A DNA stretch of 64,000 nt, taken from a virus. Its lineage: Duplodnaviria > Heunggongvirae > Uroviricota > Caudoviricetes. Both the position numbers and the translations under genes were made by a program. Under the pieces are notes generated by a model. The model ran no database searches, was not told where the DNA came from, and saw only the letters and a program-made list of their open reading frames with translations. Positions 1-64,000 of the stretch are shown piece after piece. Position 1 is the first letter of the stretch. The number at the start of each line of letters is the position of its first letter. The stretch is from positions 9,605 to 73,604 of IMG/VR virus record IMGVR_UViG_3300045988_166199. One strand, written 5' to 3'.

Positions 1-25
1 AGGCTACCAGTTTAACGTCGAAGCT

Positions 26-895
26 GTGATATCAGATCGGCCACATAATCCACCTGCAGGTGCTCTTTTTAGCGAATCAAAATTCAAACATCAATCAACG
101 CTAAAATTAATCGGAAAAATCAAAGACAAACATGATCTTTTTACAGGAGTTAATGGCAAAAAATTCCCGTACTCTACGATGTCTCATGTAGTTAATAAGC
201 CGTTTGTTCTGGCGCTTGCACCCTTTGACTCCGATTTATCATTGTCTCAAAATAACACAATCATCAATCGAGTGTTGTTTGGCATTGAGGAACCTACCAC
301 CAGAAATTTGGTGACTGGCAGCCAAACTAAAGTTACCTCAATCAAAAAGAATGAAGACGTTGAAATTCCATTAGGTATATTTACTAACGACTCATATAAA
401 GAAATAAGTGCGGTTATTTTCTCCACCACCGGCACTTTTGGAAAAGCCGTGGTTCAAAGCGGTATCGGTAGATATGTAAGGTCAACACGATATCGAGCCA
501 TTGATGTGAATGATTTCATCGCCAATGAAGGGATGAAAAACGAGGGAAAGCACACACAAAGGATAGGTCCTGATCATTTCATCACTACATATCGGCATTT
601 TTTAAATAACGAAGTCACTGGTGCGGATATTGTAGTTTGCCATTCCACTGCTCATGAAGAGACGCACTTTGACGGCCTTCATATTTACTACAATCCTTTT
701 GCGACAGTGCCACTGGACAGAAATATTTTCTTCCCCCCAGAGATAACTCATAATTTTTACGATATGGAAAAAGAACAGTCTGTTCAGAATCATCCTGATG
801 GAGCGCTGGTATCTAGACAGGTTTTTGAACCAACTAGAGCACATTTTAGGTATATCATGAAACATTGGTTTCCAGGCTTTCTAAAAGATGTTTAA
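26..895 (+). CDS. hypothetical protein (289 aa)
   Basis: Long ORF in six-frame track; no recognisable motif; followed by hairpin terminator. Confidence 0.5.
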   Translation: MISDRPHNPPAGALFSESKFKHQSTLKLIGKIKDKHDLFTGVNGKKFPYSTMSHVVNKPFVLALAPFDSDLSLSQNNTIINRVLFGIEEPTTRNLVTGSQTKVTSIKKNEDVEIPLGIFTNDSYKEISAVIFSTTGTFGKAVVQSGIGRYVRSTRYRAIDVNDFIANEGMKNEGKHTQRIGPDHFITTYRHFLNNEVTGADIVVCHSTAHEETHFDGLHIYYNPFATVPLDRNIFFPPEITHNFYDMEKEQSVQNHPDGALVSRQVFEPTRAHFRYIMKHWFPGFLKDV

Positions 896-918
896 GCATC
901 CTGCTGGTTGAATTTGGA

Positions 919-980
919 ACCTGCTTCTGTATATAAATACTAAGTTACTTATTATTATTTATACGGAAGCAGGTCTTTTT
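919..980 (+). terminator. long-stem hairpin plus T-run (copy 1 of a repeated ~60-bp palindromic element)
   Basis: cctgcttctgtatataaata ... tatttatacggaagcagg followed by ttttt; near-identical element at 49721-49785. Confidence 0.6.
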
Positions 981-1083
981 CTATGCCAACTTCCCAGACA
1001 CATTCCCTTCCGTTTCCACTTCCAAAAACTGCCACCAGTCGCTATCATCCGCTCATTGCAATAAGTAAGTAACTACCTATCAG

Positions 1084-1833
1084 GTGAGCCACATGAGCCA
1101 AATCTTTTTTGATACCATTGACAACGACCAGTACGACTTCATGACAGAGTGGAATACCGCTGTTATGGACAAGTGGGTCGCTGAAAACATTGGTTTGTCG
1201 CGCTGCAATGACGAGGCTGAACTCTTCGAGACGAAGTGGTTTGATTACCGCGACATGCATCCTCTCATGGCCACCTGTCTTTTTACGGAGGCATACAAAC
1301 GTCAGTACTCAAATATCATGCTGACGCACGGTCGCGAACACTTTGAAACAGCTCCGTTCACCACCGGGTTAAAACGCCTGCCTTATCAGGAGTTGTCGAC
1401 TGCCAATAAAACGTCGCTATGGAAAGCACGCCAGTTTGCTGATCGCTATTGCTGTTCATACGACTACTTTATCTCCACGGTTCTTTCCGCAGCTGCACGG
1501 CGTCTGTGGGACAAGTTGCCGCGCCCACAGCATTTATGGCAGCCAGAACTGATTGAGATATTCGAAGAGAAATTATCCAGACGCGCAACAACCCGTCTGG
1601 ATGACTCTCTGGTTAGCTTTAAGCATATGGGAGACATGCAGTTCAACCCGATTCAGGAAAGCTATTTTGAGTGGATTCTGGAGCGTTTGCGCATCATCCC
1701 CCGCAGCAAGCGCATACGCGCAATTTTCTCTGCTATCTGGCTAATGGAAATCGTTCCAGAGCGCCTTATTTCCGCCCACTTTCCAGAAGAACTGGAAGAA
1801 GCACGGCGGTTTATTGATCCCCTATCTAATTAA
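1084..1833 (+). CDS. hypothetical protein (249 aa)
   Basis: ORF preceded by the recurrent TAAGTAAGTAACTACCTATC motif; no recognisable domain. Confidence 0.5.
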   Translation: MSHMSQIFFDTIDNDQYDFMTEWNTAVMDKWVAENIGLSRCNDEAELFETKWFDYRDMHPLMATCLFTEAYKRQYSNIMLTHGREHFETAPFTTGLKRLPYQELSTANKTSLWKARQFADRYCCSYDYFISTVLSAAARRLWDKLPRPQHLWQPELIEIFEEKLSRRATTRLDDSLVSFKHMGDMQFNPIQESYFEWILERLRIIPRSKRIRAIFSAIWLMEIVPERLISAHFPEELEEARRFIDPLSN

Positions 1834-1876
1834 CTAATACTAGAAAACAATTTGTTTAAAAAACAAAGGAAAGCAC

Positions 1877-3217
1877 ATGACCGAACTTTGCCATACAGGA
1901 CGCGGGCTGTCCGAAGAGTTTGATGAAGATTTCCAGAACAGACTGACGGCATATTTTTGTCGTGATCACGAGTTTCTTACTCGTGCGGGAGATCTGGTTG
2001 TGCCTAGCCAATTTGCCAATGCGGCCAATGCCATATTGGTTAATATGGTTTCGGGCTATTACCGTATGTACAAGAGCGCGCCTTCTTCATCTGCGATTCT
2101 GGATATGCTTAAGCGCGCGAAACGCGATAAGACCATCCGTGAGGAACTCTTCCCGGATGTTGTTGCTGCGTTTAAGCGCATCCTTGCAGAAAAATTGTCT
2201 GATACCTCGTACATGGTTGACCAGGTATCCACATTCGCAAAAAGTGTAGCGTTTGATGATGCTCTGATTAAAGCTGCTGAACTGAAAGAGAAGGGCGACT
2301 TTCAGGGGGCGATGGCAATCATGGCCAAGGTTCAGCAGATAGGCTCGAACGAAGCGACCGGAATCTATGACTACTACACCTCCGCAAGTGAGCGATTGAA
2401 AGCGCGTGAATATGAGGCTTCAGAGGAGTATGTGCCAAACAGCATTACAACTGGACTCCCTCTGCTCGATAGGTTGCTGTACCAAAAAGGCTGGGCGAAG
2501 CGTGAAATGGTGCTCTTCATGGGGTTCGCTAAATCCGGCAAATCGACCGCAATGGGTGAGTTTTCCATAAACGCAACGCTTGCTGGCTACAATGTTCTGT
2601 ATCTCTCGCTGGAGGTTCACACCACCATTTTATCCGACCGTTTTGATGCAAGATTGTCGGAGACAGAAATGTCCAAGCTGGTGGAACGGCGCGATGAGGT
2701 TCATCGTAAGTTGGCAGAGTTGGGAGCCACGAAGGGGATTGGTAGTTTGTGGGTGGTTGAGCGTCCGTCAGGAAGTATGTCACCGGCAGATCTGGACCGT
2801 ATGCTTAACAGCATGAAAGCCAACGGCATGGTGCCTGACATGGTTGTTGTCGACTACGCAGATTTGATGCGTGCCAGTTATGACCTTCGTGATGATCGCG
2901 CCAACATTCGTAGTATCTACACCGATTTACGTGCTCTTTATGACAAGCATAACGTTGCTGGTATCACGGCGTCGCAAACAAACCGTGAAGGTGGCGCGTC
3001 AGAAGTTGCCACAATGATGCACGCTGCCGACAACATCGAAAAAGTACGTATTGCTGACCTGGTAATAACGATCAACAAAACCGAAGAAGAAGAAGCGAAA
3101 GGAGAGGCTCGTCTCTACTTTGCTGGTTCGCGTAACCAGCAGGGAGGGATCAGCATTCGCGTTAAACAAAACCTCGAACAAATGCGCTTCATTGAGCGAA
3201 TCTTAGACGTTACCTAA
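1877..3217 (+). CDS. DnaB-like replicative DNA helicase
   Basis: Walker A GFAKSGKST, Walker B-like DMVVVDYADLM, SQTNREG motif typical of DnaB/gp4-family helicases; extended RBS context AAAGGAAAGCACATG; immediately upstream of primase. Confidence 0.75.
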   Translation: MTELCHTGRGLSEEFDEDFQNRLTAYFCRDHEFLTRAGDLVVPSQFANAANAILVNMVSGYYRMYKSAPSSSAILDMLKRAKRDKTIREELFPDVVAAFKRILAEKLSDTSYMVDQVSTFAKSVAFDDALIKAAELKEKGDFQGAMAIMAKVQQIGSNEATGIYDYYTSASERLKAREYEASEEYVPNSITTGLPLLDRLLYQKGWAKREMVLFMGFAKSGKSTAMGEFSINATLAGYNVLYLSLEVHTTILSDRFDARLSETEMSKLVERRDEVHRKLAELGATKGIGSLWVVERPSGSMSPADLDRMLNSMKANGMVPDMVVVDYADLMRASYDLRDDRANIRSIYTDLRALYDKHNVAGITASQTNREGGASEVATMMHAADNIEKVRIADLVITINKTEEEEAKGEARLYFAGSRNQQGGISIRVKQNLEQMRFIERILDVT

Positions 3218-3298
3218 AAAATAAGCGTGGAGAACACCTCCACGCTTGATTCATTGGTGAAACAACTTTTCTTTTGCCAAACCACAAAAGAAAAACAC

Positions 3299-4480
3299 AT
3301 GAGCCTTTATGTTATATCAACATTTAGGTTGGTCACAATATTGCCTGTTAAAAGTGGAATTATCGTGAGCGAGCTGAAAGAGCTAATTACCGAATTAGAT
3401 TTTGAACAATGGTTGGATACTGAAGGTATCGTTTATCGACGTGGAGGCGTGAGTACTCGCGGTCGTGAAGTGAATATCAAGGAGTGTCCGGTATGCGGCA
3501 GCTCCAACTGGAAGGTATATTTCAATCTGACCAGTGGCGTCGGTAAATGCTTCGCTGGTGATCATCCCGAAGAGATTCAGTTCAATAAGCTGGTCTTCCT
3601 CAAGCACTACAGCGGTAAATCACGACGACAGTTCGAGGAATATGTGCAGAACGCTCTTCTTTCCCAGGGGTGGGCACCAAAGAAAGAAGAGATAGTGCTT
3701 GCAAGCACAGTCGAGTTAGAGGGACCAGTTGCACTCCCTCGTCATTACGATCTTCCTATAGATGGCCATCTTCCAGACTATCTGGTTGAACGAAATATAT
3801 CGCCTGAAATGGCAAAGTATTTTGACCTACGATACTGCGTCGAAGGCAAGCACGCTTATGTAGATCCGTATACAGATCAGGTTAAAGGACAGATTTTCGA
3901 TATGCGAATACTGATACCGGTTTACGATCTGGATGGGGTAATGAAGACATTTCAAGGACGAGACATTACCGGTACAGCAGAACGCCGCTACCTCTTTCCT
4001 ATGCAGCTTCCAGCTTCAGGTAAGTTTCTCTACAACGGCCACAATGCAGTCGGCAAACAGACTGTAGTTGTCTGTGAGGGGGCGTTCGATGTTATGGGGG
4101 TCAAACGAGCTATTTTTGACGAAGAAACATTACGCGATTACGTGGAACCAATAGGAACGTTCGGGATGCATCTATCTGGTAACACCACTCAGGATGCAGA
4201 AGATCAGTTGGGCGCGTTCCTGACGCTCAAGGCGCGTGGATTACGTAATGTGATCATGATGTGGGATAGTGAAAAGCAAGCTATACGAAACACTATGGCC
4301 GCAGCCAGGCGACTGACCAGTATCGGTCTTAATGTGAAAATTGCATGTTTGGGCGAGGAAGGACTCGACCCCGGCGATGCGACCCCGGGGCAGATTATCA
4401 AAGCCTACTATTGCGCAAAACCTTACTCACGACAGCTTGAACTTTTAAGCAAGGTAAAAGGCATAGCAGCATTAGTTTGA
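3299..4480 (+). CDS. DnaG-like DNA primase (zinc ribbon + TOPRIM)
   Basis: Zn-ribbon CPVCGSS..GKCF; TOPRIM-like VVCEGAFDVMG; start placed at in-frame ATG 3299 preceded by AAAGAAAAACACATG (ORF track starts at 3227). Confidence 0.75.
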   Translation: MSLYVISTFRLVTILPVKSGIIVSELKELITELDFEQWLDTEGIVYRRGGVSTRGREVNIKECPVCGSSNWKVYFNLTSGVGKCFAGDHPEEIQFNKLVFLKHYSGKSRRQFEEYVQNALLSQGWAPKKEEIVLASTVELEGPVALPRHYDLPIDGHLPDYLVERNISPEMAKYFDLRYCVEGKHAYVDPYTDQVKGQIFDMRILIPVYDLDGVMKTFQGRDITGTAERRYLFPMQLPASGKFLYNGHNAVGKQTVVVCEGAFDVMGVKRAIFDEETLRDYVEPIGTFGMHLSGNTTQDAEDQLGAFLTLKARGLRNVIMMWDSEKQAIRNTMAAARRLTSIGLNVKIACLGEEGLDPGDATPGQIIKAYYCAKPYSRQLELLSKVKGIAALV

Positions 4481-5617
4481 ACCAGTATTAGTCACGTACA
4501 CATTGACCGAAAATGATTTAACTTCTGTGTTGAAGTTGTCAGTCATTACCGCGAGGTAGGCATTCTTGGTATCTCTGAATTGCTTCAGGATGATTTGAAC
4601 GTTGTCGGTGCAAACAAACGAGGTAGCCAGATTGCCTCCTTTCTCTGAAAAATCCTTCAGGAAGGTGCAGTCAACTTTGCCATCATTAGCGGTGAAGGTA
4701 GCATCATCACCCTGCCAGGTAAATGTAGCGTTAACGCCCTTATCAATGGATTTAGCAATAAGTCGCTGGGTGGCGGATTTTGTTTTGGCTTTGGAAGCCG
4801 GCGCTCGATATTTGCCGCTTTCTTTCAGTTCTGCAATGTAATCGCAGCCTCTTTTTTCTCCTTTATCGCAAGCAGTCTGATAAAGGTCGGCTGCTTTTTT
4901 ATAGTCCTTTTTTACACCTTCCCCATTCTCATACATAATGCCAAGATTGGTTATGGCGTCGGCGTTTCCAAGTTCCGCTGCCTTTTTATACCACTTAACT
5001 GCTTCTGCATCATTGCGTTTAACGCCTAACCCATCATCGTATAGTATTCCTAATCCTATCATAGCTTCTGAACTGCCTTGGTCTGCCGCCTTTTTGTAAT
5101 AAGTAAAAGCCTTTTTATAATTCTTTTTAACGCCTTTACCATATTGGTAATACGCCCCAAGAACTGAAGTTGCTTTAACATACCCGGCATCAGAGGCTAG
5201 TTTGAAGTATTTAATGGCGAGTGCATGATCTACTTTACCAAGCATCCCCTTTTGATAAATAGCACCAAGATTGTTGTAGGCTCTACCTTCACGAGCATCC
5301 CCCGCAAGTTTGTAGTACTCAACAGCTTTATTTAGGTCTTTATCTACACCCTCGCCAAATGTGTACATAACTCCAAGTGCATAATATGCTACTTTATCTC
5401 CCTTTTCTGCAGCTAGATCAATCCACTTCTTGGCCTCAACTACATCCTTATCAAAACCATTGACACCATCAAAATAATTTGTACCTAACTCACTTTGTGC
5501 TGCGGTATCCCCTGCGGTAGCGGCTTCTATCAGCGTTTGTTTATTGTCTGCGTTAACGAATCCAGAGTTAAAAAGCAAAGTTAATGCCAGCAACGATGAA
5601 GATTTTATGTATTTCAT
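4472..5617 (-). CDS. secreted Sel1-like repeat (SLR) protein
   Basis: N-terminal signal peptide; about 7 tandem Sel1/TPR-like repeats (A.YYLG.MY..G.GV.KD...A..WY.KAA); opposite strand to flanking replication genes. Confidence 0.75.
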   Translation of the reverse strand: MKYIKSSSLLALTLLFNSGFVNADNKQTLIEAATAGDTAAQSELGTNYFDGVNGFDKDVVEAKKWIDLAAEKGDKVAYYALGVMYTFGEGVDKDLNKAVEYYKLAGDAREGRAYNNLGAIYQKGMLGKVDHALAIKYFKLASDAGYVKATSVLGAYYQYGKGVKKNYKKAFTYYKKAADQGSSEAMIGLGILYDDGLGVKRNDAEAVKWYKKAAELGNADAITNLGIMYENGEGVKKDYKKAADLYQTACDKGEKRGCDYIAELKESGKYRAPASKAKTKSATQRLIAKSIDKGVNATFTWQGDDATFTANDGKVDCTFLKDFSEKGGNLATSFVCTDNVQIILKQFRDTKNAYLAVMTDNFNTEVKSFSVNVYVTNTGSN

Positions 5618-5850
5618 GTTTTTTTGTTCTGTTGATATAGGATGAACAGTTTAGACGCGGCAAGCGTCAAGTGTGCGAAAAGGGTACTTAAATTTAGTTA
5701 ATCTGTCAGCTTTGATAATTTAATTTATGAACTGTAAAGTTGATGTGATATTAATCACCGATGGAAATAATGAGCTATGGAATTATTGTGACACGGCTCG
5801 TGTTTTGGTTAACTAATACCTACGATAAATATAAATAAAGGGAAGTCAAA

Positions 5851-6264
5851 ATGAGCAAAAAGAAGTTGATTTTAACAGGTGCTTTATTGTCTTTGTTTGC
5901 ATTAGTTGGGTGTAAGCCTACAGACGAGAAGGCTATTACTCTGGGCCAACAGGCAATTGCGGATGATATGAAAGATCCCACGTCGGTGATGTTTAGGAAA
6001 GATAAGTTTGTCAGGACTGATCATGATGATGGGAGTGTGACAGGCTTTGTGTGTGGTGAATTAAACGCCAAAAATGGCTTTGGTGCATACGTGGGCTATC
6101 ACTCATATGTTGTTGAACTCGAAATGAAGCCAAAGGGCATGTTTTCAAAAGGGGTGGTATACAAAATCCTATCGAAGTCGTTGGCACCTAATGATCCTCA
6201 TGATTTACAGCGTTATAAGCAGGTCTACAGAAAGATGTGCAACAGTGAGGCTGTAGCTCATTAA
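5851..6264 (+). CDS. putative lipoprotein (137 aa)
   Basis: Signal peptide with lipobox LVGC. Confidence 0.55.
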   Translation: MSKKKLILTGALLSLFALVGCKPTDEKAITLGQQAIADDMKDPTSVMFRKDKFVRTDHDDGSVTGFVCGELNAKNGFGAYVGYHSYVVELEMKPKGMFSKGVVYKILSKSLAPNDPHDLQRYKQVYRKMCNSEAVAH

Positions 6265-6389
6265 AGGTGAATGCTGGGCTGCGGATACGCCCGGCATCTT
6301 AGTATAAAGAACTATTGCACCTAAAATGATAAGTATATACATACTTAAGTTTTTGTAAGAATACTTTCATCCGTTAGCTAGGAGTTGGT

Positions 6390-7172
6390 ATGAAAGAAGA
6401 AATTAAGAGATTAGCCTGCAACATCATTGATAAAACTGGTTTAGAAATCAGCGAGAGCAATCGGCTAGACATCATTGGAAAAGCCGTCAATACGGCAATG
6501 GATCATATCGCCACTCGTTTGGTCGAGATCCCGCTACCGGGGCTACCTTATCTGAAGGTTAAGTTGTGCGTATGGGGCGAACCTGCACATGCACGACGTT
6601 CTGCATTAGTTGTTTTTGTACGCAAAGAAAACTTACGAACTCTAAAAGTGCAGGTTGGGACGTGGTTTGATGGCAGAGTCATCTATACAGATACCATTAT
6701 CTGTCCTCCAGGTGACGAACATATTGAAGCCGTTATTCGAGAATCAATTCGAGCTATGCGTAGTTTAGCTTTGCTGGAAGACAAGCAAAACTTTGAAGAT
6801 TACTTGCTGTCGGTAAAAGCTGAACCAACATTGTCTCTGAAAGCCGATTTCGTCACCCCGACAAATCTGTTGGAGGTTTTGATTAATAAAGGGGCTAATG
6901 ATGCTGTAAATCTAATCAGGGAGAGCGAATATTCGACTCTTTGGGACATGTGCAAAAGCCAGTTGGATCTTGTGCATATCATTGTTGATGCGGGTAAGGC
7001 GTGTGATGGCGTAATGGCGGAATTTGCTGGGAAGATGGTCAGGATTGCTAACGAATTACCGATGATAGAGCAAGAGGCCAAATCATACGCCACCAATCAT
7101 GTCACAGAGCTTCTTGCCCCCTATCGCTTAGAAAGCGATCAGCGCAAGATGATTAGCTGGGGAAGTTGGTAA
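6390..7172 (+). CDS. hypothetical protein (260 aa)
   Basis: ORF with RBS-like ggag upstream; no motif recognised. Confidence 0.5.
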   Translation: MKEEIKRLACNIIDKTGLEISESNRLDIIGKAVNTAMDHIATRLVEIPLPGLPYLKVKLCVWGEPAHARRSALVVFVRKENLRTLKVQVGTWFDGRVIYTDTIICPPGDEHIEAVIRESIRAMRSLALLEDKQNFEDYLLSVKAEPTLSLKADFVTPTNLLEVLINKGANDAVNLIRESEYSTLWDMCKSQLDLVHIIVDAGKACDGVMAEFAGKMVRIANELPMIEQEAKSYATNHVTELLAPYRLESDQRKMISWGSW

Positions 7173-7239
7173 GCTCTCTGTGTGTCGTTTTTTACGCAAA
7201 TAATGATAGGTAAGCACAAGATTATTTCTGGCGGTAATT

Positions 7240-7710
7240 GTGAAAGCTGATTTGTCAAAAATCCCTTCTATTTCAGGAAATAACGGTTATTCACTTCGTT
7301 GTGAGGAAGTAAAGATAAACGGTGAGTCGGCATATTGCAGCTACTCCGTTTGCCAGCACACCATTCTTGCCTTCAAAGAAAACCGTCTTCCTCGAACGTC
7401 TTTCCAGTCGTGCGCAACCGCTATTAAAGCAGGCAAATGCAAGGCGTTAAAAATGATGGTTGAAGAGATTCGTAAAGGAGAATCTCTGTATTACGAAGAT
7501 ATGACCGCACTCATTAAGGAGGTTGAAGAACGGAATAAACAAGCCAGAACTATAAAACGAAAACGTGACAGTGTAACGATTAATAGCATGGTTAAGAAGA
7601 GCGCCACATCACAAACAGCGATCACTGACGTGTATGCGGCGTTGATTGAAGAAACAACAAAAGAAACACATGAGCAAATCGATCAACATATGGAGGCAAA
7701 ACAACAATGA
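7240..7710 (+). CDS. hypothetical protein (156 aa)
   Basis: ORF preceded by GATAGGTAAGCA motif; stop overlaps ligase start. Confidence 0.45.
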   Translation: MKADLSKIPSISGNNGYSLRCEEVKINGESAYCSYSVCQHTILAFKENRLPRTSFQSCATAIKAGKCKALKMMVEEIRKGESLYYEDMTALIKEVEERNKQARTIKRKRDSVTINSMVKKSATSQTAITDVYAALIEETTKETHEQIDQHMEAKQQ

Positions 7711-9029
7711 AAAAGTTGATCGCACTTAAGCATAAGCTGGACGAAATGAAAGCTATGGGAACCAATGCAAAAAAAGAGGCATTGGCCAACATGGATGACT
7801 TTGAACAAAGCATGGTTTCATTGATGCTCAACCCTTTCATCCGTTTTGGGGTAAAGAAATACAAAGTGGCAGAGCCGCTTAGTGAGTCCGTCCCAAGTGA
7901 CGAAAAAGCCATTGATGTACTGAATAAGCTGGCCTCTCGCGAGCTGACGGGGAACGCAGCAATAGCTGCTGTTGAGTCTATCGTGGCGTCAATGTGCGCC
8001 GATGGGCAGGACGTCTTCCGTCGTTTCCTCTTAAAAGATCCGAAAGCTGGCGTTGGGATTAGCCTATGCAACAAGGTTTTTGAAAATCCCATTCCGAAAT
8101 TCGAGGTGCAGCTGGCGTCACCGTATAAAGAAAAAGGCGACAAATACCCCTTCAAGCCAAACCCTAAAGCAAAATGGCCGATGATTGGCAGCCTTAAGCT
8201 CGATGGTTTGCGAGTAATTTGCGAGGTTATTGTTGACGAAGAAGAGGTTAACTTCCTTTCTCGTACTGGTAATCCAATCACGTCTCTCGATCACCTAAAG
8301 CCAGCCATGCTCGAATTAGGCAAACTTTCAGGCCACAAACACATCTTCTTCGATGGTGAAGGCACAGCCGGTTCATTTAACCAGTCCGTATCTGCATTGC
8401 GCAAAAAGAACGTGCAGGCAATTGGCGCTATTTATCATGTTTTCGACTTCTTCCTACCGGAATGGCGAGCACAGGCTAAATCCAAAGAGTATGCAAAGAC
8501 AGGTATGAAGCTGAAAGAGCGCCTGGCTATGCTCGTGGCGTTGTTCAAAAACGATCGCAGTGAAGGCTACGCACAAGACATTCACCTGCATCCGTTCTAC
8601 ATCATCCATAGCCACGAAGACTTCATCGAACGCTTCATGAAACGCCTGGACGATAACGAAGAAGGGGAGATGGGCAAAGATCCGAACTCTGTTTACGAGT
8701 TTAAACGTACCCGCAGCTGGTGGAAGTTAAAAGACGAAGATTCAGAAGATGGTGAAATTATCGATTTTGAGCCGGGCGACCCGGACTCTGGTTTTGCCAA
8801 CACGCTTGGGAAAATTGTTATTCGTCTTGAAAACGGCGTCATCGTTCGTGCGAGCGGCATTAAGCATAAATATCTGGACGAGATCTGGAACAACAAAGAG
8901 AAGTACCGTGGTCGTATTGTCGAGGTTCATTGTCACGAGAAAACACCTGATGGCAGCTTACGCCACCCACGACTGAAATGGCCGCGTTGCTTACGCGATA
9001 CCGAAGATCGAATCGGAGATAAAGAATGA
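7707..9029 (+). CDS. ATP-dependent DNA ligase
   Basis: Motif I KLDGLR (KxDGxR adenylation lysine), motif V-like SWWKLKDE; T4 ligase-like. Confidence 0.8.
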   Translation: MKKLIALKHKLDEMKAMGTNAKKEALANMDDFEQSMVSLMLNPFIRFGVKKYKVAEPLSESVPSDEKAIDVLNKLASRELTGNAAIAAVESIVASMCADGQDVFRRFLLKDPKAGVGISLCNKVFENPIPKFEVQLASPYKEKGDKYPFKPNPKAKWPMIGSLKLDGLRVICEVIVDEEEVNFLSRTGNPITSLDHLKPAMLELGKLSGHKHIFFDGEGTAGSFNQSVSALRKKNVQAIGAIYHVFDFFLPEWRAQAKSKEYAKTGMKLKERLAMLVALFKNDRSEGYAQDIHLHPFYIIHSHEDFIERFMKRLDDNEEGEMGKDPNSVYEFKRTRSWWKLKDEDSEDGEIIDFEPGDPDSGFANTLGKIVIRLENGVIVRASGIKHKYLDEIWNNKEKYRGRIVEVHCHEKTPDGSLRHPRLKWPRCLRDTEDRIGDKE

Positions 9030-9241
9030 TCGTATTAAGTAAACGGGAGAAAGAAACGCTTCATGAAATAAGTAAGTGGCCGGAGTTCCCTGAGTACTGG
9101 AAGCCTAAAACGCGAGCTAAGTTAGAGCGTTTAGGGTTGGTTGCAAACGTTTCTGAAACGTGGCGCTCGGCCAACTACCAGTTAACTGATAAAGGGAAAT
9201 TATTGCTACAGCAATTAGTAGAATCAGGAGCCTTTAAATGA
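9026..9241 (+). CDS. hypothetical protein (71 aa)
   Basis: ORF overlapping ligase stop. Confidence 0.4.
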   Translation: MIVLSKREKETLHEISKWPEFPEYWKPKTRAKLERLGLVANVSETWRSANYQLTDKGKLLLQQLVESGAFK

Positions 9242-9388
9242 TTCCATACATCTCATTGGCTTTTATGGCTGGCTTCCTTATCGGCTTCGGCATCTGTCAT
9301 GATTTGATTAAGCAGGAACTTAAAACCAAAACACTGTGCATCGGAAAGCGCGTGTATCGAGTAGTTCATGAAACAAAGGTGAAAAAAT
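9239..9388 (+). CDS. small membrane protein (about 49 aa, below ORF-track cutoff)
   Basis: ATGATTCCATACATC... hydrophobic ORF MIPYISLAFMAGFLIGFGICHDL; its first 24 nt are repeated at 10250 and partly at 15045. Confidence 0.35.
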
Positions 9389-9677
9389 GAGCAAGTTAAC
9401 TTCTTGGGAATGGTGGTTGGTCACCTATTTCTTAGCGGCCGGAGTCGCATTCGCCTTTTACGTAGGTCAGTTAGTCGTAAAACTGTTGCTGATTAAATTT
9501 GCTAGTCATAAACGTATCGATGATGGTCTGTGGCGTCTTGGCACCCTGGTGGAAACTCGCTACGGGCAACTTAAGGAGAACGAAACCATTACTATCCAAG
9601 CGAAACAATTCACTGCCACCATCACAAGAACACCTAGTCGTAGAGTGGCCTTGATCAAAAAAGTCACAACCGAATAA
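9387..9677 (+). CDS. putative membrane protein (96 aa)
   Basis: N-terminal hydrophobic helix WWLVTYFLAAGVAFAFYVG. Confidence 0.45.
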   Translation: MSKLTSWEWWLVTYFLAAGVAFAFYVGQLVVKLLLIKFASHKRIDDGLWRLGTLVETRYGQLKENETITIQAKQFTATITRTPSRRVALIKKVTTE

Positions 9678-10454
9678 AAATACAATAATAAGTATTTACT
9701 TACCTATCTTTTATGTATAAGATGACTTTGTTTTCGTTGAGACGCGACTGTTTGAACTTAAATACAAGTGCAAACGAAGAAGTCTATCTGGCAGTAGCCT
9801 AATAAGCCAAACACCAGCGAGGTCAGTTTCCAGCCTCGTTACCGAAATGGGACACACTGAGCGAGTGTGATTGCAGAACGCAGGAGGGAACATGAGAGTT
9901 CCCTCCGATGAAGTAACAGAATGGGCGGTCAGTATATTTTCAACTCATATACGACTCCCGGATTCTTAGCCAATGACCGCCCATCCTGTTACGTCATTTT
10001 GTTCAATTATGTCGTTTATACTGGGTTAAAAAGCGGCGACGTAGCCCGGCTGGTATGGTTAGCCAGCACACAACGTTGAGGCCATTACATTTTTATCAAT
10101 TCTAAGGTTCTATTCACAGAGATACCGGCGAGCGTTGATATGTAACATGTTGGGCAAACATTCAATCGGAGTAGTGGCCTCAACGTTGTGAAGACAGGAT
10201 TGTTGTATAGGTTTAACCACTGTTGCCATTAGTGCCTGTTTTCACAACAAATGATTCCATACATCACATTGTATAAATTACAAAGTAGGTGCTGTCCTCA
10301 GAAACATCATCTACTTAAAGATTTTGCCTTCTATTGAGCGAAGTCGAAAACGTCTGGCACTAACGGAAAGTGCCAGTAGCGGTGTGTTTCCTGGCAGAAA
10401 CTAACACCGCCGCGATTGGCACTGTTGAGTAATAAATACTGGCAGTGCTGAATT

Positions 10455-10529
10455 GATGGTGTAGCTCAGCGGTAGAGCAGTTGGCTGTTAACCAACTGGT
10501 CGGTGGTTCGAATCCACCCACCATCGCCA
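10455..10529 (+). tRNA. tRNA-Asn (anticodon GTT)
   Basis: Cloverleaf: acceptor gatggtg/caccatc, anticodon loop ctGTTaa, T-loop ggttcgaatcc, 3' CCA; sequence differs from host asn tRNAs. Confidence 0.8.
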
Positions 10530-10534
10530 ATTTA

Positions 10535-10621
10535 GGGGAGTTAGTCCGTAGAGGTAGCGGGACAGACTGTAAATCTACTGTCATTGCGACTCGGGTGGTT
10601 CGACTCCATCACTCCCCACCA
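10535..10621 (+). tRNA. tRNA-Tyr (anticodon GTA)
   Basis: Acceptor ggggagt/actcccc, anticodon loop ctGTAaa, long variable arm, ggttcgactcc T-loop, CCA. Confidence 0.8.
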
Positions 10622-10625
10622 AATT

Positions 10626-10701
10626 GCCGGTTTAGCTCAGTTGGTAGAGCGCCTGCCTTGTAAGCAGGATGTCAGCGGTTCGAGTCCGTTAACCGGCACC
10701 A
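10626..10701 (+). tRNA. tRNA-Thr (anticodon TGT)
   Basis: Acceptor gccggtt/aaccggc, D-arm tagctcagttggtagagc, anticodon loop ctTGTaa, T-loop ggttcgagtcc, CCA. Confidence 0.75.
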
Positions 10702-10925
10702 ATACAACGATAAGATCATTACGGTTAATCGTCGTTCATGTGCACAATGACTGGTCGAAAGGTAGTGATCTTACCGTTGTGGTGGATTCGCAGACTGATG
10801 CGATAGCTTTCTTGGATGTTAGGGAAATGCGGCCGCAAATCTTCCCTTTCGCGAGCGGTGATCGTCCGTAGTCCTAATTGGCTGCACCGTATGCCGGAGA
10901 TTCAGTACCGGCCACCACAACGGCC

Positions 10926-11012
10926 GGAGAGTAGGGAGCATGGTGCTCAAGCGGTCTTGAAAATCGTCCCATTGTGCAAACGATGATGGTTCGATTCCAT
11001 TACTCTCCGCCA
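10926..11012 (+). tRNA. tRNA-like gene with long variable arm (possibly tRNA-Ser, anticodon TGA; atypical D-arm)
   Basis: Acceptor ggagagt/actctcc, T-loop ggttcgattcc, CCA end; anticodon stem weak and D-loop short, so isotype uncertain. Confidence 0.5.
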
Positions 11013-11167
11013 GACACAGCGTTGAGCGGTTTGGCCTTTTAATCAACTCGATTAAGACTCCGCTAACATAAACCAGACCGCTCAACGCTGTGATTGACAA
11101 TTACGGCAGACGTTCTTAACCATAGCTTGCTAACATCCTAGCAACACTTTTTTTCAGCGCAATATTC

Positions 11168-11190
11168 AAAGGGGCTTCGGCCCCTTTTCT
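11168..11190. terminator. hairpin terminator (bidirectional)
   Basis: aaaggggc ttcg gccccttttct. Confidence 0.5.
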
Positions 11191-12402
11191 TCAAAAAAGT
11201 TTTATAAATTCATAATTCTGGTCAATTAAGGATTCAATACACACCATGCAAAAATCTACATCGTTAAAATCAGGTGTGTAATATTCATCCTCATAACATT
11301 CATTTAGACCTTCAATCAATTTTTCTTTAAAAACTCCCCACGTTTCAATATGAACCATTTCCATATAAGGCGCATGTGTATGTACTTGCAATACATCCCA
11401 GGTGTCTATAACCTCGATCCGCGGCTTGCAATTAATTTTTTCTAAATATGCCCTCCCAGAATTGTAAATTTTCGACATTGATGCCCCAAAACCTGATGGT
11501 TGGTAATGAGTGTAAATGTCATAAATTTTTTGTCCTATTCTAGGGAGTTGAGAAGCATTGGATATTTGTGGCGAATGAAAGTATCGCTCTATGGAAGAAA
11601 ACGCAGAAACATTAACTAGAGTAATCGTATATGGTGCTAAAGTTCTCTCGTTCAAATTTCTACATAAAATAGCAAACCCATGGCTATTAGTCTTTTCACC
11701 GTCTGAGGACATTTTTGCCATGCTGGCTTTAATAACATTCAATTTCGAATGTAAACGAGAAGTGGAAGTCGGTTGATTATACATTTCATCATCATACAAA
11801 CATATATGAAACCCGCCAAGATGACGAAATGAGAACTTGAGTGCTTCTTCCGCAATAACTAATTTATTAATATCTAAAGGAGTAAGTGATACGTTACCTT
11901 GTAAATCATAGCAAGGTTCTAAACATAGAAAGTTTTTCTTCTGCCACACGATCATATTAAAAATAAAGTGTCTAACCAAAGGTGGCCAGTCAGGTGATAT
12001 AAGTACATTGGTAATATCTCCATCAGACAAGTATGACAAGTAACTTTTTAGTTCCGCAGCATATGCCACTAGCTCAGTTCCAGCTTCCCTTGTTGGTGTT
12101 GAAAAATTTTTTAACTCAATAAGAACTAAGGATTCATTCTCTGTTGAATAAGCAACGACATCAGGTCTTAATATCTCAGATTTTGTTGCTGAGATATTCT
12201 CATCATCTGTCATTAAATGTAACAATGTTATGTTCTTTAAACAAAACTGATAACTCTCCTTAATTTTTTTCTCTTCGGGTCTTTTCGGATTAAATTCATT
12301 TAATTTATCAATATTGATGATTGAATTATATAATCCATCTTGATCAGATAATTTGTCAATTATCCAATTTTGCATTTCCTTTTCGCTTAAAAATATTGAC
12401 AC
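11191..12402 (-). CDS. hypothetical protein, downstream partner of Abi-like gene (403 aa; AbiGii-like size; possible PD..(D/E)xK-like motif)
   Basis: Co-directional, 26-bp spacing from upstream gene; AT-rich codon usage; segment ILRPDVVAYS...LVLIELK compatible with a nuclease-type D...ExK motif (inference only). Confidence 0.55.
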   Translation of the reverse strand: MSIFLSEKEMQNWIIDKLSDQDGLYNSIINIDKLNEFNPKRPEEKKIKESYQFCLKNITLLHLMTDDENISATKSEILRPDVVAYSTENESLVLIELKNFSTPTREAGTELVAYAAELKSYLSYLSDGDITNVLISPDWPPLVRHFIFNMIVWQKKNFLCLEPCYDLQGNVSLTPLDINKLVIAEEALKFSFRHLGGFHICLYDDEMYNQPTSTSRLHSKLNVIKASMAKMSSDGEKTNSHGFAILCRNLNERTLAPYTITLVNVSAFSSIERYFHSPQISNASQLPRIGQKIYDIYTHYQPSGFGASMSKIYNSGRAYLEKINCKPRIEVIDTWDVLQVHTHAPYMEMVHIETWGVFKEKLIEGLNECYEDEYYTPDFNDVDFCMVCIESLIDQNYEFIKLF

Positions 12403-12428
12403 TAATTAGGCTCCCGTTAAACCAAAAA

Positions 12429-13295
12429 TTAAAAATCTTGCTTTACTTTATCCATGGTCAGAATTTTGCTAATAATTGAAGATTCAAATCCATCTAAACC
12501 TGAGAGAAAGTTAATTAGCTTTTGGATATGTTGTTCTTTAGGTATAAGTATATATTTTATATCATTGAACTCAAAATCAATGCCAAACTTTGAAAATTTT
12601 GAGCTAATTTTTGCTTTGTCATCAGAAGTGATAACACGCTCCAAACTCAGACTAGGCCATAAATCACCAATAAAAGGAGCTGGCACATAACGCCACTCTT
12701 TCTCGTCTGCATATATATAATTCTCTATTGTTTTATTATCTTTTCGCTCTAGCTTGCCTCTGTAATTTTTCATATAACGCAGTAAATTATATAGATCAGA
12801 ATATTCTGCTTTCAATTTCTCAAACTCTATTCTGTTTTTGGTATCTAAATTTCCTCTAGCCTTCCAAAGCGGCACCAACTTATTTTTAATAAGTCGAATT
12901 CTGGCATTGTATTTAGAAAATATTTCACTACTCTTATTCATATATAGAACTGGGTGTAGACCTTTCTTTTCCGCCCAAGACTTAGTTAGCCCAAGACCGA
13001 ATTCTCCATATTTTCCGCTATGATCTCTGATTTGTGATAGTTTTATGTCACAAAACGATACCATTGGTACTGCAAACCTCCTGCGTCCCCCGACTCCTCT
13101 TATTTCCTCGCGAGCAAGAAATGGTTTAAAATATTTCTCAGCCAATATGCTATAGAAAGCATCTTCGTTTTTTGTAAAATGAAACAACGTGGTTGGATGA
13201 AGACTATAAACAGATTCAACATTCGCATCAGGATTTTCAAGGATAGTCATTTTACACCTTGTGGAAAGCCAGTTTAGTTCTGTAAATAGTATCAC
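12429..13295 (-). CDS. abortive-infection-like protein (AbiGi-like, 288 aa)
   Basis: Motifs LFHFT, VPMVSFCDIKLSQ, YGEFGLGL.K.WAEKKGL.PVLY resemble AbiGi-type proteins as recalled from memory; AT-rich; first gene of a two-gene operon. Confidence 0.55.
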   Translation of the reverse strand: MILFTELNWLSTRCKMTILENPDANVESVYSLHPTTLFHFTKNEDAFYSILAEKYFKPFLAREEIRGVGGRRRFAVPMVSFCDIKLSQIRDHSGKYGEFGLGLTKSWAEKKGLHPVLYMNKSSEIFSKYNARIRLIKNKLVPLWKARGNLDTKNRIEFEKLKAEYSDLYNLLRYMKNYRGKLERKDNKTIENYIYADEKEWRYVPAPFIGDLWPSLSLERVITSDDKAKISSKFSKFGIDFEFNDIKYILIPKEQHIQKLINFLSGLDGFESSIISKILTMDKVKQDF

Positions 13296-13399
13296 ACGAC
13301 AGGCGGCTATTCTTCTATCAATAAATGATAGGTAAGCACTTACTTTTTACGCACGTTAACTGTATAGTTCTTTCGGATACTCACTTGAAAGGACTCAAT

Positions 13400-13543
13400 A
13401 TGGGAAATAAATGTAAACATGCGCGTCGCGCATCTCGTCAGGTGCAGAAGTCAAATCCATACATTCACGAGCACTACCACCTCAGCTCTTTCACTAACCG
13501 CTACACGTTCCCCAGCGAAGCGCATAACGAGGCAAAGCAATGA
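13400..13543 (+). CDS. small basic protein (about 47 aa; ORF track 13325..13543)
   Basis: Internal ATG start MGNKCKHARRASRQ; stop overlaps glutaredoxin start (ATGA). Confidence 0.3.
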   Translation: MGNKCKHARRASRQVQKSNPYIHEHYHLSSFTNRYTFPSEAHNEAKQ

Positions 13544-13785
13544 CGATCACTATCTATGGACGAGATAACTGCTCATACTGCAAACGTGCGGTCGAGCTGG
13601 CGAAGCAGCTTCACGGTCACGGTTTTGGCGATTACGAATACATCGATATTGTGTCTGCTGGGATAGACAAAGAGAAATTGAGCGCCCTGGTTGGCAAGCC
13701 GGTGGAGACCATACCGCAGGTGTTCGTAAATGGCGAATCTATCGGTGGCTATACGGAATTCGCCGCTCTGGTGAGTACATTATAA
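13540..13785 (+). CDS. glutaredoxin-like protein (NrdC/NrdH-type)
   Basis: CxxC active site CSYC near N-terminus, 81 aa thioredoxin-fold pattern, C-terminal GG.YTEF; followed by terminator. Confidence 0.8.
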   Translation: MTITIYGRDNCSYCKRAVELAKQLHGHGFGDYEYIDIVSAGIDKEKLSALVGKPVETIPQVFVNGESIGGYTEFAALVSTL

Positions 13786-13788
13786 TTA

Positions 13789-13811
13789 AGAGCCGCTTAG
13801 GCGGCTTTTTA
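13789..13811 (+). terminator. rho-independent terminator
   Basis: agccgc ttag gcggc ttttt. Confidence 0.7.
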
Positions 13812-13977
13812 CATGAAAGTGTGCGCTCAAATCAACTATATCTATGAAAAGGACAGTTATAAATATTAAAAATATCTAAAATCCCTTCCGATATATGAAT
13901 TATCAGATTAAAATTTCACACAATGTGCTTTTAATGAGTTATTATTTCACCTTTTGTTGCCTTTACAGTTTAGGTTT

Positions 13978-14967
13978 TCACGTCACGATTATTCTTTTAC
14001 CTTGTCTATCTTTAATCTCAGTCACATACCCTTTCAGTGCCTCTTCATTTAGTAACAGAGCCTCTAATTTCATATCACCAATGATAATGGAGTATATAAG
14101 GTTATAATATGCACATAGTTTTTCATGTATTTCAGGAGAAATGTTTCTACCACGGTGATAATCCATTCCATAAACCGAATCAATTCCTGAGTTCACTATC
14201 TTCATCTGAATTTCAAAAAAATCATTATTTAAATCAAAGTAAACAATAGGGACCTCATATCTTCTGCTAGAAAAATCCATTGGTGATAGATAGTTAAGAC
14301 CATTTGCACTGACCTTCACTTGAATTCCAGCCTGTATACCTGAATTCGACGTTGGAGCAGAAATAAGTAATTGAGAAAGTGGGTCTCGTTTGTCTATCCA
14401 CACAATGTCCCGTTGAGTATCATTAGGTTGATATTTAGTAGGATAGTTAATTTTCGTATAGTTGAGTCCAGTCCCAACAGCTTTATAATTAGACAAACTA
14501 TCTGTGAAAGGGGTATATCTCTTTGCTAATAATGCCCAGTTTTCATTTTGTTTCGCGTTTTTTTCACATTCTTCAACAATGAGTGCTTCCGCAATTTTAC
14601 CTAATATTCTCATAGTTGTTTTATGGGGATCTAGTTCGATAATGATGTTTGACTTGATCACTCCTTCTTCATTAATACCAACAAGACCTAACTCTTTATC
14701 CATGAGTTCAAATAAATTTTCCCCATGCTCAATTGCTAACAAAGCTGAAGGTCGTGATAATAATGAAGAGTTATTCCAATCTCCGAGGGAGATATCCAGA
14801 CCTAAATCAATACCTTTAGTCGTCACTACTAGCTGAGGTTTGGGAGGCGTAGCCCCTAATAACTCAGATAGCGTGTTGACTTCCGGTGTCTCTTTTATCA
14901 TTTTTCTTATCCTGTTGCAGCGATCGCATGACAATACTATAAAACCAGCCATTTTCAAGTAAATCAA
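13978..14967 (-). CDS. hypothetical protein (329 aa ORF; likely start at internal Met MIKETPEV with AGGA RBS)
   Basis: Long AT-rich ORF between glutaredoxin and integrase; no confident domain. Confidence 0.55.
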   Translation of the reverse strand: MIYLKMAGFIVLSCDRCNRIRKMIKETPEVNTLSELLGATPPKPQLVVTTKGIDLGLDISLGDWNNSSLLSRPSALLAIEHGENLFELMDKELGLVGINEEGVIKSNIIIELDPHKTTMRILGKIAEALIVEECEKNAKQNENWALLAKRYTPFTDSLSNYKAVGTGLNYTKINYPTKYQPNDTQRDIVWIDKRDPLSQLLISAPTSNSGIQAGIQVKVSANGLNYLSPMDFSSRRYEVPIVYFDLNNDFFEIQMKIVNSGIDSVYGMDYHRGRNISPEIHEKLCAYYNLIYSIIIGDMKLEALLLNEEALKGYVTEIKDRQGKRIIVT

Positions 14968-15044
14968 TTACCTTTTAGGTGATGAAGATAAAAGTGAAGC
15001 CAACCCCTCCGTTCGAAAAGATAGATTCAAAAAAATCGCCCCCC

Positions 15045-15077
15045 AATGATTCCATACCTACTATGTATGGAATCATT
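15045..15077. promoter_or_regulatory. perfect 12-bp inverted repeat with 9-bp spacer upstream of integrase (candidate recombinase core site or operator)
   Basis: aatgattccata cctactatg tatggaatcatt; left arm also occurs as direct repeats at 9237 and 10250. Confidence 0.5.
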
Positions 15078-15175
15078 ACTGAAAATGAGTTACTTTTACT
15101 CTTGATCCTATAAGAATCTATGCCTAATATACTGTTTACTTATACAGTGCATCGGCGTAACTCGGTGATTGTCAT

Positions 15176-16279
15176 ATGAAAAATAGCTTTGACAGAGCAC
15201 GCGCTGCGGAGAACACCTCAAAAGAGGCGATTGAGTATCTCGAAAGAGCATCTCAAATGCAGGCCGTTATGATCTCCCAGGTCAGCAATGACATGAGATT
15301 CTCGGACGCATTCATGTTATTCACTCGCTTATCTCTGCTGATAACAAGACGTCGGCCAGAGATCGCTGTTCATTGTATTTTGATACATGTTTTGCCGCAC
15401 ATTGCCGATGTAAAAGTAAGTGATATTAATAGGTTCATGGTGAACCAACTGGTCAACCCACTAATACTGGATGGCAAAATTGTTATGGGTCGCCGCGTTT
15501 TCTCTCTGATGAAGCAGTTCCTCAGCTGGTGCGCCTTCCAGGGGATGATCGACGTGTCACCGTTAAACGATATGTCACTTAACAAAGTTGCCGGTGGCGC
15601 AAAGCCCACACCTCGCGAGCGGAAGCTGACCGACGCAGAGGTATGGGTGTTCTGGAATATATGGGACTACTTCAATGTGTGTGCTGGTACAAAATGGGCG
15701 GCCAGGCTATGTCTTGTATCCGCAAGACGACCTGACGAAGTACTGCGGGCTAAAAAAAGTGAGTTCAATCTTAAGCGTGGGGTTTGGAATCAAGGCAAGA
15801 GGAACAAATCTGCCCGTGAGCATTCTCTGCCTTTAAGCTCATTAATGCGCACATGTATTGAAGAGTTGTTCGAATATGGTAAAGACAGCCAGTGGCTCGT
15901 GCCTTCGAATAAAAAAATCGGGAAAGACCTTCCTATGTCTAAAGTGGCAATAGCCCAGGCATTACGTCGTATTCTGGAACGACCAGAACTGATGGAGCTT
16001 GAGCCATTTACACCCCGAGATTTGCGCCGTACTGCGCGTAGTTACTTCCCAGCATTAGGCATAAGCCAGGAGGTATCACGTAAAATCATGAACCACAGTC
16101 TTGAGGGGATAGATCGGGTCTACGACCGGCACGATTATATGGACGAGATGCGAGACGCCTTAGAAAGTTTCTCGACGTACATCGCATCAATCGTAGAGCA
16201 ACCGGATTTAGACGAAATTGACCACAAATTTAAGGGAGATCGTCTATCAACAGAGCTTATTCGTGTAAATTTTTCATAG
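15176..16279 (+). CDS. tyrosine-type site-specific integrase
   Basis: C-terminal catalytic motifs: R in LVSARRPDE, RDLRRTARS box II, NHS...RVYDRHDY with tyrosine nucleophile; lacks a recognisable P4-type N-terminal arm-binding domain. Confidence 0.8.
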   Translation: MKNSFDRARAAENTSKEAIEYLERASQMQAVMISQVSNDMRFSDAFMLFTRLSLLITRRRPEIAVHCILIHVLPHIADVKVSDINRFMVNQLVNPLILDGKIVMGRRVFSLMKQFLSWCAFQGMIDVSPLNDMSLNKVAGGAKPTPRERKLTDAEVWVFWNIWDYFNVCAGTKWAARLCLVSARRPDEVLRAKKSEFNLKRGVWNQGKRNKSAREHSLPLSSLMRTCIEELFEYGKDSQWLVPSNKKIGKDLPMSKVAIAQALRRILERPELMELEPFTPRDLRRTARSYFPALGISQEVSRKIMNHSLEGIDRVYDRHDYMDEMRDALESFSTYIASIVEQPDLDEIDHKFKGDRLSTELIRVNFS

Positions 16280-16666
16280 AGACTTTATGGCCTCAACAAC
16301 CTTTTGTGATGCGCCTTTCTCTTTACCGAATCGCTCGTTATATGCAGCAAGAACCTGTTTTTCGTCCTCGTTAAGAGGAGCAGTGCCTTCTTTGTATAAA
16401 AATGCTGCGAGTTCGGGTTGGCGTTCTTCCAGCACCATCATCATAAGACGACTTGGCTCAATACCCAGTGCCAGCGCCAGCGGACGAACCTTATCGATAG
16501 GCAAAGGAATTTTGCCGCTTTTAATTAAAGAAAGGTTGTTGGCGTTTTTATACCCAATTGTTTTGGCTATCTGGGCCTGGCTCATAGGTGAGGATTCAAT
16601 CAACCCTGCGATAAAAGCAGCGTAGCGACTTTCTATAAATTCAATCTTGTTATCAGACATGGTCAC
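16274..16666 (-). CDS. XRE-family helix-turn-helix transcriptional regulator
   Basis: HTH motif SQAQIAKTIGYKNANNLSLIKSGK; convergent with and overlapping integrase 3' end. Confidence 0.7.
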   Translation of the reverse strand: MTMSDNKIEFIESRYAAFIAGLIESSPMSQAQIAKTIGYKNANNLSLIKSGKIPLPIDKVRPLALALGIEPSRLMMMVLEERQPELAAFLYKEGTAPLNEDEKQVLAAYNERFGKEKGASQKVVEAIKSL

Positions 16667-16911
16667 AACCTTTGCGCGTTCAATTCTCTCTGGTAAGTGC
16701 TTACCGATATTACATCAAAGGTTAGGGTTGTAAAGCTATTATCATTTTTTTCGATAGGCACTTAAAAGACCGGTTAAAGGCCATTGCACGGAGAAAAATT
16801 AGCCCAAAATAGGTAAGAAAAGTAACTTGCATATGATATGAATGTATTCAGTATTGATACAAATTTTAGTAGTATTCCTTACCATAGTATAAGTTAGAAT
16901 GGATTGATTGA

Positions 16912-17124
16912 ATGAACACCACTATTTCCAGCCTAATCGCTCTTGAGATCGGACACGTACAAAAATTAGCTGTTGAGTGTGTAACAGACATCCTTACCGA
17001 TCTACCGAATGAGCAGATTCAGGTTGGTGTGAATGACACCACTGGCTTTATATTCGAACTTAACAACAAACGCTTCACGCTTCTCAATACCGGCTCCGGG
17101 TCTTTAGCCGTCAGAATCTGTTAA
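16912..17124 (+). CDS. hypothetical small protein (70 aa)
   Basis: ORF in intergenic region, followed by hairpin ctgcgcgaa...ttcgcgcag. Confidence 0.3.
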   Translation: MNTTISSLIALEIGHVQKLAVECVTDILTDLPNEQIQVGVNDTTGFIFELNNKRFTLLNTGSGSLAVRIC

Positions 17125-17222
17125 CCCCTCTTCTCCCTGCGCGAATGGCTTAGTTCCCTGTTCGCGCAGTGCTACATTAAACACACTAGTAAATAATTTG
17201 TTTTCATAACAAAGGATTAGCC

Positions 17223-19331
17223 ATGTCTAAAAAACGTTCCATCAAAGAGGTTCAGGACTTCCGTGACAGTGTAAAACGAGTAGTCGCTCTCCTTTCAGGT
17301 AAAAACATCCCTGTTGCAGAACGAGGGGACGACGCTTATGTACGCTATAACGATGATGGAGAGCCAATTCTCGTAAACATCCCATCAATCCCGGATAACG
17401 CAACACCGGCATTGATGAATGCTGTGCGCGGATTTCTCGATCATGAGGTTGCTCACATTTTGTTTACCGATATTCGTGTGTCCAACAAAATGAGAGAAAA
17501 AGGACGCGTTCCTTCCTGGTCGCTATGGAATGCCTTAGAAGACGTGTTCATCGAGCGAAAAATGGGTCAGGTCTTTAACGGAACAAGACGTAATCTGATG
17601 GCAACTCAGCGCCTTATAATCGAAAAAGTCTTTAAACCAAAGGCTTCAGAGGCTATTGCTTATTGTGGCAAAGATCAGCGCGCGCTTTTTCTAAACTTCT
17701 TTCTCTGTCCGGTTGTAAGAGCCTGGGATGGCCAAGCACCGTTCGTAGATTTCATGGATGAATACTGGCCTGTCATTGAGAAACCAATTTCATTATTAAA
17801 AAAACATGGTATCGATGTGGCCGCGCGTAACATGTCCTGCACCGAGGATTGTGTAAAGGTGGCTGCGACCATAGCTAAGATCCTCAAAGACACTGAAAGT
17901 GAAAGCAAAGGTAAGGAGTCAGCTCCGGGAAAAACTCCCGATCCTTCAGACGCTGACCAAGCGGATTCCTCTGGAGAAAGTAATGAAGACAATGAAGATC
18001 ACAAGACACATGAGATGCTAGATAACCACATATCTATAGATGATGAGTCACAAGGTAAGTACATACATGATAATAACGATAGTGATGATTCAGATAATTC
18101 TGAATCATCAGAAACAATATTCGATGATACAAAAAATGATAAAGAGGTATTAGATTCTGATACTTCCAATAGCGCGACGACAGAAGCAACTACCTCGGAT
18201 CACGAAAAAAGAAAAACGGCAGAAGACGGCTCTTCAGACATTCCCACTCCGTCCAAAATGAGTCTGGAAGAGGCTTTAGAGGAGCTTGATAGCATGGAAG
18301 ATGAAGTCGGAGGCATGACAGAAGATGCACTATCCGAAACGATTAAAAGCGAGTTAACAGAAAGCTCGAAAAGCGAATACAGGCCATACAATCGCTCATA
18401 CGACTTCATCGGTTCGATTGATCAGGCAGAAGCCCATATCAAACGGCTTATTAAAACATTCTCCGATATTGATTTAGGTGGATATCCAATCAGCCGTTAT
18501 CGCATCGTTCCTGAAGGCAACCAACTCTTCGACAAATATATTGAAAAGCATCTTTCGTCAGGTGTTTCGTCGACGCTGGCAAAAGACCTGGAGCGTGCAA
18601 TTGCAAGCAGAAACAGAGTTCAGTTTATACCGGGCCAGCGTCGGGGGCGCATTCATGGTTCTAGTATCTACAGATTAGCAATGAATGATGATCGCGTGTT
18701 TCGTAAAAAAGAAGAATCTAAGGCCGTTAACGCCTGTGTTCAACAAGTGATTGATTTATCAGGTTCAATGAGCGGCGAAACGATTAAACTGGCTCTTGCA
18801 AGTGCATATACCATCGCCGATGCGCTTGATCGAATAAATGTTCCCAACATTATCACCGGCTTCACAACATTTGGTAGTCATATGGCAGCAGGAGAGCTTA
18901 AGGCAATCAAGTATGAGTTCTCTCGCTTTGAATCTTTAATGCTACCTATCATCAAAAATTGGAATGAAAAGGCCAATTCTCGCGAAGTTCGCTCACGTAT
19001 GGGGTGCGTAGGCTACACATTCCCACTTCTTAATAACGTGGATGGTGAAAGCATAGCCAGCCTTGCATCGTTATTTTCTGGTCGCATGGAGGACAAGAAG
19101 ATCATGCTTGTTCTAAGCGATGGCGCGCCGTGGGCTGTTGGGAGAGGTTTTGACGCTCATTTGCGTTCGGTTGCGAAGCAAATTGAAACGCAGACTGACA
19201 TTGATTTGATGGCAATTGGCATCATGACTGACGCACCGGAGAGATTTTACGCAAACCATGCCCTGGTAACGAGCGTTGATAGTCTTGGTTCATCTGTAGT
19301 TACTGAACTATCTCGTATCATTTTGAAGTGA
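17223..19331 (+). CDS. CobT-like protein with C-terminal von Willebrand factor A domain
   Basis: C-terminal MIDAS motif VIDLSGSMSG; long acidic D/E/S-rich linker; N-terminal HExxH (DHEVAHILF); followed by AAA+ partner. Confidence 0.7.
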   Translation: MSKKRSIKEVQDFRDSVKRVVALLSGKNIPVAERGDDAYVRYNDDGEPILVNIPSIPDNATPALMNAVRGFLDHEVAHILFTDIRVSNKMREKGRVPSWSLWNALEDVFIERKMGQVFNGTRRNLMATQRLIIEKVFKPKASEAIAYCGKDQRALFLNFFLCPVVRAWDGQAPFVDFMDEYWPVIEKPISLLKKHGIDVAARNMSCTEDCVKVAATIAKILKDTESESKGKESAPGKTPDPSDADQADSSGESNEDNEDHKTHEMLDNHISIDDESQGKYIHDNNDSDDSDNSESSETIFDDTKNDKEVLDSDTSNSATTEATTSDHEKRKTAEDGSSDIPTPSKMSLEEALEELDSMEDEVGGMTEDALSETIKSELTESSKSEYRPYNRSYDFIGSIDQAEAHIKRLIKTFSDIDLGGYPISRYRIVPEGNQLFDKYIEKHLSSGVSSTLAKDLERAIASRNRVQFIPGQRRGRIHGSSIYRLAMNDDRVFRKKEESKAVNACVQQVIDLSGSMSGETIKLALASAYTIADALDRINVPNIITGFTTFGSHMAAGELKAIKYEFSRFESLMLPIIKNWNEKANSREVRSRMGCVGYTFPLLNNVDGESIASLASLFSGRMEDKKIMLVLSDGAPWAVGRGFDAHLRSVAKQIETQTDIDLMAIGIMTDAPERFYANHALVTSVDSLGSSVVTELSRIILK

Positions 19332-19426
19332 TTAGAATAGCCTTAATGATAAGTAATCACTTACGATATTTGATGGTATATTTATATAAGAAGTTGAAAG
19401 CTCATTAGAAAACAAAGGAAAAACGC

Positions 19427-20662
19427 ATGACTACTACTGCACTGCAAAATGAAAAAAATCCTTCTGATTACCTTGTTTGCAAGTGGTGCGGAAAATCATT
19501 TCACTATTTTAAGTCCCATGTAGCCAATGGTAATTGCGAGGGCATTCCTGAGTCAGTAAAAGATGCCGATCCTGACACCGTACTGAAAATGTACACAACG
19601 CAGTTTCCAGATGAGCCAACGCTATCGAAAAAGGCACTTGATGCAATTCAAGCTAAACGTGCCGAGCAAATAAGCGAAATGGCCAAATCATCTGGCGTGA
19701 CCAATAGCCCAGGCTATACAGGCACAGTTGAGTACAAGACAGATCTGGTCGCAGCTCACGAACTGCTAAATGTAACGGTGAAAGAACTCGGAACAAAACG
19801 TGGGACGCCGCTCATGGTTAGCGTCAACGTCAATACGCCGTTTCCAGAGTTCGTTCCAGAAGTGAAGAAGGGATACGTATATGGCGACTTCGAACTGATC
19901 AAAGACATTTTCATGATGCTTGAACTTGGCATACCAGGCTATTTGTGGGGTCATGCAGGAACAGGCAAATCTTCATTGCCTACACAACTATGTGCTTTGC
20001 TCAATCGTCCGTTAATCCGTGCCCAACATACAGCATCAATGGAAGAGGCTCATGTTACGGGACAAATTCTGGCGCGTGATGGCTCTACGTATTTCGAGCC
20101 TGGCTTGCTTGCGCTCGCAATGAAGCATGGCTGGGTTTACCTCGCGGATGAATACGACTTTGCGTTTCCACAGATTCTTGGCGTGTATCAGCCAGTGCTG
20201 GAAGGTGAAGCGTTGGTCATCAAAGAGGCGACTCAAGAATGGCGTCGCATTACTCCGCATGAACGGTTTGCTTTCATTGGCACTGGCAACACGAACGGAT
20301 CTGGTGATGAAACCGGCTTGTACCAGGGTACAAACATCCAGAACGCCGCTAACTTTTCGCGTTTTGGCATCGTTTCGAATGTGAAATACATGAGCAAAGA
20401 GGCAGAGATCAACATGTTGATAAATGCTGGCATCGTGGATGAATACGCTGAAAAGATGGTTAAGTTTGCCGGTATCGTTCGCGATGGATACGAAGAACAC
20501 CTGATCAGTCAGCCGATTGGCCCTCGTGAACTTTTGTTGTCGGCCAAGATTGGAATGATGCGAGGCGACTTTGTGACAGGTATTGAGCGTTCTTTCATTA
20601 ACAAACTCCCTTCAGCTTCTGCGCAAGCGGCACGTGAAGTTGTTCAAAAAATATTTGGTTAA
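19427..20662 (+). CDS. AAA+ ATPase, CobS/MoxR-like
   Basis: Walker A GHAGTGKSS, Walker B VYLADEYD; N-terminal Cys-rich CKWCGK...H...C segment. Confidence 0.75.
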   Translation: MTTTALQNEKNPSDYLVCKWCGKSFHYFKSHVANGNCEGIPESVKDADPDTVLKMYTTQFPDEPTLSKKALDAIQAKRAEQISEMAKSSGVTNSPGYTGTVEYKTDLVAAHELLNVTVKELGTKRGTPLMVSVNVNTPFPEFVPEVKKGYVYGDFELIKDIFMMLELGIPGYLWGHAGTGKSSLPTQLCALLNRPLIRAQHTASMEEAHVTGQILARDGSTYFEPGLLALAMKHGWVYLADEYDFAFPQILGVYQPVLEGEALVIKEATQEWRRITPHERFAFIGTGNTNGSGDETGLYQGTNIQNAANFSRFGIVSNVKYMSKEAEINMLINAGIVDEYAEKMVKFAGIVRDGYEEHLISQPIGPRELLLSAKIGMMRGDFVTGIERSFINKLPSASAQAAREVVQKIFG

Positions 20663-20664
20663 TC

Positions 20665-20868
20665 GTGCGTAAAGGATGTTTCGGCTCTCTTATCGCTGCT
20701 TCTGAAACTGGCAAGGCTTGTCTGGTGTGTCCAGACAAGCCCGATTGTCACCAATCAGCAAAAGAAGTTGCGATTTCGATGTATGGGAAATTCGTAGGCT
20801 TCCCCAATGACAAAATCAAAAAAACCAGAAAGGTAAAAACACATGAAGGCTCTGATGGTTCGAACTGA
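20665..20868 (+). CDS. small Cys-rich hypothetical protein (67 aa)
   Basis: ORF between AAA+ gene and polymerase; CxxC-like cysteines; overlaps polymerase start. Confidence 0.3.
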   Translation: MRKGCFGSLIAASETGKACLVCPDKPDCHQSAKEVAISMYGKFVGFPNDKIKKTRKVKTHEGSDGSN

Positions 20869-23800
20869 CTTCTCTCTTGGGGAGTCGGCTCTAAAAGCAG
20901 AAAACGCGGTGAAGATTGCCAGAGAAGCTGGCTACACCGCTGTAATTTCGGCAGATAGCATGAATATTGCGAGTGTTATTCCACTACAACGTGCCGCTGG
21001 TGACGACATGGCGGTTATTTGTGGTGTGAAACTAAACATTGTTGATGATCCCACATACGAGCACCGGGCTAAACTTGCTAAAGAGTCTATGGGATGTATG
21101 GAATCATTAGAGCGTGGGCGGAACTACTCCTTTACCGCTCTAATTAAAAATGAGCAGGGATATCGAGACATCTGCGAACTAATGACGGCGGCCAACACAC
21201 GAGAACAGTTCTACTTTGTACCGCGTCTCTCGCTCGAACAGTTGGTTTCTACATATGCCAAAGGCAACATCATCCTGCTCACTGCCGACATCGGTAGCGT
21301 GTACCAACGCAACGATTTTGCAAAAATCATAAGCTCACTGATTACAGCGGGTGGAAAAAACAACTTCTATAGTGTGGTTTATCCGCACCCTACCCCATTC
21401 TACGACCAGATTAACGTCCGGGCGATGAAAGTCGCCAGCGCACTGAAAATAGAGCCAGTAGCGTTCTATCCCGCTTATTACGAATCGATCGACGATGCAG
21501 ACATTAAAGACATTGCGCACATGGTTACGAACAACATCAAAATCGACCAGCCGCATCGTCTGCGTATCCCCCACCAGCGAGATAACGCCGTCAATGGTCG
21601 CCGCCATCTCCTTGAGGCGCTGAAAGCCTTCTCCGTTCGCATGGATGTGCCGGTAACAGCCGCAATGGCCTCAACAACGCAGGATACCATTATCGATGCC
21701 TGCACATGGCGCTGGCATGAATTGCCACCAGCACTGCCAAAGATGGCAGACGACGAGCCTGCAACGCTGATGAAACTGGCCGTTGCTGGGCTGCGTAAAC
21801 GTCTTACCACAAAAGAGTTTGGCTACACACCACCGGCTTCTGAGAACAGGGTTTATGTTGAGCGACTTAAGTACGAAATGGACACGCTTACTCGCCTGGG
21901 ATTTTGTGGTTACTTCCTGATGGTACGCGATCTGATGAATCACAGCCGTGAAACTGGCATTCCTGTCGGGCCTGGTCGTGGTTCCTCCGCTGGCTCTTTG
22001 GTGGCATGGTGCATAGGCATAACCAACGTCGACCCTATCCGTCACGGTCTTCTGTTTGAACGTTTCATCAACCCTGAGCGTCTCGACTTGCCAGATGCGG
22101 ACTTGGACTTCAGCCAGGCACGTCGCCATGAGGTGATCGAGTATCTGAATGAACGCTACGGCGAAGATTACGTTGCAGGCATTCCGAACTTCACCTACCT
22201 GGGCGCGGCCTCTGCACTACGTGACACCGCTCGTATTTATGGTGTGGAGTCCGCAGATATGGCGGTATCAAAAGAACTGAAGAACGTCGAGGATGATAGC
22301 CTTCCATTGGAAGAGCTGCGCGAACAACTGGCAAGCCTCGACAAATACGCGACAAAATATCCTGATGCATTCAATGCAGCCTGCAAGTTACAAAGCCTTA
22401 TGCGTGGCTATGGTAGACATGCGGCAGGGATGATCGTAGCAGGTGTTCCTCTGACAGAACGAACACCGGTTGAACGACGTGGTGACGCGCGTTGTATCGC
22501 ATTTGACAAGCGTTACTGCGAGGCTATGGGCCTAATTAAGCTGGACGTACTTGGCCTGGCGACTCTCGATTTGCTCGATAGTGCAAAACGCTACATTAAA
22601 GAGAACACAGGTGAGGATATCAATCTTGATGCCATTTCTCTTGAAGATCGCAAGGTGCTGGATGGTTTTGCTGCTGGGTACACTCAAGGTGTTTTCCAGC
22701 TTGAATCAGGCCCAATGCGCAAGCTGCTTAAAGATTTAGGTGGTGGAATTGAGCCAATGAGCTTTAAAACGGTCGTTGCTACGACTGCGCTCTTCCGGCC
22801 GGGGCCAATTCAGTCAGGCATGTTGGATGATTATGTTTCTGTCGCCAAAGGCTTTATGACGCCGGAATCATTACACCCCGTTCTTGATGAACTTACCGCA
22901 GAAACAAATGGCGTGATTCTCTATCAGGAACAGACGATGAACGCGACTCGATTGCTTGCCGGCTTCACAATGGCTGAAGCTGACGGCGTTCGTAAAGCGA
23001 TCGGCAAAAAAGACATGGAGAAAATGAAGAGCATGGGTGAGAAGTTCATCGTTCAGGCTCAAGCTGGCTGGATCGACGTTGAGCTGGAAGATGGCACTAC
23101 ACAGCGCATTCACCGTGCGGAACATTTTAAATGCGAAGACGGAACTCTGAAAACTGTCGAAGAGGCACTTGAGTTCGGTGCAAAACTACCTATAAACGCA
23201 GTACGCGTTACAGCGTCACATCCAGGGCTATCAGAGATGAAAGCGAAGGAGATCTGGACCGCATTCGAAAAGAATGGTGCCTACCAGTTCAACAAATCAC
23301 ACTCTGTTGCTTACTCCTTAATCAGTTATCAATCTATGTGGTTGAAAACTCATTATCCCGCAGAGTTTTTCGCTGCTGCTCTCACTATTCTTGGCGAAGA
23401 TAAACACCAGGGGCTGGTTAAAGATGCGCTGACCTATGGTATTCGCGTATTGCCACCAGACGTTAACATGTCATCTAACCGAATCGAGATCCGCACGCTT
23501 GAAGATGGCAGCCAGGTGCTGTATGCGCCCTTCTCTGCTGTGAAGGGGTGTTCTGAGAATGGCTGCCAGGCCATCATGAGAGCGCGAGAAAAGGTTGGCG
23601 GCAAATTCGAGTCACTTGCGCAATTCGAAGAAGCTGTCGAGAAACGTGCCTGTAATAGTCGAGTGCGCGAATCGCTGCAAAAAGTAGGGGCGTTTGCATC
23701 CATCGAGCCAGGTAGTCTGCCAGCAACTGATCCAGAGCGCCTCCGCGACCAGGCTGAATTGATGGGAAACCTTGTCATAGATGCAGTTAAAGCCTCACGT

Positions 23801-24361
23801 CCGTTTGAGATGAACCCCAAACGTTCGGCTGAGATTAACGTGCTCATGACACGGATGGCGGCTGAAATGGGCTTAGGTGATGAACTAATCCGCCCCAGCA
23901 TTGGTATTAAGCCGAAAATCATGATCATTCTGGACAATGCGAACGGCAATGATGCTCGAACCGGTTACTTTATGGAGAACGGATACGACGATTTTAAGGC
24001 CAAGCTATTGACGGCTGGAGATTTACGCATGGGCGATCTCTATGTCACAGGCGTTTGCAAGAAGGTTAAAGACAAAGAAAAAGACTACACCAAAGACGAG
24101 ATCGGCCAGTTCACCGACTTTATGCGTGAAGAGATCAATCTGGTGCGTCCGACCTATGTGCTGACGTGTGGCAGCCGGGCAACGTCGCTCTTCAACAACA
24201 AGATCAAACCATCCGACCTGGTTGGACGCAAAGAGTATCTGCCGGAGCTGGATGTGACTGTTTTCTACGGATTTAACCCGAATATTTTGTACTTTCGCCC
24301 AGAGGAAGGCGAAAAGCTGGAAGCAATTCTGGCAGAGGTAGCGGAGACTATTAGCAAATGA
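20843..24361 (+). CDS. dnaE: DNA polymerase III alpha subunit-like replicative polymerase (PHP domain, DnaE family)
   Basis: Signature GPGRGSSAGSLVAWCIGITNVDP...LLFERFINPER..PDADLDF; 1172 aa. Confidence 0.95.
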   Translation: MKALMVRTDFSLGESALKAENAVKIAREAGYTAVISADSMNIASVIPLQRAAGDDMAVICGVKLNIVDDPTYEHRAKLAKESMGCMESLERGRNYSFTALIKNEQGYRDICELMTAANTREQFYFVPRLSLEQLVSTYAKGNIILLTADIGSVYQRNDFAKIISSLITAGGKNNFYSVVYPHPTPFYDQINVRAMKVASALKIEPVAFYPAYYESIDDADIKDIAHMVTNNIKIDQPHRLRIPHQRDNAVNGRRHLLEALKAFSVRMDVPVTAAMASTTQDTIIDACTWRWHELPPALPKMADDEPATLMKLAVAGLRKRLTTKEFGYTPPASENRVYVERLKYEMDTLTRLGFCGYFLMVRDLMNHSRETGIPVGPGRGSSAGSLVAWCIGITNVDPIRHGLLFERFINPERLDLPDADLDFSQARRHEVIEYLNERYGEDYVAGIPNFTYLGAASALRDTARIYGVESADMAVSKELKNVEDDSLPLEELREQLASLDKYATKYPDAFNAACKLQSLMRGYGRHAAGMIVAGVPLTERTPVERRGDARCIAFDKRYCEAMGLIKLDVLGLATLDLLDSAKRYIKENTGEDINLDAISLEDRKVLDGFAAGYTQGVFQLESGPMRKLLKDLGGGIEPMSFKTVVATTALFRPGPIQSGMLDDYVSVAKGFMTPESLHPVLDELTAETNGVILYQEQTMNATRLLAGFTMAEADGVRKAIGKKDMEKMKSMGEKFIVQAQAGWIDVELEDGTTQRIHRAEHFKCEDGTLKTVEEALEFGAKLPINAVRVTASHPGLSEMKAKEIWTAFEKNGAYQFNKSHSVAYSLISYQSMWLKTHYPAEFFAAALTILGEDKHQGLVKDALTYGIRVLPPDVNMSSNRIEIRTLEDGSQVLYAPFSAVKGCSENGCQAIMRAREKVGGKFESLAQFEEAVEKRACNSRVRESLQKVGAFASIEPGSLPATDPERLRDQAELMGNLVIDAVKASRPFEMNPKRSAEINVLMTRMAAEMGLGDELIRPSIGIKPKIMIILDNANGNDARTGYFMENGYDDFKAKLLTAGDLRMGDLYVTGVCKKVKDKEKDYTKDEIGQFTDFMREEINLVRPTYVLTCGSRATSLFNNKIKPSDLVGRKEYLPELDVTVFYGFNPNILYFRPEEGEKLEAILAEVAETISK

Positions 24362-24494
24362 ATAAAGAAAACACCATAAAGGAGGCCAAAGAGTTTATGA
24401 AAGTAAACAAGATTGGCGATGTGAGATAGTACAGGCTGAAACGCTAGACCAGAGTCACTCTATCCAACATCTTGGGTAAGAAAGTCGCATAAAT

Positions 24495-24525
24495 AAAAAA
24501 CCCGCCAATCGCGGGTTTCATTTAT
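24495..24525. terminator. bidirectional hairpin terminator
   Basis: aaaaacccgc caat cgcgggtttcattt between convergent polymerase and opposite-strand gene. Confidence 0.7.
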
Positions 24526-24579
24526 TAATTGCAGATTCCGTGTAGTGATAGTTATTAATTATCTTCCGCCAATAAGACA

Positions 24580-25170
24580 TCAACTTAACTCTTTTATCTG
24601 CTTCCAAGTTTCAATACCTATTTCAGTTAAAGCATTAAAGTAATCGTTTTTTATTTCCGCATACTTGGAATCATCAAAGTTCAGATTACCATTATTTTTT
24701 TCTTCGACGCATTCCATGAAAAATTTAAGTGCATCATTACATTTATTAAAAATAGTTTGCTGATGAGTTTTTTTAGGATTAAGCAATACAATTATCTGAT
24801 TGCATTGAATCATTACAATTTTCGCCAGTTCGTCCCCAGCTTGTTGATATGTCGGGATTGCCTGCGGATTTATCGGTCGTTTTAATAAGTTGTAATTCAT
24901 ATCGAGATTCGCATAAAACTCACTACTTCTTGACCTTAGCTCTTGAAGCCAACGAAGTCTTTCTGCGGTAATTATAGTTGCTTTTAATTTTTTATCTTCA
25001 ATAGCAGCAGCAGAATTAATTTGTTCGTTTGTGCCTCGATATAACAAATATGCACCAATAGCAGCGCCTGCAATAGCTGATATTGAAGATATTACAGCAA
25101 TCCAAATAGCAGAATGGTCAGGTTTCGTGTTCTCTGCTATTTGCTTTAATAAATTATAAATATCAAACAT
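24580..25170 (-). CDS. membrane-anchored hypothetical protein (196 aa)
   Basis: Single N-terminal TM helix (IWIAVISSISAIAGAAIGAYLLY); AT-rich; opposite strand to the flanking module. Confidence 0.6.
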   Translation of the reverse strand: MFDIYNLLKQIAENTKPDHSAIWIAVISSISAIAGAAIGAYLLYRGTNEQINSAAAIEDKKLKATIITAERLRWLQELRSRSSEFYANLDMNYNLLKRPINPQAIPTYQQAGDELAKIVMIQCNQIIVLLNPKKTHQQTIFNKCNDALKFFMECVEEKNNGNLNFDDSKYAEIKNDYFNALTEIGIETWKQIKELS

Positions 25171-25414
25171 GAGGATAATATTTCCTTTTAATTTGAATAA
25201 TTAATGATAAATGCTGTGCGGAAACATGAAGATTCTATCCTTTTCAAAACCCATATTTCTTTCGATTAAATCCACGAACACAATAGGAGAAACTCCTGCA
25301 ATTAACAAGCCCTAAGAAATGGTTGTTCGAGCAGATAGCATAACGGTCTATCTTGGATTAGCGTTAATTTAAGCTCTATAATCAATACATCATGATAAGT
25401 GAGAATCTATCAAA

Positions 25415-25846
25415 ATGAGCACCAATATATACGAAAAAATCATGTCCGATCTCGAGTTTGACCGAGACAATCTGGAAGAAGTCTGGCGTAGACAACCCCG
25501 CCTGTTGATGGAATATGGCTCAAAACTCGCCCATGCAGAAAGAAGTGTCGCAGAAGCAAAACTTAACCTTGAAGCTGTTGAAGCAAAGCTATACGACACA
25601 GAGCGTAAGAACTTGAGTATGAACGGCATTAAGTTCAACGAATCTGTACTGGACGCTAAGGTTAAAACAAACCCACAGTATCTGTCTAAACGGCAGAAGT
25701 TGGATGAAGCACGGCACATCGCAGACATATACAAACATGCTGTCGCCGCCTTTTCGCATCGCCGAGACATGATCGTTCAGGCGTCAAAGATGGCCATCGT
25801 TGAATTAGAGCGATTAGGCTCTGAACGCTTTATTACTCCCCGTTGA
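25415..25846 (+). CDS. hypothetical protein (143 aa; possible UvsY-like recombination mediator)
   Basis: Size, helical pattern and position upstream of SSB and recombinase genes; similarity to UvsY is weak and from memory. Confidence 0.45.
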   Translation: MSTNIYEKIMSDLEFDRDNLEEVWRRQPRLLMEYGSKLAHAERSVAEAKLNLEAVEAKLYDTERKNLSMNGIKFNESVLDAKVKTNPQYLSKRQKLDEARHIADIYKHAVAAFSHRRDMIVQASKMAIVELERLGSERFITPR

Positions 25847-25963
25847 TTTTTGATAGATAATAAGTAAGTACTGATCTATCATTTAACAGCTCGAAAGAGC
25901 CACGAATGAACGAAAGCCCAACGCGCATAGCGCCATCGGCCAAATCACAACAAGGAGAAACAC

Positions 25964-26992
25964 ATGTCTAAGACATTACTTGATTTGCTTAACAAAACTC
26001 GTGAAGACATTGCCGCCAAACGTGGTAACAACGTTGATCTGACTCGCTTAAAAGACGGCGTCAACTATATCCGCATCTTCCCGAATAAAGACGACCCAAA
26101 CGGTAAGTTCTTCCAGACTTTCGGTATGCACTACGTTAAGTATCAGAACGAGGAAGGTAAAGAAGCAACCAACGCTTATATTTGTGAGCAACATACTCAC
26201 GGTCGCGCTTGTCAGCTATGCGAAATGGTGATGGAAGGTCGCGCTCGTCACAAGGGTAACAAAGCAATGGAAGAACGCATCGGTCAAATGCGTGCCACTC
26301 CTCGCTACCTGGTCAACGGCATTCTTTCTGCTCGTGAGGATTTCGCAGATGCTGAGAAATGCCAGTTAATCGAGCTGCCGTCTACTGTATTCGATGATAT
26401 CTGCAAAGCAATCACCGAAGACATCGCTGATGATATCGGCAATCCACTGAGCAAAGAGGAAGGCTACGCATTCCTGATTAAACGTACTGGCTCTGGTCGC
26501 GATACCAAATATGACGTCTCGCCTAAGCGTAAAGTCTACAAAGGCGATATCGAAGATAAATTCTGGAACACCCAGCATGATCTGATCGCATACGCAAATC
26601 AGGCTGATGAAACTCGTCTTCTGTCGACAGTTCGCACTATGGGTCGTCTGATTGGCATCGCTGCACCAACTGCCGCAGCATCTGCACCAGCAATTTCCTC
26701 AACCGCGAAAACATCGGCTGCGGCACTACCTGGATTTGGCTCTGTCACTGGTCATACAGAAGGAGCGACGGCTGTAGCAACCGCGCACACACCGGCTTCT
26801 GAACCAACCAGTCTGGTTGATGAAGAAATCCTCCGTGCCGTTGAAACTGAATTTAAACCAGAGGCAAGTTCCGCTGCCGTTGCCGTATCAGTCAAAGAGT
26901 CTGAAGCAGTCGCAGCGACATCTGTAGCAACCGCATCTGCGACGGAAGATGAAGGTCTGGATGAGCTACTGAGAGAGCTGGACTCTCTGTAA
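25964..26992 (+). CDS. single-stranded DNA-binding protein, T4 gp32-like
   Basis: Zn-binding-like H..C..C motif (CEQHTHGRACQLC), Ala/Ser-rich linker and acidic C-terminal tail ending DEGLDELLRELDSL, as in gp32. Confidence 0.65.
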   Translation: MSKTLLDLLNKTREDIAAKRGNNVDLTRLKDGVNYIRIFPNKDDPNGKFFQTFGMHYVKYQNEEGKEATNAYICEQHTHGRACQLCEMVMEGRARHKGNKAMEERIGQMRATPRYLVNGILSAREDFADAEKCQLIELPSTVFDDICKAITEDIADDIGNPLSKEEGYAFLIKRTGSGRDTKYDVSPKRKVYKGDIEDKFWNTQHDLIAYANQADETRLLSTVRTMGRLIGIAAPTAAASAPAISSTAKTSAAALPGFGSVTGHTEGATAVATAHTPASEPTSLVDEEILRAVETEFKPEASSAAVAVSVKESEAVAATSVATASATEDEGLDELLRELDSL

Positions 26993-27007
26993 TCCCATTA
27001 CGTGACC

Positions 27008-27038
27008 AGTAAGGCGTCTACGGACGCCTTACTTTTTG
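27008..27038 (+). terminator. rho-independent terminator (GGCGTC stem family)
   Basis: agtaaggcgtc tacg gacgccttact ttttt. Confidence 0.7.
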
Positions 27039-27052
27039 GAAGGAATGTACCG

Positions 27053-27997
27053 GTGAATTATCTCTTCGTAGATGGCAATAGCCTGGGTTATTACCACCAA
27101 CAATCTGACAAATTGCACAACGGCGAAATGGAAGTACAGGCTGCTTTCGGCTTTGTTAAGAACGTCCGTCGTTATGCCTCCATCCTCCATGCCCGACCTA
27201 TGATTCTTTGGGATGGATTTAGTGACAAGCGTCGCGACTTTTACCCGGACTACAAAGCAAATCGCGACGACGATCCTGATATGAAAAAGATGAAGGAAGG
27301 CTTTGCTATCCAGAAGCCATACATCCTCAAAATGATGACCGCGCTTGGAGTTACCCAACTCATTGCAAAAGATGCAGAAGCGGATGATCTGGCCGGGCTG
27401 CTGGTATCCCGCATGGCACCGCAGCCAACCGTTGAACACATCTATCTGTTAACAGGCGATAGCGACTGGCTTCAGTTAGTTCGTGAAAACGTAAGCTGGG
27501 TAAGCCTGCGTGAAGACGCCAAAAACAAGCAGGTTAATTTTGAGCAATTTGCGGAGCTGACAGGATTCGCTACTCCTCGCGCATTTTTGGAAGCAAAAGC
27601 ATTACAAGGCGATAAATCGGACAACATTAGCGGTGTTGGTGGCATTGGTGCTGGCGGTGCGAAAGAGCTGCTGCATGAATGGGGAAGTGTCGCAACGATG
27701 GTACGCGGCATCAACGACGGCTCAATCGTGGTTGACAAAGGACGCCATAAGACCGCCTTCAACAAACTAGCGAAGAATGCCTTCAACGAGAAAACAGGCT
27801 GTCGAATGCTCGAAGCGTTCAAGAGAAACATCACGCTAATGAACCTGATTGAGACGAAGTTTCCGCCTACCGAAATCGAAACAATCAAAGGCAATCGTGA
27901 CGTGAAAGCATTCGAGCAACTGTGCTACGAGCTGAATTTCCGTTCGTTCCTTGAAGACCTTGAAGTGTTTGTTCTTCCATTCGAAAGGTATTGCTAA
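27053..27997 (+). CDS. 5'-3' exonuclease / flap endonuclease (T4 RNase H / Pol I N-terminal domain family)
   Basis: FVDGNSLGYY motif, acidic metal-binding residues, helix-hairpin-helix GDKSDNISGVGGIGAGGA; start set at GTG 27053 after RBS ggaagga (ORF track 27002 overlaps terminator). Confidence 0.85.
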   Translation: MNYLFVDGNSLGYYHQQSDKLHNGEMEVQAAFGFVKNVRRYASILHARPMILWDGFSDKRRDFYPDYKANRDDDPDMKKMKEGFAIQKPYILKMMTALGVTQLIAKDAEADDLAGLLVSRMAPQPTVEHIYLLTGDSDWLQLVRENVSWVSLREDAKNKQVNFEQFAELTGFATPRAFLEAKALQGDKSDNISGVGGIGAGGAKELLHEWGSVATMVRGINDGSIVVDKGRHKTAFNKLAKNAFNEKTGCRMLEAFKRNITLMNLIETKFPPTEIETIKGNRDVKAFEQLCYELNFRSFLEDLEVFVLPFERYC

Positions 27998-28263
27998 TGC
28001 TTAAATCGATTATTAATGGCGCTACAACCACCCCCACCCAACTGGCAAAAGAGATTGTCTTTTATCACGGTGAGTACGCTGTCATCGCACTGCCGTCAAT
28101 TCTGGGCGCTGCCGGAATGAAAGCGACAGATCGCGAGTTTGGATTAGTCAGCGAGCAGGTCGTAAAAATCCTCGCTCGTGTATCCAGACTCCTTAATCAC
28201 GATGCGATTGTATTCGACGAATCCGCCGCTTTAAAACGAATCAACGAAACAAAAGGAGCCTGA
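27991..28263 (+). CDS. hypothetical protein (90 aa)
   Basis: ORF tightly packed between FEN and recombinase genes. Confidence 0.4.
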   Translation: MLMLKSIINGATTTPTQLAKEIVFYHGEYAVIALPSILGAAGMKATDREFGLVSEQVVKILARVSRLLNHDAIVFDESAALKRINETKGA

Positions 28264-28265
28264 TC

Positions 28266-29339
28266 ATGGCAAAAGGAAAATCCGCACTGGCACTTGCTCT
28301 GAAAAAGAAAATCGGTAGCAACGACGAAATTCAGAAAGTAACTCATTGGATTGATACAGGCTTTCCACCGTTAAACAAAGCTATTTCTGGTCGTTACGAT
28401 GGCGGCTTCCCATGTGGTCGTATCGTCGAAGTATTCGGCCCTCCAAGTGCAGGGAAAACGTTCCTTGCAACAGCAGCAATGATCTCCGCACAGAAACAAG
28501 ATGGTCTGGCGGTATTCCTCGATCATGAAAACAGTTTTGACGTTGGCCTGGCTGTAGCCAATGGCCTGAACGCAGATGAGGATGACGGTCAGTGGGTATA
28601 CAAGCAGCCAGATACCTTCGAAGACTCTGTAGAGTTGATCGGCACAATACTTAAATTGGTTCGTGATGAAGAGCTTATCCCCGAATCAGCACCTATCTGT
28701 ATCGTGGCTGACTCTCTTGCGTCTATGGTTCCGAACTCCAAAGCCGAGAAGTTCGAAAAGATGGCTGAAGGCACTGCCAAAGACAAAGATCAGCTAAACA
28801 TGAACGACAATACGGCACTGGCTCGTGCGACGAGTGCGAACTTCCCTACTCTGGCTTTGTGGGCACGCAAATACAACGCCTGCATCATCTTCTTGAATCA
28901 GGTTCGCACAAAAATCGGTGTAATGTTTGGCGACCCTACTACGTCGCCAGGTGGAGATTCACCGAAGTTCTACGCTTCTGTACGTATCCGTCTTGGTGCA
29001 TCGGTGATGAAGGATGGTAAAGAGAAGATCGGCCAGGACGTAGGCGCAGAATGCATCAAAAACAAAGTTGCACCACCGTATGGCAAATGCACCTGGAAAT
29101 TCTACTTCGATCCTACTCGTGGCCTCGACGTTATCGAATCGCTCGTCGAGTACATGCTGGAAGAAGGATACCTGCCAAAGAACGCCAGCGGGCGAGTTGA
29201 AATTGGTGACAAGAAATACACCAAATCGCAGATCGTTGAGATGTATCGGGAGAAGCCACTGGCTGAAATCATTGCGGCTTTGCAGGCAATCGACGACCGA
29301 AGAGCAAAAGACAACCCCACCGAGTCAGTAGAAGAGTAA
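28266..29339 (+). CDS. RecA/UvsX-like recombinase
   Basis: Walker A GPPSAGKTF; RecA-fold pattern (ICIVADSLASMVP, IFLNQVR). Confidence 0.85.
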   Translation: MAKGKSALALALKKKIGSNDEIQKVTHWIDTGFPPLNKAISGRYDGGFPCGRIVEVFGPPSAGKTFLATAAMISAQKQDGLAVFLDHENSFDVGLAVANGLNADEDDGQWVYKQPDTFEDSVELIGTILKLVRDEELIPESAPICIVADSLASMVPNSKAEKFEKMAEGTAKDKDQLNMNDNTALARATSANFPTLALWARKYNACIIFLNQVRTKIGVMFGDPTTSPGGDSPKFYASVRIRLGASVMKDGKEKIGQDVGAECIKNKVAPPYGKCTWKFYFDPTRGLDVIESLVEYMLEEGYLPKNASGRVEIGDKKYTKSQIVEMYREKPLAEIIAALQAIDDRRAKDNPTESVEE

Positions 29340-29343
29340 ACAC

Positions 29344-29369
29344 AAGGCGTCCACAGGACGCCTTTTTTA
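29344..29369 (+). terminator. rho-independent terminator (GGCGTCC stem family)
   Basis: aaggcgtcc acag gacgcctt ttttat. Confidence 0.75.
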
Positions 29370-29431
29370 TCTCTTGAAAATATATAAGCACTTACTTATT
29401 ATTTTCGCATAACAACCACATAGGAAAACAC

Positions 29432-29632
29432 ATGATCAAAATCTATCTATTGGCAGTAGCCACAGGCCTTTCAGTGGCTCTCATCTACGGTTTACTGGTT
29501 CCGTCGCTGATTTCTACCAAGAGTGATTTAGCCGTCATGTTTGGAGTTATCGTTGGTTTTGGTGCTCCTGTAATCGGTCTTATTGCTGGTCGTAAGTTTA
29601 TCAACTCATTAATCAAAGCAAAGGGGAAATAA
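29432..29632 (+). CDS. small two-TM membrane protein (66 aa)
   Basis: Two hydrophobic helices; 4-bp gap to SPFH gene. Confidence 0.5.
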   Translation: MIKIYLLAVATGLSVALIYGLLVPSLISTKSDLAVMFGVIVGFGAPVIGLIAGRKFINSLIKAKGK

Positions 29633-29635
29633 GTA

Positions 29636-30466
29636 ATGAAGAAAGGTTTACTTGCAGTTGCTCTGGCGGCTATTTGCACAATGGGTCTTACTGGCTGTGA
29701 TCGCGTGGAGCCTGGATACGTTGGCATCAAAGTAAACAAATTAGGTGAAGACAAAGGGATTGGTGAAGTGGTTGGCGTTGGTCGCCAATGGACAGGTCTT
29801 AACACCGAACTTTACGTATTCCCGACCTTCAAACAAATGAAGACCTACGACGAGCCGTTCACATTCCAGATGAGTGACGGTACTGCTATTGGTCACAAAA
29901 TTGGCGTTGCGTATCTGGTTAATCGTGACAAGGTAACGACGGTGTTCCAGACCTATCGCAAAGGCGTAGACGATATCACCGAATCAGATCTGCGTCAGAA
30001 AATTGCCGACTCTCTAAACCGTTTGGCCAGCCGTATGACCACCGACTCATTTATCGACGGTGGTAAGGCACAATTGCTGGACAACGCACTGAAAGATATT
30101 CAGAAAGAGATGTCTCCGGTTGGTATTGAGGTACTGAGCCTGTCATGGGTTGGAAAGCCTGATTACCCAAAAACCGTCATTGAATCTATCAACGCCAAAG
30201 TAACGGCTAACCAGCGTACTCTGCAACGTCAGCAGGAAGTTGAACAGCGTAAAGCTGAGGCGAATATGCTACGTGAACAGGCTAATGGTGAAGCTGATGC
30301 TATCCGTGCTCGTGCGCAAGCAGAAGCCGACGCCATTCGTCTGCGCGGTGAAGCTCTGCGTCAAAACCCGAACGTTATGGAGCTGGAAGCCATCAATAAA
30401 TGGAATGGCCAGTTACCGCAGTACATGACTCAAGGGGCTAACACTCCTTTCATTACAGTGAAATAA
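29636..30466 (+). CDS. SPFH/band-7 (stomatin/prohibitin-like) domain lipoprotein
   Basis: Lipobox LTGC; band-7 core; C-terminal coiled-coil with QRQQEVEQRKAEA...EADAIRARAQAEADAIR repeats. Confidence 0.7.
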   Translation: MKKGLLAVALAAICTMGLTGCDRVEPGYVGIKVNKLGEDKGIGEVVGVGRQWTGLNTELYVFPTFKQMKTYDEPFTFQMSDGTAIGHKIGVAYLVNRDKVTTVFQTYRKGVDDITESDLRQKIADSLNRLASRMTTDSFIDGGKAQLLDNALKDIQKEMSPVGIEVLSLSWVGKPDYPKTVIESINAKVTANQRTLQRQQEVEQRKAEANMLREQANGEADAIRARAQAEADAIRLRGEALRQNPNVMELEAINKWNGQLPQYMTQGANTPFITVK

Positions 30467-30482
30467 CTCCCCTTAAAAGTTC

Positions 30483-30508
30483 AGGCGTCCAGTTGGACGC
30501 CTTTTTTA
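30483..30508 (+). terminator. rho-independent terminator (GGCGTCC stem family)
   Basis: aggcgtcc agtt ggacgcct tttttat. Confidence 0.75.
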
Positions 30509-30557
30509 TCGCAATTATCTTATTAAGAAAACAATTTGTTTAAAGGGTTAAGAAAAT

Positions 30558-30983
30558 ATGACAGCTATTAAGAAACTCTACGATGCCGCAAACGCGGCTC
30601 TGGATGTTATTGATGATGAAGTATCAAAAGGCTTTCCTGAACCTGATTGGGCGCATCAGCTACGAAACGCTATCGCCGAAATGAATCCACCAGATCCGAC
30701 CACCGAGGAGACAGACTGGCAGCGATTCATCCGTATGTACGCTCAGGAAATAGGTCCAACGCCAACGGCAGAGCAGGCAATGCTGCTGAAATACTTCAAA
30801 GAGGCGGGAGAGGATTTACCAATTGATGACTCAGCATATTGGTTCCACTGCGCATGGCGTAAGTATGACGTGATATTCACACAAGGCATGGGAAGCAAAG
30901 ATATGGTTGTGTGGCATCTACTCCATATAGACACAGCCGTTGACAGAGTTATTGAACAGTTTTTCCCTAAACAAGAAGATTGA
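30558..30983 (+). CDS. hypothetical protein (141 aa)
   Basis: ORF preceded by AAAACAATTTGTTTAAA palindrome and RBS. Confidence 0.5.
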   Translation: MTAIKKLYDAANAALDVIDDEVSKGFPEPDWAHQLRNAIAEMNPPDPTTEETDWQRFIRMYAQEIGPTPTAEQAMLLKYFKEAGEDLPIDDSAYWFHCAWRKYDVIFTQGMGSKDMVVWHLLHIDTAVDRVIEQFFPKQED

Positions 30984-31038
30984 TCGCCTATTCATAACTA
31001 ACAAAATAAGTAAACACTAACCACAAAAGGAAAAACAC

Positions 31039-31314
31039 ATGAGAGTTTTAGTTCGAATCGTTACCAGCACTGTCTATGACGTGTTTCCGCTTTTTATGGT
31101 CAAAGCCGATGGCCTTAACGACGAAGAAACTGACGCGCTGATCCAGCGTATTCTCGTTGAATATACAGGTCATGACGCTGATTCAGTGATGGTTGATGAT
31201 GATGGTGTTTGTTGGCATAACGGCAACTGTTGGTACGTAGAAGAGACTCAACAAATCAGTGATGAAGATGCCGAACATCTTGAGCGTATTTTAAGCATCA
31301 GCACTTTTGAGTGA
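31039..31314 (+). CDS. hypothetical protein (91 aa)
   Basis: ORF with AAAGGAAAAACACATG start context. Confidence 0.45.
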   Translation: MRVLVRIVTSTVYDVFPLFMVKADGLNDEETDALIQRILVEYTGHDADSVMVDDDGVCWHNGNCWYVEETQQISDEDAEHLERILSISTFE

Positions 31315-31353
31315 GTTTACAGTAAAATTTATATAAGTTAGTATCTACCTATC

Positions 31354-31533
31354 ATGAAGATTTTTATTGAATACTTGTTACTCATCGTTTCAATAGCTTT
31401 TGTCATCGACTGCATTTTCACTGGTGTCATTCGTAAAGTCTTTTCCCCGGTGCACGACGTAGTCATAAACGCTTTGGCTATCGTGCTCGTATTTAATTCA
31501 GCATTTGATGTAATCAAAGAGGTGGCAGCATGA
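31354..31533 (+). CDS. small membrane protein (59 aa, below ORF-track cutoff)
   Basis: MKIFIEYLLLIVSIAFVIDCIFTG...; stop overlaps next start. Confidence 0.3.
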   Translation: MKIFIEYLLLIVSIAFVIDCIFTGVIRKVFSPVHDVVINALAIVLVFNSAFDVIKEVAA

Positions 31534-31865
31534 AGGCCATCCCATTCGCGCTGTTGTTCCTTTCTTCGATCGTTGTGGCCGACACCACTGTTTATCAGTG
31601 TGAAATGTCTGTAGCCGACGTTAAGAATGGCGCTCTTACCGACGTCATAAAAGCACCATATGGAGCGATGGTCGTAGACAGCGGCGACCAGTTCTATGTT
31701 GTGCGTGACGATCGAGTGTTGTCATCCCCATATCTCACAAATCGTAATGGCAAATTAACCGGCGTCGGAGAAGACCACTTCGTATACAACAAATACAAGG
31801 GCTTCTATGGCGTTCACGCTTCTCAGCAAAGCTACCTTTTCGATGACTGCAAGGAGGTTGGATAA
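31530..31865 (+). CDS. secreted hypothetical protein (111 aa)
   Basis: N-terminal signal peptide MKAIPFALLFLSSIVVA. Confidence 0.5.
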   Translation: MKAIPFALLFLSSIVVADTTVYQCEMSVADVKNGALTDVIKAPYGAMVVDSGDQFYVVRDDRVLSSPYLTNRNGKLTGVGEDHFVYNKYKGFYGVHASQQSYLFDDCKEVG

Positions 31866-32120
31866 TGGCATTAACACTGGCAGGTCTGGAAATCGAGAAA
31901 ACAAGCGGCTACTGGCGTGCTAAGGGTTCAAGCAGCCTGGCATTCTTGAGCGTCTGGAACGTGAAGATGGGTATATCGTCCACCAGCGGCGTGAATGGCG
32001 TATGTACGATCCAGAAACAGGAAAACTGACTACAAAAGCCGGAACACTTTGGGGTCTGTTGAAGAAAATACACTAAATGCAAACTGACTGCGGCACGTTC
32101 CGCAGTCATATTTCATAGTC

Positions 32121-32657
32121 GTCACCGCTGACAGCATACACAATCAACTGCCGCTGATAGCATATCGAGAGTCTATCTCACCGCTCACAGCATACTTTAC
32201 TCGATTTTTTACCGCTGACAGCATACTTAAGACATTGCATGAATAATGTGTACCGGTATGGGTATAACCAGAACAAAATTACCGCTGGCAGCATACGAAG
32301 GTCTGACATATGCCATTAATTACCGCTGATAGCATATCCAAACAAAAATTCCTCAATAAAACACCGCTGACAGCATACGTTCTATCAGGGGGCAGCAGGC
32401 AATAAATACCTTTCACTACAAGTAATCAACGCAATGGGAATAGAATGTTAGTGAGCGCAAACCTATATGGAATGCACTCTTCGAGGTTAGTAACCACTGG
32501 GGAGGTTTAAAAGAGCATTGAGTGGTGATAGATGATTTACCGCTCACAGCATACGTTTATCTCACTATACCGCTGGTAGCATATCTTTAACCGTTCACAG
32601 CATACTTTTCAGAAAAATAGCCGCTGATAGCATACATTTCACCGCTGACAGCATATC
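32121..32657. repeat. iteron array downstream of rep (about 12 copies of ACCGCTGACAGCATAC-like 16-19 bp repeat in two clusters; incA-like)
   Basis: Copies start near 32124, 32151, 32180, 32211, 32281, 32322, 32363, 32539, 32569, 32590, 32620, 32641. Confidence 0.85.
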
Positions 32658-33750
32658 AAAGTAGTTTGAGACTATTGGAAAGGATCTCAATCATCTTGAT
32701 ATTTTCAGGCGTCAAATTCTGCGAAAGTTCGGTTATCTTATTGATAATGTTCTGTTTGGCATCAATTTCCCCGGCTTTCTCATCTAGTTTTTTGGGTTCG
32801 ATGTCTTCAGGTTTTGGCGGTGCGACTTTGAGTTTTGGATTGCGGCTGTGAATCTGGATATAGATCGACCGCCCTCGCTTAATCTCGCTGTATTCGAGAT
32901 AACCCAAATCTTGGAGAGCTTTTAAGCCGTTGCGTATAGTCTGATTCTGCGAGCTGACATTCCTGCTACTCAAATTGAGTCGCGCACGCAATCGAGCAAG
33001 CGATACCGGCGCAGGCTTGGTTGGAAGACTTTCGATGAAGGTGTACAGAGCCTGTGCTGTTTCTTTGCGTGGTAGCTTATTGATAACCTTTAACTGCAAA
33101 AGAACCTTATGGTCAAAGCGATATAGTTCGGCCAGCTTCGGTTCTGCATAGAACACCACCGTATCTTTCTGCTCGTTGTAGTCCACGCTATTGATGAGGT
33201 GCACCATCAGAAGCGAGATCTTGTTAGAGCCGTCGACGTTCTTTTCTTCATACGTTCTCTGGAAAGACAGAGTTGTACGCATGATCTTCAAAAGACTGTT
33301 TGTAAGCCGGTCGCGGAGTGTTTTGCGGATCTGTGACGATGGATAGCCACAAAACTTCGCAAATTTCGTGATGCTTAACTCGACACGACCGTTAGGTTCG
33401 CCGTATTCTGCCAGCGAACGCACAACGCCCACCCACGTTTTGAAATCATGATCCATGTCCAGGCGAGGACCGGTTATCTTGATATCGGAATAGCCTTCAG
33501 AACGGGCTACTTCGAGCTGGACAAGCTCCTTTGAAGCATCGATCTCATTTGGCTTGTTACGTTTACTGTATTTTGTTCCCTTAAGCGTGGGGACGAACAA
33601 CCCCAGTCGCATCAACGCAATTGGTTGGACTGTATTGTTGCTATTAGGGACAAGTTCCCCTGTGTACAATTCAAGGGAACCTTCTTCAAAGTTGTCGAGA
33701 TTATCTTCTACTTCTTTGTTATTTTTACCTTTTTTATTTTTTGTGGACAT
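32656..33750 (-). CDS. plasmid-type replication initiator (RepA-like, iteron-binding)
   Basis: Gene flanked on both sides by iterons; start placed at internal Met MSTKNKKGK (RBS aaggtg); basic N-terminus; ORF track extends to 33870 across the upstream iterons. Confidence 0.75.
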   Translation of the reverse strand: MSTKNKKGKNNKEVEDNLDNFEEGSLELYTGELVPNSNNTVQPIALMRLGLFVPTLKGTKYSKRNKPNEIDASKELVQLEVARSEGYSDIKITGPRLDMDHDFKTWVGVVRSLAEYGEPNGRVELSITKFAKFCGYPSSQIRKTLRDRLTNSLLKIMRTTLSFQRTYEEKNVDGSNKISLLMVHLINSVDYNEQKDTVVFYAEPKLAELYRFDHKVLLQLKVINKLPRKETAQALYTFIESLPTKPAPVSLARLRARLNLSSRNVSSQNQTIRNGLKALQDLGYLEYSEIKRGRSIYIQIHSRNPKLKVAPPKPEDIEPKKLDEKAGEIDAKQNIINKITELSQNLTPENIKMIEILSNSLKLL

Positions 33751-33770
33751 GTGGACACCTTTGTCATTCA

Positions 33771-33872
33771 ACCGCTGACAGCATACTTGATTTGCCGCTG
33801 GCAGCATACCAAAAACAGTTGGTAGCATACGGCGAACCGTTGACAGACTATCAATTACCGCTGGCAGCATAC
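33771..33872. repeat. origin-proximal iterons (3 good and 2 degenerate copies)
   Basis: accgctgacagcatac (33771), gccgctggcagcatac (33794), accgctggcagcatac (33857), plus degenerate copies. Confidence 0.8.
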
Positions 33873-33911
33873 ATGAACATGGCTTCAGACCAGTCGTGGC
33901 GCGGCTTACAG

Positions 33912-33984
33912 CGATCGGGGATCTTATTTGATCTATACAAGGATCTATCTATGGATCTCTTTATTAGGATCTATCCTGTGGATA
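33912..33984. promoter_or_regulatory. origin-like region: six GATC sites (GGATCT heptamer repeats) plus DnaA-box-like tgtggatat
   Basis: GATC at 33912, 33919, 33929, 33941, 33953, 33967; atatccaca (reverse strand) one mismatch from TTATCCACA; arrangement resembles P1 oriR. Confidence 0.6.
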
Positions 33985-34071
33985 TGTGAATAATTAAAAC
34001 AGGCATTTACTACCTTCGGCGCACCTGGTGGGTTATCGTTGCCTCGGCTAACAATCACAGAAAAATGACAT

Positions 34072-34716
34072 ATGGATCTAAAACGCACGCGCTGGGTTCG
34101 TCGTCTTGAAGACGGCTCCTACACTATTGAATCAAATTCCAACCTGAATAAGCAGAAGTTGCTTTGTGACATCTGCGGTATAGCGGCGAAGTGCCCGATC
34201 TACGAAACCAGAATTAAACTTGATAAGGCTGGTGTGAATTTTCATTTAAACAGTTGCATCAGGTACGTTCCATTGCTCGCATTTCGTAAACCGATCATCG
34301 GATTGGATGCTCCCTACTTCAACACACTCCGTTCAGGTGTGACGTGGCGAGATCGTTTATCACCAGACAAGCTGATTTGCCTCGTATCCGCAGACACAGG
34401 GAAAATCATCCGTTTTGGGAAAGTAGACAAGGTTTACTCAGGCCCAGTAGACGAAATGTTGCGGAAACACAGCCGGTTTAATCATCTCTGTATGGGTGGT
34501 GAGAAAATCGAGAAGGTAGAAGAAGTGATCCGCAAATCCTACGGACACTTTCTGACCAAAGATAGCCTGCTCACCGCAATCTACATCAGACATGTAAAAC
34601 GTGAGTTCGACCTCGAATACCACAGTGAAGAAGAGCTTAACCTTGTTGACCCACGTCCAAAAGCTGGCGTCATAAGCATAAATGCAGCGCGTAAAAAGCC
34701 CACTGACGCGCTGTAA
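34072..34716 (+). CDS. hypothetical protein (214 aa)
   Basis: ORF next to origin; Cys-containing N-terminus; no motif recognised. Confidence 0.5.
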   Translation: MDLKRTRWVRRLEDGSYTIESNSNLNKQKLLCDICGIAAKCPIYETRIKLDKAGVNFHLNSCIRYVPLLAFRKPIIGLDAPYFNTLRSGVTWRDRLSPDKLICLVSADTGKIIRFGKVDKVYSGPVDEMLRKHSRFNHLCMGGEKIEKVEEVIRKSYGHFLTKDSLLTAIYIRHVKREFDLEYHSEEELNLVDPRPKAGVISINAARKKPTDAL

Positions 34717-34970
34717 CCCTCCAGATCGTATATTGGCGTAGATAGAATCTACGCCCCCTCAAAATAGCTCTCATAGCGTTCTACAGTGATCCTGTCTTAT
34801 TTTTAGTCATACAGACAAGCAAAGTTGCGCCACGATAAATAGGTATATACTTACTTATAAATTTTGTATATTAAGGCGCTCGTTTCATTCCTAACATACC
34901 GTTATGCATAGTTGTTTACCTCCTCATTGCTCTTAGAATTTGTATCAAAATAACCACAAAGGAAAAACAC

Positions 34971-36056
34971 ATGACTTTGCCATACGGCGTCATTTCTGAC
35001 TGCCACTACCACAAATGGGATGCGTTCTCCACGACGAACGCTGAGGGGCTTAACTCCAGACTTGAAATACAGTTGGAAGCAACGAAAGAAGCAGCCATCG
35101 CCATGAAGAAGGCCGGTTGTAAGTACATGTTGGTTGCCGGTGATACATTTCACGTCCGAGGAACTGTGTCCCCTTCTGTTTTGCATTACGTAACTGAAAC
35201 GTACAAGTGGATTATCAACGAGCTTGATCTGACAGTAGTAATGCTGGCCGGTAATCACGATCTTGAAACCAACGATTCAGTATATAGCGCCAACGCAGCA
35301 GCATCGCTGAGTTCTATCGGCGTGGTAATCGTATGTGGCAAGCGCCCACACTCAATAAAAATTGGTGATGTGACTGTCCACCTGATTAGCTGGCGTAACA
35401 ATCATGCGGAGCTTATCAGCGATCTGAAAGCATTACGTAAGAGCGTAGAAGGTGATAATCATGACGTTGTTATCCATACATCCATTAACAAAGCCATTCC
35501 AACAATGCCTGACGTCGGTATCGATGCGCAGGAGTTAAAGGATATCGGCTTTCGTCTCGTGCTTAGTGGGCATTACCACAACCACAAAGAGGTCATTCCT
35601 GGAGTTATCAGTGTCGGTGCACTGACTCATCAAAATTGGGGAGATGTTGGATCTCTGGCTGGCTACATGATCGTAAACCCGGACGGCAGTTTCAGTCACT
35701 ACGAAACCAGTGCGCCTAAATTCATTAACCTGGAAGATGATGTTGCTGATGACCAAATTCGCGGCAACTACGTGCGTTTCCGCGCCGTAATTGAGAACGA
35801 TGAAGAAGGCATTAAGTACCAGAACATCCTCAAAACAATCGGTGCAAAAGGTGTCGTGTGCAACTTCATCCGTAAGTCATCAATGATGGAAGGTACAGCC
35901 AGCACAACTGAAACCAGCAAAATCGATAGCCTGGGAGAGTCGGTATCTGCTTATTGCAAGATTGTCCACGATACTGACGGCGGATTTGATCTGAGCAAAT
36001 TGGATATTTTGTGTCAGGAAATCCTCACCGAAGCGGAGAGTTCGGAGGCTGTGTGA
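34971..36056 (+). CDS. SbcD/Mre11-like nuclease (T4 gp47-like, calcineurin-type phosphoesterase)
   Basis: Phosphoesterase motifs DCHYH, VAGDTFH, LAGNHD. Confidence 0.8.
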   Translation: MTLPYGVISDCHYHKWDAFSTTNAEGLNSRLEIQLEATKEAAIAMKKAGCKYMLVAGDTFHVRGTVSPSVLHYVTETYKWIINELDLTVVMLAGNHDLETNDSVYSANAAASLSSIGVVIVCGKRPHSIKIGDVTVHLISWRNNHAELISDLKALRKSVEGDNHDVVIHTSINKAIPTMPDVGIDAQELKDIGFRLVLSGHYHNHKEVIPGVISVGALTHQNWGDVGSLAGYMIVNPDGSFSHYETSAPKFINLEDDVADDQIRGNYVRFRAVIENDEEGIKYQNILKTIGAKGVVCNFIRKSSMMEGTASTTETSKIDSLGESVSAYCKIVHDTDGGFDLSKLDILCQEILTEAESSEAV

Positions 36057-36285
36057 AGCAAAGTCGTTATGGGAGCTTTCGAGACTTTGCCATCACGATG
36101 AAAAGACTTGAACGAGGCCAGACGGTGATGTTTCACAAGCCCTACCCGCCACAAGGAAATCCCGTAGCGTTTTATCTTGGAAGGTTAACAAGAAAAGGCG
36201 TATTGAGGCGCAGATCCTTCCCGGCGCATACGGAGTTCAGATTGAAAGAAGGTCAAAAGCTAACACACGGTATCAAAGGTGTTAT

Positions 36286-38202
36286 ATGAAGTTTTTAAAG
36301 CTCCAGGTTGAGAATTTTATGGCTATCGCCAGCGCGGAGGTCGAGTTAGATCAGCGTGGTTTAGTGCTTATTCAGGGTGTTAATAGTGATGATAGTTCCG
36401 CATCAAGTAATGGCTCTGGAAAGTCAACTCTAATGAATAGCCTGATGTGGTGTCTTTATGGCGAAACAGCTCATGGTGTGAAGGGTGACGATGTGTTGTC
36501 TACCGACCATGAAAAGAACTGTCGTGTTGCAGTAACCATCGAGGATGAAGGCAAGAGATACGCAATCATTCGTCACCGTAAACACAAAGAGTTCAAAAAT
36601 CGTCTTATCGTTCGTGGTGAAGATGGCGATATGACGAAAGGCAAAGATGCGCTGACGCAGGAGTTCGTCGAGCGTCTGATCGGTGCATCTAAAGAGGTTT
36701 TCATGGCTTCCATCTATGCGAGCCAAGAAGCTATGCCAGATTTACCTGGAATGTCCGACAAAAACCTCAAAACCATCGTAGAAGAAGCCGCTGGCGTTGA
36801 CAGACTGACACGCGCCTACGCTATTGCTCGTGAGCGAGCTAATGCAGCTGCCGCACGTATGGATGTGGTTAAAACCAAATTGGAGTCGACAATCTCGACC
36901 ATTGAGGCAACACAGTCAGAAATTGAGTCAGCGAAAGCCTCCTCTGAATCATGGGAGCAAGAGCGTTCTAAACGTTATGACGATGCCCTGGCTGGGCTGG
37001 CCAGTGCCGAAGTTGAGTTAACGGAAGTTGAACTTGAGATCCGCACTCTTCCCGAACAGATACGTGATACCGAGAAGGCAATCGAAAGTGAGCGCAAAAA
37101 GTTAGCCTCAAAAGAAGAACATGACGCCAAGTTGCTCAAAGTTCGTGGTGCGATAACTGATATTCGGGCAAGCATCAAAGCTACAGAAAATAGTCAGGCT
37201 GATGCAATGAACCGCGCGCGTAATTTTAAGACCAAAGCAGAAGAGGTTGGTACTAAAGTGGGATCACCATGCCCTACTTGTGGCAAAGCCTACTGCGAAG
37301 AAGATCTATCAACGGTGAAGGAGAATTTCATTGAACAAGCACGTCAGGAAATTGGTCAGGCAAAGACACTTGCAGAGGCAATGGCTAAACACAAAACGAA
37401 TCTTGAGAAAGCGTTAAGCATTGAGTCTGCCCTTGTTAAAACGACACCTGATGTAACGGCTATCATTGCCCGGATTGAAGAGCTTACGAAACAACTCTCA
37501 TCTTTGCGTCATCGTGAGAAGGAGGTTGTTGCTATTGAGTCTCTTGTGACTCGTGCTCGTACTGAGGTCGATCGTATATCAAAAGAGATTAATCCGTTTA
37601 TTGCTCTTATCGCCAGACACGAAGATAACTTGGTATCCAGTAAGTCTACCTTCAAGTCCTTAAAAGATGAGTTGAAGGCTATTCAGGAACAAACGTTGCT
37701 ATTGGAAAAAGCTCGTCAGGTCTACTCTCCTGCCGGGGTGCGTTCTCATATTTTGACGTCTGTTACGCCTTTCCTGAATACACGCACTGCCGAGTATCTC
37801 AATACGTTGTCTGACGGGAATATTACTGCTGAGTGGTCGACGATGGATGTCACTAAAAAAGGTGAGTATCGCGACAAATTCAACATTAGTGTGCAGAAGA
37901 AAGGTTCAAGTAAGTCGTTCCAGACCCTCTCTGGTGGTGAGAAGCGGAAGGTTCGCATTGCGTGTTCTTTGGCATTGCAGGATCTGGTTAGTAACCGGGC
38001 GAGTAAAAACATCGATTTGTTTATCGGCGACGAAATTGACGATGCACTCGATACAGCCGGTCTTGAACGCCTCATGGGTATTCTGGAGTCCAAAGCTCGC
38101 GAGCGAGGTACTGTGCTGATTATCTCCCATAAAGAGATGAAGTCATGGTTCCGGGAAACTATTACGCTGGAAGTTAAAGAGGGGCGCAGCTATGTCGTTT
38201 AA
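36286..38202 (+). CDS. SbcC/Rad50-like ATPase (T4 gp46-like)
   Basis: Walker A GSGKST, central coiled coil with CPTCGK zinc hook, signature LSGGEKRKV, Walker B LFIGDEIDDALD. Confidence 0.85.
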   Translation: MKFLKLQVENFMAIASAEVELDQRGLVLIQGVNSDDSSASSNGSGKSTLMNSLMWCLYGETAHGVKGDDVLSTDHEKNCRVAVTIEDEGKRYAIIRHRKHKEFKNRLIVRGEDGDMTKGKDALTQEFVERLIGASKEVFMASIYASQEAMPDLPGMSDKNLKTIVEEAAGVDRLTRAYAIARERANAAAARMDVVKTKLESTISTIEATQSEIESAKASSESWEQERSKRYDDALAGLASAEVELTEVELEIRTLPEQIRDTEKAIESERKKLASKEEHDAKLLKVRGAITDIRASIKATENSQADAMNRARNFKTKAEEVGTKVGSPCPTCGKAYCEEDLSTVKENFIEQARQEIGQAKTLAEAMAKHKTNLEKALSIESALVKTTPDVTAIIARIEELTKQLSSLRHREKEVVAIESLVTRARTEVDRISKEINPFIALIARHEDNLVSSKSTFKSLKDELKAIQEQTLLLEKARQVYSPAGVRSHILTSVTPFLNTRTAEYLNTLSDGNITAEWSTMDVTKKGEYRDKFNISVQKKGSSKSFQTLSGGEKRKVRIACSLALQDLVSNRASKNIDLFIGDEIDDALDTAGLERLMGILESKARERGTVLIISHKEMKSWFRETITLEVKEGRSYVV

Positions 38203-38935
38203 ATTAAGCCGCTCGCAGTTTTTGCAGGTATTTGCAGTGATGCAGTCGATAAAACTGATCAATGGGCATACTTCCAATGGTGCGGCTCCACGTATTCTGT
38301 GGGGCAGCAACAATATTGACGGAGTACAATTCGCCGCGTTGCTTGGTCTAATATCCGAGACGCCATTGATGCAAAGTTTGAAATCACTACCACCTGGATG
38401 TATTGCGCCGATCCTGATTAATCCTTTTGTTGAGGGGGGATATCTTCCCAACGTCGGGCCTGGGTTTATTGCATCCCATGAAACTGAAGATCTTAACATT
38501 AATAGCGAAGGGTTCTTTGGGGGAATGGGTGCGCATCACTGTATGGCTTTCACGAACCTTATTCGACTTGCCAATAAGCGGGTGGATAGTTTGGCATCGC
38601 CAGGTGATGCTTTTACTGGTTTCCTTATCCAAAGGAGGGATAAAAAGTACAGTGCGGACAAACTACAGTTTGTTGGTAAGTATGGAGAAATGGTAGAAAT
38701 CGAACTTCAGCTCCCTCATGTTTTAGCAAACGATAGTGCAGACAGTCGGAGGCTGTTGGGCATCATGCGTCATTTCATAGCAAGTGGTGTTAAACATGCC
38801 GCAGATAAACGTGTCACGCAGGAAAATGAGTATTCAGACTTTGCAAACTATCCCCAACCAACGTTGCAAACGGCAATAGTAGCCAATTCGTTGGAGGCGA
38901 GATTATTGGAAAACCCTATATGGGGAACATGGTAA
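38192..38935 (+). CDS. hypothetical protein (247 aa)
   Basis: ORF overlapping SbcC-like stop; no motif recognised. Confidence 0.5.
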   Translation: MSFKLSRSQFLQVFAVMQSIKLINGHTSNGAAPRILWGSNNIDGVQFAALLGLISETPLMQSLKSLPPGCIAPILINPFVEGGYLPNVGPGFIASHETEDLNINSEGFFGGMGAHHCMAFTNLIRLANKRVDSLASPGDAFTGFLIQRRDKKYSADKLQFVGKYGEMVEIELQLPHVLANDSADSRRLLGIMRHFIASGVKHAADKRVTQENEYSDFANYPQPTLQTAIVANSLEARLLENPIWGTW

Positions 38936-38944
38936 GGAGACTAT

Positions 38945-39514
38945 ATGAGTAAAAAAATCAGCGTAGTTGGTGTTGATCCCTCAATGAGCAACTTTGGGCT
39001 TGCTGTGGGCACTTTAGACCTTGAGACGGACGAACTTGAGATTCACGGCCTTACTCTTGTTGAGACTAAAGCGGGGAGTAACAAAAAGACCGTTCGTGTG
39101 AACAGTGACGATCTGCGCCGCGCCAGTGAAATATGGCGTGTTGCGAAGCCAATCATTGATAAGGCAAATATGGTTTTTTGTGAGCTACCGGTTGGGAGCC
39201 AAAACTCTCGTTCGCAGACGTCTTACGGTATTTGTATCGGTGTACTTGCGTGTGTGGATAAGCCATTGATCCAGGTTACTCCAAACGAAATCAAGCATTT
39301 TGTCGGCAATAAACTTACTACATCGAAAGAAGAGATTATCCAGTGGGCTACGAAAAAACACCCTAAAGCACCGTGGCTGCGTCGTAAGCAATCTGGACAG
39401 GATGTTCTCGTGAACAAAAACGAACATTTGGCTGATGCGGTGGCTGCCATCCATACCGGTATGCAAACAGATCAGTTCCGCCAGGTGCGCGATGTTCTTA
39501 AGTCTCTCATTTGA
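38945..39514 (+). CDS. RuvC-like Holliday junction resolvase
   Basis: N-terminal VVGVDPS...G.AVG, acidic residue in CELPVGS, C-terminal HLADAVAAIH, consistent with RuvC fold. Confidence 0.6.
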   Translation: MSKKISVVGVDPSMSNFGLAVGTLDLETDELEIHGLTLVETKAGSNKKTVRVNSDDLRRASEIWRVAKPIIDKANMVFCELPVGSQNSRSQTSYGICIGVLACVDKPLIQVTPNEIKHFVGNKLTTSKEEIIQWATKKHPKAPWLRRKQSGQDVLVNKNEHLADAVAAIHTGMQTDQFRQVRDVLKSLI

Positions 39515-39548
39515 TTTCATTGATAGGTAAGTGCTTATCTATTAACAT

Positions 39549-39580
39549 GGGCCACTATATTTAGTGGCCCTCTTTATTTG
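39549..39580 (+). terminator. hairpin terminator
   Basis: gggccacta tattt agtggccc tctttattt. Confidence 0.6.
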
Positions 39581-39587
39581 GTGATAC

Positions 39588-41903
39588 ATGATAAGCATCG
39601 TAAAACGTAACGGCCAAACAGAGCCGTTATCCGAAGAAAAATACAACCGCGTCGTAATGTATGGCGTAGAAGGCATTCGTGGTGTAAGCGCATCCGCTGT
39701 AGCAATGGGAGCTGCGGCCAGCATTTTTGATGGGATTACCACCAGCCAGTTGCATGAGGCTTTGGTTAAATCTGCCGCTGATTTGATCTCACCAGAAGCA
39801 CCAAATTACTCACAGGTGGCTGCCCTCCTGAACATTTTTAAAATCCGCAAAGATGCCTTCGGTCGTTACGACTATCCGAACTTCTACCAACACATTGTCA
39901 AGAACGTTAACAAGGGCGTTTATGACAAGGATTTGCTGACACATTATTCGTTTGAAGAGATCGAAGAACTCGGCAATTACATTAAGCCGAAACGTGACGA
40001 TCTTTTTGGCTATGCAGCTACGGTGCAGTTGCAAAGCAAATACCTCGTTCAAAACCGTGTTACTGGTGAGATTCATGAGGGGCCGCAACATATCTATATG
40101 CTGGTAGGCATGTGTCTGTTCCAGAATTGGGAAGACGACTGCGCTGGCAAAACACGTATGGAGATGGTCAAAGGTTTCTATGACGTTACAAGTACGTTCA
40201 AACTGTCTCTGCCCACACCAATCATGGCCGGCGTCCGTACTCCAACCCGTCAGTTCTCCAGTTGTGTGCTGATTGAGTCTGGCGATAGTCTGAAAGGGAT
40301 TAGTGCAGCTTCAGCCGCAATTATCGACTACGTTTCACGTCGTGCTGGAATTGGTATTGGTTTTGGCCGTATCCGTGCGCTGGGCAGCAAGATCCGCAAT
40401 GGTGAAGCCACCCATACCGGAGTTATTCCATTCCTGAAGCATTTCCAGACGGCTGTTAAATCTTGTTCGCAAGGTGGTGTTCGTGGTGGCGCAGCAACAG
40501 CGTTTTACCCGATCTGGCATCTTGAAGTTGAAAGTCTGCTGGTGGTGAAAAATAACCGTGGTATTGATGAAAACCGCGTTCGCCATCTTGATTACGGCGT
40601 CATGAGTAACCGTCTAATGTACCGTCGACTCGTCAGAAGCGAGAACATCACTCTGTTCAGCCCGCATGATGTGCCTGATATGTACGAAGCCTTCTTCACA
40701 GACCAGGATCTGTTTGAAAAGCTGTACCATAAATACGAAGCCGATGATTCAATTCGCAAGAAGTCAGTACCTGCCATTGAGCTGTTCTCATCTCTGATGC
40801 AGGAACGAGCGTCCACGGGCCGAATTTATATTGCGAACGTCGATCATATTAATGAGCATGGCGCTTTCATTCCTGCTCTTGCACCTGTCCGCCAGTCAAA
40901 CCTGTGCATGGAGATCACTCTACCCACTCGTCCACTGGCATTTACCGACGACCCGAACGGTGAGATCGCGCTATGCACTTTATCCGCTTTTAACCTCGGA
41001 GCCATCCGTTCACTGGAGTCTCTTAAAGAGGTGGCGTTCTATGCCGTTGCTGCACTGGATTCGTTACTGGATTATCAAGACTATCCGATGGAGGCAGCCG
41101 AAGTGCCTGCCAAAGCTCGTCGTAGCTTGGGAATTGGTGTAACCAACTTTGCTTATTACCTGGCAAAGAATGGCGTTCGTTATTCTGATACCGCTGGCAA
41201 TAAACTGGTGCATGAAACGTTCGAAGCTATCCAGTATTACCTTCTTGATGCCAGCTGCCGACTTGCTGAAGCAAAAGGTGAGTGTGACTGGTTTGAGCAG
41301 ACCAAGTACGCAATTGGTCAGTTGCCGATCGACCATTACCGTTCTTCATTAGACGAAAGTGGCGAAACCAACTTTGAGTTAAAGATGCCGTGGGAAGAAC
41401 TGCGTGAACGTATTGCAAAATACGGCCTTCGCAACTCCACACTGACGGCACAAATGCCATGCGAGACTTCCAGCCAGATCACTAATTCCACCAACGGCAT
41501 CGAACCGCCTCGTGGCCCGGTGTCGGTGAAATCTTCTAAGGACGGCATCGTTAAGATGGTCGTGCCTGAGTTTGAAAAACTGAAGGAACAGTATGAATAC
41601 CTGTGGGATATGCCGGACAACCGCGGCTATCTGACAAAGGTGGCGATCATCCAGAAGTTCTTTGACCAGGCTATTTCAGCCAATACCAACTATGACCCTT
41701 CTCGCTTTGAAGGCGATAAAGTCCCAATGATGACGCTACTGTCAGATTTGCTTCTCGCCTACAAGATGGGAGTTAAAACGCTTTACTACCACAACACCAG
41801 AGATGGGGCAGGAAAGCGTGATGACGACGAACCGAAGAATCCACTTACGCAAGCTGTTGCCGTCGAGCCAGAAGATGAGTGCGACGGAGCCTGCAAAATC
41901 TGA
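39588..41903 (+). CDS. nrdA: ribonucleoside-diphosphate reductase alpha subunit (class Ia)
   Basis: ATP-cone N-terminus (VKRNGQTEP), active-site region PTRQFSSCVLIE and NLCMEI, close to E. coli NrdA throughout. Confidence 0.95.
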   Translation: MISIVKRNGQTEPLSEEKYNRVVMYGVEGIRGVSASAVAMGAAASIFDGITTSQLHEALVKSAADLISPEAPNYSQVAALLNIFKIRKDAFGRYDYPNFYQHIVKNVNKGVYDKDLLTHYSFEEIEELGNYIKPKRDDLFGYAATVQLQSKYLVQNRVTGEIHEGPQHIYMLVGMCLFQNWEDDCAGKTRMEMVKGFYDVTSTFKLSLPTPIMAGVRTPTRQFSSCVLIESGDSLKGISAASAAIIDYVSRRAGIGIGFGRIRALGSKIRNGEATHTGVIPFLKHFQTAVKSCSQGGVRGGAATAFYPIWHLEVESLLVVKNNRGIDENRVRHLDYGVMSNRLMYRRLVRSENITLFSPHDVPDMYEAFFTDQDLFEKLYHKYEADDSIRKKSVPAIELFSSLMQERASTGRIYIANVDHINEHGAFIPALAPVRQSNLCMEITLPTRPLAFTDDPNGEIALCTLSAFNLGAIRSLESLKEVAFYAVAALDSLLDYQDYPMEAAEVPAKARRSLGIGVTNFAYYLAKNGVRYSDTAGNKLVHETFEAIQYYLLDASCRLAEAKGECDWFEQTKYAIGQLPIDHYRSSLDESGETNFELKMPWEELRERIAKYGLRNSTLTAQMPCETSSQITNSTNGIEPPRGPVSVKSSKDGIVKMVVPEFEKLKEQYEYLWDMPDNRGYLTKVAIIQKFFDQAISANTNYDPSRFEGDKVPMMTLLSDLLLAYKMGVKTLYYHNTRDGAGKRDDDEPKNPLTQAVAVEPEDECDGACKI

Positions 41904-42008
41904 CATATGGTGGGGTATATCCCCACCTTCTCTTTGATTTGTAAGCCTTGTTTAAACAAATAAGATAACAACTTGTTTAAACATATCAAAAAGCAAAAGG
42001 AAAAACAC

Positions 42009-43151
42009 ATGTCATATTCAACGTTCCGTTTGGGTGCTAATGATGCAACCAAAGAGCCTATGTTCCTCGGACAATCTGTCAACGTGGCACGTTACGATCA
42101 GCAAAAATACCGTGATTTTGAAAAGTTGATTGAACGTCAATTGTCTTTCTTCTGGCGGCCGGAAGAAGTTGATATTTCGAGCGATCGTATCGACTTCAAC
42201 ACGAAGCTGCGGGACCACGAACGTCACATTTTTCTGAGCAATCTCCGTTATCAAACGTTACTCGATTCAGTTCAGGGACGTAGCCCAAATGCAACGTTGC
42301 TGCCGCTTATCTCTATTCCTGAACTGGAAACGTGGGTTGAAACATGGTCTTTCTCTGAGACTATCCATAGCCGCAGCTACACCCACATTATTCGTGGCAT
42401 GGTGGACGATCCGAGCATTGTTTTTGACGGTATTGTTACGGATGAAGAAATCATCAACCGAGCGATCAGTATCTCTGCTGAATATGACAGGCTTTATGGG
42501 ATGACCTGCGAGCGCCAGTCGTTAGGTGAGAAAGAGTTTGAACGTCTGTACGTAAATGAATATGGCTGGGAGCCATACCCTTTGCACCGTCAGCTTTTCC
42601 GCACGTTGGTGTCCATTAATGCGCTTGAGGCGATCCGTTTCTATGTAAGTTTTGCATGTACGTTTGCCTTTGGCGAACGGAAGTTGCTTGAGGGTAACAC
42701 CAAAATTATGCGCTTTATTGCCCGTGATGAAGCTCTGCATTGCGAAGGAACTGAACGCATGATCCGCTTCATGCGTACCGGTCGCGAAGGTTTATTGTGG
42801 AAAGAGATTGCTGCTGATGAAGAAAACGTCATTTACGACACCATGAAATCAGTCGCCGAACAAGAAATGAACTGGGCAGACTATCTCTTCAAAGACGGTT
42901 CGATGATTGGTTTAAACGCGGATATTCTGAAGACCTATGTAAAATACCGAACCAATCTGGCTATGAATCGTCTTGGCCTGAAGGCTTTATTTCCAGAAGT
43001 TACCACTGATCCGCTGGTCTGGATGAACAAGTGGTTGTTAACCGACACACTGCAAATTGCACCACAAGAGGCAGAGCAAAGCACATATCTGGTAGGTCAG
43101 ATCGATTCTACCGTGGATAAGGCTTCTCTAAGCCAGTTTGCAGACCTGTAA
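42009..43151 (+). CDS. nrdB: ribonucleoside-diphosphate reductase beta subunit
   Basis: Diiron/tyrosyl-radical motifs (e.g. [18 protein letters not shown]); start at ATG 42009 after AAAGGAAAAACACATG. Confidence 0.9.
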
Positions 43152-43228
43152 ACCGATACAAAGCATTATGTGGCCTGGCAACGCTGGGCCACAATGGATC
43201 ACAAGAATTAAGAAGGAACAAAACTAGC

Positions 43229-44098
43229 ATGAACTTTACCAAACTGACTGACCACCTGAAACTTGCCACCGATCGACTCATTGGATTTAAGCCAGAACCA
43301 TATGAGTTGCATGAAGGCCATGGTGTAGCCACTGAAAGTATTTACAAGATGGTCGATCAGTTTCATGAACTCTTCCAGCATCCGAGACGCGTTATGCCGA
43401 CACCAGAGCTGCTTCGTCTCCGTGCAAGCCTGATTCATGAAGAAGCTGTAGTGGAAGGTATTCCAGCCGCAATGAATGGGGATATTGAGCAACTGCTGGA
43501 TGCAATGGCCGACTTTTTATACGTTGGTGTTGGTACGATGGTCGCCATCAAAGGTGGTATTTCTACCGGCATGACCTATTACACGCAGGAACAGAGCATT
43601 GATCGCTTTATGCAGACAATTTTTGTGCCTGGTAACACTGTTTTCGATGATATGGCAATGCCATTTCAGGAAGCTCGTGAGGCGTCATGTATGCTCGAAG
43701 AGCTGGCAGATAAACTTGAGAACAAGACTGTTAAGGATTCTGAGCTGATTCAGGAACTGCGCCGTGTCATGAACAAAATCTATGTGGCGTGCATGATGAC
43801 CTATCGACTGGCTGATTTCCTCGGCATCAATGTAGTCGAGCTGGTTGGCGAAATTCATCGGTCTAACATGACAAAATTATGGCCTGCTGATGTCGAGGAA
43901 CGTCGCCAGGCTGTGGCCAACTGCAAATACGACTCTTCAGACCTGGGATTTCGCCATGCTGATGGTACCGATAAGATGATCGGTTTTCGAATTTCCGATG
44001 GAAAGATTCTGAAGTCTCCAACCTATAGTGATGTCGATTTATCCTCCTTTGTTGAGCAAGCTAAAGCCTCAGCAATGTACGGAATGATCAAAAAATAA
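43229..44098 (+). CDS. putative all-alpha NTP pyrophosphohydrolase (MazG/HisE-like), tandem-domain
   Basis: Two helical segments with acidic E..E...D patterns (EEAVVEGIPAAMNGDIEQLLDAMADFLYV); weak assignment. Confidence 0.45.
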   Translation: MNFTKLTDHLKLATDRLIGFKPEPYELHEGHGVATESIYKMVDQFHELFQHPRRVMPTPELLRLRASLIHEEAVVEGIPAAMNGDIEQLLDAMADFLYVGVGTMVAIKGGISTGMTYYTQEQSIDRFMQTIFVPGNTVFDDMAMPFQEAREASCMLEELADKLENKTVKDSELIQELRRVMNKIYVACMMTYRLADFLGINVVELVGEIHRSNMTKLWPADVEERRQAVANCKYDSSDLGFRHADGTDKMIGFRISDGKILKSPTYSDVDLSSFVEQAKASAMYGMIKK

Positions 44099-44167
44099 TT
44101 GTAGGTAGTTATCTATCTATGTATATTGTGTTGGCGCGTTAAATTCCTGAAGCAACTATTCGTTTTT

Positions 44168-44193
44168 GGTGGCCATAGGCCACCATTTTTTTT
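44168..44193 (+). terminator. rho-independent terminator
   Basis: ggtggcc atag gccacc attttttttat. Confidence 0.7.
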
Positions 44194-44270
44194 ATCTATC
44201 TGGCCTTGTTTCCTCAATAAATGTAAACTCACTTAATGAATAAGTGATTACTTATCTTTGTGAGGTTTTT

Positions 44271-45374
44271 GTGTCACTCCTTTTGAATCGTGAGCATACG
44301 AACGGTCAGGTAACAAACGCATCGTATGCAAAAGTTATTGAGACGGTGCTTAAAAGCGGCGTGCAGGCTGATGATCGCACAGGCACTGGTACTTTAAGCA
44401 CCTGCTACGTTCCCTCTTACTACATGCTTACTGGTGGGACTGTGCCGCTTATTTCTGGAAAGGCGGTAAATCTTAAGCCACTGCTTGTCGAACTTGAGTG
44501 GTATCTGAAAGGCACGGGCAACATCCAATTTCTCAAGGATAACGGCGTTAAGATTTGGGATGCATGGGCCGATGAGAATGGCGATTTGGGGCCGGTTTAC
44601 GGTAAGCAGTGGCGTCGATGGGAAGATACCCGCATCGTGAGCCATAGTGAATATCTGAGCAAGATCGCTACTTTCCGTGAACGCGGGTACAAAGTCGAGG
44701 GATACCTGGGTATCAGTGAAGATCGCGTAGTGCTGTCCCGTGAAATCGATCAGCTACAGCGTATTGTCGATACACTGCGCACGAACCCTACCGATCGTCG
44801 CATCATGCTTAACGCATGGAACGTAGGCGAGCTTGAGGATATGAAACTGCCACCTTGCCACTTTGTCTTCTCTTTGTGGAGTCGTGAGCTGGATTTTGAA
44901 ACCCGTTTAACGATGGCAACTGACATTGGTCTTCAACACAGTCGCCTCGGTTACGAGTCTATCTACACCAAGATGCTATACGATCTGGAGATGGACGGCA
45001 GTGTTACTGAAGCTGAACTGGATGAACTTGGAATCCCCAAACGCATCCTCAACTCCTGCCTCGTACAGCGTAGCGTAGACACTTTTGTTGGTATGCCATT
45101 CAATATTGCTGGCTATGGCATTCTCACTCATTTTCTCGCGAAGATTACGGGTCACATGGCCGGTGCATTTGTGCATTTTGGCTTTGACGTGCATTTGTAC
45201 AACAACCACATGGAAGGTGTGTGTGAGCTAATGAAACGACAGGCTCCAGAGCATTCAGATCCGGTCGTTATTTTCCCTCATGAATGGTCAGAGTTGGATG
45301 ATTTCAAATGGGACGAAGTTTTAATTCTTGGCTATGACCCTCTACCGTGGATCAAGGTTCCAGTGGCGGTGTGA
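44271..45374 (+). CDS. thyA: thymidylate synthase with internal insertion
   Basis: DRTGTGT, RRIMLNAWN, active-site LPPCH, C-terminal DTFVGMPFNIAGY; about 100 aa longer than E. coli ThyA; start set at GTG 44271 (RBS gagg); ORF track starts 44244. Confidence 0.85.
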   Translation: MSLLLNREHTNGQVTNASYAKVIETVLKSGVQADDRTGTGTLSTCYVPSYYMLTGGTVPLISGKAVNLKPLLVELEWYLKGTGNIQFLKDNGVKIWDAWADENGDLGPVYGKQWRRWEDTRIVSHSEYLSKIATFRERGYKVEGYLGISEDRVVLSREIDQLQRIVDTLRTNPTDRRIMLNAWNVGELEDMKLPPCHFVFSLWSRELDFETRLTMATDIGLQHSRLGYESIYTKMLYDLEMDGSVTEAELDELGIPKRILNSCLVQRSVDTFVGMPFNIAGYGILTHFLAKITGHMAGAFVHFGFDVHLYNNHMEGVCELMKRQAPEHSDPVVIFPHEWSELDDFKWDEVLILGYDPLPWIKVPVAV

Positions 45375-45375
45375 T

Positions 45376-45789
45376 ATGGCAAGAGGTATGTATGTCTTAT
45401 GCGAAATTGAAGGTGTGCTGGCAAATGCCAGCCATCGTAAATCAGTATCTGACGCGGATGCAGGCCAGCTCATTGCCGGTGATGAACTCATTTTCCCCAC
45501 CAGCCGTATGTTGCGTGGTTTTGCTCGCTCAGGGGCTGAAGTGGTGCTTATCAGTAGCCGCTCTGAAACTCTTGAAGCGCCAACTAAACGATGGCTGAAA
45601 GATTTTGGCGTTGATTATGACTGGCTTCATCTCGTACCAAATGGCACCAGTTATGAGAAGCATATTAAGCGCACATTAGCGGAGCATAAAGGCGATCTGC
45701 TTATCGCTGCGCTGGTGCACGATCCTCGACTCCGTGCCGCTTTAGCCGACTCTCACCATCGACCGGTCATCTATGAGGTGAGCAAATGA
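45376..45789 (+). CDS. hypothetical protein (137 aa), translationally coupled to thyA and DHFR genes
   Basis: ATG 2 bp after thyA stop; stop overlaps DHFR start. Confidence 0.45.
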   Translation: MARGMYVLCEIEGVLANASHRKSVSDADAGQLIAGDELIFPTSRMLRGFARSGAEVVLISSRSETLEAPTKRWLKDFGVDYDWLHLVPNGTSYEKHIKRTLAEHKGDLLIAALVHDPRLRAALADSHHRPVIYEVSK

Positions 45790-46262
45790 AGATGATCGCT
45801 GCTGTTGGCCGTAACTATGAGATCGGCATAGCGAATGAACTCCCCTGGCGTTGTTCTACCGATCTGAAGCTATTTAAGAGACTCACCAAAAACGCCACTG
45901 TCGTTATGGGGCGTAAAACGATGGAAAGTCTCAAACGCCCTCTTCCAGAGCGTCATAACCTCGTTTTGACGCGCTCTCATGGCTTTGTACCAAATGGATT
46001 CTACCCTGCTGGTGTGGATGATGTGTTGCGATTACCAGAGCCTGTGTGGGTGATTGGCGGGGAACAAATTTACTCGCTATTCATGCCGCATGTTGAAGAG
46101 ATTTGGCTCTCCCACATCGGCGTTGATGTACCAAACGCCGATGCATTCTTCCCGGCAAGCATGATGCGTAACTTAGGCTTTGTGCCTGTTGAAACAGCTT
46201 ATACCCAACGAGCCAGCGAGGAAGAGCCTGGCTTTTCGCAGATCGTATACAGAAGGTCGTAA
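45786..46262 (+). CDS. dihydrofolate reductase
   Basis: MIAAVGRNYEIGIANELPW...VVMGRKTMESL matches the DHFR N-terminal fingerprint; 158 aa. Confidence 0.9.
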   Translation: MKMIAAVGRNYEIGIANELPWRCSTDLKLFKRLTKNATVVMGRKTMESLKRPLPERHNLVLTRSHGFVPNGFYPAGVDDVLRLPEPVWVIGGEQIYSLFMPHVEEIWLSHIGVDVPNADAFFPASMMRNLGFVPVETAYTQRASEEEPGFSQIVYRRS

Positions 46263-46906
46263 TGGATTACCGGATTGGGATCACTGGTGCTCAGGGCAGT
46301 GGGAAAACAACCCTGGCTAAATATATAGACAAACATTACGGAATCCCTTACGTGGATGCTGGTGTCGGAAGTTTGATGAGCCGCCTCGGTGTTCGAGTAG
46401 GTGATTCTATGCCTCTATATGAGCGGCTTCAGATTCAAATGGAAATAGCAAAGCATATAGAGCTACTTACGCGTGGTGTTGAAGGCTTTGTTATCGATCG
46501 CACACCTGCTGATGTTATGGCCTACACGTTGGATTTGGTCGGCCATACAAATGAAGATCGGTGTATTGAGTTAGCCCTCGATATCGAAAAGTTTTGCCAC
46601 AAAACTGCTATTTCAAACTTTAACGCCATTGCTGGCTTACGCCCGGGGGTCGCTCTCTCAGAGCGAGATTACTTGCGATCACAACGAGCATCATTAGACC
46701 GTCTGTATGTCGCTCGTATTGATGCGTTGATGTGCGGGGAACTGACAAAAATTCACCTGCATCCGCAAAGGGGAGATCTGCAAACCTTCGTCGTTTCCAA
46801 CCGGTATCGCACGGTTGAAGCAAGAGCCAGATCAGTGATGAGAATGCTAGATAACGCTGTAGAAAAGATAGAAAACCGGTTCTGTGGCCGAGTGACCGTT
46901 CATTAG
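46262..46906 (+). CDS. P-loop NTPase, putative (deoxy)nucleotide kinase
   Basis: Walker A GAQGSGKTT near N-terminus; position in nucleotide-metabolism operon. Confidence 0.6.
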   Translation: MDYRIGITGAQGSGKTTLAKYIDKHYGIPYVDAGVGSLMSRLGVRVGDSMPLYERLQIQMEIAKHIELLTRGVEGFVIDRTPADVMAYTLDLVGHTNEDRCIELALDIEKFCHKTAISNFNAIAGLRPGVALSERDYLRSQRASLDRLYVARIDALMCGELTKIHLHPQRGDLQTFVVSNRYRTVEARARSVMRMLDNAVEKIENRFCGRVTVH

Positions 46907-46967
46907 AAATTGTTCGCCTCTTCGACATTGCGACAATAAAACTCTCAAAATGGGTTAAGGATAAAAA

Positions 46968-47387
46968 ATGTTTAGTGAAATGTTGCTTGAAGATGAACTG
47001 GATCGGAAAACAACAGAGGCTTTGATTCGTGTAGCGGACGAACATTCCCGGTCGCTTATGAGCGATCGAGAGGCTCGTCTGGCTATTCGTGCCATATTCG
47101 AAACTGCGCAGGGGCTTGTTGGCGCACAAGTAGGTGAAGCCATTAACATCGCCATGTCTCAGTTCAGTGAAGGCAGTAAAAAGCCTCTGTTTCCTATGCA
47201 TTTGATGCTGGCTGGTGGCACGGTGCTTTATATCTCTGTTTGTCTGGATAGCAACCAAATCAATATTCTCAACACTGTGTCAGGTAAGTGGAAAGATCCG
47301 ATTGTCTGTGAAACCAGTGAAGAAACTTTGAAAAAAGCGGCTCAATTTGTACGTAGCGCACTACTTAAGGGCGCTAAGAAGTTGTAA
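46968..47387 (+). CDS. hypothetical protein (139 aa)
   Basis: ORF with RBS; no motif recognised. Confidence 0.45.
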   Translation: MFSEMLLEDELDRKTTEALIRVADEHSRSLMSDREARLAIRAIFETAQGLVGAQVGEAINIAMSQFSEGSKKPLFPMHLMLAGGTVLYISVCLDSNQINILNTVSGKWKDPIVCETSEETLKKAAQFVRSALLKGAKKL

Positions 47388-47396
47388 GGAGTTCTG

Positions 47397-47954
47397 ATGA
47401 CAACGATTGTTGCAGGCATCGATATCGAGTCTACGGGACTGGATTTCCTTGCTGGTCATAAAATTATTGAAATCGCAATTACCCGCTATGAACTGGAGAC
47501 ACAGAGACATGTTGATAGTCTGGAGATGCGTTTTAACCCTCGCAGAAACATAGATCCGAAAGCTCAAGCCGTTCATGGCATTTCATTGGAACAGCTCGCA
47601 GCTGAACCTTTGTTGTCAAATCATGCCAGCGAAATTGGCGCTTATATGGGGGCATGTAGTGTGTGGGTTGCTCATAACGGCGAAGCATTTGATATACCAT
47701 TTATTCGACACGAGTTTTCAGGGTATGGAGTAAGACTGCCAGAAGTTCCTGTTATAGATACTATGTTATCGGGATTGTGGGCCACAGAAGACGGTAAACG
47801 TCCCCGCCTTGAAGAGTTGGCCTTCTCTCTTGGCTTTATATACGATCATGCCAAAGCACATAGTGCCTTATATGACACAAACTTAATGATGCAATGCTTC
47901 TTTAAGGCACGTAATAAGTACGGATTTTTTAAATTACCCTCTGAAATTGTGTAA
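47397..47954 (+). CDS. DEDDh 3'-5' exonuclease (DnaQ/epsilon-like proofreading subunit)
   Basis: Exo I GIDIESTG, Exo II HNGEAFDIPF, Exo III HSALYD. Confidence 0.85.
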   Translation: MTTIVAGIDIESTGLDFLAGHKIIEIAITRYELETQRHVDSLEMRFNPRRNIDPKAQAVHGISLEQLAAEPLLSNHASEIGAYMGACSVWVAHNGEAFDIPFIRHEFSGYGVRLPEVPVIDTMLSGLWATEDGKRPRLEELAFSLGFIYDHAKAHSALYDTNLMMQCFFKARNKYGFFKLPSEIV

Positions 47955-47957
47955 AAC

Positions 47958-47997
47958 AAAAGCCTACTTTAAAAAGTTTAAAGTAGGCTTTCTTTTA
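47958..47997 (+). terminator. rho-independent terminator
   Basis: aaagcctactttaaa aag tttaaagtaggcttt cttttaaa. Confidence 0.75.
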
Positions 47998-48112
47998 AAG
48001 AACAGTCGCCTTTCAATCATTTCCTGCCTGTATTTAATACTTTTCCGCCTGATAGGTTTAGTCAAAATGTAGCCATCGAAACGCAAATGTAACCAAACAG
48101 AAGGAGACTTAC

Positions 48113-48922
48113 ATGAGTTCGGTTGAAAATGTAATGACAAATGATGATCTGGACGAGCTGACAGCCATGTTGCAATCACTTGATGAACCAGTAAAAAAAG
48201 CTGCACAGGTTGAAAATACTGATGATATTGACGATCTGCTGCTCGGCCTAGATGCTGGCGTAGCCATGAGTTCTGATGATGTTGCCGAAGAACTGTTCAA
48301 TGAAGAAAAAGCAGGTGATTTCAGCTCTGCTTTAAATGAGTTGGAGTTAGCGCATGAGCCTATAAACGTAATTAACGCTGAAAGTGTTGAAGCTGCCGAA
48401 AACGAGCCAGAACAATTGGGATTTATTGAGGTTGAAGAGTGTGTTGAGGTTAATGATGAATTAAAAGTTCAACAGTCAAATGATAGCAATACAAATAAAA
48501 AAGCTCGTACTGCAAGAGGTCCTCGTTTTACTTTAAGTGATAAAGATGATTCGTTTTTCAATAAAGCGGGCTTAGAAAAAGATATTTTCTTAGACGCTTA
48601 CGATAACGCGCCTGTCAAAGCAAAGGATAAGATATTAAACCTTCTTAATTGGTTTAGCGGAGGTCCAGATATTAGTGTTTACACGGTAATTTCCATGAGA
48701 CACCTTCTCACAGAAAAGAAGGCTACAAGTAATAGTATTAAGATTGCTTTAATGAGCAATCCAGAAAAACCGTATCCGCTTAACACTGCGTCAACTCAGG
48801 CTGGGCAAATGATGGCTGTATTTCCAGCGACAGGAATTGCCGTTAGAGACGGTGGAAATCTAACATTGAACGAAGAATCACCGATCGTTAAGAAGTTTGT
48901 CGCGGAGTACACTATTGGATGA
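48113..48922 (+). CDS. hypothetical protein with highly acidic N-terminal half (269 aa)
   Basis: D/E-rich N-terminal ~130 aa; immediately upstream of Dam methylase gene. Confidence 0.5.
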   Translation: MSSVENVMTNDDLDELTAMLQSLDEPVKKAAQVENTDDIDDLLLGLDAGVAMSSDDVAEELFNEEKAGDFSSALNELELAHEPINVINAESVEAAENEPEQLGFIEVEECVEVNDELKVQQSNDSNTNKKARTARGPRFTLSDKDDSFFNKAGLEKDIFLDAYDNAPVKAKDKILNLLNWFSGGPDISVYTVISMRHLLTEKKATSNSIKIALMSNPEKPYPLNTASTQAGQMMAVFPATGIAVRDGGNLTLNEESPIVKKFVAEYTIG

Positions 48923-49105
48923 CGTTCCCCTACTGAAAATAAAGCCCATAGAGAGCTTTATAGTGCTGGGTAAGCCAATCACATACCCAGCACCACAAAA
49001 ACGCGCCAGAGAGCTTCTCGTTTGCATTTCTGGCGCGTTTTATTTGATTGCCAGACATAAAATCAAATGCAAAAATAGGTATTTACTTACCTATCGAGAA
49101 AGAAG

Positions 49106-49699
49106 ATGATTGCAGCCGAAAAAATCAAACAGCGAAAGCGCGACAACTCTCTTCGTGACCTCTGGAGAACACCTGACTGGCTGTTTTCTGCCATTCAACG
49201 TTATCTTGGAGTGACATTTGATGTTGACGTTGCCTGCAACAAGGACAATGCAAAGCTGCCTAATTTCATAGGCGTTGAGCGTGATGCTTTGAAATCTGAA
49301 TGGGGACAGCCAGGTACAATTGCCTTCCTCAATCCACCCTACTCCAAAATCTCCCCCTGGATTGATGCGGCTATACGTGAGCAGGCTCGCGGAGTTACAA
49401 CAGTGATGCTAATTCCTCAATCCCTAGATACAAAGTGGTATGAGCGTGCAACAGAGTGTGCGAATGAGACGATTATTCTGTCTGGTGGCCGCGTAGCGTT
49501 TGTCGAGCCTGACGTCAATCTGGGTCAGGTAGAAGTAAACATCAACCCAGGTGGCAGTATGCTCGTTGTTTTTCGAGGATTCTGTCAGGACGCTGGGCAC
49601 TCTATAAGCAAGATCCCTTTGGACGTCATGAAAAGTCTGGGAGGGTATGATCCTGCGAATGTGATCAGGAAAAAAAGACCATCAAAGAAGGCTGCTTAG
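49106..49699 (+). CDS. phage-type DNA N6-adenine methyltransferase (Dam-like)
   Basis: WRTPDWLF motif and catalytic FLNPPYSK (NPPY). Confidence 0.85.
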   Translation: MIAAEKIKQRKRDNSLRDLWRTPDWLFSAIQRYLGVTFDVDVACNKDNAKLPNFIGVERDALKSEWGQPGTIAFLNPPYSKISPWIDAAIREQARGVTTVMLIPQSLDTKWYERATECANETIILSGGRVAFVEPDVNLGQVEVNINPGGSMLVVFRGFCQDAGHSISKIPLDVMKSLGGYDPANVIRKKRPSKKAA

Positions 49700-49720
49700 T
49701 TTGTTCTGGCGTCTGTAATT

Positions 49721-49785
49721 AGCCTGCTTCTGTATATATAAATAACTACATATTAATTATTATTATACGGAAGCAGGCTGTTTTG
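49721..49785 (+). terminator. long-stem hairpin plus T-run (copy 2 of repeated ~60-bp palindromic element)
   Basis: agcctgcttctgtatatataaata ... tattatacggaagcaggct gtttt; near-identical to 919-980. Confidence 0.6.
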
Positions 49786-49860
49786 TATCAGAGACTCCAG
49801 ACCTGAACATCACTACAGAATCCACTAGAACCCCTTCCCAGACGCTTTAAAATCGATTTT

Positions 49861-50115
49861 ATGAACCACTTTAAGGAAACCAACATGTCATACCCGACTA
49901 ATGTCGTTGCGCTCGTAGAGAGCGATTTTCTGGCCCAGGCTCGTGAAATGATGAAAGATCGTGAGCAGGCTTTCAACTTGTACGAATGGGCAATTAAGTG
50001 CTTGCATCTTGGCGAGCATCGCGAACTTGTTGAACAGCTTTTAGGTGAGTTGATCAATGAGGTGTTTGCCTTGAATGTTCAACTACATGGTCGAGAAAAT
50101 AATCAATCGAAATGA
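49861..50115 (+). CDS. hypothetical protein (84 aa)
   Basis: ORF with RBS aaggaaacc. Confidence 0.4.
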   Translation: MNHFKETNMSYPTNVVALVESDFLAQAREMMKDREQAFNLYEWAIKCLHLGEHRELVEQLLGELINEVFALNVQLHGRENNQSK

Positions 50116-50699
50116 TAGATAAGTACAAACTATTCATAAGATGAATTGTAAGTGCTAAGATCTGATAGTTTCCAGTCGTAGACTGGAGACTCGACCTGAT
50201 GGGTGGAGGTAAGCGTCACTGGCGTCAGGTTTAAAAAAGCTCACTACCAGCGTAGAACCGGTGCCGTTTAGGTGTCGGGGAAGGGGGAACCAAAGTGAGC
50301 GGAGACAAGGGTCACTTTATGATTGTCGAGTCTGGGGTGTTTCGAGAGGTTGAATCCAGTACTCCCCTTCATAAAGTGTGGGAAGATCTCGGTTCTGGGG
50401 TGCTGTCATCCATAACTTCCCAAGTCTAAGCTGGCAGTAGACTTAGACCATAACTTTTCAGGTTATGAAAGGACCAGGTTGGTGAGGGATTTTTATACTC
50501 ACCTCCCTGGGAGAGTATTACCTGAAAAGACAACCTCTCACTTCGTTCGAGGTGAACTTCACTCACTTCGTTCGTTCAGTTCAGGTTTATAAAAACCTGT
50601 TCTGGGAAGTAATTTGTTTATTTTAATAATTATTAACACGCACGCGTGTGCGCACGCGCGAGGAAAAAAATCGGCGCGGCGCTTGATTCAGGAGTTTAT

Positions 50700-51293
50700 A
50701 TGACGACGAAGACACCATCCCGATCGCAAGCAAAAACTCGCAAAAAAGCCAAAAACAAAAATTCTCCCCGCACCAATCCCACAACGCCTGTCGTAGAGTT
50801 CAATCCCCAGCTTAAAACCGTAAAAATCTACAGTGATGGCTCTTGCCTTAAAAATCCGGGTGGCCCGGGCGGTTACGGTATAGTTCTCCAGTATCGTGGT
50901 GAGGAACGCGAGTTCTCAGATGGTTTTCATAGCACCACCAATAACCGCATGGAGATGATGGGGGCACTTATCGGGCTGGAGCGTTTGAAATATCCATGCA
51001 ACGTTATTTTGCACTCTGATAGCCAGTATCTGAAAAACGGCATGACACAGTGGATGAAATGGTGGAAACGTAATGGATGGATGACTTCTGATAAAAAACC
51101 GGTAAAGAATGTTGATCTGTGGAAACGTCTGGATGAGGACGCAAGTCGACATAATGTTCGCTGGAAGTGGGTTAAAGGTCACGCCGGGCATCGTGAAAAT
51201 GAAATATGTGATCGACTCGCGAAGATCGCAGCTTTTTCCGCAGCCGATACGCCTCACAAGAAAGACATTGGTTTTATTTACAACAAGTGGTAA
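50700..51293 (+). CDS. ribonuclease H (RnhA-like) with basic N-terminal extension
   Basis: [17 protein letters not shown], ...[33 protein letters not shown] match the RNase HI fold; start at ATG 50700 after RBS caggag. Confidence 0.85.
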
Positions 51294-51694
51294 GTAAGTG
51301 TTTACCTATCATATTAAATCATGTATCTTATCAGCGTCAGGATGACAATGTGTCGGTAAGACACAGTTCCAGGATGGAACGAGAAAGGCGGCTGGCGATC
51401 GCCAGCCGCAACTCTTTCTGACACTGGATGGAGTCCACATGGCACGTCAAACCTATTTCACTTCTGCAACTAAACGTCCTCGTTCACTACGTCAAATTTT
51501 GGCCGAATTATTTAGCGGTCGTGTTCTGTCACGTCTTGATGAACTGGAGACTACCGTTCGGTTGCTGAATGAACGTTTAGATAAGCAAGCGTCAGTTGTT
51601 GCGAACGTGGGGGCGATTGTTACCTCTGGTTCTTCACACCAAGCGAAAAATGCACGGCCTTTAGTGAAGGAGAAAAACAACAAGGACAGTTCGA

Positions 51695-51946
51695 ATGGAA
51701 AATTTTCAAAGAAAGAGGCTGAAACCAATGGCCTACGTTCTCATTATAGTTTCACTGGCGACGGTAGCCGTTCCAGCCGGCCAGAGCCTTTTGATGCCGG
51801 ATTCATCCATCACCACACCTCCGTCGACGACAATTACCACCACTCCAGTAGAGCGTCCTGTCACTCTGGATGGGATGACGGTGGATGCGATACCTCAAGT
51901 TCATCCAGTTACTCAGGATCATGTTGTGACTAAGGTGGTTGTATGA
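51695..51946 (+). CDS. small membrane protein (83 aa); overlaps alternative-frame ORF 51439..51933
   Basis: TM helix YVLIIVSLATVAVPAG; stop overlaps start of next small membrane gene (ATGA). Confidence 0.35.
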   Translation: MENFQRKRLKPMAYVLIIVSLATVAVPAGQSLLMPDSSITTPPSTTITTTPVERPVTLDGMTVDAIPQVHPVTQDHVVTKVVV

Positions 51947-52131
51947 ACTGGCTTTCAAATCACTTTGGGAAAATTTGGCTGGCAATTCTGGCTCTCATGG
52001 CCGCCGGTTGGGTATCCAACATTATAAAACTCGTTTGCTCAGGTGATCTCAAGTTTCAGGCTGGCATGACTCTGGCTCGTGTAGTTGGGATTTTTGTTTT
52101 TCCAGTCGGTTCGGTACTTGGTTATTTCTGA
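51943..52131 (+). CDS. small membrane protein (62 aa)
   Basis: Two hydrophobic segments; translationally coupled. Confidence 0.4.
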   Translation: MNWLSNHFGKIWLAILALMAAGWVSNIIKLVCSGDLKFQAGMTLARVVGIFVFPVGSVLGYF

Positions 52132-52224
52132 CGGCTGTTAGTGCATATGCATTGACCATCTTTGCGTAAGCAATTTATGAAACTAAAAAACAACTTGTTT
52201 TGACAAATAACAAAAGGAAAACAC

Positions 52225-52650
52225 ATGTTAGGTTTCTTCAAAAAGAAAACTCGTAAAGCTGTTATCGAAGTCAAAAAAATGGAGAACCGTGATGCGGTTG
52301 AGGCCACCGTGTGGGGCGCGTACATGATCTCCTATGCCGACGGCACATGTGACGCAAAAGAAATTGCCATTCTTGAGAAGACAATTGCAGCTCTGCCTGC
52401 GTTTTCTCCGTTTGCTGGTGAAATTGCCCAAATGAGCGCCAATATCCGTGCTCGTTACGAAGCGTCCCCTCGTTCTGCGAATGCGCAGGCTATGCGTGAG
52501 CTGGCTGATATTGCGGGCACTCCAGAGGCGGTCGATGTTCTGTGTCTGTGCCTTGATATTGCCGATCAGGATGGCATTGGTGAACAAGAAGAGCAGGCAC
52601 TGAAAAAGATCGCCCAGGCGCTTCAGTTGTCACTGGATGCTTATCTCTAA
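52225..52650 (+). CDS. TerB-like domain protein (tellurite-resistance TerB family, putative)
   Basis: Two ADG/DQDG + acidic helix repeats (YADGTCDAKEIAILEK; IADQDGIGEQEEQALKKIAQAL); assignment from pattern only. Confidence 0.45.
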   Translation: MLGFFKKKTRKAVIEVKKMENRDAVEATVWGAYMISYADGTCDAKEIAILEKTIAALPAFSPFAGEIAQMSANIRARYEASPRSANAQAMRELADIAGTPEAVDVLCLCLDIADQDGIGEQEEQALKKIAQALQLSLDAYL

Positions 52651-52810
52651 TGCTTGAGAGATTCCGGCTTGTGATCGTCATTGCTCTTCTGGTGATGGCG
52701 GTGTTGGTGGATTTTACGGGAAAGATGATGTCTGTCATTTCTGATGGCGTCCTCATTGGTTTGGCGATCTACTTCGCTTATCCGTTAGTTCGTAAAGCAA
52801 AGTGTTAATG

Positions 52811-52840
52811 ACAAGGGCCATTTGGCCCTTGTGTTTCGTT
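52811..52840 (+). terminator. rho-independent terminator
   Basis: acaagggcc attt ggcccttgt gtttcgtt. Confidence 0.65.
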
Positions 52841-52947
52841 GACCGAAATAGAGAGTTTGCACCTTTACGTTTAGCTTGCTCCCCTTATATGCCACATCAC
52901 AATAAAGCCAATAAGAAAACAACTTGTTTAAGCATTAAGGAAAACAC

Positions 52948-53514
52948 ATGTGCGAGAAATGCAAAGCAATAGCTGATGAACAAAACGCCCTATTCGAAGA
53001 AATGGATGCTAATGAACTTGTCAAAATGTTAGCCATTCTTCGAGGAATAGAAGACGTTTCCATATTTGAGAGACTGTTTACAATACTTAATTTTAATTCC
53101 ACCTTTGAAGAGCCAACTCAGATTGTAGCTTTGGCACACCATTTCGGTGTTCATTACCTTGCTGAAAAAGAGAGAGCTGATAAGTTGCAAGCGACTTTGG
53201 ATATGGTGAGCGAGACTCAAGGAACTGATGACGGCAACAAAAGTGAGACGATTATTGCCAGCAAAGATCGTGAAATTGCCGGGCTTAAATCCTCTCTAAC
53301 GATGTTGATGTCTGCAATCAACCTTATGTCTTCTAAAGCAGGTTATAAAATGCCATCACTAAACAGCGACGATCCGATGGCCGTTCGCCAGCTTTTAGGT
53401 GCAATGGCCGACCAGCTCGACGACACAAAGAGTCGCCTTGAAGACATGATGCGGGAGCTCACGCATCGCCATGACTTGAATAAGCAGCCGCACAAAACGC
53501 AATACGCACTCTAA
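52948..53514 (+). CDS. hypothetical protein (188 aa)
   Basis: ORF with AAGGAAAACACATG start context. Confidence 0.5.
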   Translation: MCEKCKAIADEQNALFEEMDANELVKMLAILRGIEDVSIFERLFTILNFNSTFEEPTQIVALAHHFGVHYLAEKERADKLQATLDMVSETQGTDDGNKSETIIASKDREIAGLKSSLTMLMSAINLMSSKAGYKMPSLNSDDPMAVRQLLGAMADQLDDTKSRLEDMMRELTHRHDLNKQPHKTQYAL

Positions 53515-53655
53515 TACAGCACCAGTCGACAGGGGGCGACAGCCTCCATTTTTACGCCTTAAATCTGCTGTAACGCCTATGAATGCAGCTTTTATGCCTT
53601 TTCAAGTTTGCGATAATTACACCAATCAGAAAACAAATTATTTAATGGTGTAATT

Positions 53656-54132
53656 ATGAATACAGCCCTTTCCATCATCGACGATGCCAGCTCAAACACG
53701 GCTATCGACTATCGTCAGGAAATGAATGTCATCCACGAAATCGTGGCCGAGTGCGAGAAAGAGATCGCCTTCATGTATCAGGTACACGACTTCGTTTATG
53801 GCGACGAACGCCACAACATGATTAATCGCCTGCTGAGACTAAACCATCGACCAGATGAAGATCGCTCACGTTTAAATCGAGGTTGGTTGGATAAAGTCGA
53901 TCTGGAATGGGTGAAACAGAATATTTGGGCCGAGTACTGGAGGAAGGTCACGGACATGACTAACGTTCTGCTGATTATGCCAGATTCCCGTCGCGACGAG
54001 TGGCGTGAGCAGTTTATCGAGGGCAAGCAGGAAACGATCAAGACTGACAGAACTGGCTATCAGATGAAGGTTAAAGAGTTCGTTGGTGTACCTGAGTTCA
54101 AAGTGGATACAGACATCCCTACGATGGCTTGA
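53656..54132 (+). CDS. hypothetical protein (158 aa)
   Basis: ORF; convergent with hsdR. Confidence 0.5.
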   Translation: MNTALSIIDDASSNTAIDYRQEMNVIHEIVAECEKEIAFMYQVHDFVYGDERHNMINRLLRLNHRPDEDRSRLNRGWLDKVDLEWVKQNIWAEYWRKVTDMTNVLLIMPDSRRDEWREQFIEGKQETIKTDRTGYQMKVKEFVGVPEFKVDTDIPTMA

Positions 54133-54190
54133 TCTGACAGCTATCTGCAATTTGCACAGATATCTGCCAGATCTGGTTCAGATTAATACA

Positions 54191-57100
54191 CTATATCTGC
54201 CCACCTACTCCTTTGAACTTTTCAATAAACGTGACGATTTTCTGGAAAACGGTCTGTTTTTTCGTTTTATATTGCGGGTTTAACGGACTAAGTTTTGGTA
54301 ATGTCTCGTTTAATTCTGTGCCATTTTCGGTGGCGTATTCGCGTTTTAAAGACGTGCGAATATAGCGTTTTGCTGCATCTTCATTGAGATTTTCTTCTTT
54401 TATCAATGCTTCTGCTTCACGTTGCTGTTCGCGTTTAGCAAACGTAAAGAATGCCTCAATGATACTGGCTTTGTCTGGTAAATCATCCAGGTTCGTTTGC
54501 TGAATAAAATCGACCACCAGGCCCTCTTTCGCCCGGTTCCCCAGGCTTGAACGAATTAAGCGTTTGACCTCTTCGATCATTTCGCCCTTGCCTTTATTTT
54601 GTCTGTTGTGTTCGAAAATCAGTCCAAGGATATAATCCAGGTTTATTTCCTGAGACTTCAGCAAATCGACCTCAAAAACCACGTCATCCCAGTCGGTGGT
54701 TGATTTTTCTTTTTTGTCAGCTTCTTTCTCACGGCGCTGCCAGTCGCGAATATCGTTATAGGCAGAACGATAATCCTGGAGCTTGCGTTCAGCAGGGAGA
54801 CGAATCGTTTGCAATTCAGCGAACTTTTCATCATCCACATAATGTTCTGCTTTGAATTTTTCTACTGCAACAGGATCGCTAAGATCGATTTGTTGCAGGG
54901 CTTTCAGCGTGGCAAATTCATCATAGTTTTGCAGGATGTTCTCGGTACGCAGGTATTCACCAAACAGTTTAACGAAGTCTTTCTTCTCTTTTTCACTTTC
55001 AATACTGGCAGGGTCAGGGAACCGTTGTTCCAGTTCTGCAACTACTGCCATAAAGCCGCGCTTAGCTTCACCAGTAGCAGCATCAGTAAAGCCTTCCATA
55101 TACTCTGCATAACTCTTTTCTAACACTACATTTTTGGTGTTTTTGTCACCAAACAGCGTTATGGCATCGATGGTTGAGCGTTCCAGATCGCGGAAAGTGA
55201 CGATATTACCGAAGGTTTTAGTAGCGTCATAAATGCGGTTGGTGCGGGAAAATGCCTGCATCAGGCCGTGAAAACGCAAGTTTTTATCGACGAATAGCGT
55301 GTTCAATGTTGGAGCGTCGAAGCCGGTTAAAAACATCCCCACGACAATTAATAGATCGATATCCTGATTTTTAACCCGTTGGGCTAAATCACGATAGTAG
55401 TTCTGAAAACCCTTGCTATCAGTGCTGAAATTCATTTGAAAATGGTCGTTATACTCACGAATTGCAGCGTCCAGAAACTCTTTAGCACTGCTGTCCATTG
55501 CACTGGTATCAAAAGATTCATCGGATATTTCACCAATGGCATTTTGTTCTTCATTAGCGGCAAAGGAGAAGATTGTCGCAACACGCAGTGGTTTATAGGT
55601 AGCAGATTTATTAGCTGCTTCCTCTTGTAACCGTTTAAACGTCGCGTAATAGGCTTTCGCGGCATCCACGCTGCTCACTGCCAACATAGCATTAAAACCT
55701 TTTGAGCCAGGGAAGGTACGGTGGGTTTTCTGGCGGAAATTATTCAGAATATATTGCGTGATTTCCTGAATACGCATGGGATGAAGAAACGCCTGCTGAT
55801 TTTCAGCCGCACTCAGTTTTTTCTCGTCAGTTTCTGTCTCTAAAGACTTAAACTGTGGCCGCACATCGTTGTAGTCCACCTTGAATTTGAGCACTTTTTC
55901 GTCACGAATCGCATCGGTAATTACATACGAATGCAATTCACGACCAAATACGCTGGCGGTTGTTTCTGAGCCTAAGGCGTTTTCCGGGAAAATAGGGGTG
56001 CCGGTAAAACCAAACTGATAATAGCGTTTGAATTTCTTCTTCAGGTTTTTCTGCGCTTCTCCAAACTGGCTGCGGTGGCATTCATCAAATATAAACACCA
56101 CTTGCTGATTATATACAGGCAGGTCGCTTTCTGCTTTCATCAGGTTATTGAGTTTCTGAATAGTAGTGACGATAATTTTGTTATCGTCCTTATCCAGATT
56201 TCGTTTAAGGCCTGCGGTATTTTCCGAGCCGTTGACGCTGTCTGGCGAAAAACGCTGATATTCCTTCATGGTCTGGTAATCGAGGTCTTTCCTGTCGACC
56301 ACGAAGAAGACTTTATCAATAAAGTCCAGCTCTGTTGCCAGACGCGCGGCTTTAAAGCTGGTCAGGGTTTTACCGGAACCCGTGGTGTGCCAGATATACC
56401 CACCGCTTTCCGGTTTTGACCAGTTCTTCGCTGTAAAGGAGCTCTTAATTTTCCACAGAATGCGCTCGGTGGCAGCAATCTGGTACGGTCGCATTACCAG
56501 TAGCGTCTGACTGCTGTCAAAAACGCTGTAGTTCACCAGAACATTAAGCAGAGTATGTTTCTGGAAAAAGGTAGCGGTAAAGTCTTTGAGGTCTTTAATC
56601 AGTGTATTGTCTGATTTAGCCCAGTTCATGGTGAAGTCAAAACTGTTTTTATCGCGCTTTGTGGTGTTGGCAAAATAACGGGTATCAGTGCCGTTGGAAA
56701 TGACGAACAGCTGCAGATACTTAAACAGGGAATTTTCGCTGTTAAAACTCTCTTTACTGTAACGATGTATCTGGTTGAAAGCCTCACGAATCGCCACCCC
56801 GCGTTTTTTTAGTTCGATTTGCACCAGCGGTAAACCATTAACCAGGATCGTGACGTCATAACGGTTAGCATGAGAACCCGTCTGTTCAAACTGCTGGATA
56901 ATCTGCACCTTATTGCGCATGAGATTCTTTTTATCTATCAAATAGATGTTCTCAAGACGCTCGTCATCAAAAATAAAGTCGCAAATATAGTCGATATGGA
57001 TTTTACGGGTCTTATCCAGAATGCCATCACTCGGGTTGTCCAGATACTGCTCCGTGAAACGCCGCCACTCGCTGTCATTAAACACCACACCATTGAGGTT

Positions 57101-57307
57101 CTGAAGCTGTTCCCGAACGTTGGCCAGCATCGCTGACTGTGATTTTACGGATATAAATTCATAGCCCTGATTTCGCAGGTCCTGAATCAGTTCCCGTTCC
57201 AGGTCCGATTCGCTCTGATAGCTGTCGCCTGTTTGCTCAGCTTTGATGTACTTATCAAGAACGATAAAGTTATTGGATTCAGCAATGGTGTGTGTCTGAT
57301 GAGTCAT
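54191..57307 (-). CDS. hsdR: type I restriction enzyme R subunit (HsdR)
   Basis: Helicase motifs with GSGKT-type Walker A and DECHRSQ box; 1038 aa; last gene of hsdM-hsdS-hsdR operon. Confidence 0.9.
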
Positions 57308-57428
57308 AGCGCATCCTTTGTGCCGTCTGGCAAGGGCCGGAAGGGAGTTAAGGGTGAGTTCCGGCGCGTAAAAAATAGTCTATATACTGACCGGATGTTA
57401 AGGAGGCCCGGTTGGTAGCAATGGTCAA

Positions 57429-58562
57429 TTATTTACTGACAGTTTCAGGTTTTGGGAAACTGAACAGTAAATCACGATAGTACTCGTATTGTTTCTGGCG
57501 TAACTCGATTTCACGCGGAAGACCTTCGGTGATGGAGTTGGTAAGGGTGTCGAATTTATCGAGTATAGAAACAATACGGTCTTGTTCGGTGATAGGAGGT
57601 ATAGGTATATCATAGGTTTCAAACTCTTTCACTCGGACATGAGGCACACCCGCACCTTTTTTCATTGCATGGATGTGCTCTTGTTTATTTTGTAGCACGT
57701 GGTATATAAACTTTGGTTTTACAATTTTTAAGTCGGAATGAACACTAAAGGCATCGGTTAAAAATATTGGCTGATCCCAGAAGCTGACATATCCTGCATA
57801 GGCACCAGATCTGGCTATAACGATTGTTTCACCTTGTCTGTTGCTCTCGCTATGAAAATAAGTAGGAATTGGTCCATTGGCAACTACTGGTATTTCTCCT
57901 GGTGTTGTCTGTTTTTGGGTAATTGCCGTTCCTCGCTTAAACTGAGCCACTTCCCCCAAAGTCTTCCACTCAACCTCACCCTCTTTAAAACTCAACAACT
58001 GGTCACGATAGTAGTTGTACTGTTTTTTACGCATGTTAAGCTCAGCGGTAAGCTCAGCGGTAAGTGCAGTAAATTTATCCAGAATTCGAACGATTTCAGA
58101 CTGGATGGCAAGGGATTTTTCCGGGTTTTCTGGGCAGGGGATGGGGATAAGTAGTTTATTAACTACGATAGCATCAAGTGTTGGAATGCCCGCAACTCTC
58201 ACCTTTGATTTCAGCAAACTTTGATAACCAATCAGTGCGAAATATAAAAACCTATTATTTAATAGCTCATTGTGCTCTAAGCAAAAGCATCCATCAGAGG
58301 ACCAGAAGTCAACGGTGCTATAGCCAACAGTACCTGCTGAAGCGCCAACATTGATAATCATAACGGTATTAGCCGGACGATTCGACTTATTGTAATATCC
58401 TAACGGTTCTAAGCCGCCATGAAATACCGGGAATTTTTCTTCTGCTGAAAGCAGATTTTTAGTTAGCCTTTTTCCCCGCAAGACACTCGTGACATCTCCA
58501 AGGGCTTTCCATTCCACCTCTGTCCCATCTAGCAGTTTTTCCAGATAATTTAACTCGCTCAT
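57429..58562 (-). CDS. hsdS: type I restriction-modification specificity subunit (HsdS)
   Basis: Two target-recognition halves separated by conserved helical spacers; start overlaps hsdM stop. Confidence 0.8.
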
Positions 58563-60121
58563 CCCTGCACCTCGTCACCTTCAATCTCTGCCACAATTGA
58601 GTCGATATCTTTACGCAACTGGTCGATTTTGCTGACCGTAGTTTTCAGTTCTGCATTCAGCTCAGCAATATTGATTATTTCGCGGTTATCTTTCGCTTCC
58701 ACATAGCTGCTCACTGACAGGTTATAGTCATTCGCTACAATGGTTTCAAACGCGACAGATTTTGCCAGATGAGCAACATCTTCCTTGCTGGCAAATACCT
58801 GCATAATCTGGTTGATATGGGCATCGGTCAGGATATTGTTGTTAGTCTCTTTTTTGAACAGTTCGCTGGCGTCAATAAACTGAACGTTGGTATCCGTTTT
58901 ATGTTTAGACAGCACCAGAATATTGACGGCAATGGTGGTGCCAAAGAACAGGTTCGGTGCCAGTGAAATCACGGTTTCGACATAGTTATTGTCAACCAGA
59001 TACTGACGGATTTTCTGCTCCGCGCCGCCACGGTAAAAAATGCCCGGGAAGCAGACAATCGCAGCACGACCTTTGGCAGAAAGATAGTTCAGCGCATGTA
59101 ATACAAACGCAAAGTCAGCTTTGGATTTGGGGGCCAGAACGCCAGCCGGGGCAAAACGTTCATCGTTAATCAGCGTCGGGTCATCGCTGCCAATCCATTT
59201 CACCGAATACGGCGGGTTAGAAACGATGGCATCAAACGGTTTTTCATCTCTGAAGTGCGGCTCAGTCAGCGTATTGCCCAGCTTGATATCAAACTTGTCG
59301 TAGTTGATGTTGTGCAAAAACATGTTCATACGCGCCAGGTTATAGGTCGTATGGTTGATCTCCTGACCAAAAAAACCTTCTTCGATGATATGGTCATCAA
59401 ACTGTTTTTTAGCCTGCAACAACAGCGAACCGGAGCCTGCTGCCGGGTCGTAGATTTTGTTAACGTGGGTCTGCCCGTGCATAGCCAGTTGTGCAATCAG
59501 CTTAGAGACGTGCTGCGGTGTAAAGAACTCGCCGCCTGACTTACCGGCATTTGCCGCATAGTTAGAGATCAGGAACTCATAGGCATCACCGAACAGGTCA
59601 ATCTGATGTTCGTTGAAGTCACCAAGTTTTAACCCTTCAACCCCTTTCAGAACCGCAGCCAGGCGGGCATTTTTATCTTTAACGGTGTTACCCAGGCGGT
59701 TACTGGTGGTATCGAAATCAGCAAACAAACCTTTGATGTCAGCTTCTGAAGGATAACCGTAAGCAGAACTTTCGATAGCAACGAAGATGCTGTTTAAATC
59801 TGCATTCAGTCTGTCATTAGTATTTGCTTTCGCAGCTACGTTGCAGAAAAGCTGACTGGGGTAGATGAAGTAGCCTTTGGTTTTGATGGCATCGTCTTTA
59901 ATGTCATCAGTAATTACGCTGTCATCCAGTTTCGCATAACAGATACTGTCATCCCCAGCTTCAATATAGCTGGAAAAATTTTCGCTGATAAAACGGTAGA
60001 AAAGTGCGCCCAGAACGTATTGCTTAAAATCCCATCCATCGACCGAACCCCTGACATCGTTAGCAATTTGCCAGATTTGACGATGAAGCTCTGCACGTTG
60101 TTGAATACTTGTCATTTTCAT
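58559..60121 (-). CDS. hsdM: type I restriction-modification DNA methyltransferase subunit (HsdM)
   Basis: N6-adenine MTase motif IVSNPPYS and SAM-binding DPAAGSG; 520 aa. Confidence 0.9.
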
Positions 60122-61247
60122 CCACTTATTTCAGGCTTATGTAATTGGCGGTGATTCTACAGCAACTTGGATGCTTTAGCAGTTCGGACATTAGGCAACG
60201 AATGACCTAATTAGAGCTTTTTGGAAAAGCGGTATTGTCGGTGCGATGATAGCTATGTTTGGGTGCGCGATGGTGCAATACAATGACGGTGAAAAGGTAA
60301 GCATCCAGTCTGATGGCTGGTATGGGCTGGATAGCCTGCAAAAAACCGCAGATAAAGCCTGTCAGCAATATGGAAAGTCTAAAGCCGTATATCAGCATAG
60401 CGCGAACGCTAATCCACATCTCGCGCCCGGCACGGGCGTTCAGAACACTATTTGGAAATGCGAACCATAACGCAGGTTGGCTTTTTACATCTTGGGCCGA
60501 ATACTGATTCCGCGCTAAGTTGTTTGTGCGGAAGTGACACTGTGGAGCTTAGAAATAGTAAATACTGGTGGGCAACAAATTGAGCCTTCACACGCTCACC
60601 AGCACACACAAAAAATGGTTAAACAGCAAGGGAGTTAATATCTCATCGCGACATTAAATAAGCCAGCGCACGCCTCTGTTTATCACTGACTTGAAAAACC
60701 ATATCAGAACCACGATGAAGACAATCGCCAGCACTTGGCTAAGAACAGGCGCATTTAAAAATGCACTTAGAAACTGAAAAAATACAATCATCAAGGTAAT
60801 CCTCGTCTAATGTAAAGCTGTGTGCTCTCACGTTGACGTAGAAACCCAACCTCTATATAGTTGGATTCGGTGAAAGAAAGTCGTTAACGTGAACTTACGG
60901 CACATGTTTTCGGTATAAAAATCAGGGAACTGTGAATTCCTTGATGTAGTTGGGGCCTGTAATGCAGGCCCTATCTATTAATGTCATGATTACATCTCAA
61001 ATTTTCTCCTTATCATTATTATTTAATAAAATTCAATTAATATAATATCCATTTCCTGTGTGTGCAAACACAGTATGAGGAAAATGGCCCCGTTGCAAGT
61101 GCATAACTTTGTGGATAACTCTGAAGGCGAATTTACATTTCGGCGCACCGCAAGCCAGATAAGCTGTGCGCAAAAAGCAATGGGGTGAGAAAAAAACTTT
61201 GAAGATATTGCGGCGACTAAATAATAGCCGTTATTCAATTATTCTGG

Positions 61248-61511
61248 ATGGGATTTAATATGAACGAATGGAACATAGCAGCCAAAAGCCAGGAAGAAAG
61301 GAATAAAGTTAACGTTGACCTGGCTGCCAGGGGGGTTGCCTACAAAGAGCGATTGAACATACCCGTCATAGCGGAACAGGTAGCCCGTGAGCAACCTGAG
61401 AACCTGCGCACCTATTTCATGGAACGGCTACGGCACTACCGGCAGTTAAGCCTCCTGCTGCCAAAAGGAAACGATCCGGTATATCAGAAAGAAGATATAG
61501 CCAAAAAATAA
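61248..61511 (+). CDS. hypothetical protein (87 aa)
   Basis: ORF upstream of UmuD'-like gene. Confidence 0.4.
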
Positions 61512-61609
61512 CGCGCCACCAGGCGAGCGCAAAGCATCGCGCTATTGCACACTTCAAGCATCTTTAATGTATACTGTATGGATAAACAGTACTCTGAGGT
61601 GAAAACGCT

Positions 61610-61999
61610 ATGGGCTTCCCTTCTCCTGCGGCGGATTATGCTGAGAGCCGTATTTCTCTTGATCAGCAGATAATTAGACATCCTTCAGCGACCTACTTCT
61701 TGAGGGCAGCTGATAGTCATCATCATGAGGGAATATTACAGGGTGCATTGCTGGTGGTCGATTCCTCACTTACCCCGGTTGATGGTTCTCTGCTTGTATG
61801 CGCTCTGGATGGGGAATATCGCGTAAAAAGATACCGGAAGTATCCACGTCAGCATCTGGAGGATTTAAGAACCGGTAAGAAGGAAGCATTGCCAAAGGAT
61901 GACGATGGATGCACGGGCAGCAATGCCGTGTTTGGTGTGATTACTCACATTATCAACGACGCAAGAAGTGGCGAGTTTGATGATTGTCCCGTGATGTAG
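61610..61999 (+). CDS. UmuD'-like protein (HumD-like, lacks the N-terminal autocleavage segment)
   Basis: Begins MGFPSPAADY, aligning with the post-cleavage N-terminus of UmuD (GFPSPAADY); Ser (ADSH) and Lys (RVKRY) dyad positions retained; no umuC follows. Confidence 0.75.
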   Translation: MGFPSPAADYAESRISLDQQIIRHPSATYFLRAADSHHHEGILQGALLVVDSSLTPVDGSLLVCALDGEYRVKRYRKYPRQHLEDLRTGKKEALPKDDDGCTGSNAVFGVITHIINDARSGEFDDCPVM

Positions 62000-62011
62000 G
62001 AGAACTGATTA

Positions 62012-62036
62012 GGCGGTGCAATGCACCGCCTTTTAT
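62012..62036. terminator. bidirectional hairpin terminator
   Basis: aggcggtgc aa tgcaccgcct tttat between convergent UmuD'-like gene and mrp. Confidence 0.7.
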
Positions 62037-63136
62037 CACACTGCGCGGAATGCGATCTCGCCAGGTATTACTTCGCCTTGCCAATACATTTGGGCAGCAA
62101 CGCGATCTGCGAGGTCACGATAAATAGCCGTAAATTCGCTATCTGGACGACTAATAACGGTTGGTGTTCCGTTATCCAGATCTTCACGAAGAGAGATATG
62201 AAGTGGCATTTGGCCTAACAACTGCGTGTTGTATTTCTCGGCCAGTTTCTGTGCGCCACCGGTGCCAAAAATTGGCTCGTGATGACCGCAGTTACTGCAA
62301 ATATGCACACTCATGTTTTCGACGATACCCAGTACCGGCACTTCGACTTTTTCGAACATCACAATGCCTTTCTTCGCATCGATCAGCGCGATGTCTTGCG
62401 GCGTAGTTACCACAACCGCACCAGTTACAGGAATGTTCTGCGCCAGCGTCAACTGAATATCACCAGTGCCCGGCGGCATATCGAGAACGAGATAGTCCAG
62501 ATCAGGCCATAGAGTTTCCTGCAACATCTGCATCAGCGCCTTGCTGGCCATCGGCCCACGCCACACCATTGCATTGTCGTCGGTGACCAGATAACCAATA
62601 GAGTTGGTTGCCAGGCCATGAGACATGATAGGTGCCATGTGAGTACCGTCCGGTGAGGTTGGACGTTGGTTTTCCGCGCCCAGCATGGTTGGAATTGATG
62701 GACCATAGATATCGGCATCCAAAATACCAACTTTCGCACCTTCAGCAGCCAACGCCAGTGCCAGGTTTACCGCCGTGGAGGATTTACCCACGCCGCCCTT
62801 GCCTGAGCTGACGGCGATAATGTTCTTAACGCCATTAATGCCTGGTTGGTTTTTGACGCGCTTAAGCGTGGCAATGTTGTACGACAGCTTCCAGTCAATA
62901 GCCTTTGCGCCAGTGATACGGAGCAGATCACCACTACATTGCTCTTTCAGGTCTTCAAAAGGCTTATTCCACACGAAAGGCATGATTAGTTCGACATGCA
63001 GTGTGTCATCCATCAACGCAACATGGTGTAACGCTTTAAGCGTAGTCAGGTTGTGTTTCAGGGTTGGGTGCTGAAAATTAGCCAGCGTACCGGCTACCAT
63101 TGCTCTCAGGGCATCCGGCGATTTGGACTCGCTCAT
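62036..63136 (-). CDS. apbC: Fe-S cluster carrier ATPase Mrp/ApbC
   Basis: Walker A SGKGGVGKSS, CxxC motif, near-identity to enterobacterial Mrp as recalled. Confidence 0.95.
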   Translation of the reverse strand: MSESKSPDALRAMVAGTLANFQHPTLKHNLTTLKALHHVALMDDTLHVELIMPFVWNKPFEDLKEQCSGDLLRITGAKAIDWKLSYNIATLKRVKNQPGINGVKNIIAVSSGKGGVGKSSTAVNLALALAAEGAKVGILDADIYGPSIPTMLGAENQRPTSPDGTHMAPIMSHGLATNSIGYLVTDDNAMVWRGPMASKALMQMLQETLWPDLDYLVLDMPPGTGDIQLTLAQNIPVTGAVVVTTPQDIALIDAKKGIVMFEKVEVPVLGIVENMSVHICSNCGHHEPIFGTGGAQKLAEKYNTQLLGQMPLHISLREDLDNGTPTVISRPDSEFTAIYRDLADRVAAQMYWQGEVIPGEIAFRAV

Positions 63137-63293
63137 CCCGTCTCCTTTATTTTAATTTGCGCAATTGTCGCCTTGTAGTGTACTCCAGCTACGACATTTA
63201 ATCATTTATGAGAAATGCTGTTATCACATGGCAGACATAAGGCCATTTTGTTACTATCAAGCCCCTTTTCACTACAAAGAAGTAATGCCTACT

Positions 63294-64000
63294 ATGACCC
63301 AAGTCGCGAAGAAAATTCTGGTGACGTGCGCGCTGCCGTACGCTAACGGCTCAATCCACCTCGGCCATATGCTGGAGCACATCCAGGCTGATGTCTGGGT
63401 TCGTTACCAGCGAATGCGCGGCCACGAGGTTAATTTCATCTGTGCCGACGATGCCCACGGTACGCCGATCATGCTGAAAGCACAGCAGCTTGGTATCACA
63501 CCGGAGCAGATGATTGGCGAAATGAGTCAGGAACACCAGACTGATTTCGCAGGCTTTAACATCAGCTATGACAACTATCACTCGACGCACAGCGAAGAGA
63601 ACCGTCAGTTGTCTGAGCTTATCTATACTCGCCTGAAAGAGAACGGTTTTATTAAAAACCGCACTATCTCTCAGTTGTACGACCCGGAAAAAGGCATGTT
63701 CCTGCCGGATCGTTTTGTAAAAGGCACCTGCCCGAAATGTAAAGCGCCAGATCAATACGGCGATAACTGTGAAGTCTGCGGCGCAACATATAGCCCGACT
63801 GAATTGATCGAGCCGAAATCGGTGGTTTCTGGCGCTACCCCGGTAATGCGTGATTCCGAACACTTCTTCTTTGATCTACCTTCTTTCAGCGAAATGTTGC
63901 TGGCATGGACCCGCAGCGGTGCGTTGCAGGAGCAGGTGGCAAATAAAATGCAGGAGTGGTTTGAATCCGGCCTGCAACAGTGGGATATCTCCCGCGACGC
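63294..64000 (+). CDS. metG: methionine--tRNA ligase (N-terminal part; continues beyond window)
   Basis: [43 protein letters not shown]... HIGH-type motif and zinc knuckle CPKC..C..CG; E. coli-like. Confidence 0.95.

Follow-up and report, generated by a model that had tools for sequence, protein, structure and literature searches.

Helices at the boundaries of stable RNAs are well known from the leader-trailer helices of rRNA transcripts and from the RNase III hairpins located downstream of the tRNA metY in the metY-nusA-infB operon. Small RNAs are also encoded together with tRNAs, as exemplified by the E. coli 3'ETS-leuZ sponge and by the stable RNAs C and D in the tRNA cluster of phage T4. 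RNase III accommodates approximately 22 bp of double-stranded RNA, and its in vivo sites have been mapped near tRNAs in intergenic regions (PMC6212723). GOLLD and ROOL are often found beside tRNA islands and sometimes carry embedded tRNAs (PMC12286853), and the STnc100/PasD RNAs are Hfq-bound base-pairing sRNAs with variable seeds (bioRxiv 10.64898/2026.05.13.724894). In a survey of 2014, ssrA was detected in none of the plasmid projects, and the only phages in which it was detected were mycobacteriophages and Bacillus phage G (PMC4131195). Here, we analyzed a 64-kb stretch of DNA (hereafter the window), which carries an ORF-free tRNA operon of approximately 1.4-1.5 kb (about 9730-11190, + strand) in an SSU5-like phage-plasmid of E. 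coli. Long hairpins are repeated in this operon, and our full-text search of the literature found no description of them, nor of a tmRNA-like RNA of P1 or SSU5.

Results

Organization of the non-coding tRNA operon

From 5' to 3', the modules of the operon are a tag frame, hairpins A and B, tRNA-Asn, tRNA-Tyr and tRNA-Thr, hairpin C, element X, tRNA-Ser, hairpin D and the terminators, with the following coordinates:

9695..9723, + strand: putative sigma-70 promoter, TTTACT-17 nt-TAAGAT, read directly from the sequence
9770..9805, + strand: SsrA-like tag frame, GCA AAC GAA GAA GTC TAT CTG GCA GTA GCC TAA TAA (ANEEVYLAVA, then two stops)
9908..9997, + strand: hairpin A, arms 9908-9931 / 9974-9997, 24 nt, 92% complementary, 42-nt loop
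10069..10190, + strand: hairpin B, arms 10069-10088 / 10171-10190, 20 nt, 95% complementary, 82-nt structured loop
10185..10450, + strand: shorter hairpins between B and tRNA-Asn, from folding, several kept in the SSU5-like alignment
10455-10529, + strand: tRNA-Asn(GTT), ARAGORN and Rfam tRNA match
10535-10621, + strand: tRNA-Tyr(GTA), ARAGORN and Rfam tRNA match
10626-10701, + strand: tRNA-Thr(TGT), ARAGORN and Rfam tRNA match
10699..10785, + strand: hairpin C, arms 10699-10722 / 10762-10785, 24 nt, 83% complementary, 39-nt loop
10779..10924, + strand: element X, a tRNA-shaped, STnc100-like scaffold RNA with a shared scaffold and variants
10926..11012, + strand: tRNA-Ser(TGA), ARAGORN and Rfam tRNA match
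11015..11092, + strand: hairpin D, arms 11015-11034 / 11073-11092, 20 nt, 95% complementary, 38-nt loop
11131..11192, + strand: two terminator-like hairpins with T tracts closing the operon, TTGCTAACATCCTAGCAA + T7 and GGGGCTTCGGCCCC + TTTTCTT, read directly from the sequence

The block at 9695-9723 is a weak match and a possible promoter of the non-coding operon. It is kept among the SSU5-like relatives, and conservation of the leader starts just 3' of it; a consensus promoter scan made no call there (8/12 matches). At the opposite border, the second terminator-like hairpin looks bidirectional, and the AbiG-like genes downstream of the terminators are convergent, on the - strand. A terminator scan made no call on this second hairpin, probably because the scan extends its stem into the A/T tracts. 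Almost the whole untranslated 1.4-kb RNA is predicted to be structured by RNA folding, and the leader (9730-10454) folds as one piece with z = -8.5. The first-pass annotation had stated that no ORF explains the region, and we reached the same conclusion: the ORFs overlapping the stems, at 9921-10079 (+), 10110-10229 (-), 10360-10584 (-) and 10819-11100 (-), are interrupted in relatives by stop codons or frameshifts, unlike the adjacent control ORFs, which remain intact. The shorter hairpins that had been noticed between the repeats are real between hairpin B and tRNA-Asn and largely kept in relatives, and the first of them (10185-10248) has GTTGTG in common with the right arm of hairpin B. GTTGTG thus has alternative possible pairings, within B or with 10235-10248, and likewise within C or in the closing stem of element X.

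Four long hairpins of one family

Three inverted repeats had been described at 9915-9990, 10068-10190 and 11015-11092. All three exist, with slightly shifted limits, as hairpins A, B and D; hairpin C is a fourth repeat of the same kind, which had been overlooked, as had the exact adjoining of tRNA ends by the hairpins and, on the same predicted transcript, element X and the tag frame. Hairpins A-D possess stems of 19-24 bp with at most two mismatches. The 20-bp stem of hairpin B is CACAACGTTGAGGCCATTAC/GTAGTGGCCTCAACGTTGTG, the upper stem of hairpin A is GGGCGGU/ACCGCCC followed by A, the loop of hairpin D carries the conserved motif GACTCCGC, and the right arm of hairpin C overlaps the closing stem of element X. 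Hairpin A of the window folds better on the - strand. On the + strand, folding gave z values of -6.8 (A), -5.9 (B), -4.5 (C) and -8.5 (D), and none of 200 shuffles was as good. In a census of stems of at least 18 bp (Watson-Crick pairs only, two mismatches or fewer, loop of 130 nt or less), we observed exactly four stems across the 64-kb window, hairpins A-D, compared to a mean of 0.17 in 30 dinucleotide shuffles. As intrinsic terminators the hairpins were rejected: the stems measure 19-24 bp and the loops 38-82 nt, there is no U tract after B, C and D, and the scan made no call. Only hairpin A of the four is followed by TTTGTT.

Hairpins A-D form one family with the consensus CACAACGNTNAG...CTNANCGTTGTG and the lower stem CACAACG.T.AG / CT.A.CGTTGTG. 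The family is larger than had been proposed: four members lie in the window, hairpin A being counted through its homologue in P7. The core CACA(A/G)CGTTGAG common to the arms had been given correctly, and its mismatch-free matches in the window are confined to these arms. The arms are common to B, C and D, those of C being 80% identical to those of B. Hairpin A aligns with a P7 hairpin whose arm CACAACAGGTAAGGGCGC ties it to the CAACG family, and through this homologue we assign hairpin A to the family as a diverged member. The covariance models of Rfam 15 gave only chance-level matches on the hairpins, even at E up to 10, and nothing matched the hairpins of the prophage copies, P7 and Magnus either.

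The pairing is preserved by compensatory changes in homologous regions, as the proposed covariance check had called for. Among 27 distinct family copies, 95% of the cells were paired, a figure that is partly circular because the alignment was built from already paired copies related by descent, and we observed compensatory change at 10 of the 20 pairs. The covariation score of these copies was 0.41, compared to 0.18 in shuffles (0/500 reached 0.41) and to 0.05-0.08 when the partners were slid. The orthologue sets contained 3, 2 and 9 covarying pairs. Hairpin A is kept in all SSU5-like relatives and in P7, with compensatory change at 9 pairs; the orthologues of hairpin B show GGCC/GGCC, GACC/GGTC and GATC/GATC, with a U.G wobble on the + strand, and those of hairpin D GAGCGG/CCGCTC versus GAACGG/CCGTTC. 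A conserved U.G wobble, which 18 of the 27 copies show at pair 17/28, fits the tRNA strand only. In copies oriented by tRNA direction alone, approximately 19 G.U were counted versus 4 A.C, and the + strand gave the better fold in 25 of 32 copies. Judged from these comparisons, the inverted repeats act as RNA and not as DNA. The lower-stem sequence, the mismatch at pair 8/37 and the U.G wobble are kept beyond the needs of pairing, and this excess conservation would fit a sequence-specific partner or concerted evolution better than a generic double-stranded RNA signal.

Position at tRNA ends and exchange of modules

The repeats had been described as flanking the tRNA cluster, and their places can be given more precisely: A and B lie upstream of tRNA-Asn, C lies inside the cluster after tRNA-Thr, and D is located after tRNA-Ser. 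All four are on the tRNA strand, and across the family the orientation is always that of the tRNAs. Hairpin C begins at the CCA of tRNA-Thr and hairpin D 2 nt past the CCA of tRNA-Ser. We compared the window with 13 related loci, drawn from SSU5-like plasmids, P7 and a P1-like phage. Across this set, at least 17 tRNA-hairpin junctions have a stem that begins 0-2 nt past the CCA, whichever tRNA is concerned, with one exception (L128). Hairpin D of the relatives, L128 again excepted, begins 1-2 nt past the final tRNA of its array, be it tRNA-Ser or tRNA-Asn. In prophage copies, the 3' arm adjoins position +1 of tRNA-Arg(UCU) or of element X. Overall, these comparisons demonstrate the structure, strand, conservation and position of the hairpins.

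The lower stem forms a leader-trailer linker that is common to the family and placed at either end (3' or 5') of tRNAs and tRNA-like RNAs, and the upper stem and loop are exchangeable modules. Loop lengths range from 23 to 137 nt across the family, and many loops have nothing in common. Hairpin C is missing in phage Cyrano and is duplicated or hybrid in other relatives, and the indel boundaries coincide with direct CACAAC repeats. Junctions in such repeats are what homologous recombination would produce, and recombination between these motifs accounts for the presence/absence differences between relatives. The conserved stem bases act as recombination linkers for the gain, loss and swap of tRNA, hairpin and small-RNA modules between unrelated phages.

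The family is present in P1/P7, SSU5/pMT1-type plasmids, many E. coli prophages and lytic Klebsiella phages, and also in Rahnella, Pantoea, Erwinia, Ewingella and Citrobacter. We counted it in 1331 plasmid records, 2944 of 5426 complete E. coli genomes and 150 phage records; in K-12, the CPS-53 prophage is without the element. The locus forms the leader of the C1-controlled ban operon in P1/P7, and in mEp460-type phages it follows the repressor gene and opens the early-left operon.

Element X

Element X is closed by a 7-bp stem (GTGGTGG/CCACCAC), within which a hairpin resembling a D arm, a hypervariable centre and a hairpin resembling a T arm follow one another. This scaffold is common to five distinct variants, with 5 covarying pairs. 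The slot that X occupies after a family hairpin is filled by tRNA-Arg in some prophages and, in P7, by a match to STnc100 (43 bits). Phage Magnus possesses both X and a bona fide STnc100 (52.9 bits) as separate elements. The likeness of X to STnc100 comes from the shared scaffold, and X of the window gave no match to RF02076 even at E = 10 (gathering score 47 bits).

The SsrA-like tag frame

The tag frame, which has no conserved start codon, resembles the tag of E. coli ssrA (ANDENYALAA, then two stops). The frame is kept in three phage lineages (SSU5-like, P1/P7 and Ackermannviridae), with homologues of 10 codons in SSU5 and Klebsiella plasmids, in P7 and a P1-like phage, and in Klebsiella phage Magnus. 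The tag of P1 reads ANDDLMMVAA, and the tag template recurs, along with the hairpin modules, in P1, pMT1 and many further phages of enterobacteria. All seven homologous variants have 10 codons: the middle residues change and the length is constant, within a pattern of a GCA AAC GA start, a hydrophobic plus Ala end and double stops. The indels upstream of the frame are not multiples of 3. In IMG/VR, we found at least 12 distinct phage-type tags, none of which was called tmRNA. The tmRNA covariance models gave sub-threshold matches on the tag region in the three lineages (E = 0.01-0.9); the Rfam gathering score was not reached, with 15.3 and 14.4 bits in the window, 26.5 in Magnus and 21.5 in P7 for thresholds of 47-84. 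With default settings, ARAGORN found no tmRNA in the locus; at a threshold of 80%, it picked the same tags, with tRNA-like domains that differ from locus to locus. Where it is detectable, i.e. in most of the family members examined, a long hairpin follows the tag at 110-150 nt.

Discussion

We estimate at roughly 55% the probability that the hairpins act at the RNA level, as leader-trailer helices that space the tRNAs and small RNAs of a polycistronic transcript and probably serve as RNase III substrates for the release of these RNAs. They offer largely uninterrupted double-stranded RNA of approximately 20-22 bp or more, located between the mature RNAs of a polycistronic precursor, as required of RNase III stems; from stem length and position only, we infer cleavage by this enzyme. 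Host RNase III would cut the near-perfect 20-25-bp stems, or the stems would otherwise serve as processing or insulating helices. Cleavage would separate the tRNAs and small RNAs from one another and, in P1/P7 and prophages, from the downstream mRNA as well; exonucleases would then trim the short leftover trailers, RNase P would make the tRNA 5' ends, and stable hairpin RNAs would remain as products. Against such processing, E. coli tRNA maturation is normally independent of RNase III, and a helix adjoining position +1 of a tRNA should hinder rather than help RNase P. Of the candidates listed in the first-pass annotation, the evidence agrees with RNA-processing signals and equally with processed ncRNAs, whereas MITE-like palindromes fail.

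The lineage-conserved loop motifs, GACUCCGC in D and AUCCCGG/CUCCCGG in A, suggest an independent function of the hairpins. They could be functional sRNAs arising as by-products of tRNA maturation, the stem being a stabilising scaffold and the loop a specificity domain that acts as antisense seed, sponge or decoy, for instance against host or rival-phage factors. We consider this unlikely. The constant scaffold with hypervariable tips and loops swapped as modules, the retention within lineages of GACTCCGC in all D orthologues and of ATCCCGG/CTCCCGG in A, and the STnc100/PasD scaffold of the neighbouring element X all speak for such a role. However, loops of 23-137 nt with no common sequence are also expected under relaxed constraint, and no loop has complementary targets above chance in the 64-kb window, where the antisense search returned only 10-12-nt chance matches, none of them for GACTCCGC or CTCCCGG. 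The likeness of CACAACA/GUUGUG to the GcvB target and seed motif (PMC4104026) was judged coincidental, since the stem sequesters both partners.

Tentatively, the locus might be an unrecognised phage translation module, in which a non-canonical tmRNA-like RNA, composed of the tag frame (9770-9805) and of hairpin A and/or X as acceptor, is co-transcribed with tRNAs and STnc100-type sRNAs, the CAACG hairpins being architectural or processing helices. The acceptor would be alanine-minihelix-like or tRNA-shaped. If this is true, stalled proteins of host or phage would be re-tagged, for degradation or non-degradation, with the phage-specific tags of P1, SSU5, pHCM2-/pMT1-type plasmids, relatives of Stx phages and lytic Klebsiella phages, and the tag frame, if functional, could represent a novel class of viral RNA for ribosome rescue or protein tagging.

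A narrower proposal appears doubtful, in which hairpin A, and perhaps X, would provide the tRNA-like acceptor and the tag frame the mRNA-like part of a non-canonical phage tmRNA, the long helices taking the role of helix P2 or of pseudoknot substitutes and shielding the 5' side from RNase P. It would account for a 10-codon SsrA-type frame of constant length and without start codon across three phage groups, for the convergence of the tmRNA models and low-threshold ARAGORN on the tag region, and for the detectable long hairpin at 110-150 nt past the tag. The top of hairpin A, GGGCGGU/ACCGUCC followed by A, has a G.U third pair as in tRNA-Ala and tmRNA in the SSU5, pMT1, Klebsiella, Enterobacter and P7 copies, but this pair is G-C in the window's own lineage. 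Moreover, a canonical tRNA-like domain was not found: a T arm is not conserved and a CCA is not encoded (A-UCC instead), the sub-threshold tRNA-like domains of ARAGORN are inconsistent between loci, and the model scores are far under the gathering thresholds (15-26 bits versus 47). The tag lies outside the hairpin and not inside an acceptor-closed domain, a topology unknown for tmRNA; it is frameshifted in one relative (L128), and tblastn with an SmpB query found no match in the window. Hairpin A is improbable as a full tRNA-like domain, its T-arm-like UUCAACU loop being present in the window's lineage only and absent in the SSU5 and Klebsiella copies.

A role in transcript elongation is improbable. 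In this reading, the helices would either keep Rho off a long and untranslated early transcript or carry antitermination signals of the Nus-factor (boxA-like) type, so that RNA polymerase could continue to the tRNAs and, in P1 and prophages, to early genes further downstream. The 1.4-kb untranslated and almost fully structured RNA, its place as ban operon leader in P1/P7 or at the head of the early-left operon in mEp460-type phages, and the presence in some right arms of GCTCTTAC or GCTCTTAA, the lambda nutR/nutL boxA cores, agree with such a role. Against it, boxA acts single-stranded (PMC2800207), whereas the motif is locked in a 20-bp stem here, and the arms of the window are degenerate at boxA: GATCTTA (C), GGCCTCA (B) and CGCTCAA (D). 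A boxA/nut site was rejected, the single-stranded GCUCUUA core being absent and the match to lambda boxA occurring in some relatives only and always paired. Shielding from Rho accounts neither for the exact adjoining of the tRNA ends nor for the conserved sequence.

Elements acting at the DNA level, i.e. MITE-like palindromes, recombinase sites (attC) or single-strand initiation hairpins for phage-plasmid replication, are highly improbable: the terminal inverted-repeat shape, the presence/absence polymorphism between relatives, the palindromic CAACGTTG core of B and the tolerance of G.T wobbles in single-stranded DNA, which makes the strand bias, taken alone, compatible with a hairpin of one DNA strand, are outweighed by flanks without target-site duplications or direct repeats (A, CTCCG|...|TTTGT; B, CAGCA|...|AAGAC; C, CCGGCA|...|ATTCGC; D, CCAGA|...|ATTGA), the lack of copies outside 9908-11092 in exact-core and long-hairpin searches of the 64-kb window, arms that covary as pairs with strand-specific wobbles, the constant 0-2-nt spacing to tRNA ends in the tRNA orientation, and indel junctions in direct CACAAC repeats, as for homologous recombination. 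Integron attC sites were rejected: the near-perfect stems have no bulges, extrahelical bases, R/L boxes or GTTRRRY (right arm GTTGTGA), and an integron integrase was seen neither among the ORFs nor in the annotated relatives that we examined.

Whichever function the hairpins have, a kilobase-scale conserved non-coding RNA locus has been overlooked in P1/P7, Yersinia pestis pMT1, pHCM2-/SSU5-type phage-plasmids and common E. coli prophages, where annotators have left it blank or given it spurious small ORFs. The hairpin family provides a signature for module boundaries in phage tRNA islands, explains the shuffling of tRNAs and small RNAs between unrelated phages, and offers testable processing sites for the release of phage tRNAs from early transcripts. 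It is also linked to work on anti-defence, phage tRNAs being now studied as counter-measures to tRNA-cleaving defence systems.

Comparison with known systems

Like the RNase III helices of rRNA and metY, the family has stems of at least 20 bp at stable-RNA boundaries in a polycistronic transcript, formed by pairing of flanking leader and trailer sequences and kept paired by covariation. Unlike them, it consists of one conserved sequence, repeated several times per operon and across unrelated phages; its loops (23-137 nt) are hypervariable and usually do not enclose a mature RNA, and its cleavage is only inferred. 3'ETS-leuZ is likewise trailer RNA of a tRNA precursor that could act alone. It is, however, a terminator-containing, Hfq-binding trailer, whereas the hairpins described here have much longer stems, are without U tracts and are repeated. 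T4 RNAs C and D (species 1 and 2) are small structured RNAs of unknown function co-transcribed with phage tRNAs, as here, and RNA C has an oversized tRNA-like fold with a canonical T arm, much like element X. The T4 cluster nevertheless shows no sequence similarity to the window locus and has neither a repeated long-stem hairpin family nor a tag frame.

The tag frame has the length and pattern of tmRNA (SsrA, including the two-piece forms and the tmRNAs of cluster-C mycobacteriophages), with a GCA resume codon and double stops; the order of the parts differs, and the canonical tRNA-like domain, T arm and CCA were not found. Element X is like the STnc100/PasD prophage sRNAs (RF02076) in its succession of GGUGAAU, a hairpin, a variable region, a CCGG-type hairpin and CACCA, and the RF02076 model does not include the family hairpins themselves. 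The Rfam models of GOLLD and ROOL gave no match in the locus. Like the locus, both are large structured non-coding RNAs of phages and prophages with unknown function; in contrast, the locus is a string of separable modules and not one ornate fold, and it occurs in Enterobacterales.

Four hairpins of one family in the tRNA operon

The window, an SSU5-like phage-plasmid, matches the E. coli plasmid NZ_CP073997.1 at 100% identity over the locus, Escherichia phage CMS-2020a at 97.5% and Salmonella phage SSU5 at 74%. The first-pass annotation had described three long inverted repeats around the tRNA genes. A repeat search recovered all three, as hairpins A, B and D, but the list was incomplete, a fourth hairpin, C (10699-10785), having been overlooked. 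The + strand operon runs from a possible weak promoter through a leader with A and B, tRNA-Asn, tRNA-Tyr, tRNA-Thr, C, the tRNA-shaped RNA X, tRNA-Ser and D to two terminator-like hairpins:

9730-10454, + strand: structured leader holding A and B (fold z = -8.5)
9770-9805, + strand: SsrA-like tag frame
9908-9931 / 9974-9997, + strand: arms of hairpin A, 24 nt, 92%
10069-10088 / 10171-10190, + strand: arms of hairpin B, 20 nt, 95%
10699-10722 / 10762-10785, + strand: arms of hairpin C, 24 nt, 83%
10779-10924, + strand: X, structured, 146 nt
11015-11034 / 11073-11092, + strand: arms of hairpin D, 20 nt, 95%
11191-13295, - strand: AbiGi homologue and partner ORF, converging on the operon

RNA folding of the + strand bore out A, B, C and D (z = -6.8, -5.9, -4.5 and -8.5). 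In a census of the whole 64-kb window these four were the only stems of at least 18 bp, against a mean of 0.17 expected by chance (30 dinucleotide shuffles of the 64 kb). B, C and D have arm sequence in common, and an exact search of the window found the core CACARCGTTGAG confined to family arms. A P7 hairpin with CACAACAGGTAAGGGCGC as its left arm aligns with hairpin A and so links A to the same family.

The earlier statement that no ORF explains the region also held: in relatives, stops or frameshifts interrupt the ORFs overlapping the hairpins but spare two upstream control ORFs, and no conserved ORF was found in ~9730-11190. Downstream lie the AbiGi homologue (288 aa; PADLOC E = 5e-47; Pfam PF10899) and an AT-rich ORF of 403 aa, without a family match and possibly its AbiGii-like partner. 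The site is a variable accessory or defence island, for relatives have AbiH, PhoH, Gp49 or other cargo there.

In the right arms of B and C, the terminal GTTGTG has two possible partners, the left arm of the same hairpin or a CACAAC further downstream, giving mutually exclusive alternative structures. For B, 10185-10198 competes with 10171-10190, the downstream option being a hairpin at 10185-10248; for C, 10774-10785 faces 10699-10711 or 10912-10923, the latter forming the closing stem of X.

Conservation of pairing and strand

Stems are preserved through compensatory changes in orthologues from SSU5 and from Klebsiella, Salmonella, Enterobacter and Yersinia plasmids, with arm variants GGCC/GGCC, GACC/GGTC and GATC/GATC in B and GAGCGG/CCGCTC and GAACGG/CCGTTC in D. 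When the arms of 27 distinct copies, drawn from several phage lineages, were aligned, 10 of 20 pairs proved to have changed on both sides. Paired cells amounted to 95%, in copies that had been collected because of pairing. The covariation score, for copies related by descent, was 0.41. Shuffles gave 0.18, with none of 500 attaining the observed value, and sliding the partners lowered the score to 0.05-0.08. Pair 17/28 is a U.G wobble in 18 of the 27 copies, and pair 8/37 is mismatched in 15. With copies oriented by tRNA direction only, G.U outnumbered A.C by ~19 to 4, and the tRNA strand folded better in 25 of 32 copies. The wobble, the G.U excess and the better folding point to a tRNA-strand transcript as the acting molecule. 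Formally, single-stranded DNA of the same strand could leave this signature; elements acting at the DNA level are very improbable.

Position at tRNA ends and exchange of modules

Hairpin C starts at the CCA of tRNA-Thr and D 2 nt past tRNA-Ser. In relatives, D begins 1-2 nt past whichever tRNA closes the array (Ser or Asn), one locus (L128) being the sole exception; the tRNA preceding a C-type hairpin is Asn in Klebsiella and Thr in P7 and P1-like phages. In prophages, the family 3' arm adjoins position +1 of tRNA-Arg(UCU) or the first base of X. Relatives differ by entire modules: phage Cyrano is without tRNA-Tyr, C and X, L126 carries two C-type hairpins and L127 one hybrid C-type hairpin. 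P7 and D6, unrelated to the window plasmid in other respects, share its Thr-C-X-Ser block at 92-95% identity. Module junctions lie in direct CACAAC motifs, so the conserved stem base serves as a recombination linker as well.

X has a scaffold common to five distinct variants, with 5 covarying pairs. Its 7-bp closing stem, D-arm-like hairpin 2-3 nt later, hypervariable centre and T-arm-like hairpin adjoining the 3' strand make a cloverleaf-like topology, and some prophages have tRNA-Arg(UCU) in its slot. The consensus scaffold of STnc100 matches that of X, although the Rfam STnc100 model does not detect X in the window. P7 has an STnc100 match (43 bits) in the same slot past a family hairpin, and Magnus has both X and a 52.9-bit STnc100. 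STnc100 and PasD are Hfq-bound, base-pairing prophage sRNAs (bioRxiv 10.64898/2026.05.13.724894).

A tag-like reading frame in the leader

The tag frame, found via sub-threshold tmRNA matches in Magnus, reads GCA AAC GAA GAA GTC TAT CTG GCA GTA GCC TAA TAA, with a GCA resume-type start and a double stop. Its length of 10 codons, in all tabulated homologues, and its pattern are kept across SSU5-like plasmids, P1/P7 and Klebsiella phage Magnus.

Tag peptides of the window and its homologues
Window: ANEEVYLAVA
SSU5 / pMT1: ANEDTYLAVA
E. coli plasmid (L130): ANEDAYLAVA
Klebsiella plasmids: ANDNQYLAVA
P7: ANDDLMMAAA
P1-like phage: ANDDLMMVAA
Magnus: ANDDVVLMAA
E. coli ssrA (comparison): ANDENYALAA

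No start codon is conserved among these homologues, any longer frame is disrupted by indels of +1 and +2 further upstream, and in one relative, L128, a single nucleotide is deleted within the frame. At least 12 distinct phage-type tags turned up in IMG/VR, none called tmRNA by ARAGORN, and the window frame likewise has no canonical tmRNA call. The frame is a solid observation; that the locus is a functional phage tmRNA is a doubtful hypothesis. In most family members examined, a long hairpin lies 110-150 nt past the tag wherever detectable. The top of A in most relatives is GGGCGGU/ACCGUCC then A, with G.U as third pair, which is G-C in the window. Neither a canonical tRNA-like domain nor a T arm or a CCA could be identified, and low-threshold ARAGORN domains differ between loci. 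That the hairpins are parts of a non-canonical tmRNA is unlikely. In a 2014 survey, mycobacteriophages and Bacillus phage G were the only viruses reported with ssrA, and no plasmid project that it searched had the gene (PMC4131195).

In the window lineage, the A (9932-9973) and D (11035-11072) loops share TCAACTC(N6-7)GACTCC, a small hairpin with a UUCAACU-like loop followed by GACUCC; the T loop of E. coli tmRNA is UUCAACU. The A loops of SSU5 and Klebsiella are without this small hairpin.

Distribution

The locus matched 1331 PLSDB plasmids, Y. pestis pMT1 among them. There (NZ_CP009989.1, 1601-2107) it ends directly past hairpin B, cut by caf1R, with the F1 capsule operon following, so the capsule locus holds the position of the tRNAs and later hairpins of relatives. 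In prophages the locus consists of a leader, a 70-nt hairpin and either X or tRNA-Arg. This version matches 2944 of 5426 complete E. coli genomes, with mEp460, Stx2 phages and others as carriers, and is absent from K-12; a stricter pattern search also returned Rahnella, Pantoea, Erwinia, Ewingella and Citrobacter.

Lytic Klebsiella phage Magnus (MN045230) has a 3-kb version at about 1650-4880, upstream of tRNA-Met/Arg, where a leader with tag, X and STnc100 are joined by several further hairpins of 21-27 bp; one family hairpin encloses a degenerate class-II-tRNA-like core. A run of 30-45-aa ORFs is annotated over this region, which carries roughly ten annotated ORFs of 30-72 aa; these small ORFs are probably spurious. 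Likewise, CYRAN_40 (Cyrano, 4931-5143) and mEp460_036 and mEp460_037 (L138, 2985-3538), hypothetical CDSs antisense to tRNAs or the hairpin/X region, are likely mis-annotations. P7 (AF503408) has an unannotated tRNA-Ser(TGA) at 3105-3191 and, between the C1 operator Op(ban) and tRNA-Asn, a 650-nt leader (1860-2505) with a terminator-like hairpin (about 2010-2040), tag frame and A-type hairpin. Salmonella plasmid pSTM_Phi (L131) has, at about 1355-1425 directly before tRNA-Asn, an additional mini tRNA-like element, GGGAGTT...GTGAGGTTCGATTCCTCAGCTCCC. Its T loop is canonical, its acceptor-like stem is 7 bp long, and it goes uncalled by ARAGORN.

Proposed processing helices and known systems

The hairpins form a conserved, strand-specific family of RNA helices at tRNA and tRNA-like boundaries, inside a structured, ORF-free operon. 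Their stems of 20-25 bp probably serve as RNase III-type processing or insulating helices; processing would free the tRNAs and sRNAs from the transcript and leave the hairpin RNAs behind. Precedents for processing stems are the rRNA leader-trailer helices and the metY-nusA hairpins. RNase III substrates of ~22 bp and mapped sites near tRNAs (PMC6212723) favour this reading. Against it, the stem sequence is more conserved than pairing demands, the loops hold conserved motifs, and a helix at +1 should hamper RNase P. Autonomous sRNAs or decoys with variable loops are the foremost alternative, though an unlikely one. In family left arms, CACAACA equals the GcvB target consensus, and some right arms (e.g. 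L005 2700-2718, L126 1676-1693, L086 6965-6987) contain GCTCTTAC or GCTCTTAA, the lambda nutR/nutL boxA cores; both resemblances are probably coincidental, as both motifs are base-paired. Rho-shielding or boxA-type antitermination is improbable; the boxA match, found in some relatives only, is always paired.

Neither Rfam, scanned with the window locus and prophage copies, nor the literature searches yielded a description of the hairpin family. X is comparable to RNA C of phage T4, which is tRNA-like but oversized and lies in the tRNA cluster. Processing helices of polycistronic stable-RNA operons are an already known kind; new in this family are the modular, repeated and sequence-conserved form, the tight coupling to tRNA and tRNA-like ends, and the spread over P1-like, SSU5-like, lambdoid and Ackermannviridae phages.

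Follow-up and report, generated by a model that had tools for sequence, protein, structure and literature searches.

The fourth gene of a tRNA cluster in an SSU5-like E. coli phage-plasmid is, judging from its sequence, a real gene and a member of a conserved serine-tRNA family. The DNA analysed (a stretch of 64,000 nucleotides, hereafter the window) is itself such a phage-plasmid, and the initial annotation was right to call the cluster element-encoded. The best explanation for the cluster, to which we give a probability of roughly 0.6, is a phage-plasmid tRNA operon that carries a working (8/4) tRNA-Ser and serves codon supply. What was first noticed in these letters is correct but largely ordinary, the fourth gene belonging to a tRNA class already described, and the practical consequence for the window is small, amounting to what appears to be an ordinary codon-supply tRNA operon with one member apparently damaged.

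ARAGORN, run on the whole window, called four tRNA genes and no more; they share the + strand and lie where the initial annotation had placed them, in the order Asn-gtt, Tyr-gta, Thr-tgt and Ser-tga, with a 224-nt gap between the last two. PGAP (RefSeq) reports the same four tRNA genes with the same spans on plasmids of 100% identity. The four co-oriented genes lie 3' of a block of replication and ligase genes, and are accompanied by several hairpins:

10069 to 10190, + strand: H1, a 20-bp stem CACAACGTTGAGGCCATTAC / GTAGTGGCCTCAACGTTGTG with an 82-nt loop (inverted repeat I3, 95% complementary)
10455 to 10529, + strand: tRNA-Asn (GUU), canonical, CCA encoded (ARAGORN; RF00005 75.5 bits)
10535 to 10621, + strand: tRNA-Tyr (GUA), class II (ARAGORN; RF00005 32.9 bits)
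10626 to 10701, + strand: tRNA-Thr (UGU), canonical, CCA encoded (ARAGORN; RF00005 74.9 bits)
10699 to 10785, + strand: H2, a stem of ~24 bp with a 39-nt loop (inverted repeat I2; -32.6 kcal/mol, z -4.8)
10926 to 11012, + strand: tRNA-Ser (UGA), (8/4) class (ARAGORN; PGAP tRNA-Ser; custom model 103.6 bits)
11015 to 11092, + strand: H3, a 20-bp stem CACAGCGUUGAGCGGUUUGG / CCAGACCGCUCAACGCUGUG (inverted repeat I4, 95% complementary)
11168 to 11192, strand not assigned: terminator-like GC hairpin AAAGGGGC-UUCG-GCCCCUUU, then UCUUC (-13.6 kcal/mol, z -3.6)

The divergence from host tRNAs remarked on at the outset amounts to 61–80% identity between the four genes and the MG1655 isoacceptors, and the anticodon loops of all four are those of the host. 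The tRNA-Asn is 65% identical to MG1655 asnT, with the anticodon loop CUGUUAA in both, and shares 98.7% identity with its Cyrano counterpart and 89.5% with that of P7. The tRNA-Thr is 100% identical to that of P7 and 80% identical to MG1655 thrU, both with the loop CUUGUAA.

Structure and family of the fourth gene

The tRNA-Ser comprises an 8-bp acceptor stem (GGAGAGUA/UACUCUCC), a 4-bp D stem (GAGC/GCUC) with the 5-nt loop AUGGU, a 5-bp anticodon stem with the loop CUUGAAA, a variable arm of 6 bp plus GCAA, a 4-bp T stem (AUGG/CCAU) and G73. The peculiarities attributed to the gene from the start are all there: perfect acceptor and T arms and an encoded CCA end, an unusual D arm (very short) and a weak anticodon stem (two G.U among five pairs). 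In nearest-neighbour energy, the 8/4 arrangement of the window tRNA-Ser (-28.3 kcal/mol) is better than a 7/5 arrangement (-24.9 kcal/mol) by 3.4 kcal/mol.

Searches against Rfam gave no match of the gene to RF00005 at the gathering score, and no RF00005 row at E ≤ 10 in a scan that drops lower-scoring overlaps from the same clan; host serT, used as a control, reached 57.5 bits on this model. A covariance model built from relatives of the gene scored the window tRNA-Ser at 103.6 bits versus 47.9 bits for host serT, and separated the family cleanly, with members at 61–108 bits and canonical Ser tRNAs at ≤58 bits. The refuting condition proposed in the initial annotation, failure on all tRNA covariance models, would have misled: the gene does fail the general model, yet it is conserved and a tRNA, though one from a non-canonical class. 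Failure of a general tRNA covariance model is no evidence against a tRNA.

The top Rfam match of the tRNA-Ser, and likewise of its relatives, was RF01852 (tRNA-Sec, E 6e-7), which would be expected if the gene were a selenocysteine tRNA or a stop-codon suppressor. Bacterial tRNA-Sec does share with it an extended acceptor stem, a short D loop and a long variable arm. The match of 42.3 bits is, however, below the gathering score of 47; bacterial tRNA-Sec has the anticodon UCA, which reads the UGA stop, and a 13-bp (8/5) acceptor and T arm, whereas the window gene has the anticodon UGA, which reads the Ser codon UCA, and a 12-bp (8/4) arm; and sense Ser anticodons are found in all relatives. Anticodon, arm length and sub-threshold score rule this identity out, and we put its likelihood close to nil.

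Members of the family are carried by P7, D6, rV5-like, Klebsiella, Pseudomonas and Streptomyces phages, and were found in 208 phage records and 577 plasmid records. Across 30 members, 95.6% of cells are base paired versus 75.7% in shuffles, with pairing falling to 38–58% when helix partners are slid. Changes on both sides occur at 21 of the 27 pairs, and compensatory changes are seen in all five helices, in members from distant phages. All four D-stem pairs covary, as do three of the six variable-arm pairs in the sense that both sides change, and in the variable arm of the window gene a U-A pair takes the place of the C-G pair seen in P7 and Cyrano, a compensated change. Covariation at pair 8:65 (AU 25, GC 3, UG 1, none unpaired; four sequences changed on both sides) favours an 8-bp acceptor with a 4-bp T stem over the 7/5 alternative, whose rival pair 49:65 (GU 25, GC 3, one mismatch) never changed on both sides. 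Our confidence in this choice is moderate, with approximately three independent lineages varying at position 8 or 65.

The D loop of the family is 4–6 nt long (A/N-UGG-Y) with a pyrimidine after the GG. In rV5, Percastrophe and AM_K4 a fifth pair, A-U, extends the D stem down to a tetraloop; in Klebsiella this pair does not form, and in the window tRNA-Ser it would leave only a 3-nt loop. Anticodons are those of serine in 30 of 30 members (UGA, AGA or GGA). The acceptor pairs G1-C72, G2-C71 and A3-U70 are present in 28, 29 and 29 of 29 distinct family sequences, and the family has G or U at position 73 and a long variable arm. The isotype had initially been called uncertain, possibly Ser-TGA; the UGA (Ser) anticodon and the long arm hold, and the uncertainty does not, all 30 relatives being Ser.

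Several observations might suggest decay or a role outside translation, the fourth gene then being a relic such as a pseudogene, recombination site or regulatory RNA. Besides the failure on RF00005, the window allele reaches its lowest energy in a shape other than a cloverleaf, two mismatches interrupt the acceptor stem of the copy in an Acinetobacter phage, and existing records treat the gene unevenly (unannotated in P7; amino acid uncalled by tRNAscan-SE in D6; rescued by ARAGORN in rV5). Set against these are an 8/4 cloverleaf within 2.4 kcal/mol of the minimum energy and the compensatory changes in five helices among the 30 members. The members have also kept a Ser anticodon flanked by U33 and A37 as well as the T loop UUCGAUU, and most of them encode CCA. 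Furthermore, in five phage arrays (L122, L121, L137, L126 and L018, with 7 to 25 tRNA genes each in the DNA examined) no tRNA reading UCN was called apart from the family member. Covariation and conservation speak against a pseudogene, and a relic of any of these kinds seems to us very improbable. Routine annotation is corrected accordingly, in that a gene missed in P7 and uncalled in D6 now sits in a defined non-canonical class.

The tRNA-Tyr allele and the cluster boundaries

Three of the four tRNAs had been described as canonical, and all three pass the RF00005 gathering score of 29 bits. The description suits tRNA-Asn and tRNA-Thr but not tRNA-Tyr, in which a GT to AC change at positions 28-29 disrupts two anticodon-stem pairs (G28-C44 and U29-A43), flagged as two non-standard pairs in the RF00005 alignment; the host tyrU control scored 53.4 bits. 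The tRNA-Tyr of phage rV5 is 92% identical to the window gene. The window allele is rare, occurring at ≥99% identity in 6 of 272 E. coli plasmid records. In computed folds, the common allele forms a perfect cloverleaf at -29.2 kcal/mol, while the window allele has a cloverleaf at -20.5 to -21.9 kcal/mol versus an alternative minimum at -29.5 kcal/mol, and its anticodon-stem pair probability is ~0. This allele is probably a poor folder. As it appears defective, tRNA-Tyr looks not to be under strong selection in the present lineage.

Downstream, the GC hairpin at 11168–11192 is convergent with a minus-strand 403-aa ORF (stop at 11191) and probably marks where the tRNA transcription unit ends; it was absent from the output of a consensus scan. 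A consensus scan for sigma-70-like promoters found none on the + strand between 9600 and 11400. We also considered an AbiGii/MenT-like tRNA-modifying toxin linked to the neighbouring tRNA-Ser, which is unsupported, since the 403-aa partner of AbiGi has no family in Pfam, PADLOC or NCBIfam.

Hairpin modules beside the tRNA genes

The three hairpins H1, H2 and H3 stand close to the tRNA genes. H1 (-47.8 kcal/mol, z -5.9) lies ~265 nt upstream of tRNA-Asn; a homologue in phage SSU5, its stem changes compensated, precedes the single tRNA-Asn of that phage. The stem of H2 begins within the CCA end of tRNA-Thr, and H2 is the sole exact match to CAACGNTNAG N40-70 CTNANCGTTG in the 64-kb window, where 0 are expected. 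Its presence or absence varies among near-identical plasmids, with Thr-Ser spacers of 8, 224, 319, 446 and 490 nt. H3 (-41.2 kcal/mol, z -9.8) begins 3 nt past the tRNA-Ser CCA, a place in which Cyrano and the phage-plasmids of Klebsiella conserve it. The remainder of the Thr-Ser spacer (10786-10925) showed no unusual structure (z +0.35), and neither the hairpins nor the spacer had an Rfam match at E ≤ 10 or E ≤ 5.

Such modules are 72–120 nt long and take the form ACAACGnUnAG...CUnAnCGUUGU. A conserved long hairpin module of this kind adjoins phage tRNA genes in three groups of temperate phages that are unrelated to one another.

Two explanations for the hairpins were rejected. As integron attC sites they have the wrong ends, CACAAC...GTTGTG departing from RYYYAAC/GTTRRRY at the mirrored position; the window integrase (15176-16279) has a generic integrase domain only (33.9 bits versus a cutoff of 434) and matched no integron-integrase model, and the modules are also present in phages with unrelated recombinases. 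As intrinsic terminators, for which a short GC-rich stem and a U tract would be expected, they are poor candidates, with mixed-sequence stems of 20–24 bp, loops of 38–82 nt and no T run, and a terminator scan reported none of the three.

RNase III processing hairpins are found beside tRNA and rRNA genes, for instance after metY in the metY-nusA-infB operon of E. coli. The window modules resemble these in having stems of ~20 bp directly beside tRNA ends in a presumed polycistronic transcript, but no known site is similar to them in sequence and no Rfam family matches them. The hairpins abutting tRNA ends would most likely be RNA-level processing or insulating structures of a polycistronic precursor.

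A more far-reaching proposal is that the tRNA genes of enterobacterial temperate phages are joined into cassettes by a hairpin module that acts both as an RNA processing or insulation element (e.g. RNase III-type) and as a DNA joint for gene gain, loss and swap, with the 8/4 tRNA-Ser kept for toxin escape. Under this proposal the genes would move and be expressed as cassettes, whole tRNA genes may be gained, lost and swapped among P1-like, SSU5-like and epsilon15-like phages, and the module may be previously undescribed. Taken as a whole, we find the proposal distinctly doubtful.

Function of the cluster and comparison with known systems

Codon usage points to supply of decoders to the element's own genes. 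The window has a GC content of 44.9% versus 51.6% in the host sample, and a comparison of heuristic ORFs in the window with 50 kb of host sequence placed ACA (2.30x) and UCA (2.10x) as the second and third most enriched of all codons relative to E. coli, with Asn at 47 versus 34 and Tyr at 34 versus 23 per 1000 codons (~1.4x). The most enriched codon is AUA (2.57x), for which the window has no decoder. Codon supply fits best because the anticodon loops are identical to those of the host and the specificities track codon over-use.

Under this explanation, the tRNA-Ser would be charged by host SerRS through its long variable arm, G73, G1-C72, G2-C71 and A3-U70, and would read UCA and related UCN codons. 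Other (8/4) allo-tRNAs are active in E. coli, where they incorporate Ser (review PMC7609411). The AT-richer element over-uses ACA, UCA, Asn and Tyr codons in a host whose ACA and UCA tRNA genes are single-copy, and extra decoders may keep translation of its genes from becoming limited. Expression, charging and codon supply as the selected function are what we infer from the letters of the window and its relatives. Codon supply does not explain why a non-canonical Ser architecture is kept in so many phages.

That gap is one reason to consider anti-defence supply, in which phage tRNAs replace host tRNAs destroyed by defences or toxins, their divergent bodies and 8/4 architecture making them poor substrates. 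Experimental precedent exists: T5 tRNA-Tyr, abundantly supplied, rescues infection from retron-Eco7 PtuAB, and a tRNA-Lys encoded by SP15, a T5-like phage, lets phages overcome PrrC170 (PMC11555353), while a T5 tRNA-Lys variant escapes PARIS (PMC11464382). The tRNA bodies in the window are merely 61–80% identical to host isoacceptors, and the Ser architecture is kept across very different phages. However, van den Berg et al. 2023 (PMC10264068) proposed loop mutations as a signature of defence escape, and this signature is absent here, with no anticodon-loop escape mutation in any of the four tRNAs. The Tyr gene is damaged in the present lineage, and among the four specificities the literature considered documents a defence target for Tyr alone; no nuclease evidenced in E. 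coli targets Ser(UGA) or Thr(UGU) in that literature, cleavage at a Ser anticodon being reported in mycobacteria (PMC10264068). All four specificities also follow the bias in the codon usage of the element itself. Compensation for depleted or cleaved tRNAs, as the initial annotation suggested, is possible, but with host-type loops and specificities that follow codon bias it is not the best supported function, and we hold it to be rather unlikely.

Two specific candidates were set aside. Cleavage of tRNA-Asn or tRNA-Thr by PARIS is not indicated, a term search of the PARIS paper (PMC11464382) finding mention of neither. Bacterial Schlafen was considered as a class II tRNA nuclease, and the targets given in the paper on it are Lys, Met, Ala and others, not Ser or Tyr.

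Codon supply with a working (8/4) tRNA-Ser remains the preferred explanation, and its interest extends beyond the window. The (8/4) tRNA-Ser occurs commonly in the phage-plasmids of E. coli and Klebsiella that are widespread clinically and account for the plasmid records above, as well as in rV5-like phages, and these offer tractable E. coli systems for asking why phages keep the architecture.

A close known arrangement is that of the P1/P7 tRNA genes (C1-controlled ban operon). The P7 genes are 100% (Thr), 89.5% (Asn) and 96.6% (Ser) identical to those of the window, and P7 likewise has hairpin modules between Thr and Ser. The backbones differ, P7 being P1-like and the window SSU5-like, and P7, which lacks a Tyr gene, has a CAU-anticodon tRNA that its record gives as tRNA-Ile. 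Compared with E. coli serT, the window tRNA-Ser has the same loop (CUUGAAA), G73, CCA, G1-C72/G2-C71/A3-U70 and a long variable arm, but the two are only 61% identical, and in serT the arm is the canonical 7/5 one and the D arm has a 3-bp stem and a large loop.

The class itself was described by Mukai et al. 2017 (Nucleic Acids Res 45:2776; PMC5389517), who found (8/4) tRNA-Ser in bacteriophages as false positives of a tRNA-Sec covariance model. By the description in the text of that paper, the window tRNA-Ser is a member on its sequence features: both have an 8-bp acceptor and a 4-bp T stem (12-bp arm), a long variable arm, G73 or U73 and a Ser anticodon, and both combine a place in a phage tRNA cluster with a sub-threshold match to the tRNA-Sec model. 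The phage examples of the paper come from metagenomic contigs (marine, alpha-proteobacterial), whereas here they include the cultured enterobacterial P7, D6, rV5-like and SSU5-like phages. The D arm, compact and Sec-like in outline, agrees in part with the published description of a long stem with a tetraloop and pyrimidine 20: a pyrimidine follows the GG, but the window gene has a 4-bp stem and 5-nt loop or a 5-bp stem and 3-nt loop.

The tRNA cluster and its phage-plasmid setting

Exactly four tRNA genes, all on the + strand, were called by ARAGORN in the whole 64-kb window, which bears out the cluster described in the initial annotation:

10455-10529 (+), tRNA-Asn-gtt, 75.5 bits on the Rfam general tRNA model RF00005
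10535-10621 (+), tRNA-Tyr-gta, 32.9 bits on RF00005
10626-10701 (+), tRNA-Thr-tgt, 74.9 bits on RF00005
10926-11012 (+), tRNA-Ser-tga, best Rfam match the tRNA-Sec model RF01852, 42.3 bits

The region is 100% identical to ~112-kb E. coli plasmids such as pEc2-51408, whose PGAP annotation places tRNA-Asn, -Tyr, -Thr and -Ser at the same spans. The neighbouring genes (DnaB-like helicase, primase, ATP-dependent ligase, integrase, CobT-related protein and DnaE), together with a homologous segment in phage SSU5, identify the window as an SSU5-like phage-plasmid. As a phage-plasmid tRNA operon the cluster is ordinary, and RefSeq annotation of it already exists; the new points are modest: a class assignment for well-known enterobacterial phages, a probably defective Tyr allele and a tRNA-associated hairpin module.

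Judged by sequence comparison, the tRNA block is mosaic. The P7 copies of Thr and Ser are 100% and 96.6% identical to those of the window and the rV5 tRNA-Tyr is 92% identical; the sole tRNA of phage SSU5 is Asn, Cyrano is without tRNA-Tyr, and in a P1-like contig Asn is replaced by Arg(UCU). Between their Ser and Thr genes, rV5 (L004 1690-1788) and JEP1 (L012 789-887) carry a 99-nt tRNA-like gene; ARAGORN assigns it a four-base anticodon (atcc), and on RF00005 the rV5 copy reaches 35.5 bits. It may be a tRNA whose anticodon loop is enlarged, or an intron-containing one. Directly downstream of tRNA-Ser lie a 403-aa protein that matched no family, at 11191-12402 (-), and its partner, an AbiGi-family protein (Pfam 4.8e-25, PADLOC 5.3e-47), at 12429-13295 (-). 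This possible abortive-infection pair is absent from this position in Cyrano.

The cluster genes do differ from host tRNAs, as first claimed (identity to MG1655: Asn 65%, Tyr 70%, Thr 80%, Ser 61%). The description of three canonical tRNAs fails for Tyr. Relative to the allele of most plasmids and rV5, the window copy carries GT->AC at tRNA positions 28-29 (window 10562-10563), breaking the anticodon-stem pairs G28-C44 and U29-A43. A perfect cloverleaf at -29.2 kcal/mol is the predicted fold of the common allele, whereas the window allele reaches -20.5 to -21.9 kcal/mol as a cloverleaf, about 8 kcal/mol worse than its non-tRNA minimum of -29.5, with a predicted anticodon-stem pair probability of ~0 in a fold model without modifications or magnesium. 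The allele is rare, with ≥99% identity reached in just 6 of the 272 E. coli plasmid records, and it is not a sequencing error, since the 701-nt cluster query has 99.9-100% matches in five records, whose sources are cattle, pigs, a human and a chicken. On these fold predictions the window tRNA-Tyr is probably a weak or failing tRNA.

Hairpin modules adjoining the tRNA genes

The ~1.3 kb around the tRNAs contains just short mechanical ORFs (≤95 aa), with no CDS in its RefSeq annotation, and includes three long hairpin modules with related arms, which recur in other comparison loci (L-numbers):

10069-10190, module H1, fold z-score -5.9
10699-10785, module H2, starting inside the CCA of tRNA-Thr, fold z-score -4.8
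11015-11092, module H3, starting 3 nt past the CCA of tRNA-Ser, fold z-score -9.8
11168-11192, GC hairpin with a U-rich tail, which probably ends the tRNA unit
L146 7619-7690, L003 1264-1355 and L005 1353-1443, further module instances

The modules take the form ACAACGNTNAG...CTNANCGTTGT over 72-120 nt, and no mismatch-free copy of the first arm motif occurs elsewhere in the window (H3 carries it with one mismatch). Near-identical plasmids differ in how many modules they carry, and their Thr-Ser spacers accordingly measure 8, 224, 319, 446 and 490 nt. The module adjoins phage tRNA genes in SSU5-like, P1-like and epsilon15-like temperate phages; in epsilon15-like prophages, e.g. phiV10 and TL-2011b, its 3' arm shares 2 nt with the 5' end of a phage tRNA-Arg(UCU). 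A tRNA lies ≤10 nt from the module in 102 of 119 instances in viral contigs, 90 of these 102 coming from one lineage.

Eighteen distinct arm variants were oriented in the tRNA sense, from instances chosen for complementarity, which inflates the paired fraction. Both sides changed in 10 of 19 stem pairs. There were 22 G.U-type against 4 A.C-type pairs, a bias that suggests selection acting on the stems as tRNA-sense RNA. No Rfam family matched the modules. Readings as integron attC sites or as terminators were rejected, as the modules do not show the defining features of either. We infer that they are RNA processing or insulating structures, and likely recombination joints.

T-arm-like minihelices (e.g. 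AGGGTTCGAATCCCT, CAGAGTTCGACTCTCTG) occur in some module loops (D6, L002 about 4105-4200; L139 about 1160-1240; L214 5618-5697) and may be remnants of tRNA genes. More inverted repeats (I1, 24 nt and 92%; I5, I7 and I8) are found at 9908-9997 and 10185-10423 in the ORF-poor leader between small ORFs and tRNA-Asn, and no promoter-like site was found in the leader upstream of tRNA-Asn.

Proposed codon-supply and anti-defence roles

The window is AT-richer than the host sample (GC 44.9% vs 51.6%). In 50 window ORFs compared with 38 MG1655 ORFs, ACA (2.30x) and UCA (2.10x) come second and third in codon enrichment, and both Asn (47 vs 34 per 1000 codons) and Tyr (34 vs 23) are used more. These are the exact specificities of the Thr(UGU), Ser(UGA), Asn and Tyr genes of the cluster, and E. 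coli K-12 encodes tRNA-Thr(UGU) and tRNA-Ser(UGA) by a single gene each. Because the codon bias fits the cluster and these host genes are single, codon and amino-acid supply is the best-supported role. Supply of tRNAs against host defence has experimental precedents, as retron-Eco7 PtuAB is countered by a T5 tRNA-Tyr and PrrC170 by a phage tRNA-Lys (PMC11555353), and PARIS is escaped by a T5 tRNA-Lys variant (PMC11464382). It is ranked second, however, because the 7-base anticodon loops of all four cluster tRNAs are those of the MG1655 isoacceptors, the Tyr allele looks damaged and the specificities fit the codon bias. Codon supply and anti-defence are compatible and not mutually exclusive. 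The initial annotation, in which such tRNAs may offset host tRNA depletion or defence-related cleavage, is partly supported as an interpretation, and its underlying observation stands.

AUA shows the strongest enrichment of any codon over E. coli (2.57x), and the window has no tRNA to decode it. P7 and D6 carry a CAU-anticodon gene, annotated as tRNA-Ile in the P7 record. Long (91-92 nt) UAU-anticodon tRNA genes occur in phage tRNA arrays of IMG/VR contigs (L111 2342-2432, L022 4469-4560); they may read AUA as long-arm tRNAs, or be allo-tRNAs that insert Ser.

The fourth gene as an 8/4 serine tRNA

The initial description of the fourth gene is accurate, with acceptor and T arms that are perfect, a gene-encoded CCA, an odd D arm and weak pairing in the anticodon stem. 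The isotype was left uncertain there; the loop CUUGAAA carries UGA, which is a serine anticodon. Rfam does not report it on RF00005 at the gathering score, and its RF01852 match, from a permissive scan, is under the gathering score of 47. The host class II controls serT and tyrU pass RF00005 (57.5 and 53.4 bits), therefore the long variable arm is not the cause of this failure.

BLAST found relatives in 208 phage and 577 plasmid records, carriers including P7, D6, rV5-like phages, Klebsiella phage-plasmids, lytic Klebsiella phages, and Pseudomonas and Streptomyces phages, and a pattern scan of IMG/VR added further members. A covariance model built on 14 members scored the family at 61-108 bits (window copy 103.6) and canonical Ser tRNAs at ≤58 (host serT 47.9). 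In a 30-member alignment, standard pairs filled 95.6% of cells vs 75.7% in shuffles, 21 of 27 pairs changed on both sides, and sliding the partners by 1-3 columns reduced pairing to 38-58%. All members have serine anticodons (UGA, AGA, GGA), and in five of the examined phage tRNA arrays no UCN reader other than the family member was called. Taken together, model separation, covariation, anticodons and these arrays show the gene to be a genuine, conserved tRNA for serine. Acinetobacter phage vB_AbaM_phiAbaA1 (L011 579-667; KJ628499 about 7199-7287) has an 8/4-type Ser(UGA)-like gene (8 bp in the acceptor stem, 4 in the T stem) that is neither called by ARAGORN nor annotated in KJ628499; it scores 66.8 bits on the family model and may be decaying, as it has two acceptor-stem mismatches.

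After seven acceptor pairs, A8 can pair with U65; alternatively, G49.U65 closes a 5-bp T stem (7/5). Most members do not discriminate between the two. G8 occurs together with C65 in three lineages, and in one other U8 faces G65, a base with which G49 cannot pair. At 8:65 the counts are AU 25, GC 3 and UG 1, with no failures, and at 49:65 they are GU 25 and GC 3, with one failure and no both-side changes. Nearest-neighbour energies for the window sequence are -28.3 kcal/mol for the 8/4 cloverleaf vs -24.9 for 7/5. The D stem has 4 bp, covarying at every pair, and the D loop just 4-6 nt.

Homologues had already been met at annotation level, in a remark in the D6 record and in the rV5 record ("discovered using ARAGON"), and Asn, Thr, Ser and Met tRNAs are listed for a D6-like plasmid (PMC6799933); the P7 copy (L003 1501-1587, AF503408 72257-72343) is unannotated in its reference record. 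In the searchable literature we found no paper assigning the P7, D6, rV5 or SSU5-like gene to the (8/4) class. The unusual fourth member of the cluster belongs to a published non-canonical class, matching the text description of "(8/4) tRNA-Ser" in Mukai et al. 2017 (PMC5389517), who recovered such genes among tRNA-Sec model false positives and reported them from bacteriophages, proteobacteria and rumen Clostridia; in E. coli, allo-tRNAs of the (8/4) type are charged with serine and function in translation (reviewed in PMC7609411).

Follow-up and report, generated by a model that had tools for sequence, protein, structure and literature searches.

This locus raises the question of what is encoded by an AT-rich gene that stands between a glutaredoxin gene and an integrase gene, and whether its product works with the Abi-like pair of genes nearby or by itself. 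We address it for the window, which is the whole stretch of 64,000 nucleotides that was analysed, and for the relatives of the gene in other genomes.

The gene and its cargo slot

The minus strand is open without interruption from 14967 to 13978, an ORF of 329 aa when read from a TTG. It is convergent with the glutaredoxin gene (grx; 13540-13785, plus strand) and divergent from the tyrosine integrase gene (15176-16279, plus strand; identified by Pfam). The coordinates and the GC content (36%, versus 45% for the whole window) agree with the first-pass annotation, which had described an AT-rich minus-strand gene in this position. At this composition stop codons are expected at about 7% of codons, and we estimate the chance origin of an open frame of 300 codons at about 1e-10. 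Given this and the clear homologs, the ORF is confirmed as a real gene.

The frame is indeed open over all of 13978-14967, but the length of 329 aa first given to the product needs revision. The true start is almost certainly ATG 14901, giving most likely 307 aa, because the N-termini of homologs align at Met23 of the 329-aa reading, an AGGA lies 8 nt upstream of this ATG, and RefSeq/PGAP calls a gene of 924 bp on identical plasmids. The 22 additional codons probably represent a 5' UTR and promoter instead of coding sequence. They contain the only minus-strand sigma-70-like hexamers, although across the whole region promoter matches are not above chance (8 found, 6.3 expected). Together, the SD and the promoter-like hexamers upstream of ATG 14901 support expression signals of the gene's own, in line with the separate upstream region first noted. 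The hairpin between the two convergent genes is likely the grx terminator and possibly a bidirectional one; an Rfam scan of the cargo segment returned nothing meaningful. The features of the locus are:

13790-15022, no strand: cargo segment of about 1.2 kb, 35% GC, missing from related phage-plasmids (BLAST boundaries against L022, L021 and L001, relatives with an empty site or other cargo)
13791-13806, no strand: GC-rich hairpin in the interval where grx and the target gene converge, with a T-run after it on the plus strand
13978-14901, minus strand: gene proper, encoding a 307-aa protein of an uncharacterised family with a predicted PD-(D/E)xK fold (RefSeq WP_052322692.1, 'hypothetical protein')
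14902-14967, minus strand: the extra 22 codons, an extension absent from homologs, with SD AGGA at 14913-14910 and hexamers at 14963-14931

The region matches SSU5-group E. coli phage-plasmids (phage CMS-2020a, phage Cyrano and Klebsiella relatives). The gene is carried by 7 of 5,426 complete E. coli genomes, each time on a circular plasmid of about 112 kb that is identical to the region. In a large collection, 356 contigs encode the exact protein, mostly from E. coli and also from Salmonella, and it is always annotated as a 'hypothetical protein'. Within the cargo segment we find only this gene, its upstream region and the hairpin common with grx. In pCUVET20-PYO4.2 and pUTAK-6-1 (L022, L023) the slot is empty and reduced to a spacer of 211 bp. 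It holds a YafO-family toxin and a 202-aa protein in pEC16-2 (L021); phage Cyrano has an unrelated gene for 184 aa there, on the minus strand. The Enterobacter phage-plasmid pCP102 carries a 356-aa member of the same family in the slot, on the opposite strand, with every catalytic motif kept. Because this member is reversed and only 36% identical, the family must have entered the slot at least twice, independently. Thus, the gene is a horizontally acquired, single-gene cargo in a variable slot, and the accessory islet proposed from the window alone is borne out.

In SSU5-like phage-plasmids, the whole grx-integrase interval (13786-15175; loci L001, L016, L021, L022 and L023) constitutes a hotspot for cargo. 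The 13-mer AATGATTCCATAC (approximately AATGATTCCATACATCNCAT when extended) has five exact copies between 9.2 and 21.1 kb of the window, two within 15045-15077 and the others at 9237-9249, 10250-10262 and 21096-21108. With up to 2 mismatches there are eight matches, a number reached by 0 of 100 shuffles. The two copies at 15045-15077 form a palindrome with 16-nt arms that borders the cargo slot, with the integrase gene starting about 100 bp further on. This palindrome, a candidate for an operator or a recombinase site, is kept in Cyrano, pEC16-2, pCUVET20 and even the distant pCP102, and might account for the build-up of cargo in the slot.

The protein family, its fold and predicted active site

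A word-indexed search identified 71 homologs, down to E=1e-84. An exhaustive HMM search gave 235 clusters among 1.84 billion cluster representatives, and a scan of one genome per species gave 40 loci among 185,579 species. Proteobacterial carriers include Campylobacteraceae, several gamma- and betaproteobacteria and a deltaproteobacterium. The family also occurs in Aureliella, cyanobacteria (Nostoc, Prochloron), many Lachnospiraceae and Clostridia, Mitsuokella, Muribaculaceae and a Gardnerella fragment, as well as on small Acinetobacter plasmids and in Clostridium and Agathobacter phages. Being rare and phylogenetically scattered, the family shows the pattern of horizontally traded accessory genes. 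The public annotations of two members, from Azotobacter vinelandii DJ (Avin_36430; L005) and Clostridium phage CWou-2020b (L002), are truncated at 212-213 aa; their ORFs and homolog alignments support about 300 aa.

The protein has no match among Pfam, PADLOC, PHROGs or NCBIfam profiles, and is not among the known or candidate systems of the 2023 PADLOC library (v2.0.0); it remains an orphan without a named family, as first described. When 89 diverse members were each scanned against Pfam, no family recurred and only singleton weak matches appeared, including RmuC, Exo5 and DUF4268, which we take to be members of the PD-(D/E)xK clan. A re-search of a 5.8-billion-protein set with a broadened profile found no Pfam-annotated relative, no member has a Pfam domain over the shared region, and a literature search by accession returned no papers on the family. 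The homology search and structure prediction that the first-pass annotation had proposed therefore yielded homologs and a confident AlphaFold model, but no named family. The family is new in the sense of unnamed and unannotated; its fold, genomic logic and likely role are already familiar.

Based on the AlphaFold model (full length pLDDT 83.7, pTM 0.81; core alone pLDDT 85.5) and the conserved residues, the family very probably adopts the PD-(D/E)xK (restriction-endonuclease) fold. DSSP on two AlphaFold models assigns helices 92-114 and 201-211 and strands 139-143, 166-170, 192-198 and 219-223, which is the order of elements in this superfamily. The superfamily's acid in helix 1, its Asp where strand 2 begins and its (D/E/Q)xK on strand 3 are represented by E105, D165 and Q194-V-K196, and the four residues are predicted to cluster in space. 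Strand 3 is followed by a helix and then by a fourth strand, 'YEVPxVYF'. Invariant columns of the family are G101, E105, C112, N119, T144, T149, Q163, D165, Q194, K196, Y215, P218, Y221 and F222; in the divergent 89-sequence set (alignment A3), D165 is still invariant and E105, Q194 and K196 are nearly so (at least 88/89). The protein features, with counts for the 68-member alignment (A2) and for A3, are:

14182-14640, minus strand: predicted nuclease core, residues ~88-240 (helix 92-114, strands 139-143/166-170/192-198, helix 201-211, strand 219-223)
14587-14589, minus strand: E105 codon, in core helix 1 'GKIAEAxIV' (68/68 in A2, 88/89 in A3)
14407-14409, minus strand: D165 codon, at the N-terminal edge of strand 2 'TQRDIIW' (68/68 and 89/89)
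14314-14322, minus strand: Q194-V-K196 codons, the QxK in strand 3 'AGLQVKVS' (Q 68/68, K 68/68)
14125-14148, minus strand: RNISPEIH, at 252-259 in the numbering of the 307-aa protein and 274-281 in that of the 329-aa reading, not conserved

Searches of PDB sequences with phmmer and of the family profile with hmmsearch returned noise only (MamB, E=0.2; DUF574, E=1.7), and Foldseek against the PDB gave no match below E=1. Similarities on the PD-(D/E)xK side include three CdiA-CT proteins, Bax1, orthomyxovirus and bunyavirus cap-snatching endonucleases and a structural-genomics protein described as 'restriction endonuclease-like fold'. Restriction and nicking enzymes on this side are N.BspD6I and PfoI, together with NgoMIV, PaqCI, BsaWI, AgeI, SwaI, BstEII, HindIII, Cfr10I, Bse634I and MspI; for the last ten, scores lie near the noise floor and sequence identity is 7-15%.

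The closest likeness in active-site style is to Type IV enzymes. The PD-QXK style has been described for Mrr/BisI-type enzymes (PMC11347163), and E. coli Mrr has the same D...QxK signature (D203...Q219-A-K221) as our protein (D165...Q194-V-K196). Like Mrr, MspJI and BisI/NhoI, the protein is solitary, lacks a methyltransferase, is in the range of roughly 200-300 aa and lies in an accessory region. Membership of the Mrr family was considered and rejected. Neither the protein nor the 89 members match Mrr_cat (PF04471) at E<=1, and hhalign gives a probability of 0.1% with either a single sequence or the family alignment, a weak negative given that the Mrr alignment is shallow (at least 70% identity). 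The family thus has a predicted Mrr-type fold and active-site style yet appears to lie outside Mrr. No match was obtained for residues ~30-90 near the N-terminus or for the C-terminal helices (~250-300), where a possible modification reader was sought.

Independence from the AbiGi cassette and genomic context

The Abi-like pair is encoded at 11191-13295. Its minus-strand gene at 12429-13295 is AbiGi (PADLOC 5e-47, Pfam 5e-25). The partner at 11191-12402, also on the minus strand, encodes 403 aa, matches phrog_30092 and, weakly, HSDR_N-type profiles (E=0.008), and is not AbiGii by PADLOC, Pfam or NCBIfam. From these matches the partner may be another PD-(D/E)xK domain protein, and the pair may be a non-canonical AbiGi system.

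The first-pass annotation had taken RNISPEIH as compatible with a HEPN-type RNase motif (R-x6-H) and had suggested that the gene might be a third component of this cassette. The string is present in the sequence and the gene lies about 700 bp from the cassette. However, RNISPEIH is located outside the conserved core, at the start of the C-terminal helical region, and across 68 family members its R is found in 29 and its H in 25. Since these residues vary and the invariant ones form an E...D...QxK signature on an alpha/beta core instead of an all-helical one, the protein is not of the HEPN type. The link to the cassette fails as well. The backbone gene grx lies between them, and of the 19 complete E. 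coli genomes with the pair (among 5,426, always on phage-plasmids) only 7 have the gene, so that the cassette occurs without it in 12. Likewise, the 610 ORFs that flank family members at 50 other loci include no homolog of AbiGi or of the 403-aa partner. Although AbiGi neighbours the gene in the same accessory islet, by PADLOC the protein matches neither AbiGi nor AbiGii, and it is not a component of the AbiGi cassette. A HEPN-type RNase serving as its third component is extremely improbable. A separate defence gene, the other option first raised, is plausible. The gene assorts independently of the cassette.

The wider context was assessed from ORFs called around 50 family loci, with 610 ORFs within 6 kb and 130 immediate neighbours from 33 non-redundant loci. 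Among these 130 neighbours the commonest Pfam family occurs 3 times and no methyltransferase recurs; the only methyltransferase-type neighbours that recur at all are two self-contained Type IIG enzymes. All-vs-all BLAST of the 610 ORFs revealed no common partner outside near-identical elements, and what recurs is assorted recombinases. By Pfam, PADLOC and BLAST of neighbours, a search that reaches ORFs of at least ~70 aa and in which ORF calling missed at least one short gene (grx in L016), no conserved partner or antitoxin was found. Within this scope, family members are solitary and share neither a partner nor a methyltransferase or antitoxin.

Their surroundings are mobile or accessory, and defence genes are frequent there. 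Members lie in an integrase-bounded island beside mutS, in an ICE of Azotobacter that also has toxin-antitoxin genes and IS elements around them, in Firmicute elements with serine recombinases, on a 6-kb plasmid and in phages. As a rough estimate, with nine loci mapped explicitly, a recognised defence gene lies no more than two genes away at about one third of some 43 non-redundant loci. In two Pseudomonas genomes (L009, 6643-8927; L010, 4670-8927) a gene for a 406-aa SIR2 protein is divergent from the family member at a distance of about 120 bp, and the whole island in L010 consists of integrase, SIR2 and family member. These could be a lineage-specific two-gene system or two adjacent single-gene systems. 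A complete Lamassu operon, LmuA-LmuC-LmuB, ends 76 bp upstream on the same strand in Methylomonas (L032, 5639-10879), LmuB lies about 600 bp upstream on the same strand in Paraburkholderia (L029, 4001-7396), and Bunzi BnzB ends 25 bp upstream on the same strand in a Campylobacteraceae genome (L026, 250-2724). These three members may be co-transcribed with the upstream defence genes. MADS genes lie near the family member in L040 and L048, a HEC-06-like protein in L043, and PDC-M62A/B and a reverse transcriptase beside a fusion protein in L017. Further neighbour matches, not assigned to individual loci, are Type IIG, AbiEi, Type I S, PDC-S35 and Pycsar-TIR. The variety of these neighbours indicates residence in defence islands and not membership of one system.

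Lamassu effectors are often PD-(D/E)xK-type nucleases, and two members lie directly downstream of lmuB (L029, L032). An effector identity was rejected, as the protein has no LmuA match in PADLOC and L032 has a separate LmuA and LmuC upstream of LmuB. A general linkage to Lamassu was rejected too, because the L032 operon is complete without the family member; most members have no Lamassu nearby.

Some relatives carry additional domains. A Firmicute protein of 662 aa (P0077; L017, 8001-9989) has an N-terminal M.HhaI-like C5-methyltransferase domain (Pfam 5e-36) in which the catalytic motif GFPCQAFS is replaced by SLIRRHSS (Cys81 to Arg) and ENV by ESL. From these substitutions the domain appears to be catalytically dead, and it has plausibly retained DNA binding and base flipping. 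A subclass of ~410 aa has N-terminal extensions with paired CxxC motifs that resemble zinc ribbons, and in one member C-terminal MORN repeats go along with D165N. Such fusions speak for DNA as the substrate and for a 'sensor plus nuclease' logic.

Proposed role and competing explanations

On balance, we think that the gene probably encodes a stand-alone defence nuclease. A single-gene cassette would have been gained horizontally into the grx-integrase slot of an SSU5-like phage-plasmid and would be expressed in the lysogen from its own promoter. Its predicted active site, made up of E105, D165, Q194 and K196, would be that of a metal-dependent phosphodiesterase in the 'PD-QxK' style. The enzyme would cut incoming phage or plasmid nucleic acid, most likely DNA, and this cleavage could shield the phage-plasmid and its host from competing phages or plasmids. 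Recognition or oligomerisation may fall to the small region at the N-terminus and the helical one at the C-terminus, and relatives would gain recognition modules by fusion, such as the putatively dead C5-methyltransferase and the zinc ribbons. Because there is neither a cognate methyltransferase nor an antitoxin, self-DNA would have to be spared either by a need for a foreign mark, as in Type IV enzymes, or by inactivity until infection. The Type IV-like option fits the QxK style, the solitary state and the apparently dead methyltransferase fusion, and we put it forward tentatively as a sub-case. A broader and still speculative proposal is that the family is a modular single-gene restriction system. 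Its self-sufficient PD-QxK core would read a foreign base modification or a structure of phage replication and so have no need of a methyltransferase, would be re-targeted by fused sensors (dead C5-methyltransferase, double zinc ribbons, MORN repeats), and would have been captured repeatedly by phage-plasmids at a recombinase-adjacent hotspot as an anti-phage weapon.

Other readings of the same evidence differ in activity or in substrate. If the protein were a Rossmann-like or nucleotide-binding protein with a cofactor bound at its 'AIGTGL' loop, or an inert adaptor, it would not be a nuclease at all. A weak signal to Rossmann methyltransferases around this loop is in line with that view, but the alignments span only 49-91 residues, and strands 2 and 3 follow each other with no helix in between, as in a meander and not as in beta-alpha-beta crossovers. 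Strand 2 also lacks a conserved terminal acidic residue, and the invariant E...D...QxK has no role in methyltransferases, so we regard a non-nuclease as quite improbable. A PD-(D/E)xK RNase, for example a tRNase like CdiA-CT, might instead halt translation on infection and act by abortive infection. The CdiA-CT toxins of B. pseudomallei (1026b/E479) and E. coli EC869 differ from our protein, which has no delivery domain or adjacent immunity gene and, at 307 aa, has extra N- and C-terminal regions; an RNA-targeting toxin seems unlikely. Slightly less probable even than a non-nuclease is an orphan Type II restriction enzyme, with its protective methyltransferase elsewhere on the phage-plasmid or in the host. 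The restriction enzymes of the NgoMIV/Cfr10I/Bse634I/BsaWI/AgeI group, as well as PaqCI, SwaI, BstEII, HindIII and MspI, are among the near-noise similarities, but no cognate methyltransferase is found adjacent to the gene or recurring at any of the 50 family loci, which is the arrangement of a Type IV enzyme. The methyltransferases of the plasmid lie outside the cargo segment, which holds the gene alone, and the single methyltransferase fusion is catalytically dead as judged from its motifs.

A nuclease that serves the mobile element and not defence would be involved in recombination or repair, in replication, in TnsA-like excision or in homing. The members are always on mobile elements, often beside integrases or recombinases, and those in phages sit in morph/replication modules. 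The active-site arrangement of TnsA is also E/D/QxK and matches that of the family. On the other side, no recombinase, annealase or transposase is a conserved partner, the neighbouring recombinases being from different families, and the gene is dispensable in closely related phage-plasmids. Family members are not inserted within conserved genes, unlike the usual homing endonuclease genes, and defence systems are frequent among their neighbours. We therefore consider this explanation as unlikely as the RNA-targeting toxin, and favour a stand-alone defence nuclease.

If a defence nuclease is correct, a single-gene nuclease family that is unannotated, invisible to Pfam and without a model in PADLOC v2.0.0 would join the anti-phage repertoire. 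The locus would also be a concrete case of phage-plasmids exchanging defence cargo at a defined, recombinase-adjacent slot, which this family has entered on two independent occasions and which in other relatives is occupied by a toxin pair or an unrelated gene. The fusion with a dead methyltransferase would be a case of an enzyme domain reused as a DNA reader, and solitary restriction-like enzymes with new specificities would be reagents for mapping DNA modifications. With its unusual fusion partner and well-defined hotspot, the gene is a clean and easily testable candidate. Phage-plasmids spread it among E. coli and Salmonella of livestock and patient origin; these elements also carry resistance genes, and the gene may influence which phages, therapeutic ones included, infect carrier strains.

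The phage-plasmid NZ_CP104116.1, whose sequence over the target locus (83.7-94.8 kb) does not differ from the window, also encodes a Type I R-M system, a Dam-like methyltransferase, a Cor exclusion lipoprotein, dfrA51 and host-like metG and apbC. In one relative, an ISEcp1-blaCTX-M insertion adjoins the ligase gene. The tRNA cluster at 10455-11012 differs among relatives: the window has Asn-Tyr-Thr-Ser, and Cyrano and pEC16-2 are without tRNA-Tyr.

Follow-up and report, generated by a model that had tools for sequence, protein, structure and literature searches.

The analysed window is a stretch of 64,000 nucleotides of viral DNA and is part of a ~112-kb SSU5-like phage-plasmid of E. coli, belonging to the SSU5/pHCM2/pECOH89 group. 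Positions 14000-20000 were 100% identical to the E. coli plasmid pEc2-51408 (112,587 bp), and ~250 further E. coli plasmids of ~110 kb matched the window. The element carries phage genes (tail, capsid, terminase) as well as plasmid and replication genes encoding a RepB initiator, ParB-family proteins, dnaE, helicase, and primase. The following features lie at and around the locus:

10455-11012: tRNA cluster Asn-Tyr-Thr-Ser
13978..14967, minus strand (RefSeq start 14901): cargo gene, a 329-aa open reading frame with no family match
15022..15027, plus strand: TAGATT, a -10-like hexamer; over 63 loci, information content has a maximum here, 24 positions before the arm (-24)
15045..15077, no strand assigned: putative core recombination site of 13-7-13 layout, located by inverted-repeat search and comparison of 63 loci
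15176..16279, plus strand: tyrosine recombinase gene, 367 aa, assigned by Pfam, NCBIfam, alignment, AlphaFold2 model, and Foldseek
15782..15794, minus strand: degenerate copy of the arm with 3 mismatches, in the recombinase gene over the codons for VWNQG
16274..16666, minus strand (RefSeq start 16660, 128 aa): convergent XRE-type HTH gene

The open reading frame 15176..16279 is the longest possible reading, since an in-frame stop is located just upstream. Its product belongs to the tyrosine recombinase superfamily: Pfam Phage_integrase (PF00589) matched residues 172-320 (E=2.9e-10, 40.6 bits at a cut-off of 27.1). The C-terminal catalytic domain described in an earlier note on this DNA was thereby recovered, with five of the six catalytic positions canonical. 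The protein is organized as follows:

residues ~7-33: N-terminal helices (AlphaFold2 model)
residues ~42-133 (42-121 in the model): helical core-binding domain
residues ~150-340: catalytic domain
R185, K211, R281 (replacing the usual His-II), R284, H307, and Y316: catalytic residues

Residues R185, K211, R284, H307, and Y316 were invariant or nearly so across 93 sequences, down to 43% identity. The His-II position is occupied by Arg (R281) in at least 90% of the family and by His in the P4-type outgroup, an exchange which may alter or slow catalysis. Recombinase activity is plausible despite R281, because Lys is found there in type IB topoisomerases.

The same note had stated that the N-terminal ~120 aa do not resemble a P4-type arm-binding domain. 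The domain is indeed absent: its family (PF13356/DUF4102) gave no Pfam match in the recombinase even at E<=10, the identical scan found it in the outgroup proteins P0114 and P0117 with 48-56 bits as positive controls, and the NCBIfam P4-like model PRK09692 aligned through its positions 137-393 only. The AlphaFold2 model, obtained with 93 sequences (pLDDT 89, pTM 0.82), was all-helical up to residue 190 and contained no N-terminal beta-sheet. The extent of ~120 aa had to be given up; residues ~42-133 constitute an ordinary core-binding domain, and only the first ~40-45 residues are unassigned. Within the core-binding domain, Phage_int_M gave a weak, sub-threshold Pfam match at residues 71-133. 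The PF22022 central domain scored 22.8-24.4 bits, below the cut-off of 27, and most family members carry a precomputed match to it. Foldseek placed lambda Int at rank 1 (E=3e-7), followed by Tn1549 Int, XerH, and IntI; Cre chains appeared at rank 38 or lower (E=0.018-0.06). A PDB profile search by sequence returned XerH as its best, marginal match (E=0.013) and neither Cre nor a close relative.

A search of 5.8 billion proteins identified 152 relatives; the family details given here rest on the best 120 of them. Among these 120, PF13356 was present in 0 of the proteins P0001-P0113, most of which are ~340-380 aa long and many of which are encoded on ~100-120-kb contigs. Their hosts include Escherichia, Klebsiella, Salmonella, Enterobacter, Citrobacter, and Yersinia, furthermore Xenorhabdus, Photorhabdus, Rahnella, Pantoea, Erwinia, and others. 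The recombinase is a member of a conserved ~365-aa family of Enterobacterales phage-plasmids and megaplasmids. The nearest outgroup within the best 120 of the 152 relatives consisted of P4-type integrases of 400-460 aa, which are at most 34% identical and possess PF13356, and in the alignment the family sequences begin where the arm domain of the outgroup ends. These data, together with lambda Int as best fold match, suggest derivation from P4/lambda-type integrases by shortening of the N-terminus, which corresponds to the remodelled integrase proposed as one of two alternatives in the earlier note. Truncation or inactivation was not found, and length and catalytic residues are kept across ~90 homologues. 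By the family alignment and the conserved catalytic residues, the gene represents a stable, selected architecture and not a truncated pseudogene.

The recombinase gene is preceded by a perfect inverted repeat at 15045-15077, AATGATTCCATAC CTACTAT GTATGGAATCATT, which lies 98 bp upstream of the start codon. Its 7-bp spacer CTACTAT is asymmetric and AT-rich, and the full palindrome occurs once in the 112,587-bp plasmid. Perfect inverted repeats of at least 11 bp with a spacer of 3-12 nt were found at 5 loci in the window as compared to ~0.2 per shuffle. For comparison, 63 loci of relatives were taken, one genome per species, 62 of them with a full-length gene. The palindrome was located 47-254 bp upstream of the gene in all 63 full-length loci (the window and 62 relatives), and recombinase and palindrome co-occurred in 63/64 loci, the exception being a gene fragment. 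The spacer was 7 bp long in all 63 loci, with the consensus nTAWTAn, and was found in either orientation relative to the recombinase gene. Arms of class A, (A)ATGATTCCATAC, accompany recombinases 57-100% identical to that of the window, and arms of class B, TGACTCCAGAC, accompany recombinases 45-53% identical to it; a few sites have hybrid arms. The classes differ at two arm positions, which are changed in both arms, and each of these core changes could go back to one event in evolution. The outer arm positions co-vary repeatedly among the loci. Paired arm cells amounted to 92.4% versus 86.3% in shuffles, of which 0/500 reached the observed value, and slid registers gave 25-40%.

Accessory arm repeats were absent within 60 bp on either side of the site in the 63 loci. 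The sole conserved flank elements in these 60 bp are two hexamers, TAGATT and a second -10-like TAnnnT located 16-21 bp to the right; with low confidence, TAGATT may belong to a promoter reading through the site. With its 13-7-13 layout, asymmetric spacer, and lack of accessory arms, the site falls into the class of simple recombination sites, which have two inverted arms of 11-14 bp around an asymmetric spacer of 6-8 bp. On plasmids of Pantoea, Erwinia, Rahnella, and Chimaeribacter, site and gene are together surrounded by metabolic and H-NS genes. Judged by these sequence contexts, site and gene form a self-contained module recurring in unrelated backbones, namely phage-plasmids and Pantoea/Rahnella/Erwinia plasmids. 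Co-occurrence, the 7-bp spacer, and the symmetric arm changes speak for the other alternative of the earlier note, a simplified loxP-like recombinase that would use the palindrome at 15045. Both alternatives are thus supported, and they describe one and the same thing.

The distribution of gene and site was analyzed in 5,426 complete E. coli genomes. The recombinase gene matched at 263 places in 252 plasmid records, all of them plasmid-borne, and at 0 places on a chromosome. The 33-bp site was found in 252 genomes, the same number as for the gene, at one location per record and always on a plasmid; a chromosomal attB-like copy was not detected in the 5,426 genomes. Relatives of the recombinase occur in 1,081 PLSDB plasmids, 989 of which are typed as non-mobilizable. 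No second site-specific recombinase is present among the annotated genes of the 112.6-kb plasmid. The recombinase is 99.2% identical to its counterpart in Cyrano/pLF82. Cyrano, a phage-plasmid inducible by ciprofloxacin, is present at ~5.5 copies per cell (PMC9928086); with such a copy number in the 99%-identical relative, plasmid multimers are to be expected. In phage SSU5, which was described as virulent (PMC5427195), recombinase, HTH gene, and the small open reading frame beside them are all missing. Hence, the recombinase would be dispensable for lytic growth.

The arm-less recombinase and its lox-like site probably constitute a Cre/loxP-like simple-site system for the resolution of plasmid multimers. 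We infer that the protein binds DNA and is catalytically active, and that its biological role is multimer resolution. A recombinase dimer would occupy both 13-bp arms of the palindrome beside the gene and exchange strands across the 7-bp spacer; like Cre at loxP, it would need no accessory arm sites. Multimers would thereby be resolved to monomers and partition would work. Resolution is proposed as the main role, because the phage-plasmid is extrachromosomal and multicopy and has one site in each monomer. Possibly, the recombinase has the additional role of circularizing terminally redundant phage DNA after infection. Since the arm domain is lost and a conserved 13-7-13 site adjoins the gene, plasmid upkeep is likelier than chromosomal integration. 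The site is not located opposite the plasmid replication origin. As accessory sites providing a topological filter are absent, resolution would be undirected, as for Cre. In principle, host XerCD could resolve the multimers instead.

Several known systems resemble the proposed one. Cre/loxP, and likewise Dre/rox, VCre/VloxP, and Vika/vox, consist of a single recombinase without an arm-binding domain; in loxP, too, a short asymmetric spacer separates two inverted arms of 13 bp, and the site lies beside its gene and is present once per replicon. Moreover, the host element of Cre/loxP, P1, is a phage-plasmid in which Cre serves multimer resolution and circularization (PMC7969092). However, the recombinase studied here is not a homologue of Cre, as Foldseek favours lambda Int and the PDB profile search lacked Cre; the spacer is 7 bp instead of 8 bp, Arg replaces His-II, and orphan half-sites are present. 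With P4-type bivalent integrases (PF13356 + PF22022 + PF00589), it has in common the catalytic domain, apparently the core-binding domain, and the motifs xDLRRT and NH...YDRHDY. In lambda/P4-type systems, the overlap region typically measures 7 bp. In contrast to the P4-type enzymes, the ~85-aa beta-sheet arm-binding domain is missing, neither an integrated state nor a tRNA attB is seen, and a simple full palindrome takes the place of core and arm sites.

XerS/difSL and XerH/difH likewise combine one recombinase with a palindrome-like site beside its gene and dimer resolution of the replicon, the latter being proposed here; these systems are chromosomal and FtsK-dependent and have sites of the 11-6-11 type. 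ResD/rfsF of F and Rsd/crs of Salmonella virulence plasmids are plasmid-encoded tyrosine recombinases which resolve multimers of large low-copy plasmids. They probably differ from the present system in belonging to another sequence family and having unrelated sites. Arm-less tyrosine recombinases which recognize additional single-arm motifs are known from TnpI/IRS of Tn4430, with the accessory repeats DR1/DR2, and from Rci/sfx of IncI shufflons, with asymmetric sfx sites that have a 7-bp spacer; such single arms lie within ~100 bp there, whereas they are located 5-6 kb from the core site here. Apparently, the system is of a known kind, a simple-site tyrosine recombinase on a plasmid, which would have arisen from a different lineage when the arm domain was lost.

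Apart from the palindrome, three orphan half-sites (ATGATTCCATACATC) occur at conserved positions 5-6 kb on either side of it, all facing the palindrome:

9237..9252, plus strand: orphan half-site 1, AATGATTCCATACATC (arm plus ATC), covering the start codon and first four codons of a 50-aa open reading frame (MIPYI...)
10250..10265, plus strand: orphan half-site 2, AATGATTCCATACATC, ~200 bp upstream of the tRNA cluster
21093..21108, minus strand: orphan half-site 3, AATGATTCCATACATC, in dnaE codons 84-89, a variable loop encoding 'GCMESL'

The exact 13-mer arm is present in five copies in the window and also in the whole plasmid, two of which form the palindrome; by a rough estimate, ~0.002 matches would be expected by chance. 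The orphan copies begin at 9237 (+), 10250 (+), and 21096 (-), and a second arm is absent at all three. The same arrangement was found in relatives, which were chosen by recombinase similarity alone. Kluyvera and the Klebsiella phage pJN2-26 have two plus-strand half-sites on the left and two minus-strand half-sites on the right, one of the latter inside the recombinase gene; an exact 11-nt arm was found in Kluyvera, Yersinia, and Klebsiella relatives at the position matching 15782..15794. Yersinia pestis has just two right-hand half-sites within the 10 kb examined on either side. IMG/VR contigs carry the 15-mer at the same three positions despite visibly diverged flanks, a scan biased towards conservation because exact matches only were retrieved. 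In the recombinase-less phage SSU5, one of the three half-sites has one mismatch, which is too little to conclude on a relaxed constraint. Dispersed single arms are confined to one phage-plasmid lineage.

A pure resolution role leaves the conserved orphan half-sites unexplained. As a tentative and rather unlikely extension, monomers of the SSU5-type recombinase on the three or four half-sites might form a polar array with a second job. Such an array would control the lysogeny/replication region at the level of transcription or replication, or would direct recombination, resembling a Ter/dif-like or a regulator-plus-resolvase arrangement; to our knowledge, neither has been described for a tyrosine recombinase.

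Alternatively, the protein could act mainly as a DNA-binding regulator similar to MrpR, the recombinase-like repressor of SPbeta, with the palindrome and the half-sites as operators. Half-sites conserved at the beginning of a gene, ahead of the tRNA cluster, and in dnaE would suit operators, as would the promoter-like hexamers flanking the palindrome; furthermore, His-II is replaced by Arg, and MrpR and SroF were among the weaker Foldseek matches, at ranks 32 and 36. However, regulators of the MrpR type have lost Tyr, both Arg, Lys, and His-III, whereas the nucleophile Tyr and these other residues are retained here and invariant across the family. In addition, orphan half-sites were absent from the class-B phage-plasmids and megaplasmids examined, which possess the single full site only, and the 13-7-13 layout corresponds to a crossover site. 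Regulation as the main function is therefore unlikely; autoregulation and recombination are compatible with each other.

The half-sites resemble sfx in having one conserved arm without a second, and every one of them faces the palindrome. They could hence be asymmetric secondary sites, as in the Rci/sfx system, of a ~12-kb inversion or deletion switch, or the palindrome could serve in cargo capture, as the slot directly to its left is a variable cargo hot spot abutting the palindrome, with homology breakpoints recurring at 15022-15045. We consider this quite unlikely. In a spread sample of 811 matching records, the listed SSU5-like E. coli plasmids were collinear across 8500-22500 and neither inverted nor deleted arrangements between half-sites were seen, unlike the rearranged isoforms of Rci/sfx shufflons; inversion or deletion between half-sites was rejected on these grounds. 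The 7 nt adjoining the half-site arms differ from the palindrome spacer, and this mismatch would block strand exchange between half-site and palindrome. Inversion at half-site 3 would, moreover, break dnaE. Capture of cassettes by the recombinase is not supported: at the other, left border of the cargo slot a second site was not found, and some flank homology extends ~20 bp left of the palindrome arm.

A conventional phage integrase which occasionally inserts the phage-plasmid into a chromosomal attB is very unlikely. The gene is annotated 'integrase' in all records, a putative repressor gene accompanies it in the manner of lysogeny modules, and P4-type integrases are its closest sequence relatives. 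Against this stand the missing arm-binding domain, the lack of an excisionase-like gene among the annotated neighbours, the absence of chromosomal places (0/263) and attB-like copies in the E. coli genomes, a site that is an intact full palindrome beside the gene and not split into attL/attR, and the occurrence of the same module in megaplasmids among metabolic genes. That the palindrome has nothing to do with the recombinase, being an HTH operator, a terminator, or a leader RNA hairpin, is highly improbable: it does lie in a divergent promoter region, and arm covariation would suit a hairpin too, but the HTH gene was found at 8/63 loci and the palindrome at 62/63 (63/64 with the window), for which reason the palindrome is assigned to the recombinase and the HTH operator was rejected, no T-run follows the stem, the arm sequence itself is near-invariant within a class amid unrelated flanks, and partnerless single arms are conserved elsewhere.

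In the literature searched on integrase or recombinase function in the SSU5 group, only annotation-level mentions were found; a functional assay of the recombinase was not among them, and a search for the arm sequences returned unrelated primers only. The gene family was known only as a persistent 'tyrosine recombinase' of the SSU5 group (PMC7969092), and a recent paper states that phage-plasmids typically lack integrases (PMC12977533). A description of the site, the domain loss, or the half-sites was not found in this literature. Clinical E. coli, Klebsiella, Salmonella, and Yersinia commonly harbour SSU5-like phage-plasmids, and these elements carry resistance genes; their 'integrase' has been annotated but not explained. 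A defined 33-bp site and a plasmid-maintenance role would make it a testable stability determinant. The system may furthermore exemplify how a bivalent integrase that loses its arm domain is simplified to a lox-like system. For genome engineering, it may offer a candidate orthogonal recombinase/site pair that occurs naturally in two specificity classes, with ATGATTCCATAC and with TGACTCCAGAC arms. In addition, SSU5-type elements possess a new and conserved feature in the orphan half-sites.

Finally, the neighbouring genes were compared. The HTH gene overlaps the 3' end of the recombinase gene by 6 bp, as the earlier note had observed, and RefSeq annotates the identical overlap. Where the HTH gene accompanies the recombinase of relatives, the loci are exclusively those of phage-plasmids. 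In Cyrano, the HTH gene is annotated as 'putative repressor' and expressed 10x above background in lysogens (PMC9928086). The slot left of the palindrome contains the 329-aa open reading frame here, a 184-aa open reading frame in Cyrano, and a fimbrial operon or nothing elsewhere; expression of the Cyrano slot gene, CYRAN_43, was 723-fold above background in lysogens (PMC9928086).

At residue 281 of the recombinase (gene at 15176-16279), located in the HxxR box, arginine replaces histidine throughout the family (RDLRRT), whereas the outgroup of P4-type integrases has histidine there (HDLRRT).

Comparison of loci L007-L068 from relatives revealed that the 7-bp spacer of the palindrome reads TTAWTAG in about 44 loci and CTAWTAA, its exact reverse complement, in about 17. 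Spacer orientation differs even among close relatives (Kluyvera versus Buttiauxella); the short site therefore appears to have switched orientation repeatedly with respect to the gene. A single arm of the palindrome, followed by ATC, also recurs as an orphan half-site at three places in the window:

9237-9252, plus strand, orphan half-site AATGATTCCATACATC
10250-10265, plus strand, orphan half-site AATGATTCCATACATC
21093-21108, minus strand, orphan half-site AATGATTCCATACATC

All three are oriented toward the palindrome, and their positions are kept in the Kluyvera, Klebsiella, Yersinia and SSU5 relatives, though the flanks have diverged. Besides the palindrome, two perfect inverted repeats with short spacers stood out:

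47959-47991, 15-3-15 repeat directly past the gene ending at 47954
18083-18110, 12-4-12 repeat within a CobT-like gene

The 15-3-15 repeat is probably a terminator.

The window was compared with stretches L005, L006, L189, L190 and L193, which delimited a region of variable content left of the palindrome:

13786-15044, cargo slot with the glutaredoxin gene on one side and the palindrome on the other

In the window the slot contains a 329-aa ORF; in relatives it is occupied by a 184-aa ORF (CYRAN_43) or a PapB-chaperone-usher fimbrial operon, or it is empty. Expression of CYRAN_43 in LF82 is 723x background. Homology breakpoints recur at the palindrome end of the slot (15022-15045).

Salmonella phage SSU5 (L191/L192, NC_018843.1 33000-48000), which gave the group its name and was described as virulent (PMC5427195), has neither the recombinase nor the HTH "putative repressor"; the 70-aa ORF next to them and the greater part of the tRNA cluster are missing as well. 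The deletion may be the reason why SSU5 behaves as a lytic phage.

Several further genes were noted in the window:

11191-12402, minus strand, 403-aa ORF (phrog_30092) beside the AbiGi-family gene
12429-13295, minus strand, AbiGi-family gene (Pfam E=4.8e-25)
45786-46262, plus strand, trimethoprim-resistant DfrA51, as named by RefSeq
54191-60121, minus strand, type I restriction-modification system, complete with hsdR, hsdS and hsdM
62036-63136, minus strand, host-like apbC

The first two genes (11191-13295) likely constitute a two-gene abortive-infection system; the putative pair lies in the variable region adjoining the tRNA cluster. Furthermore, metG is located just outside the window.

A RecA gene was also found:

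28266-29339, RecA gene

At its place in the related plasmid pTLYA-2 (NZ_CP137164.1; L189 21108-21456) a LAGLIDADG homing endonuclease is annotated, which suggests that an intein or intron has inserted there in certain lineages.
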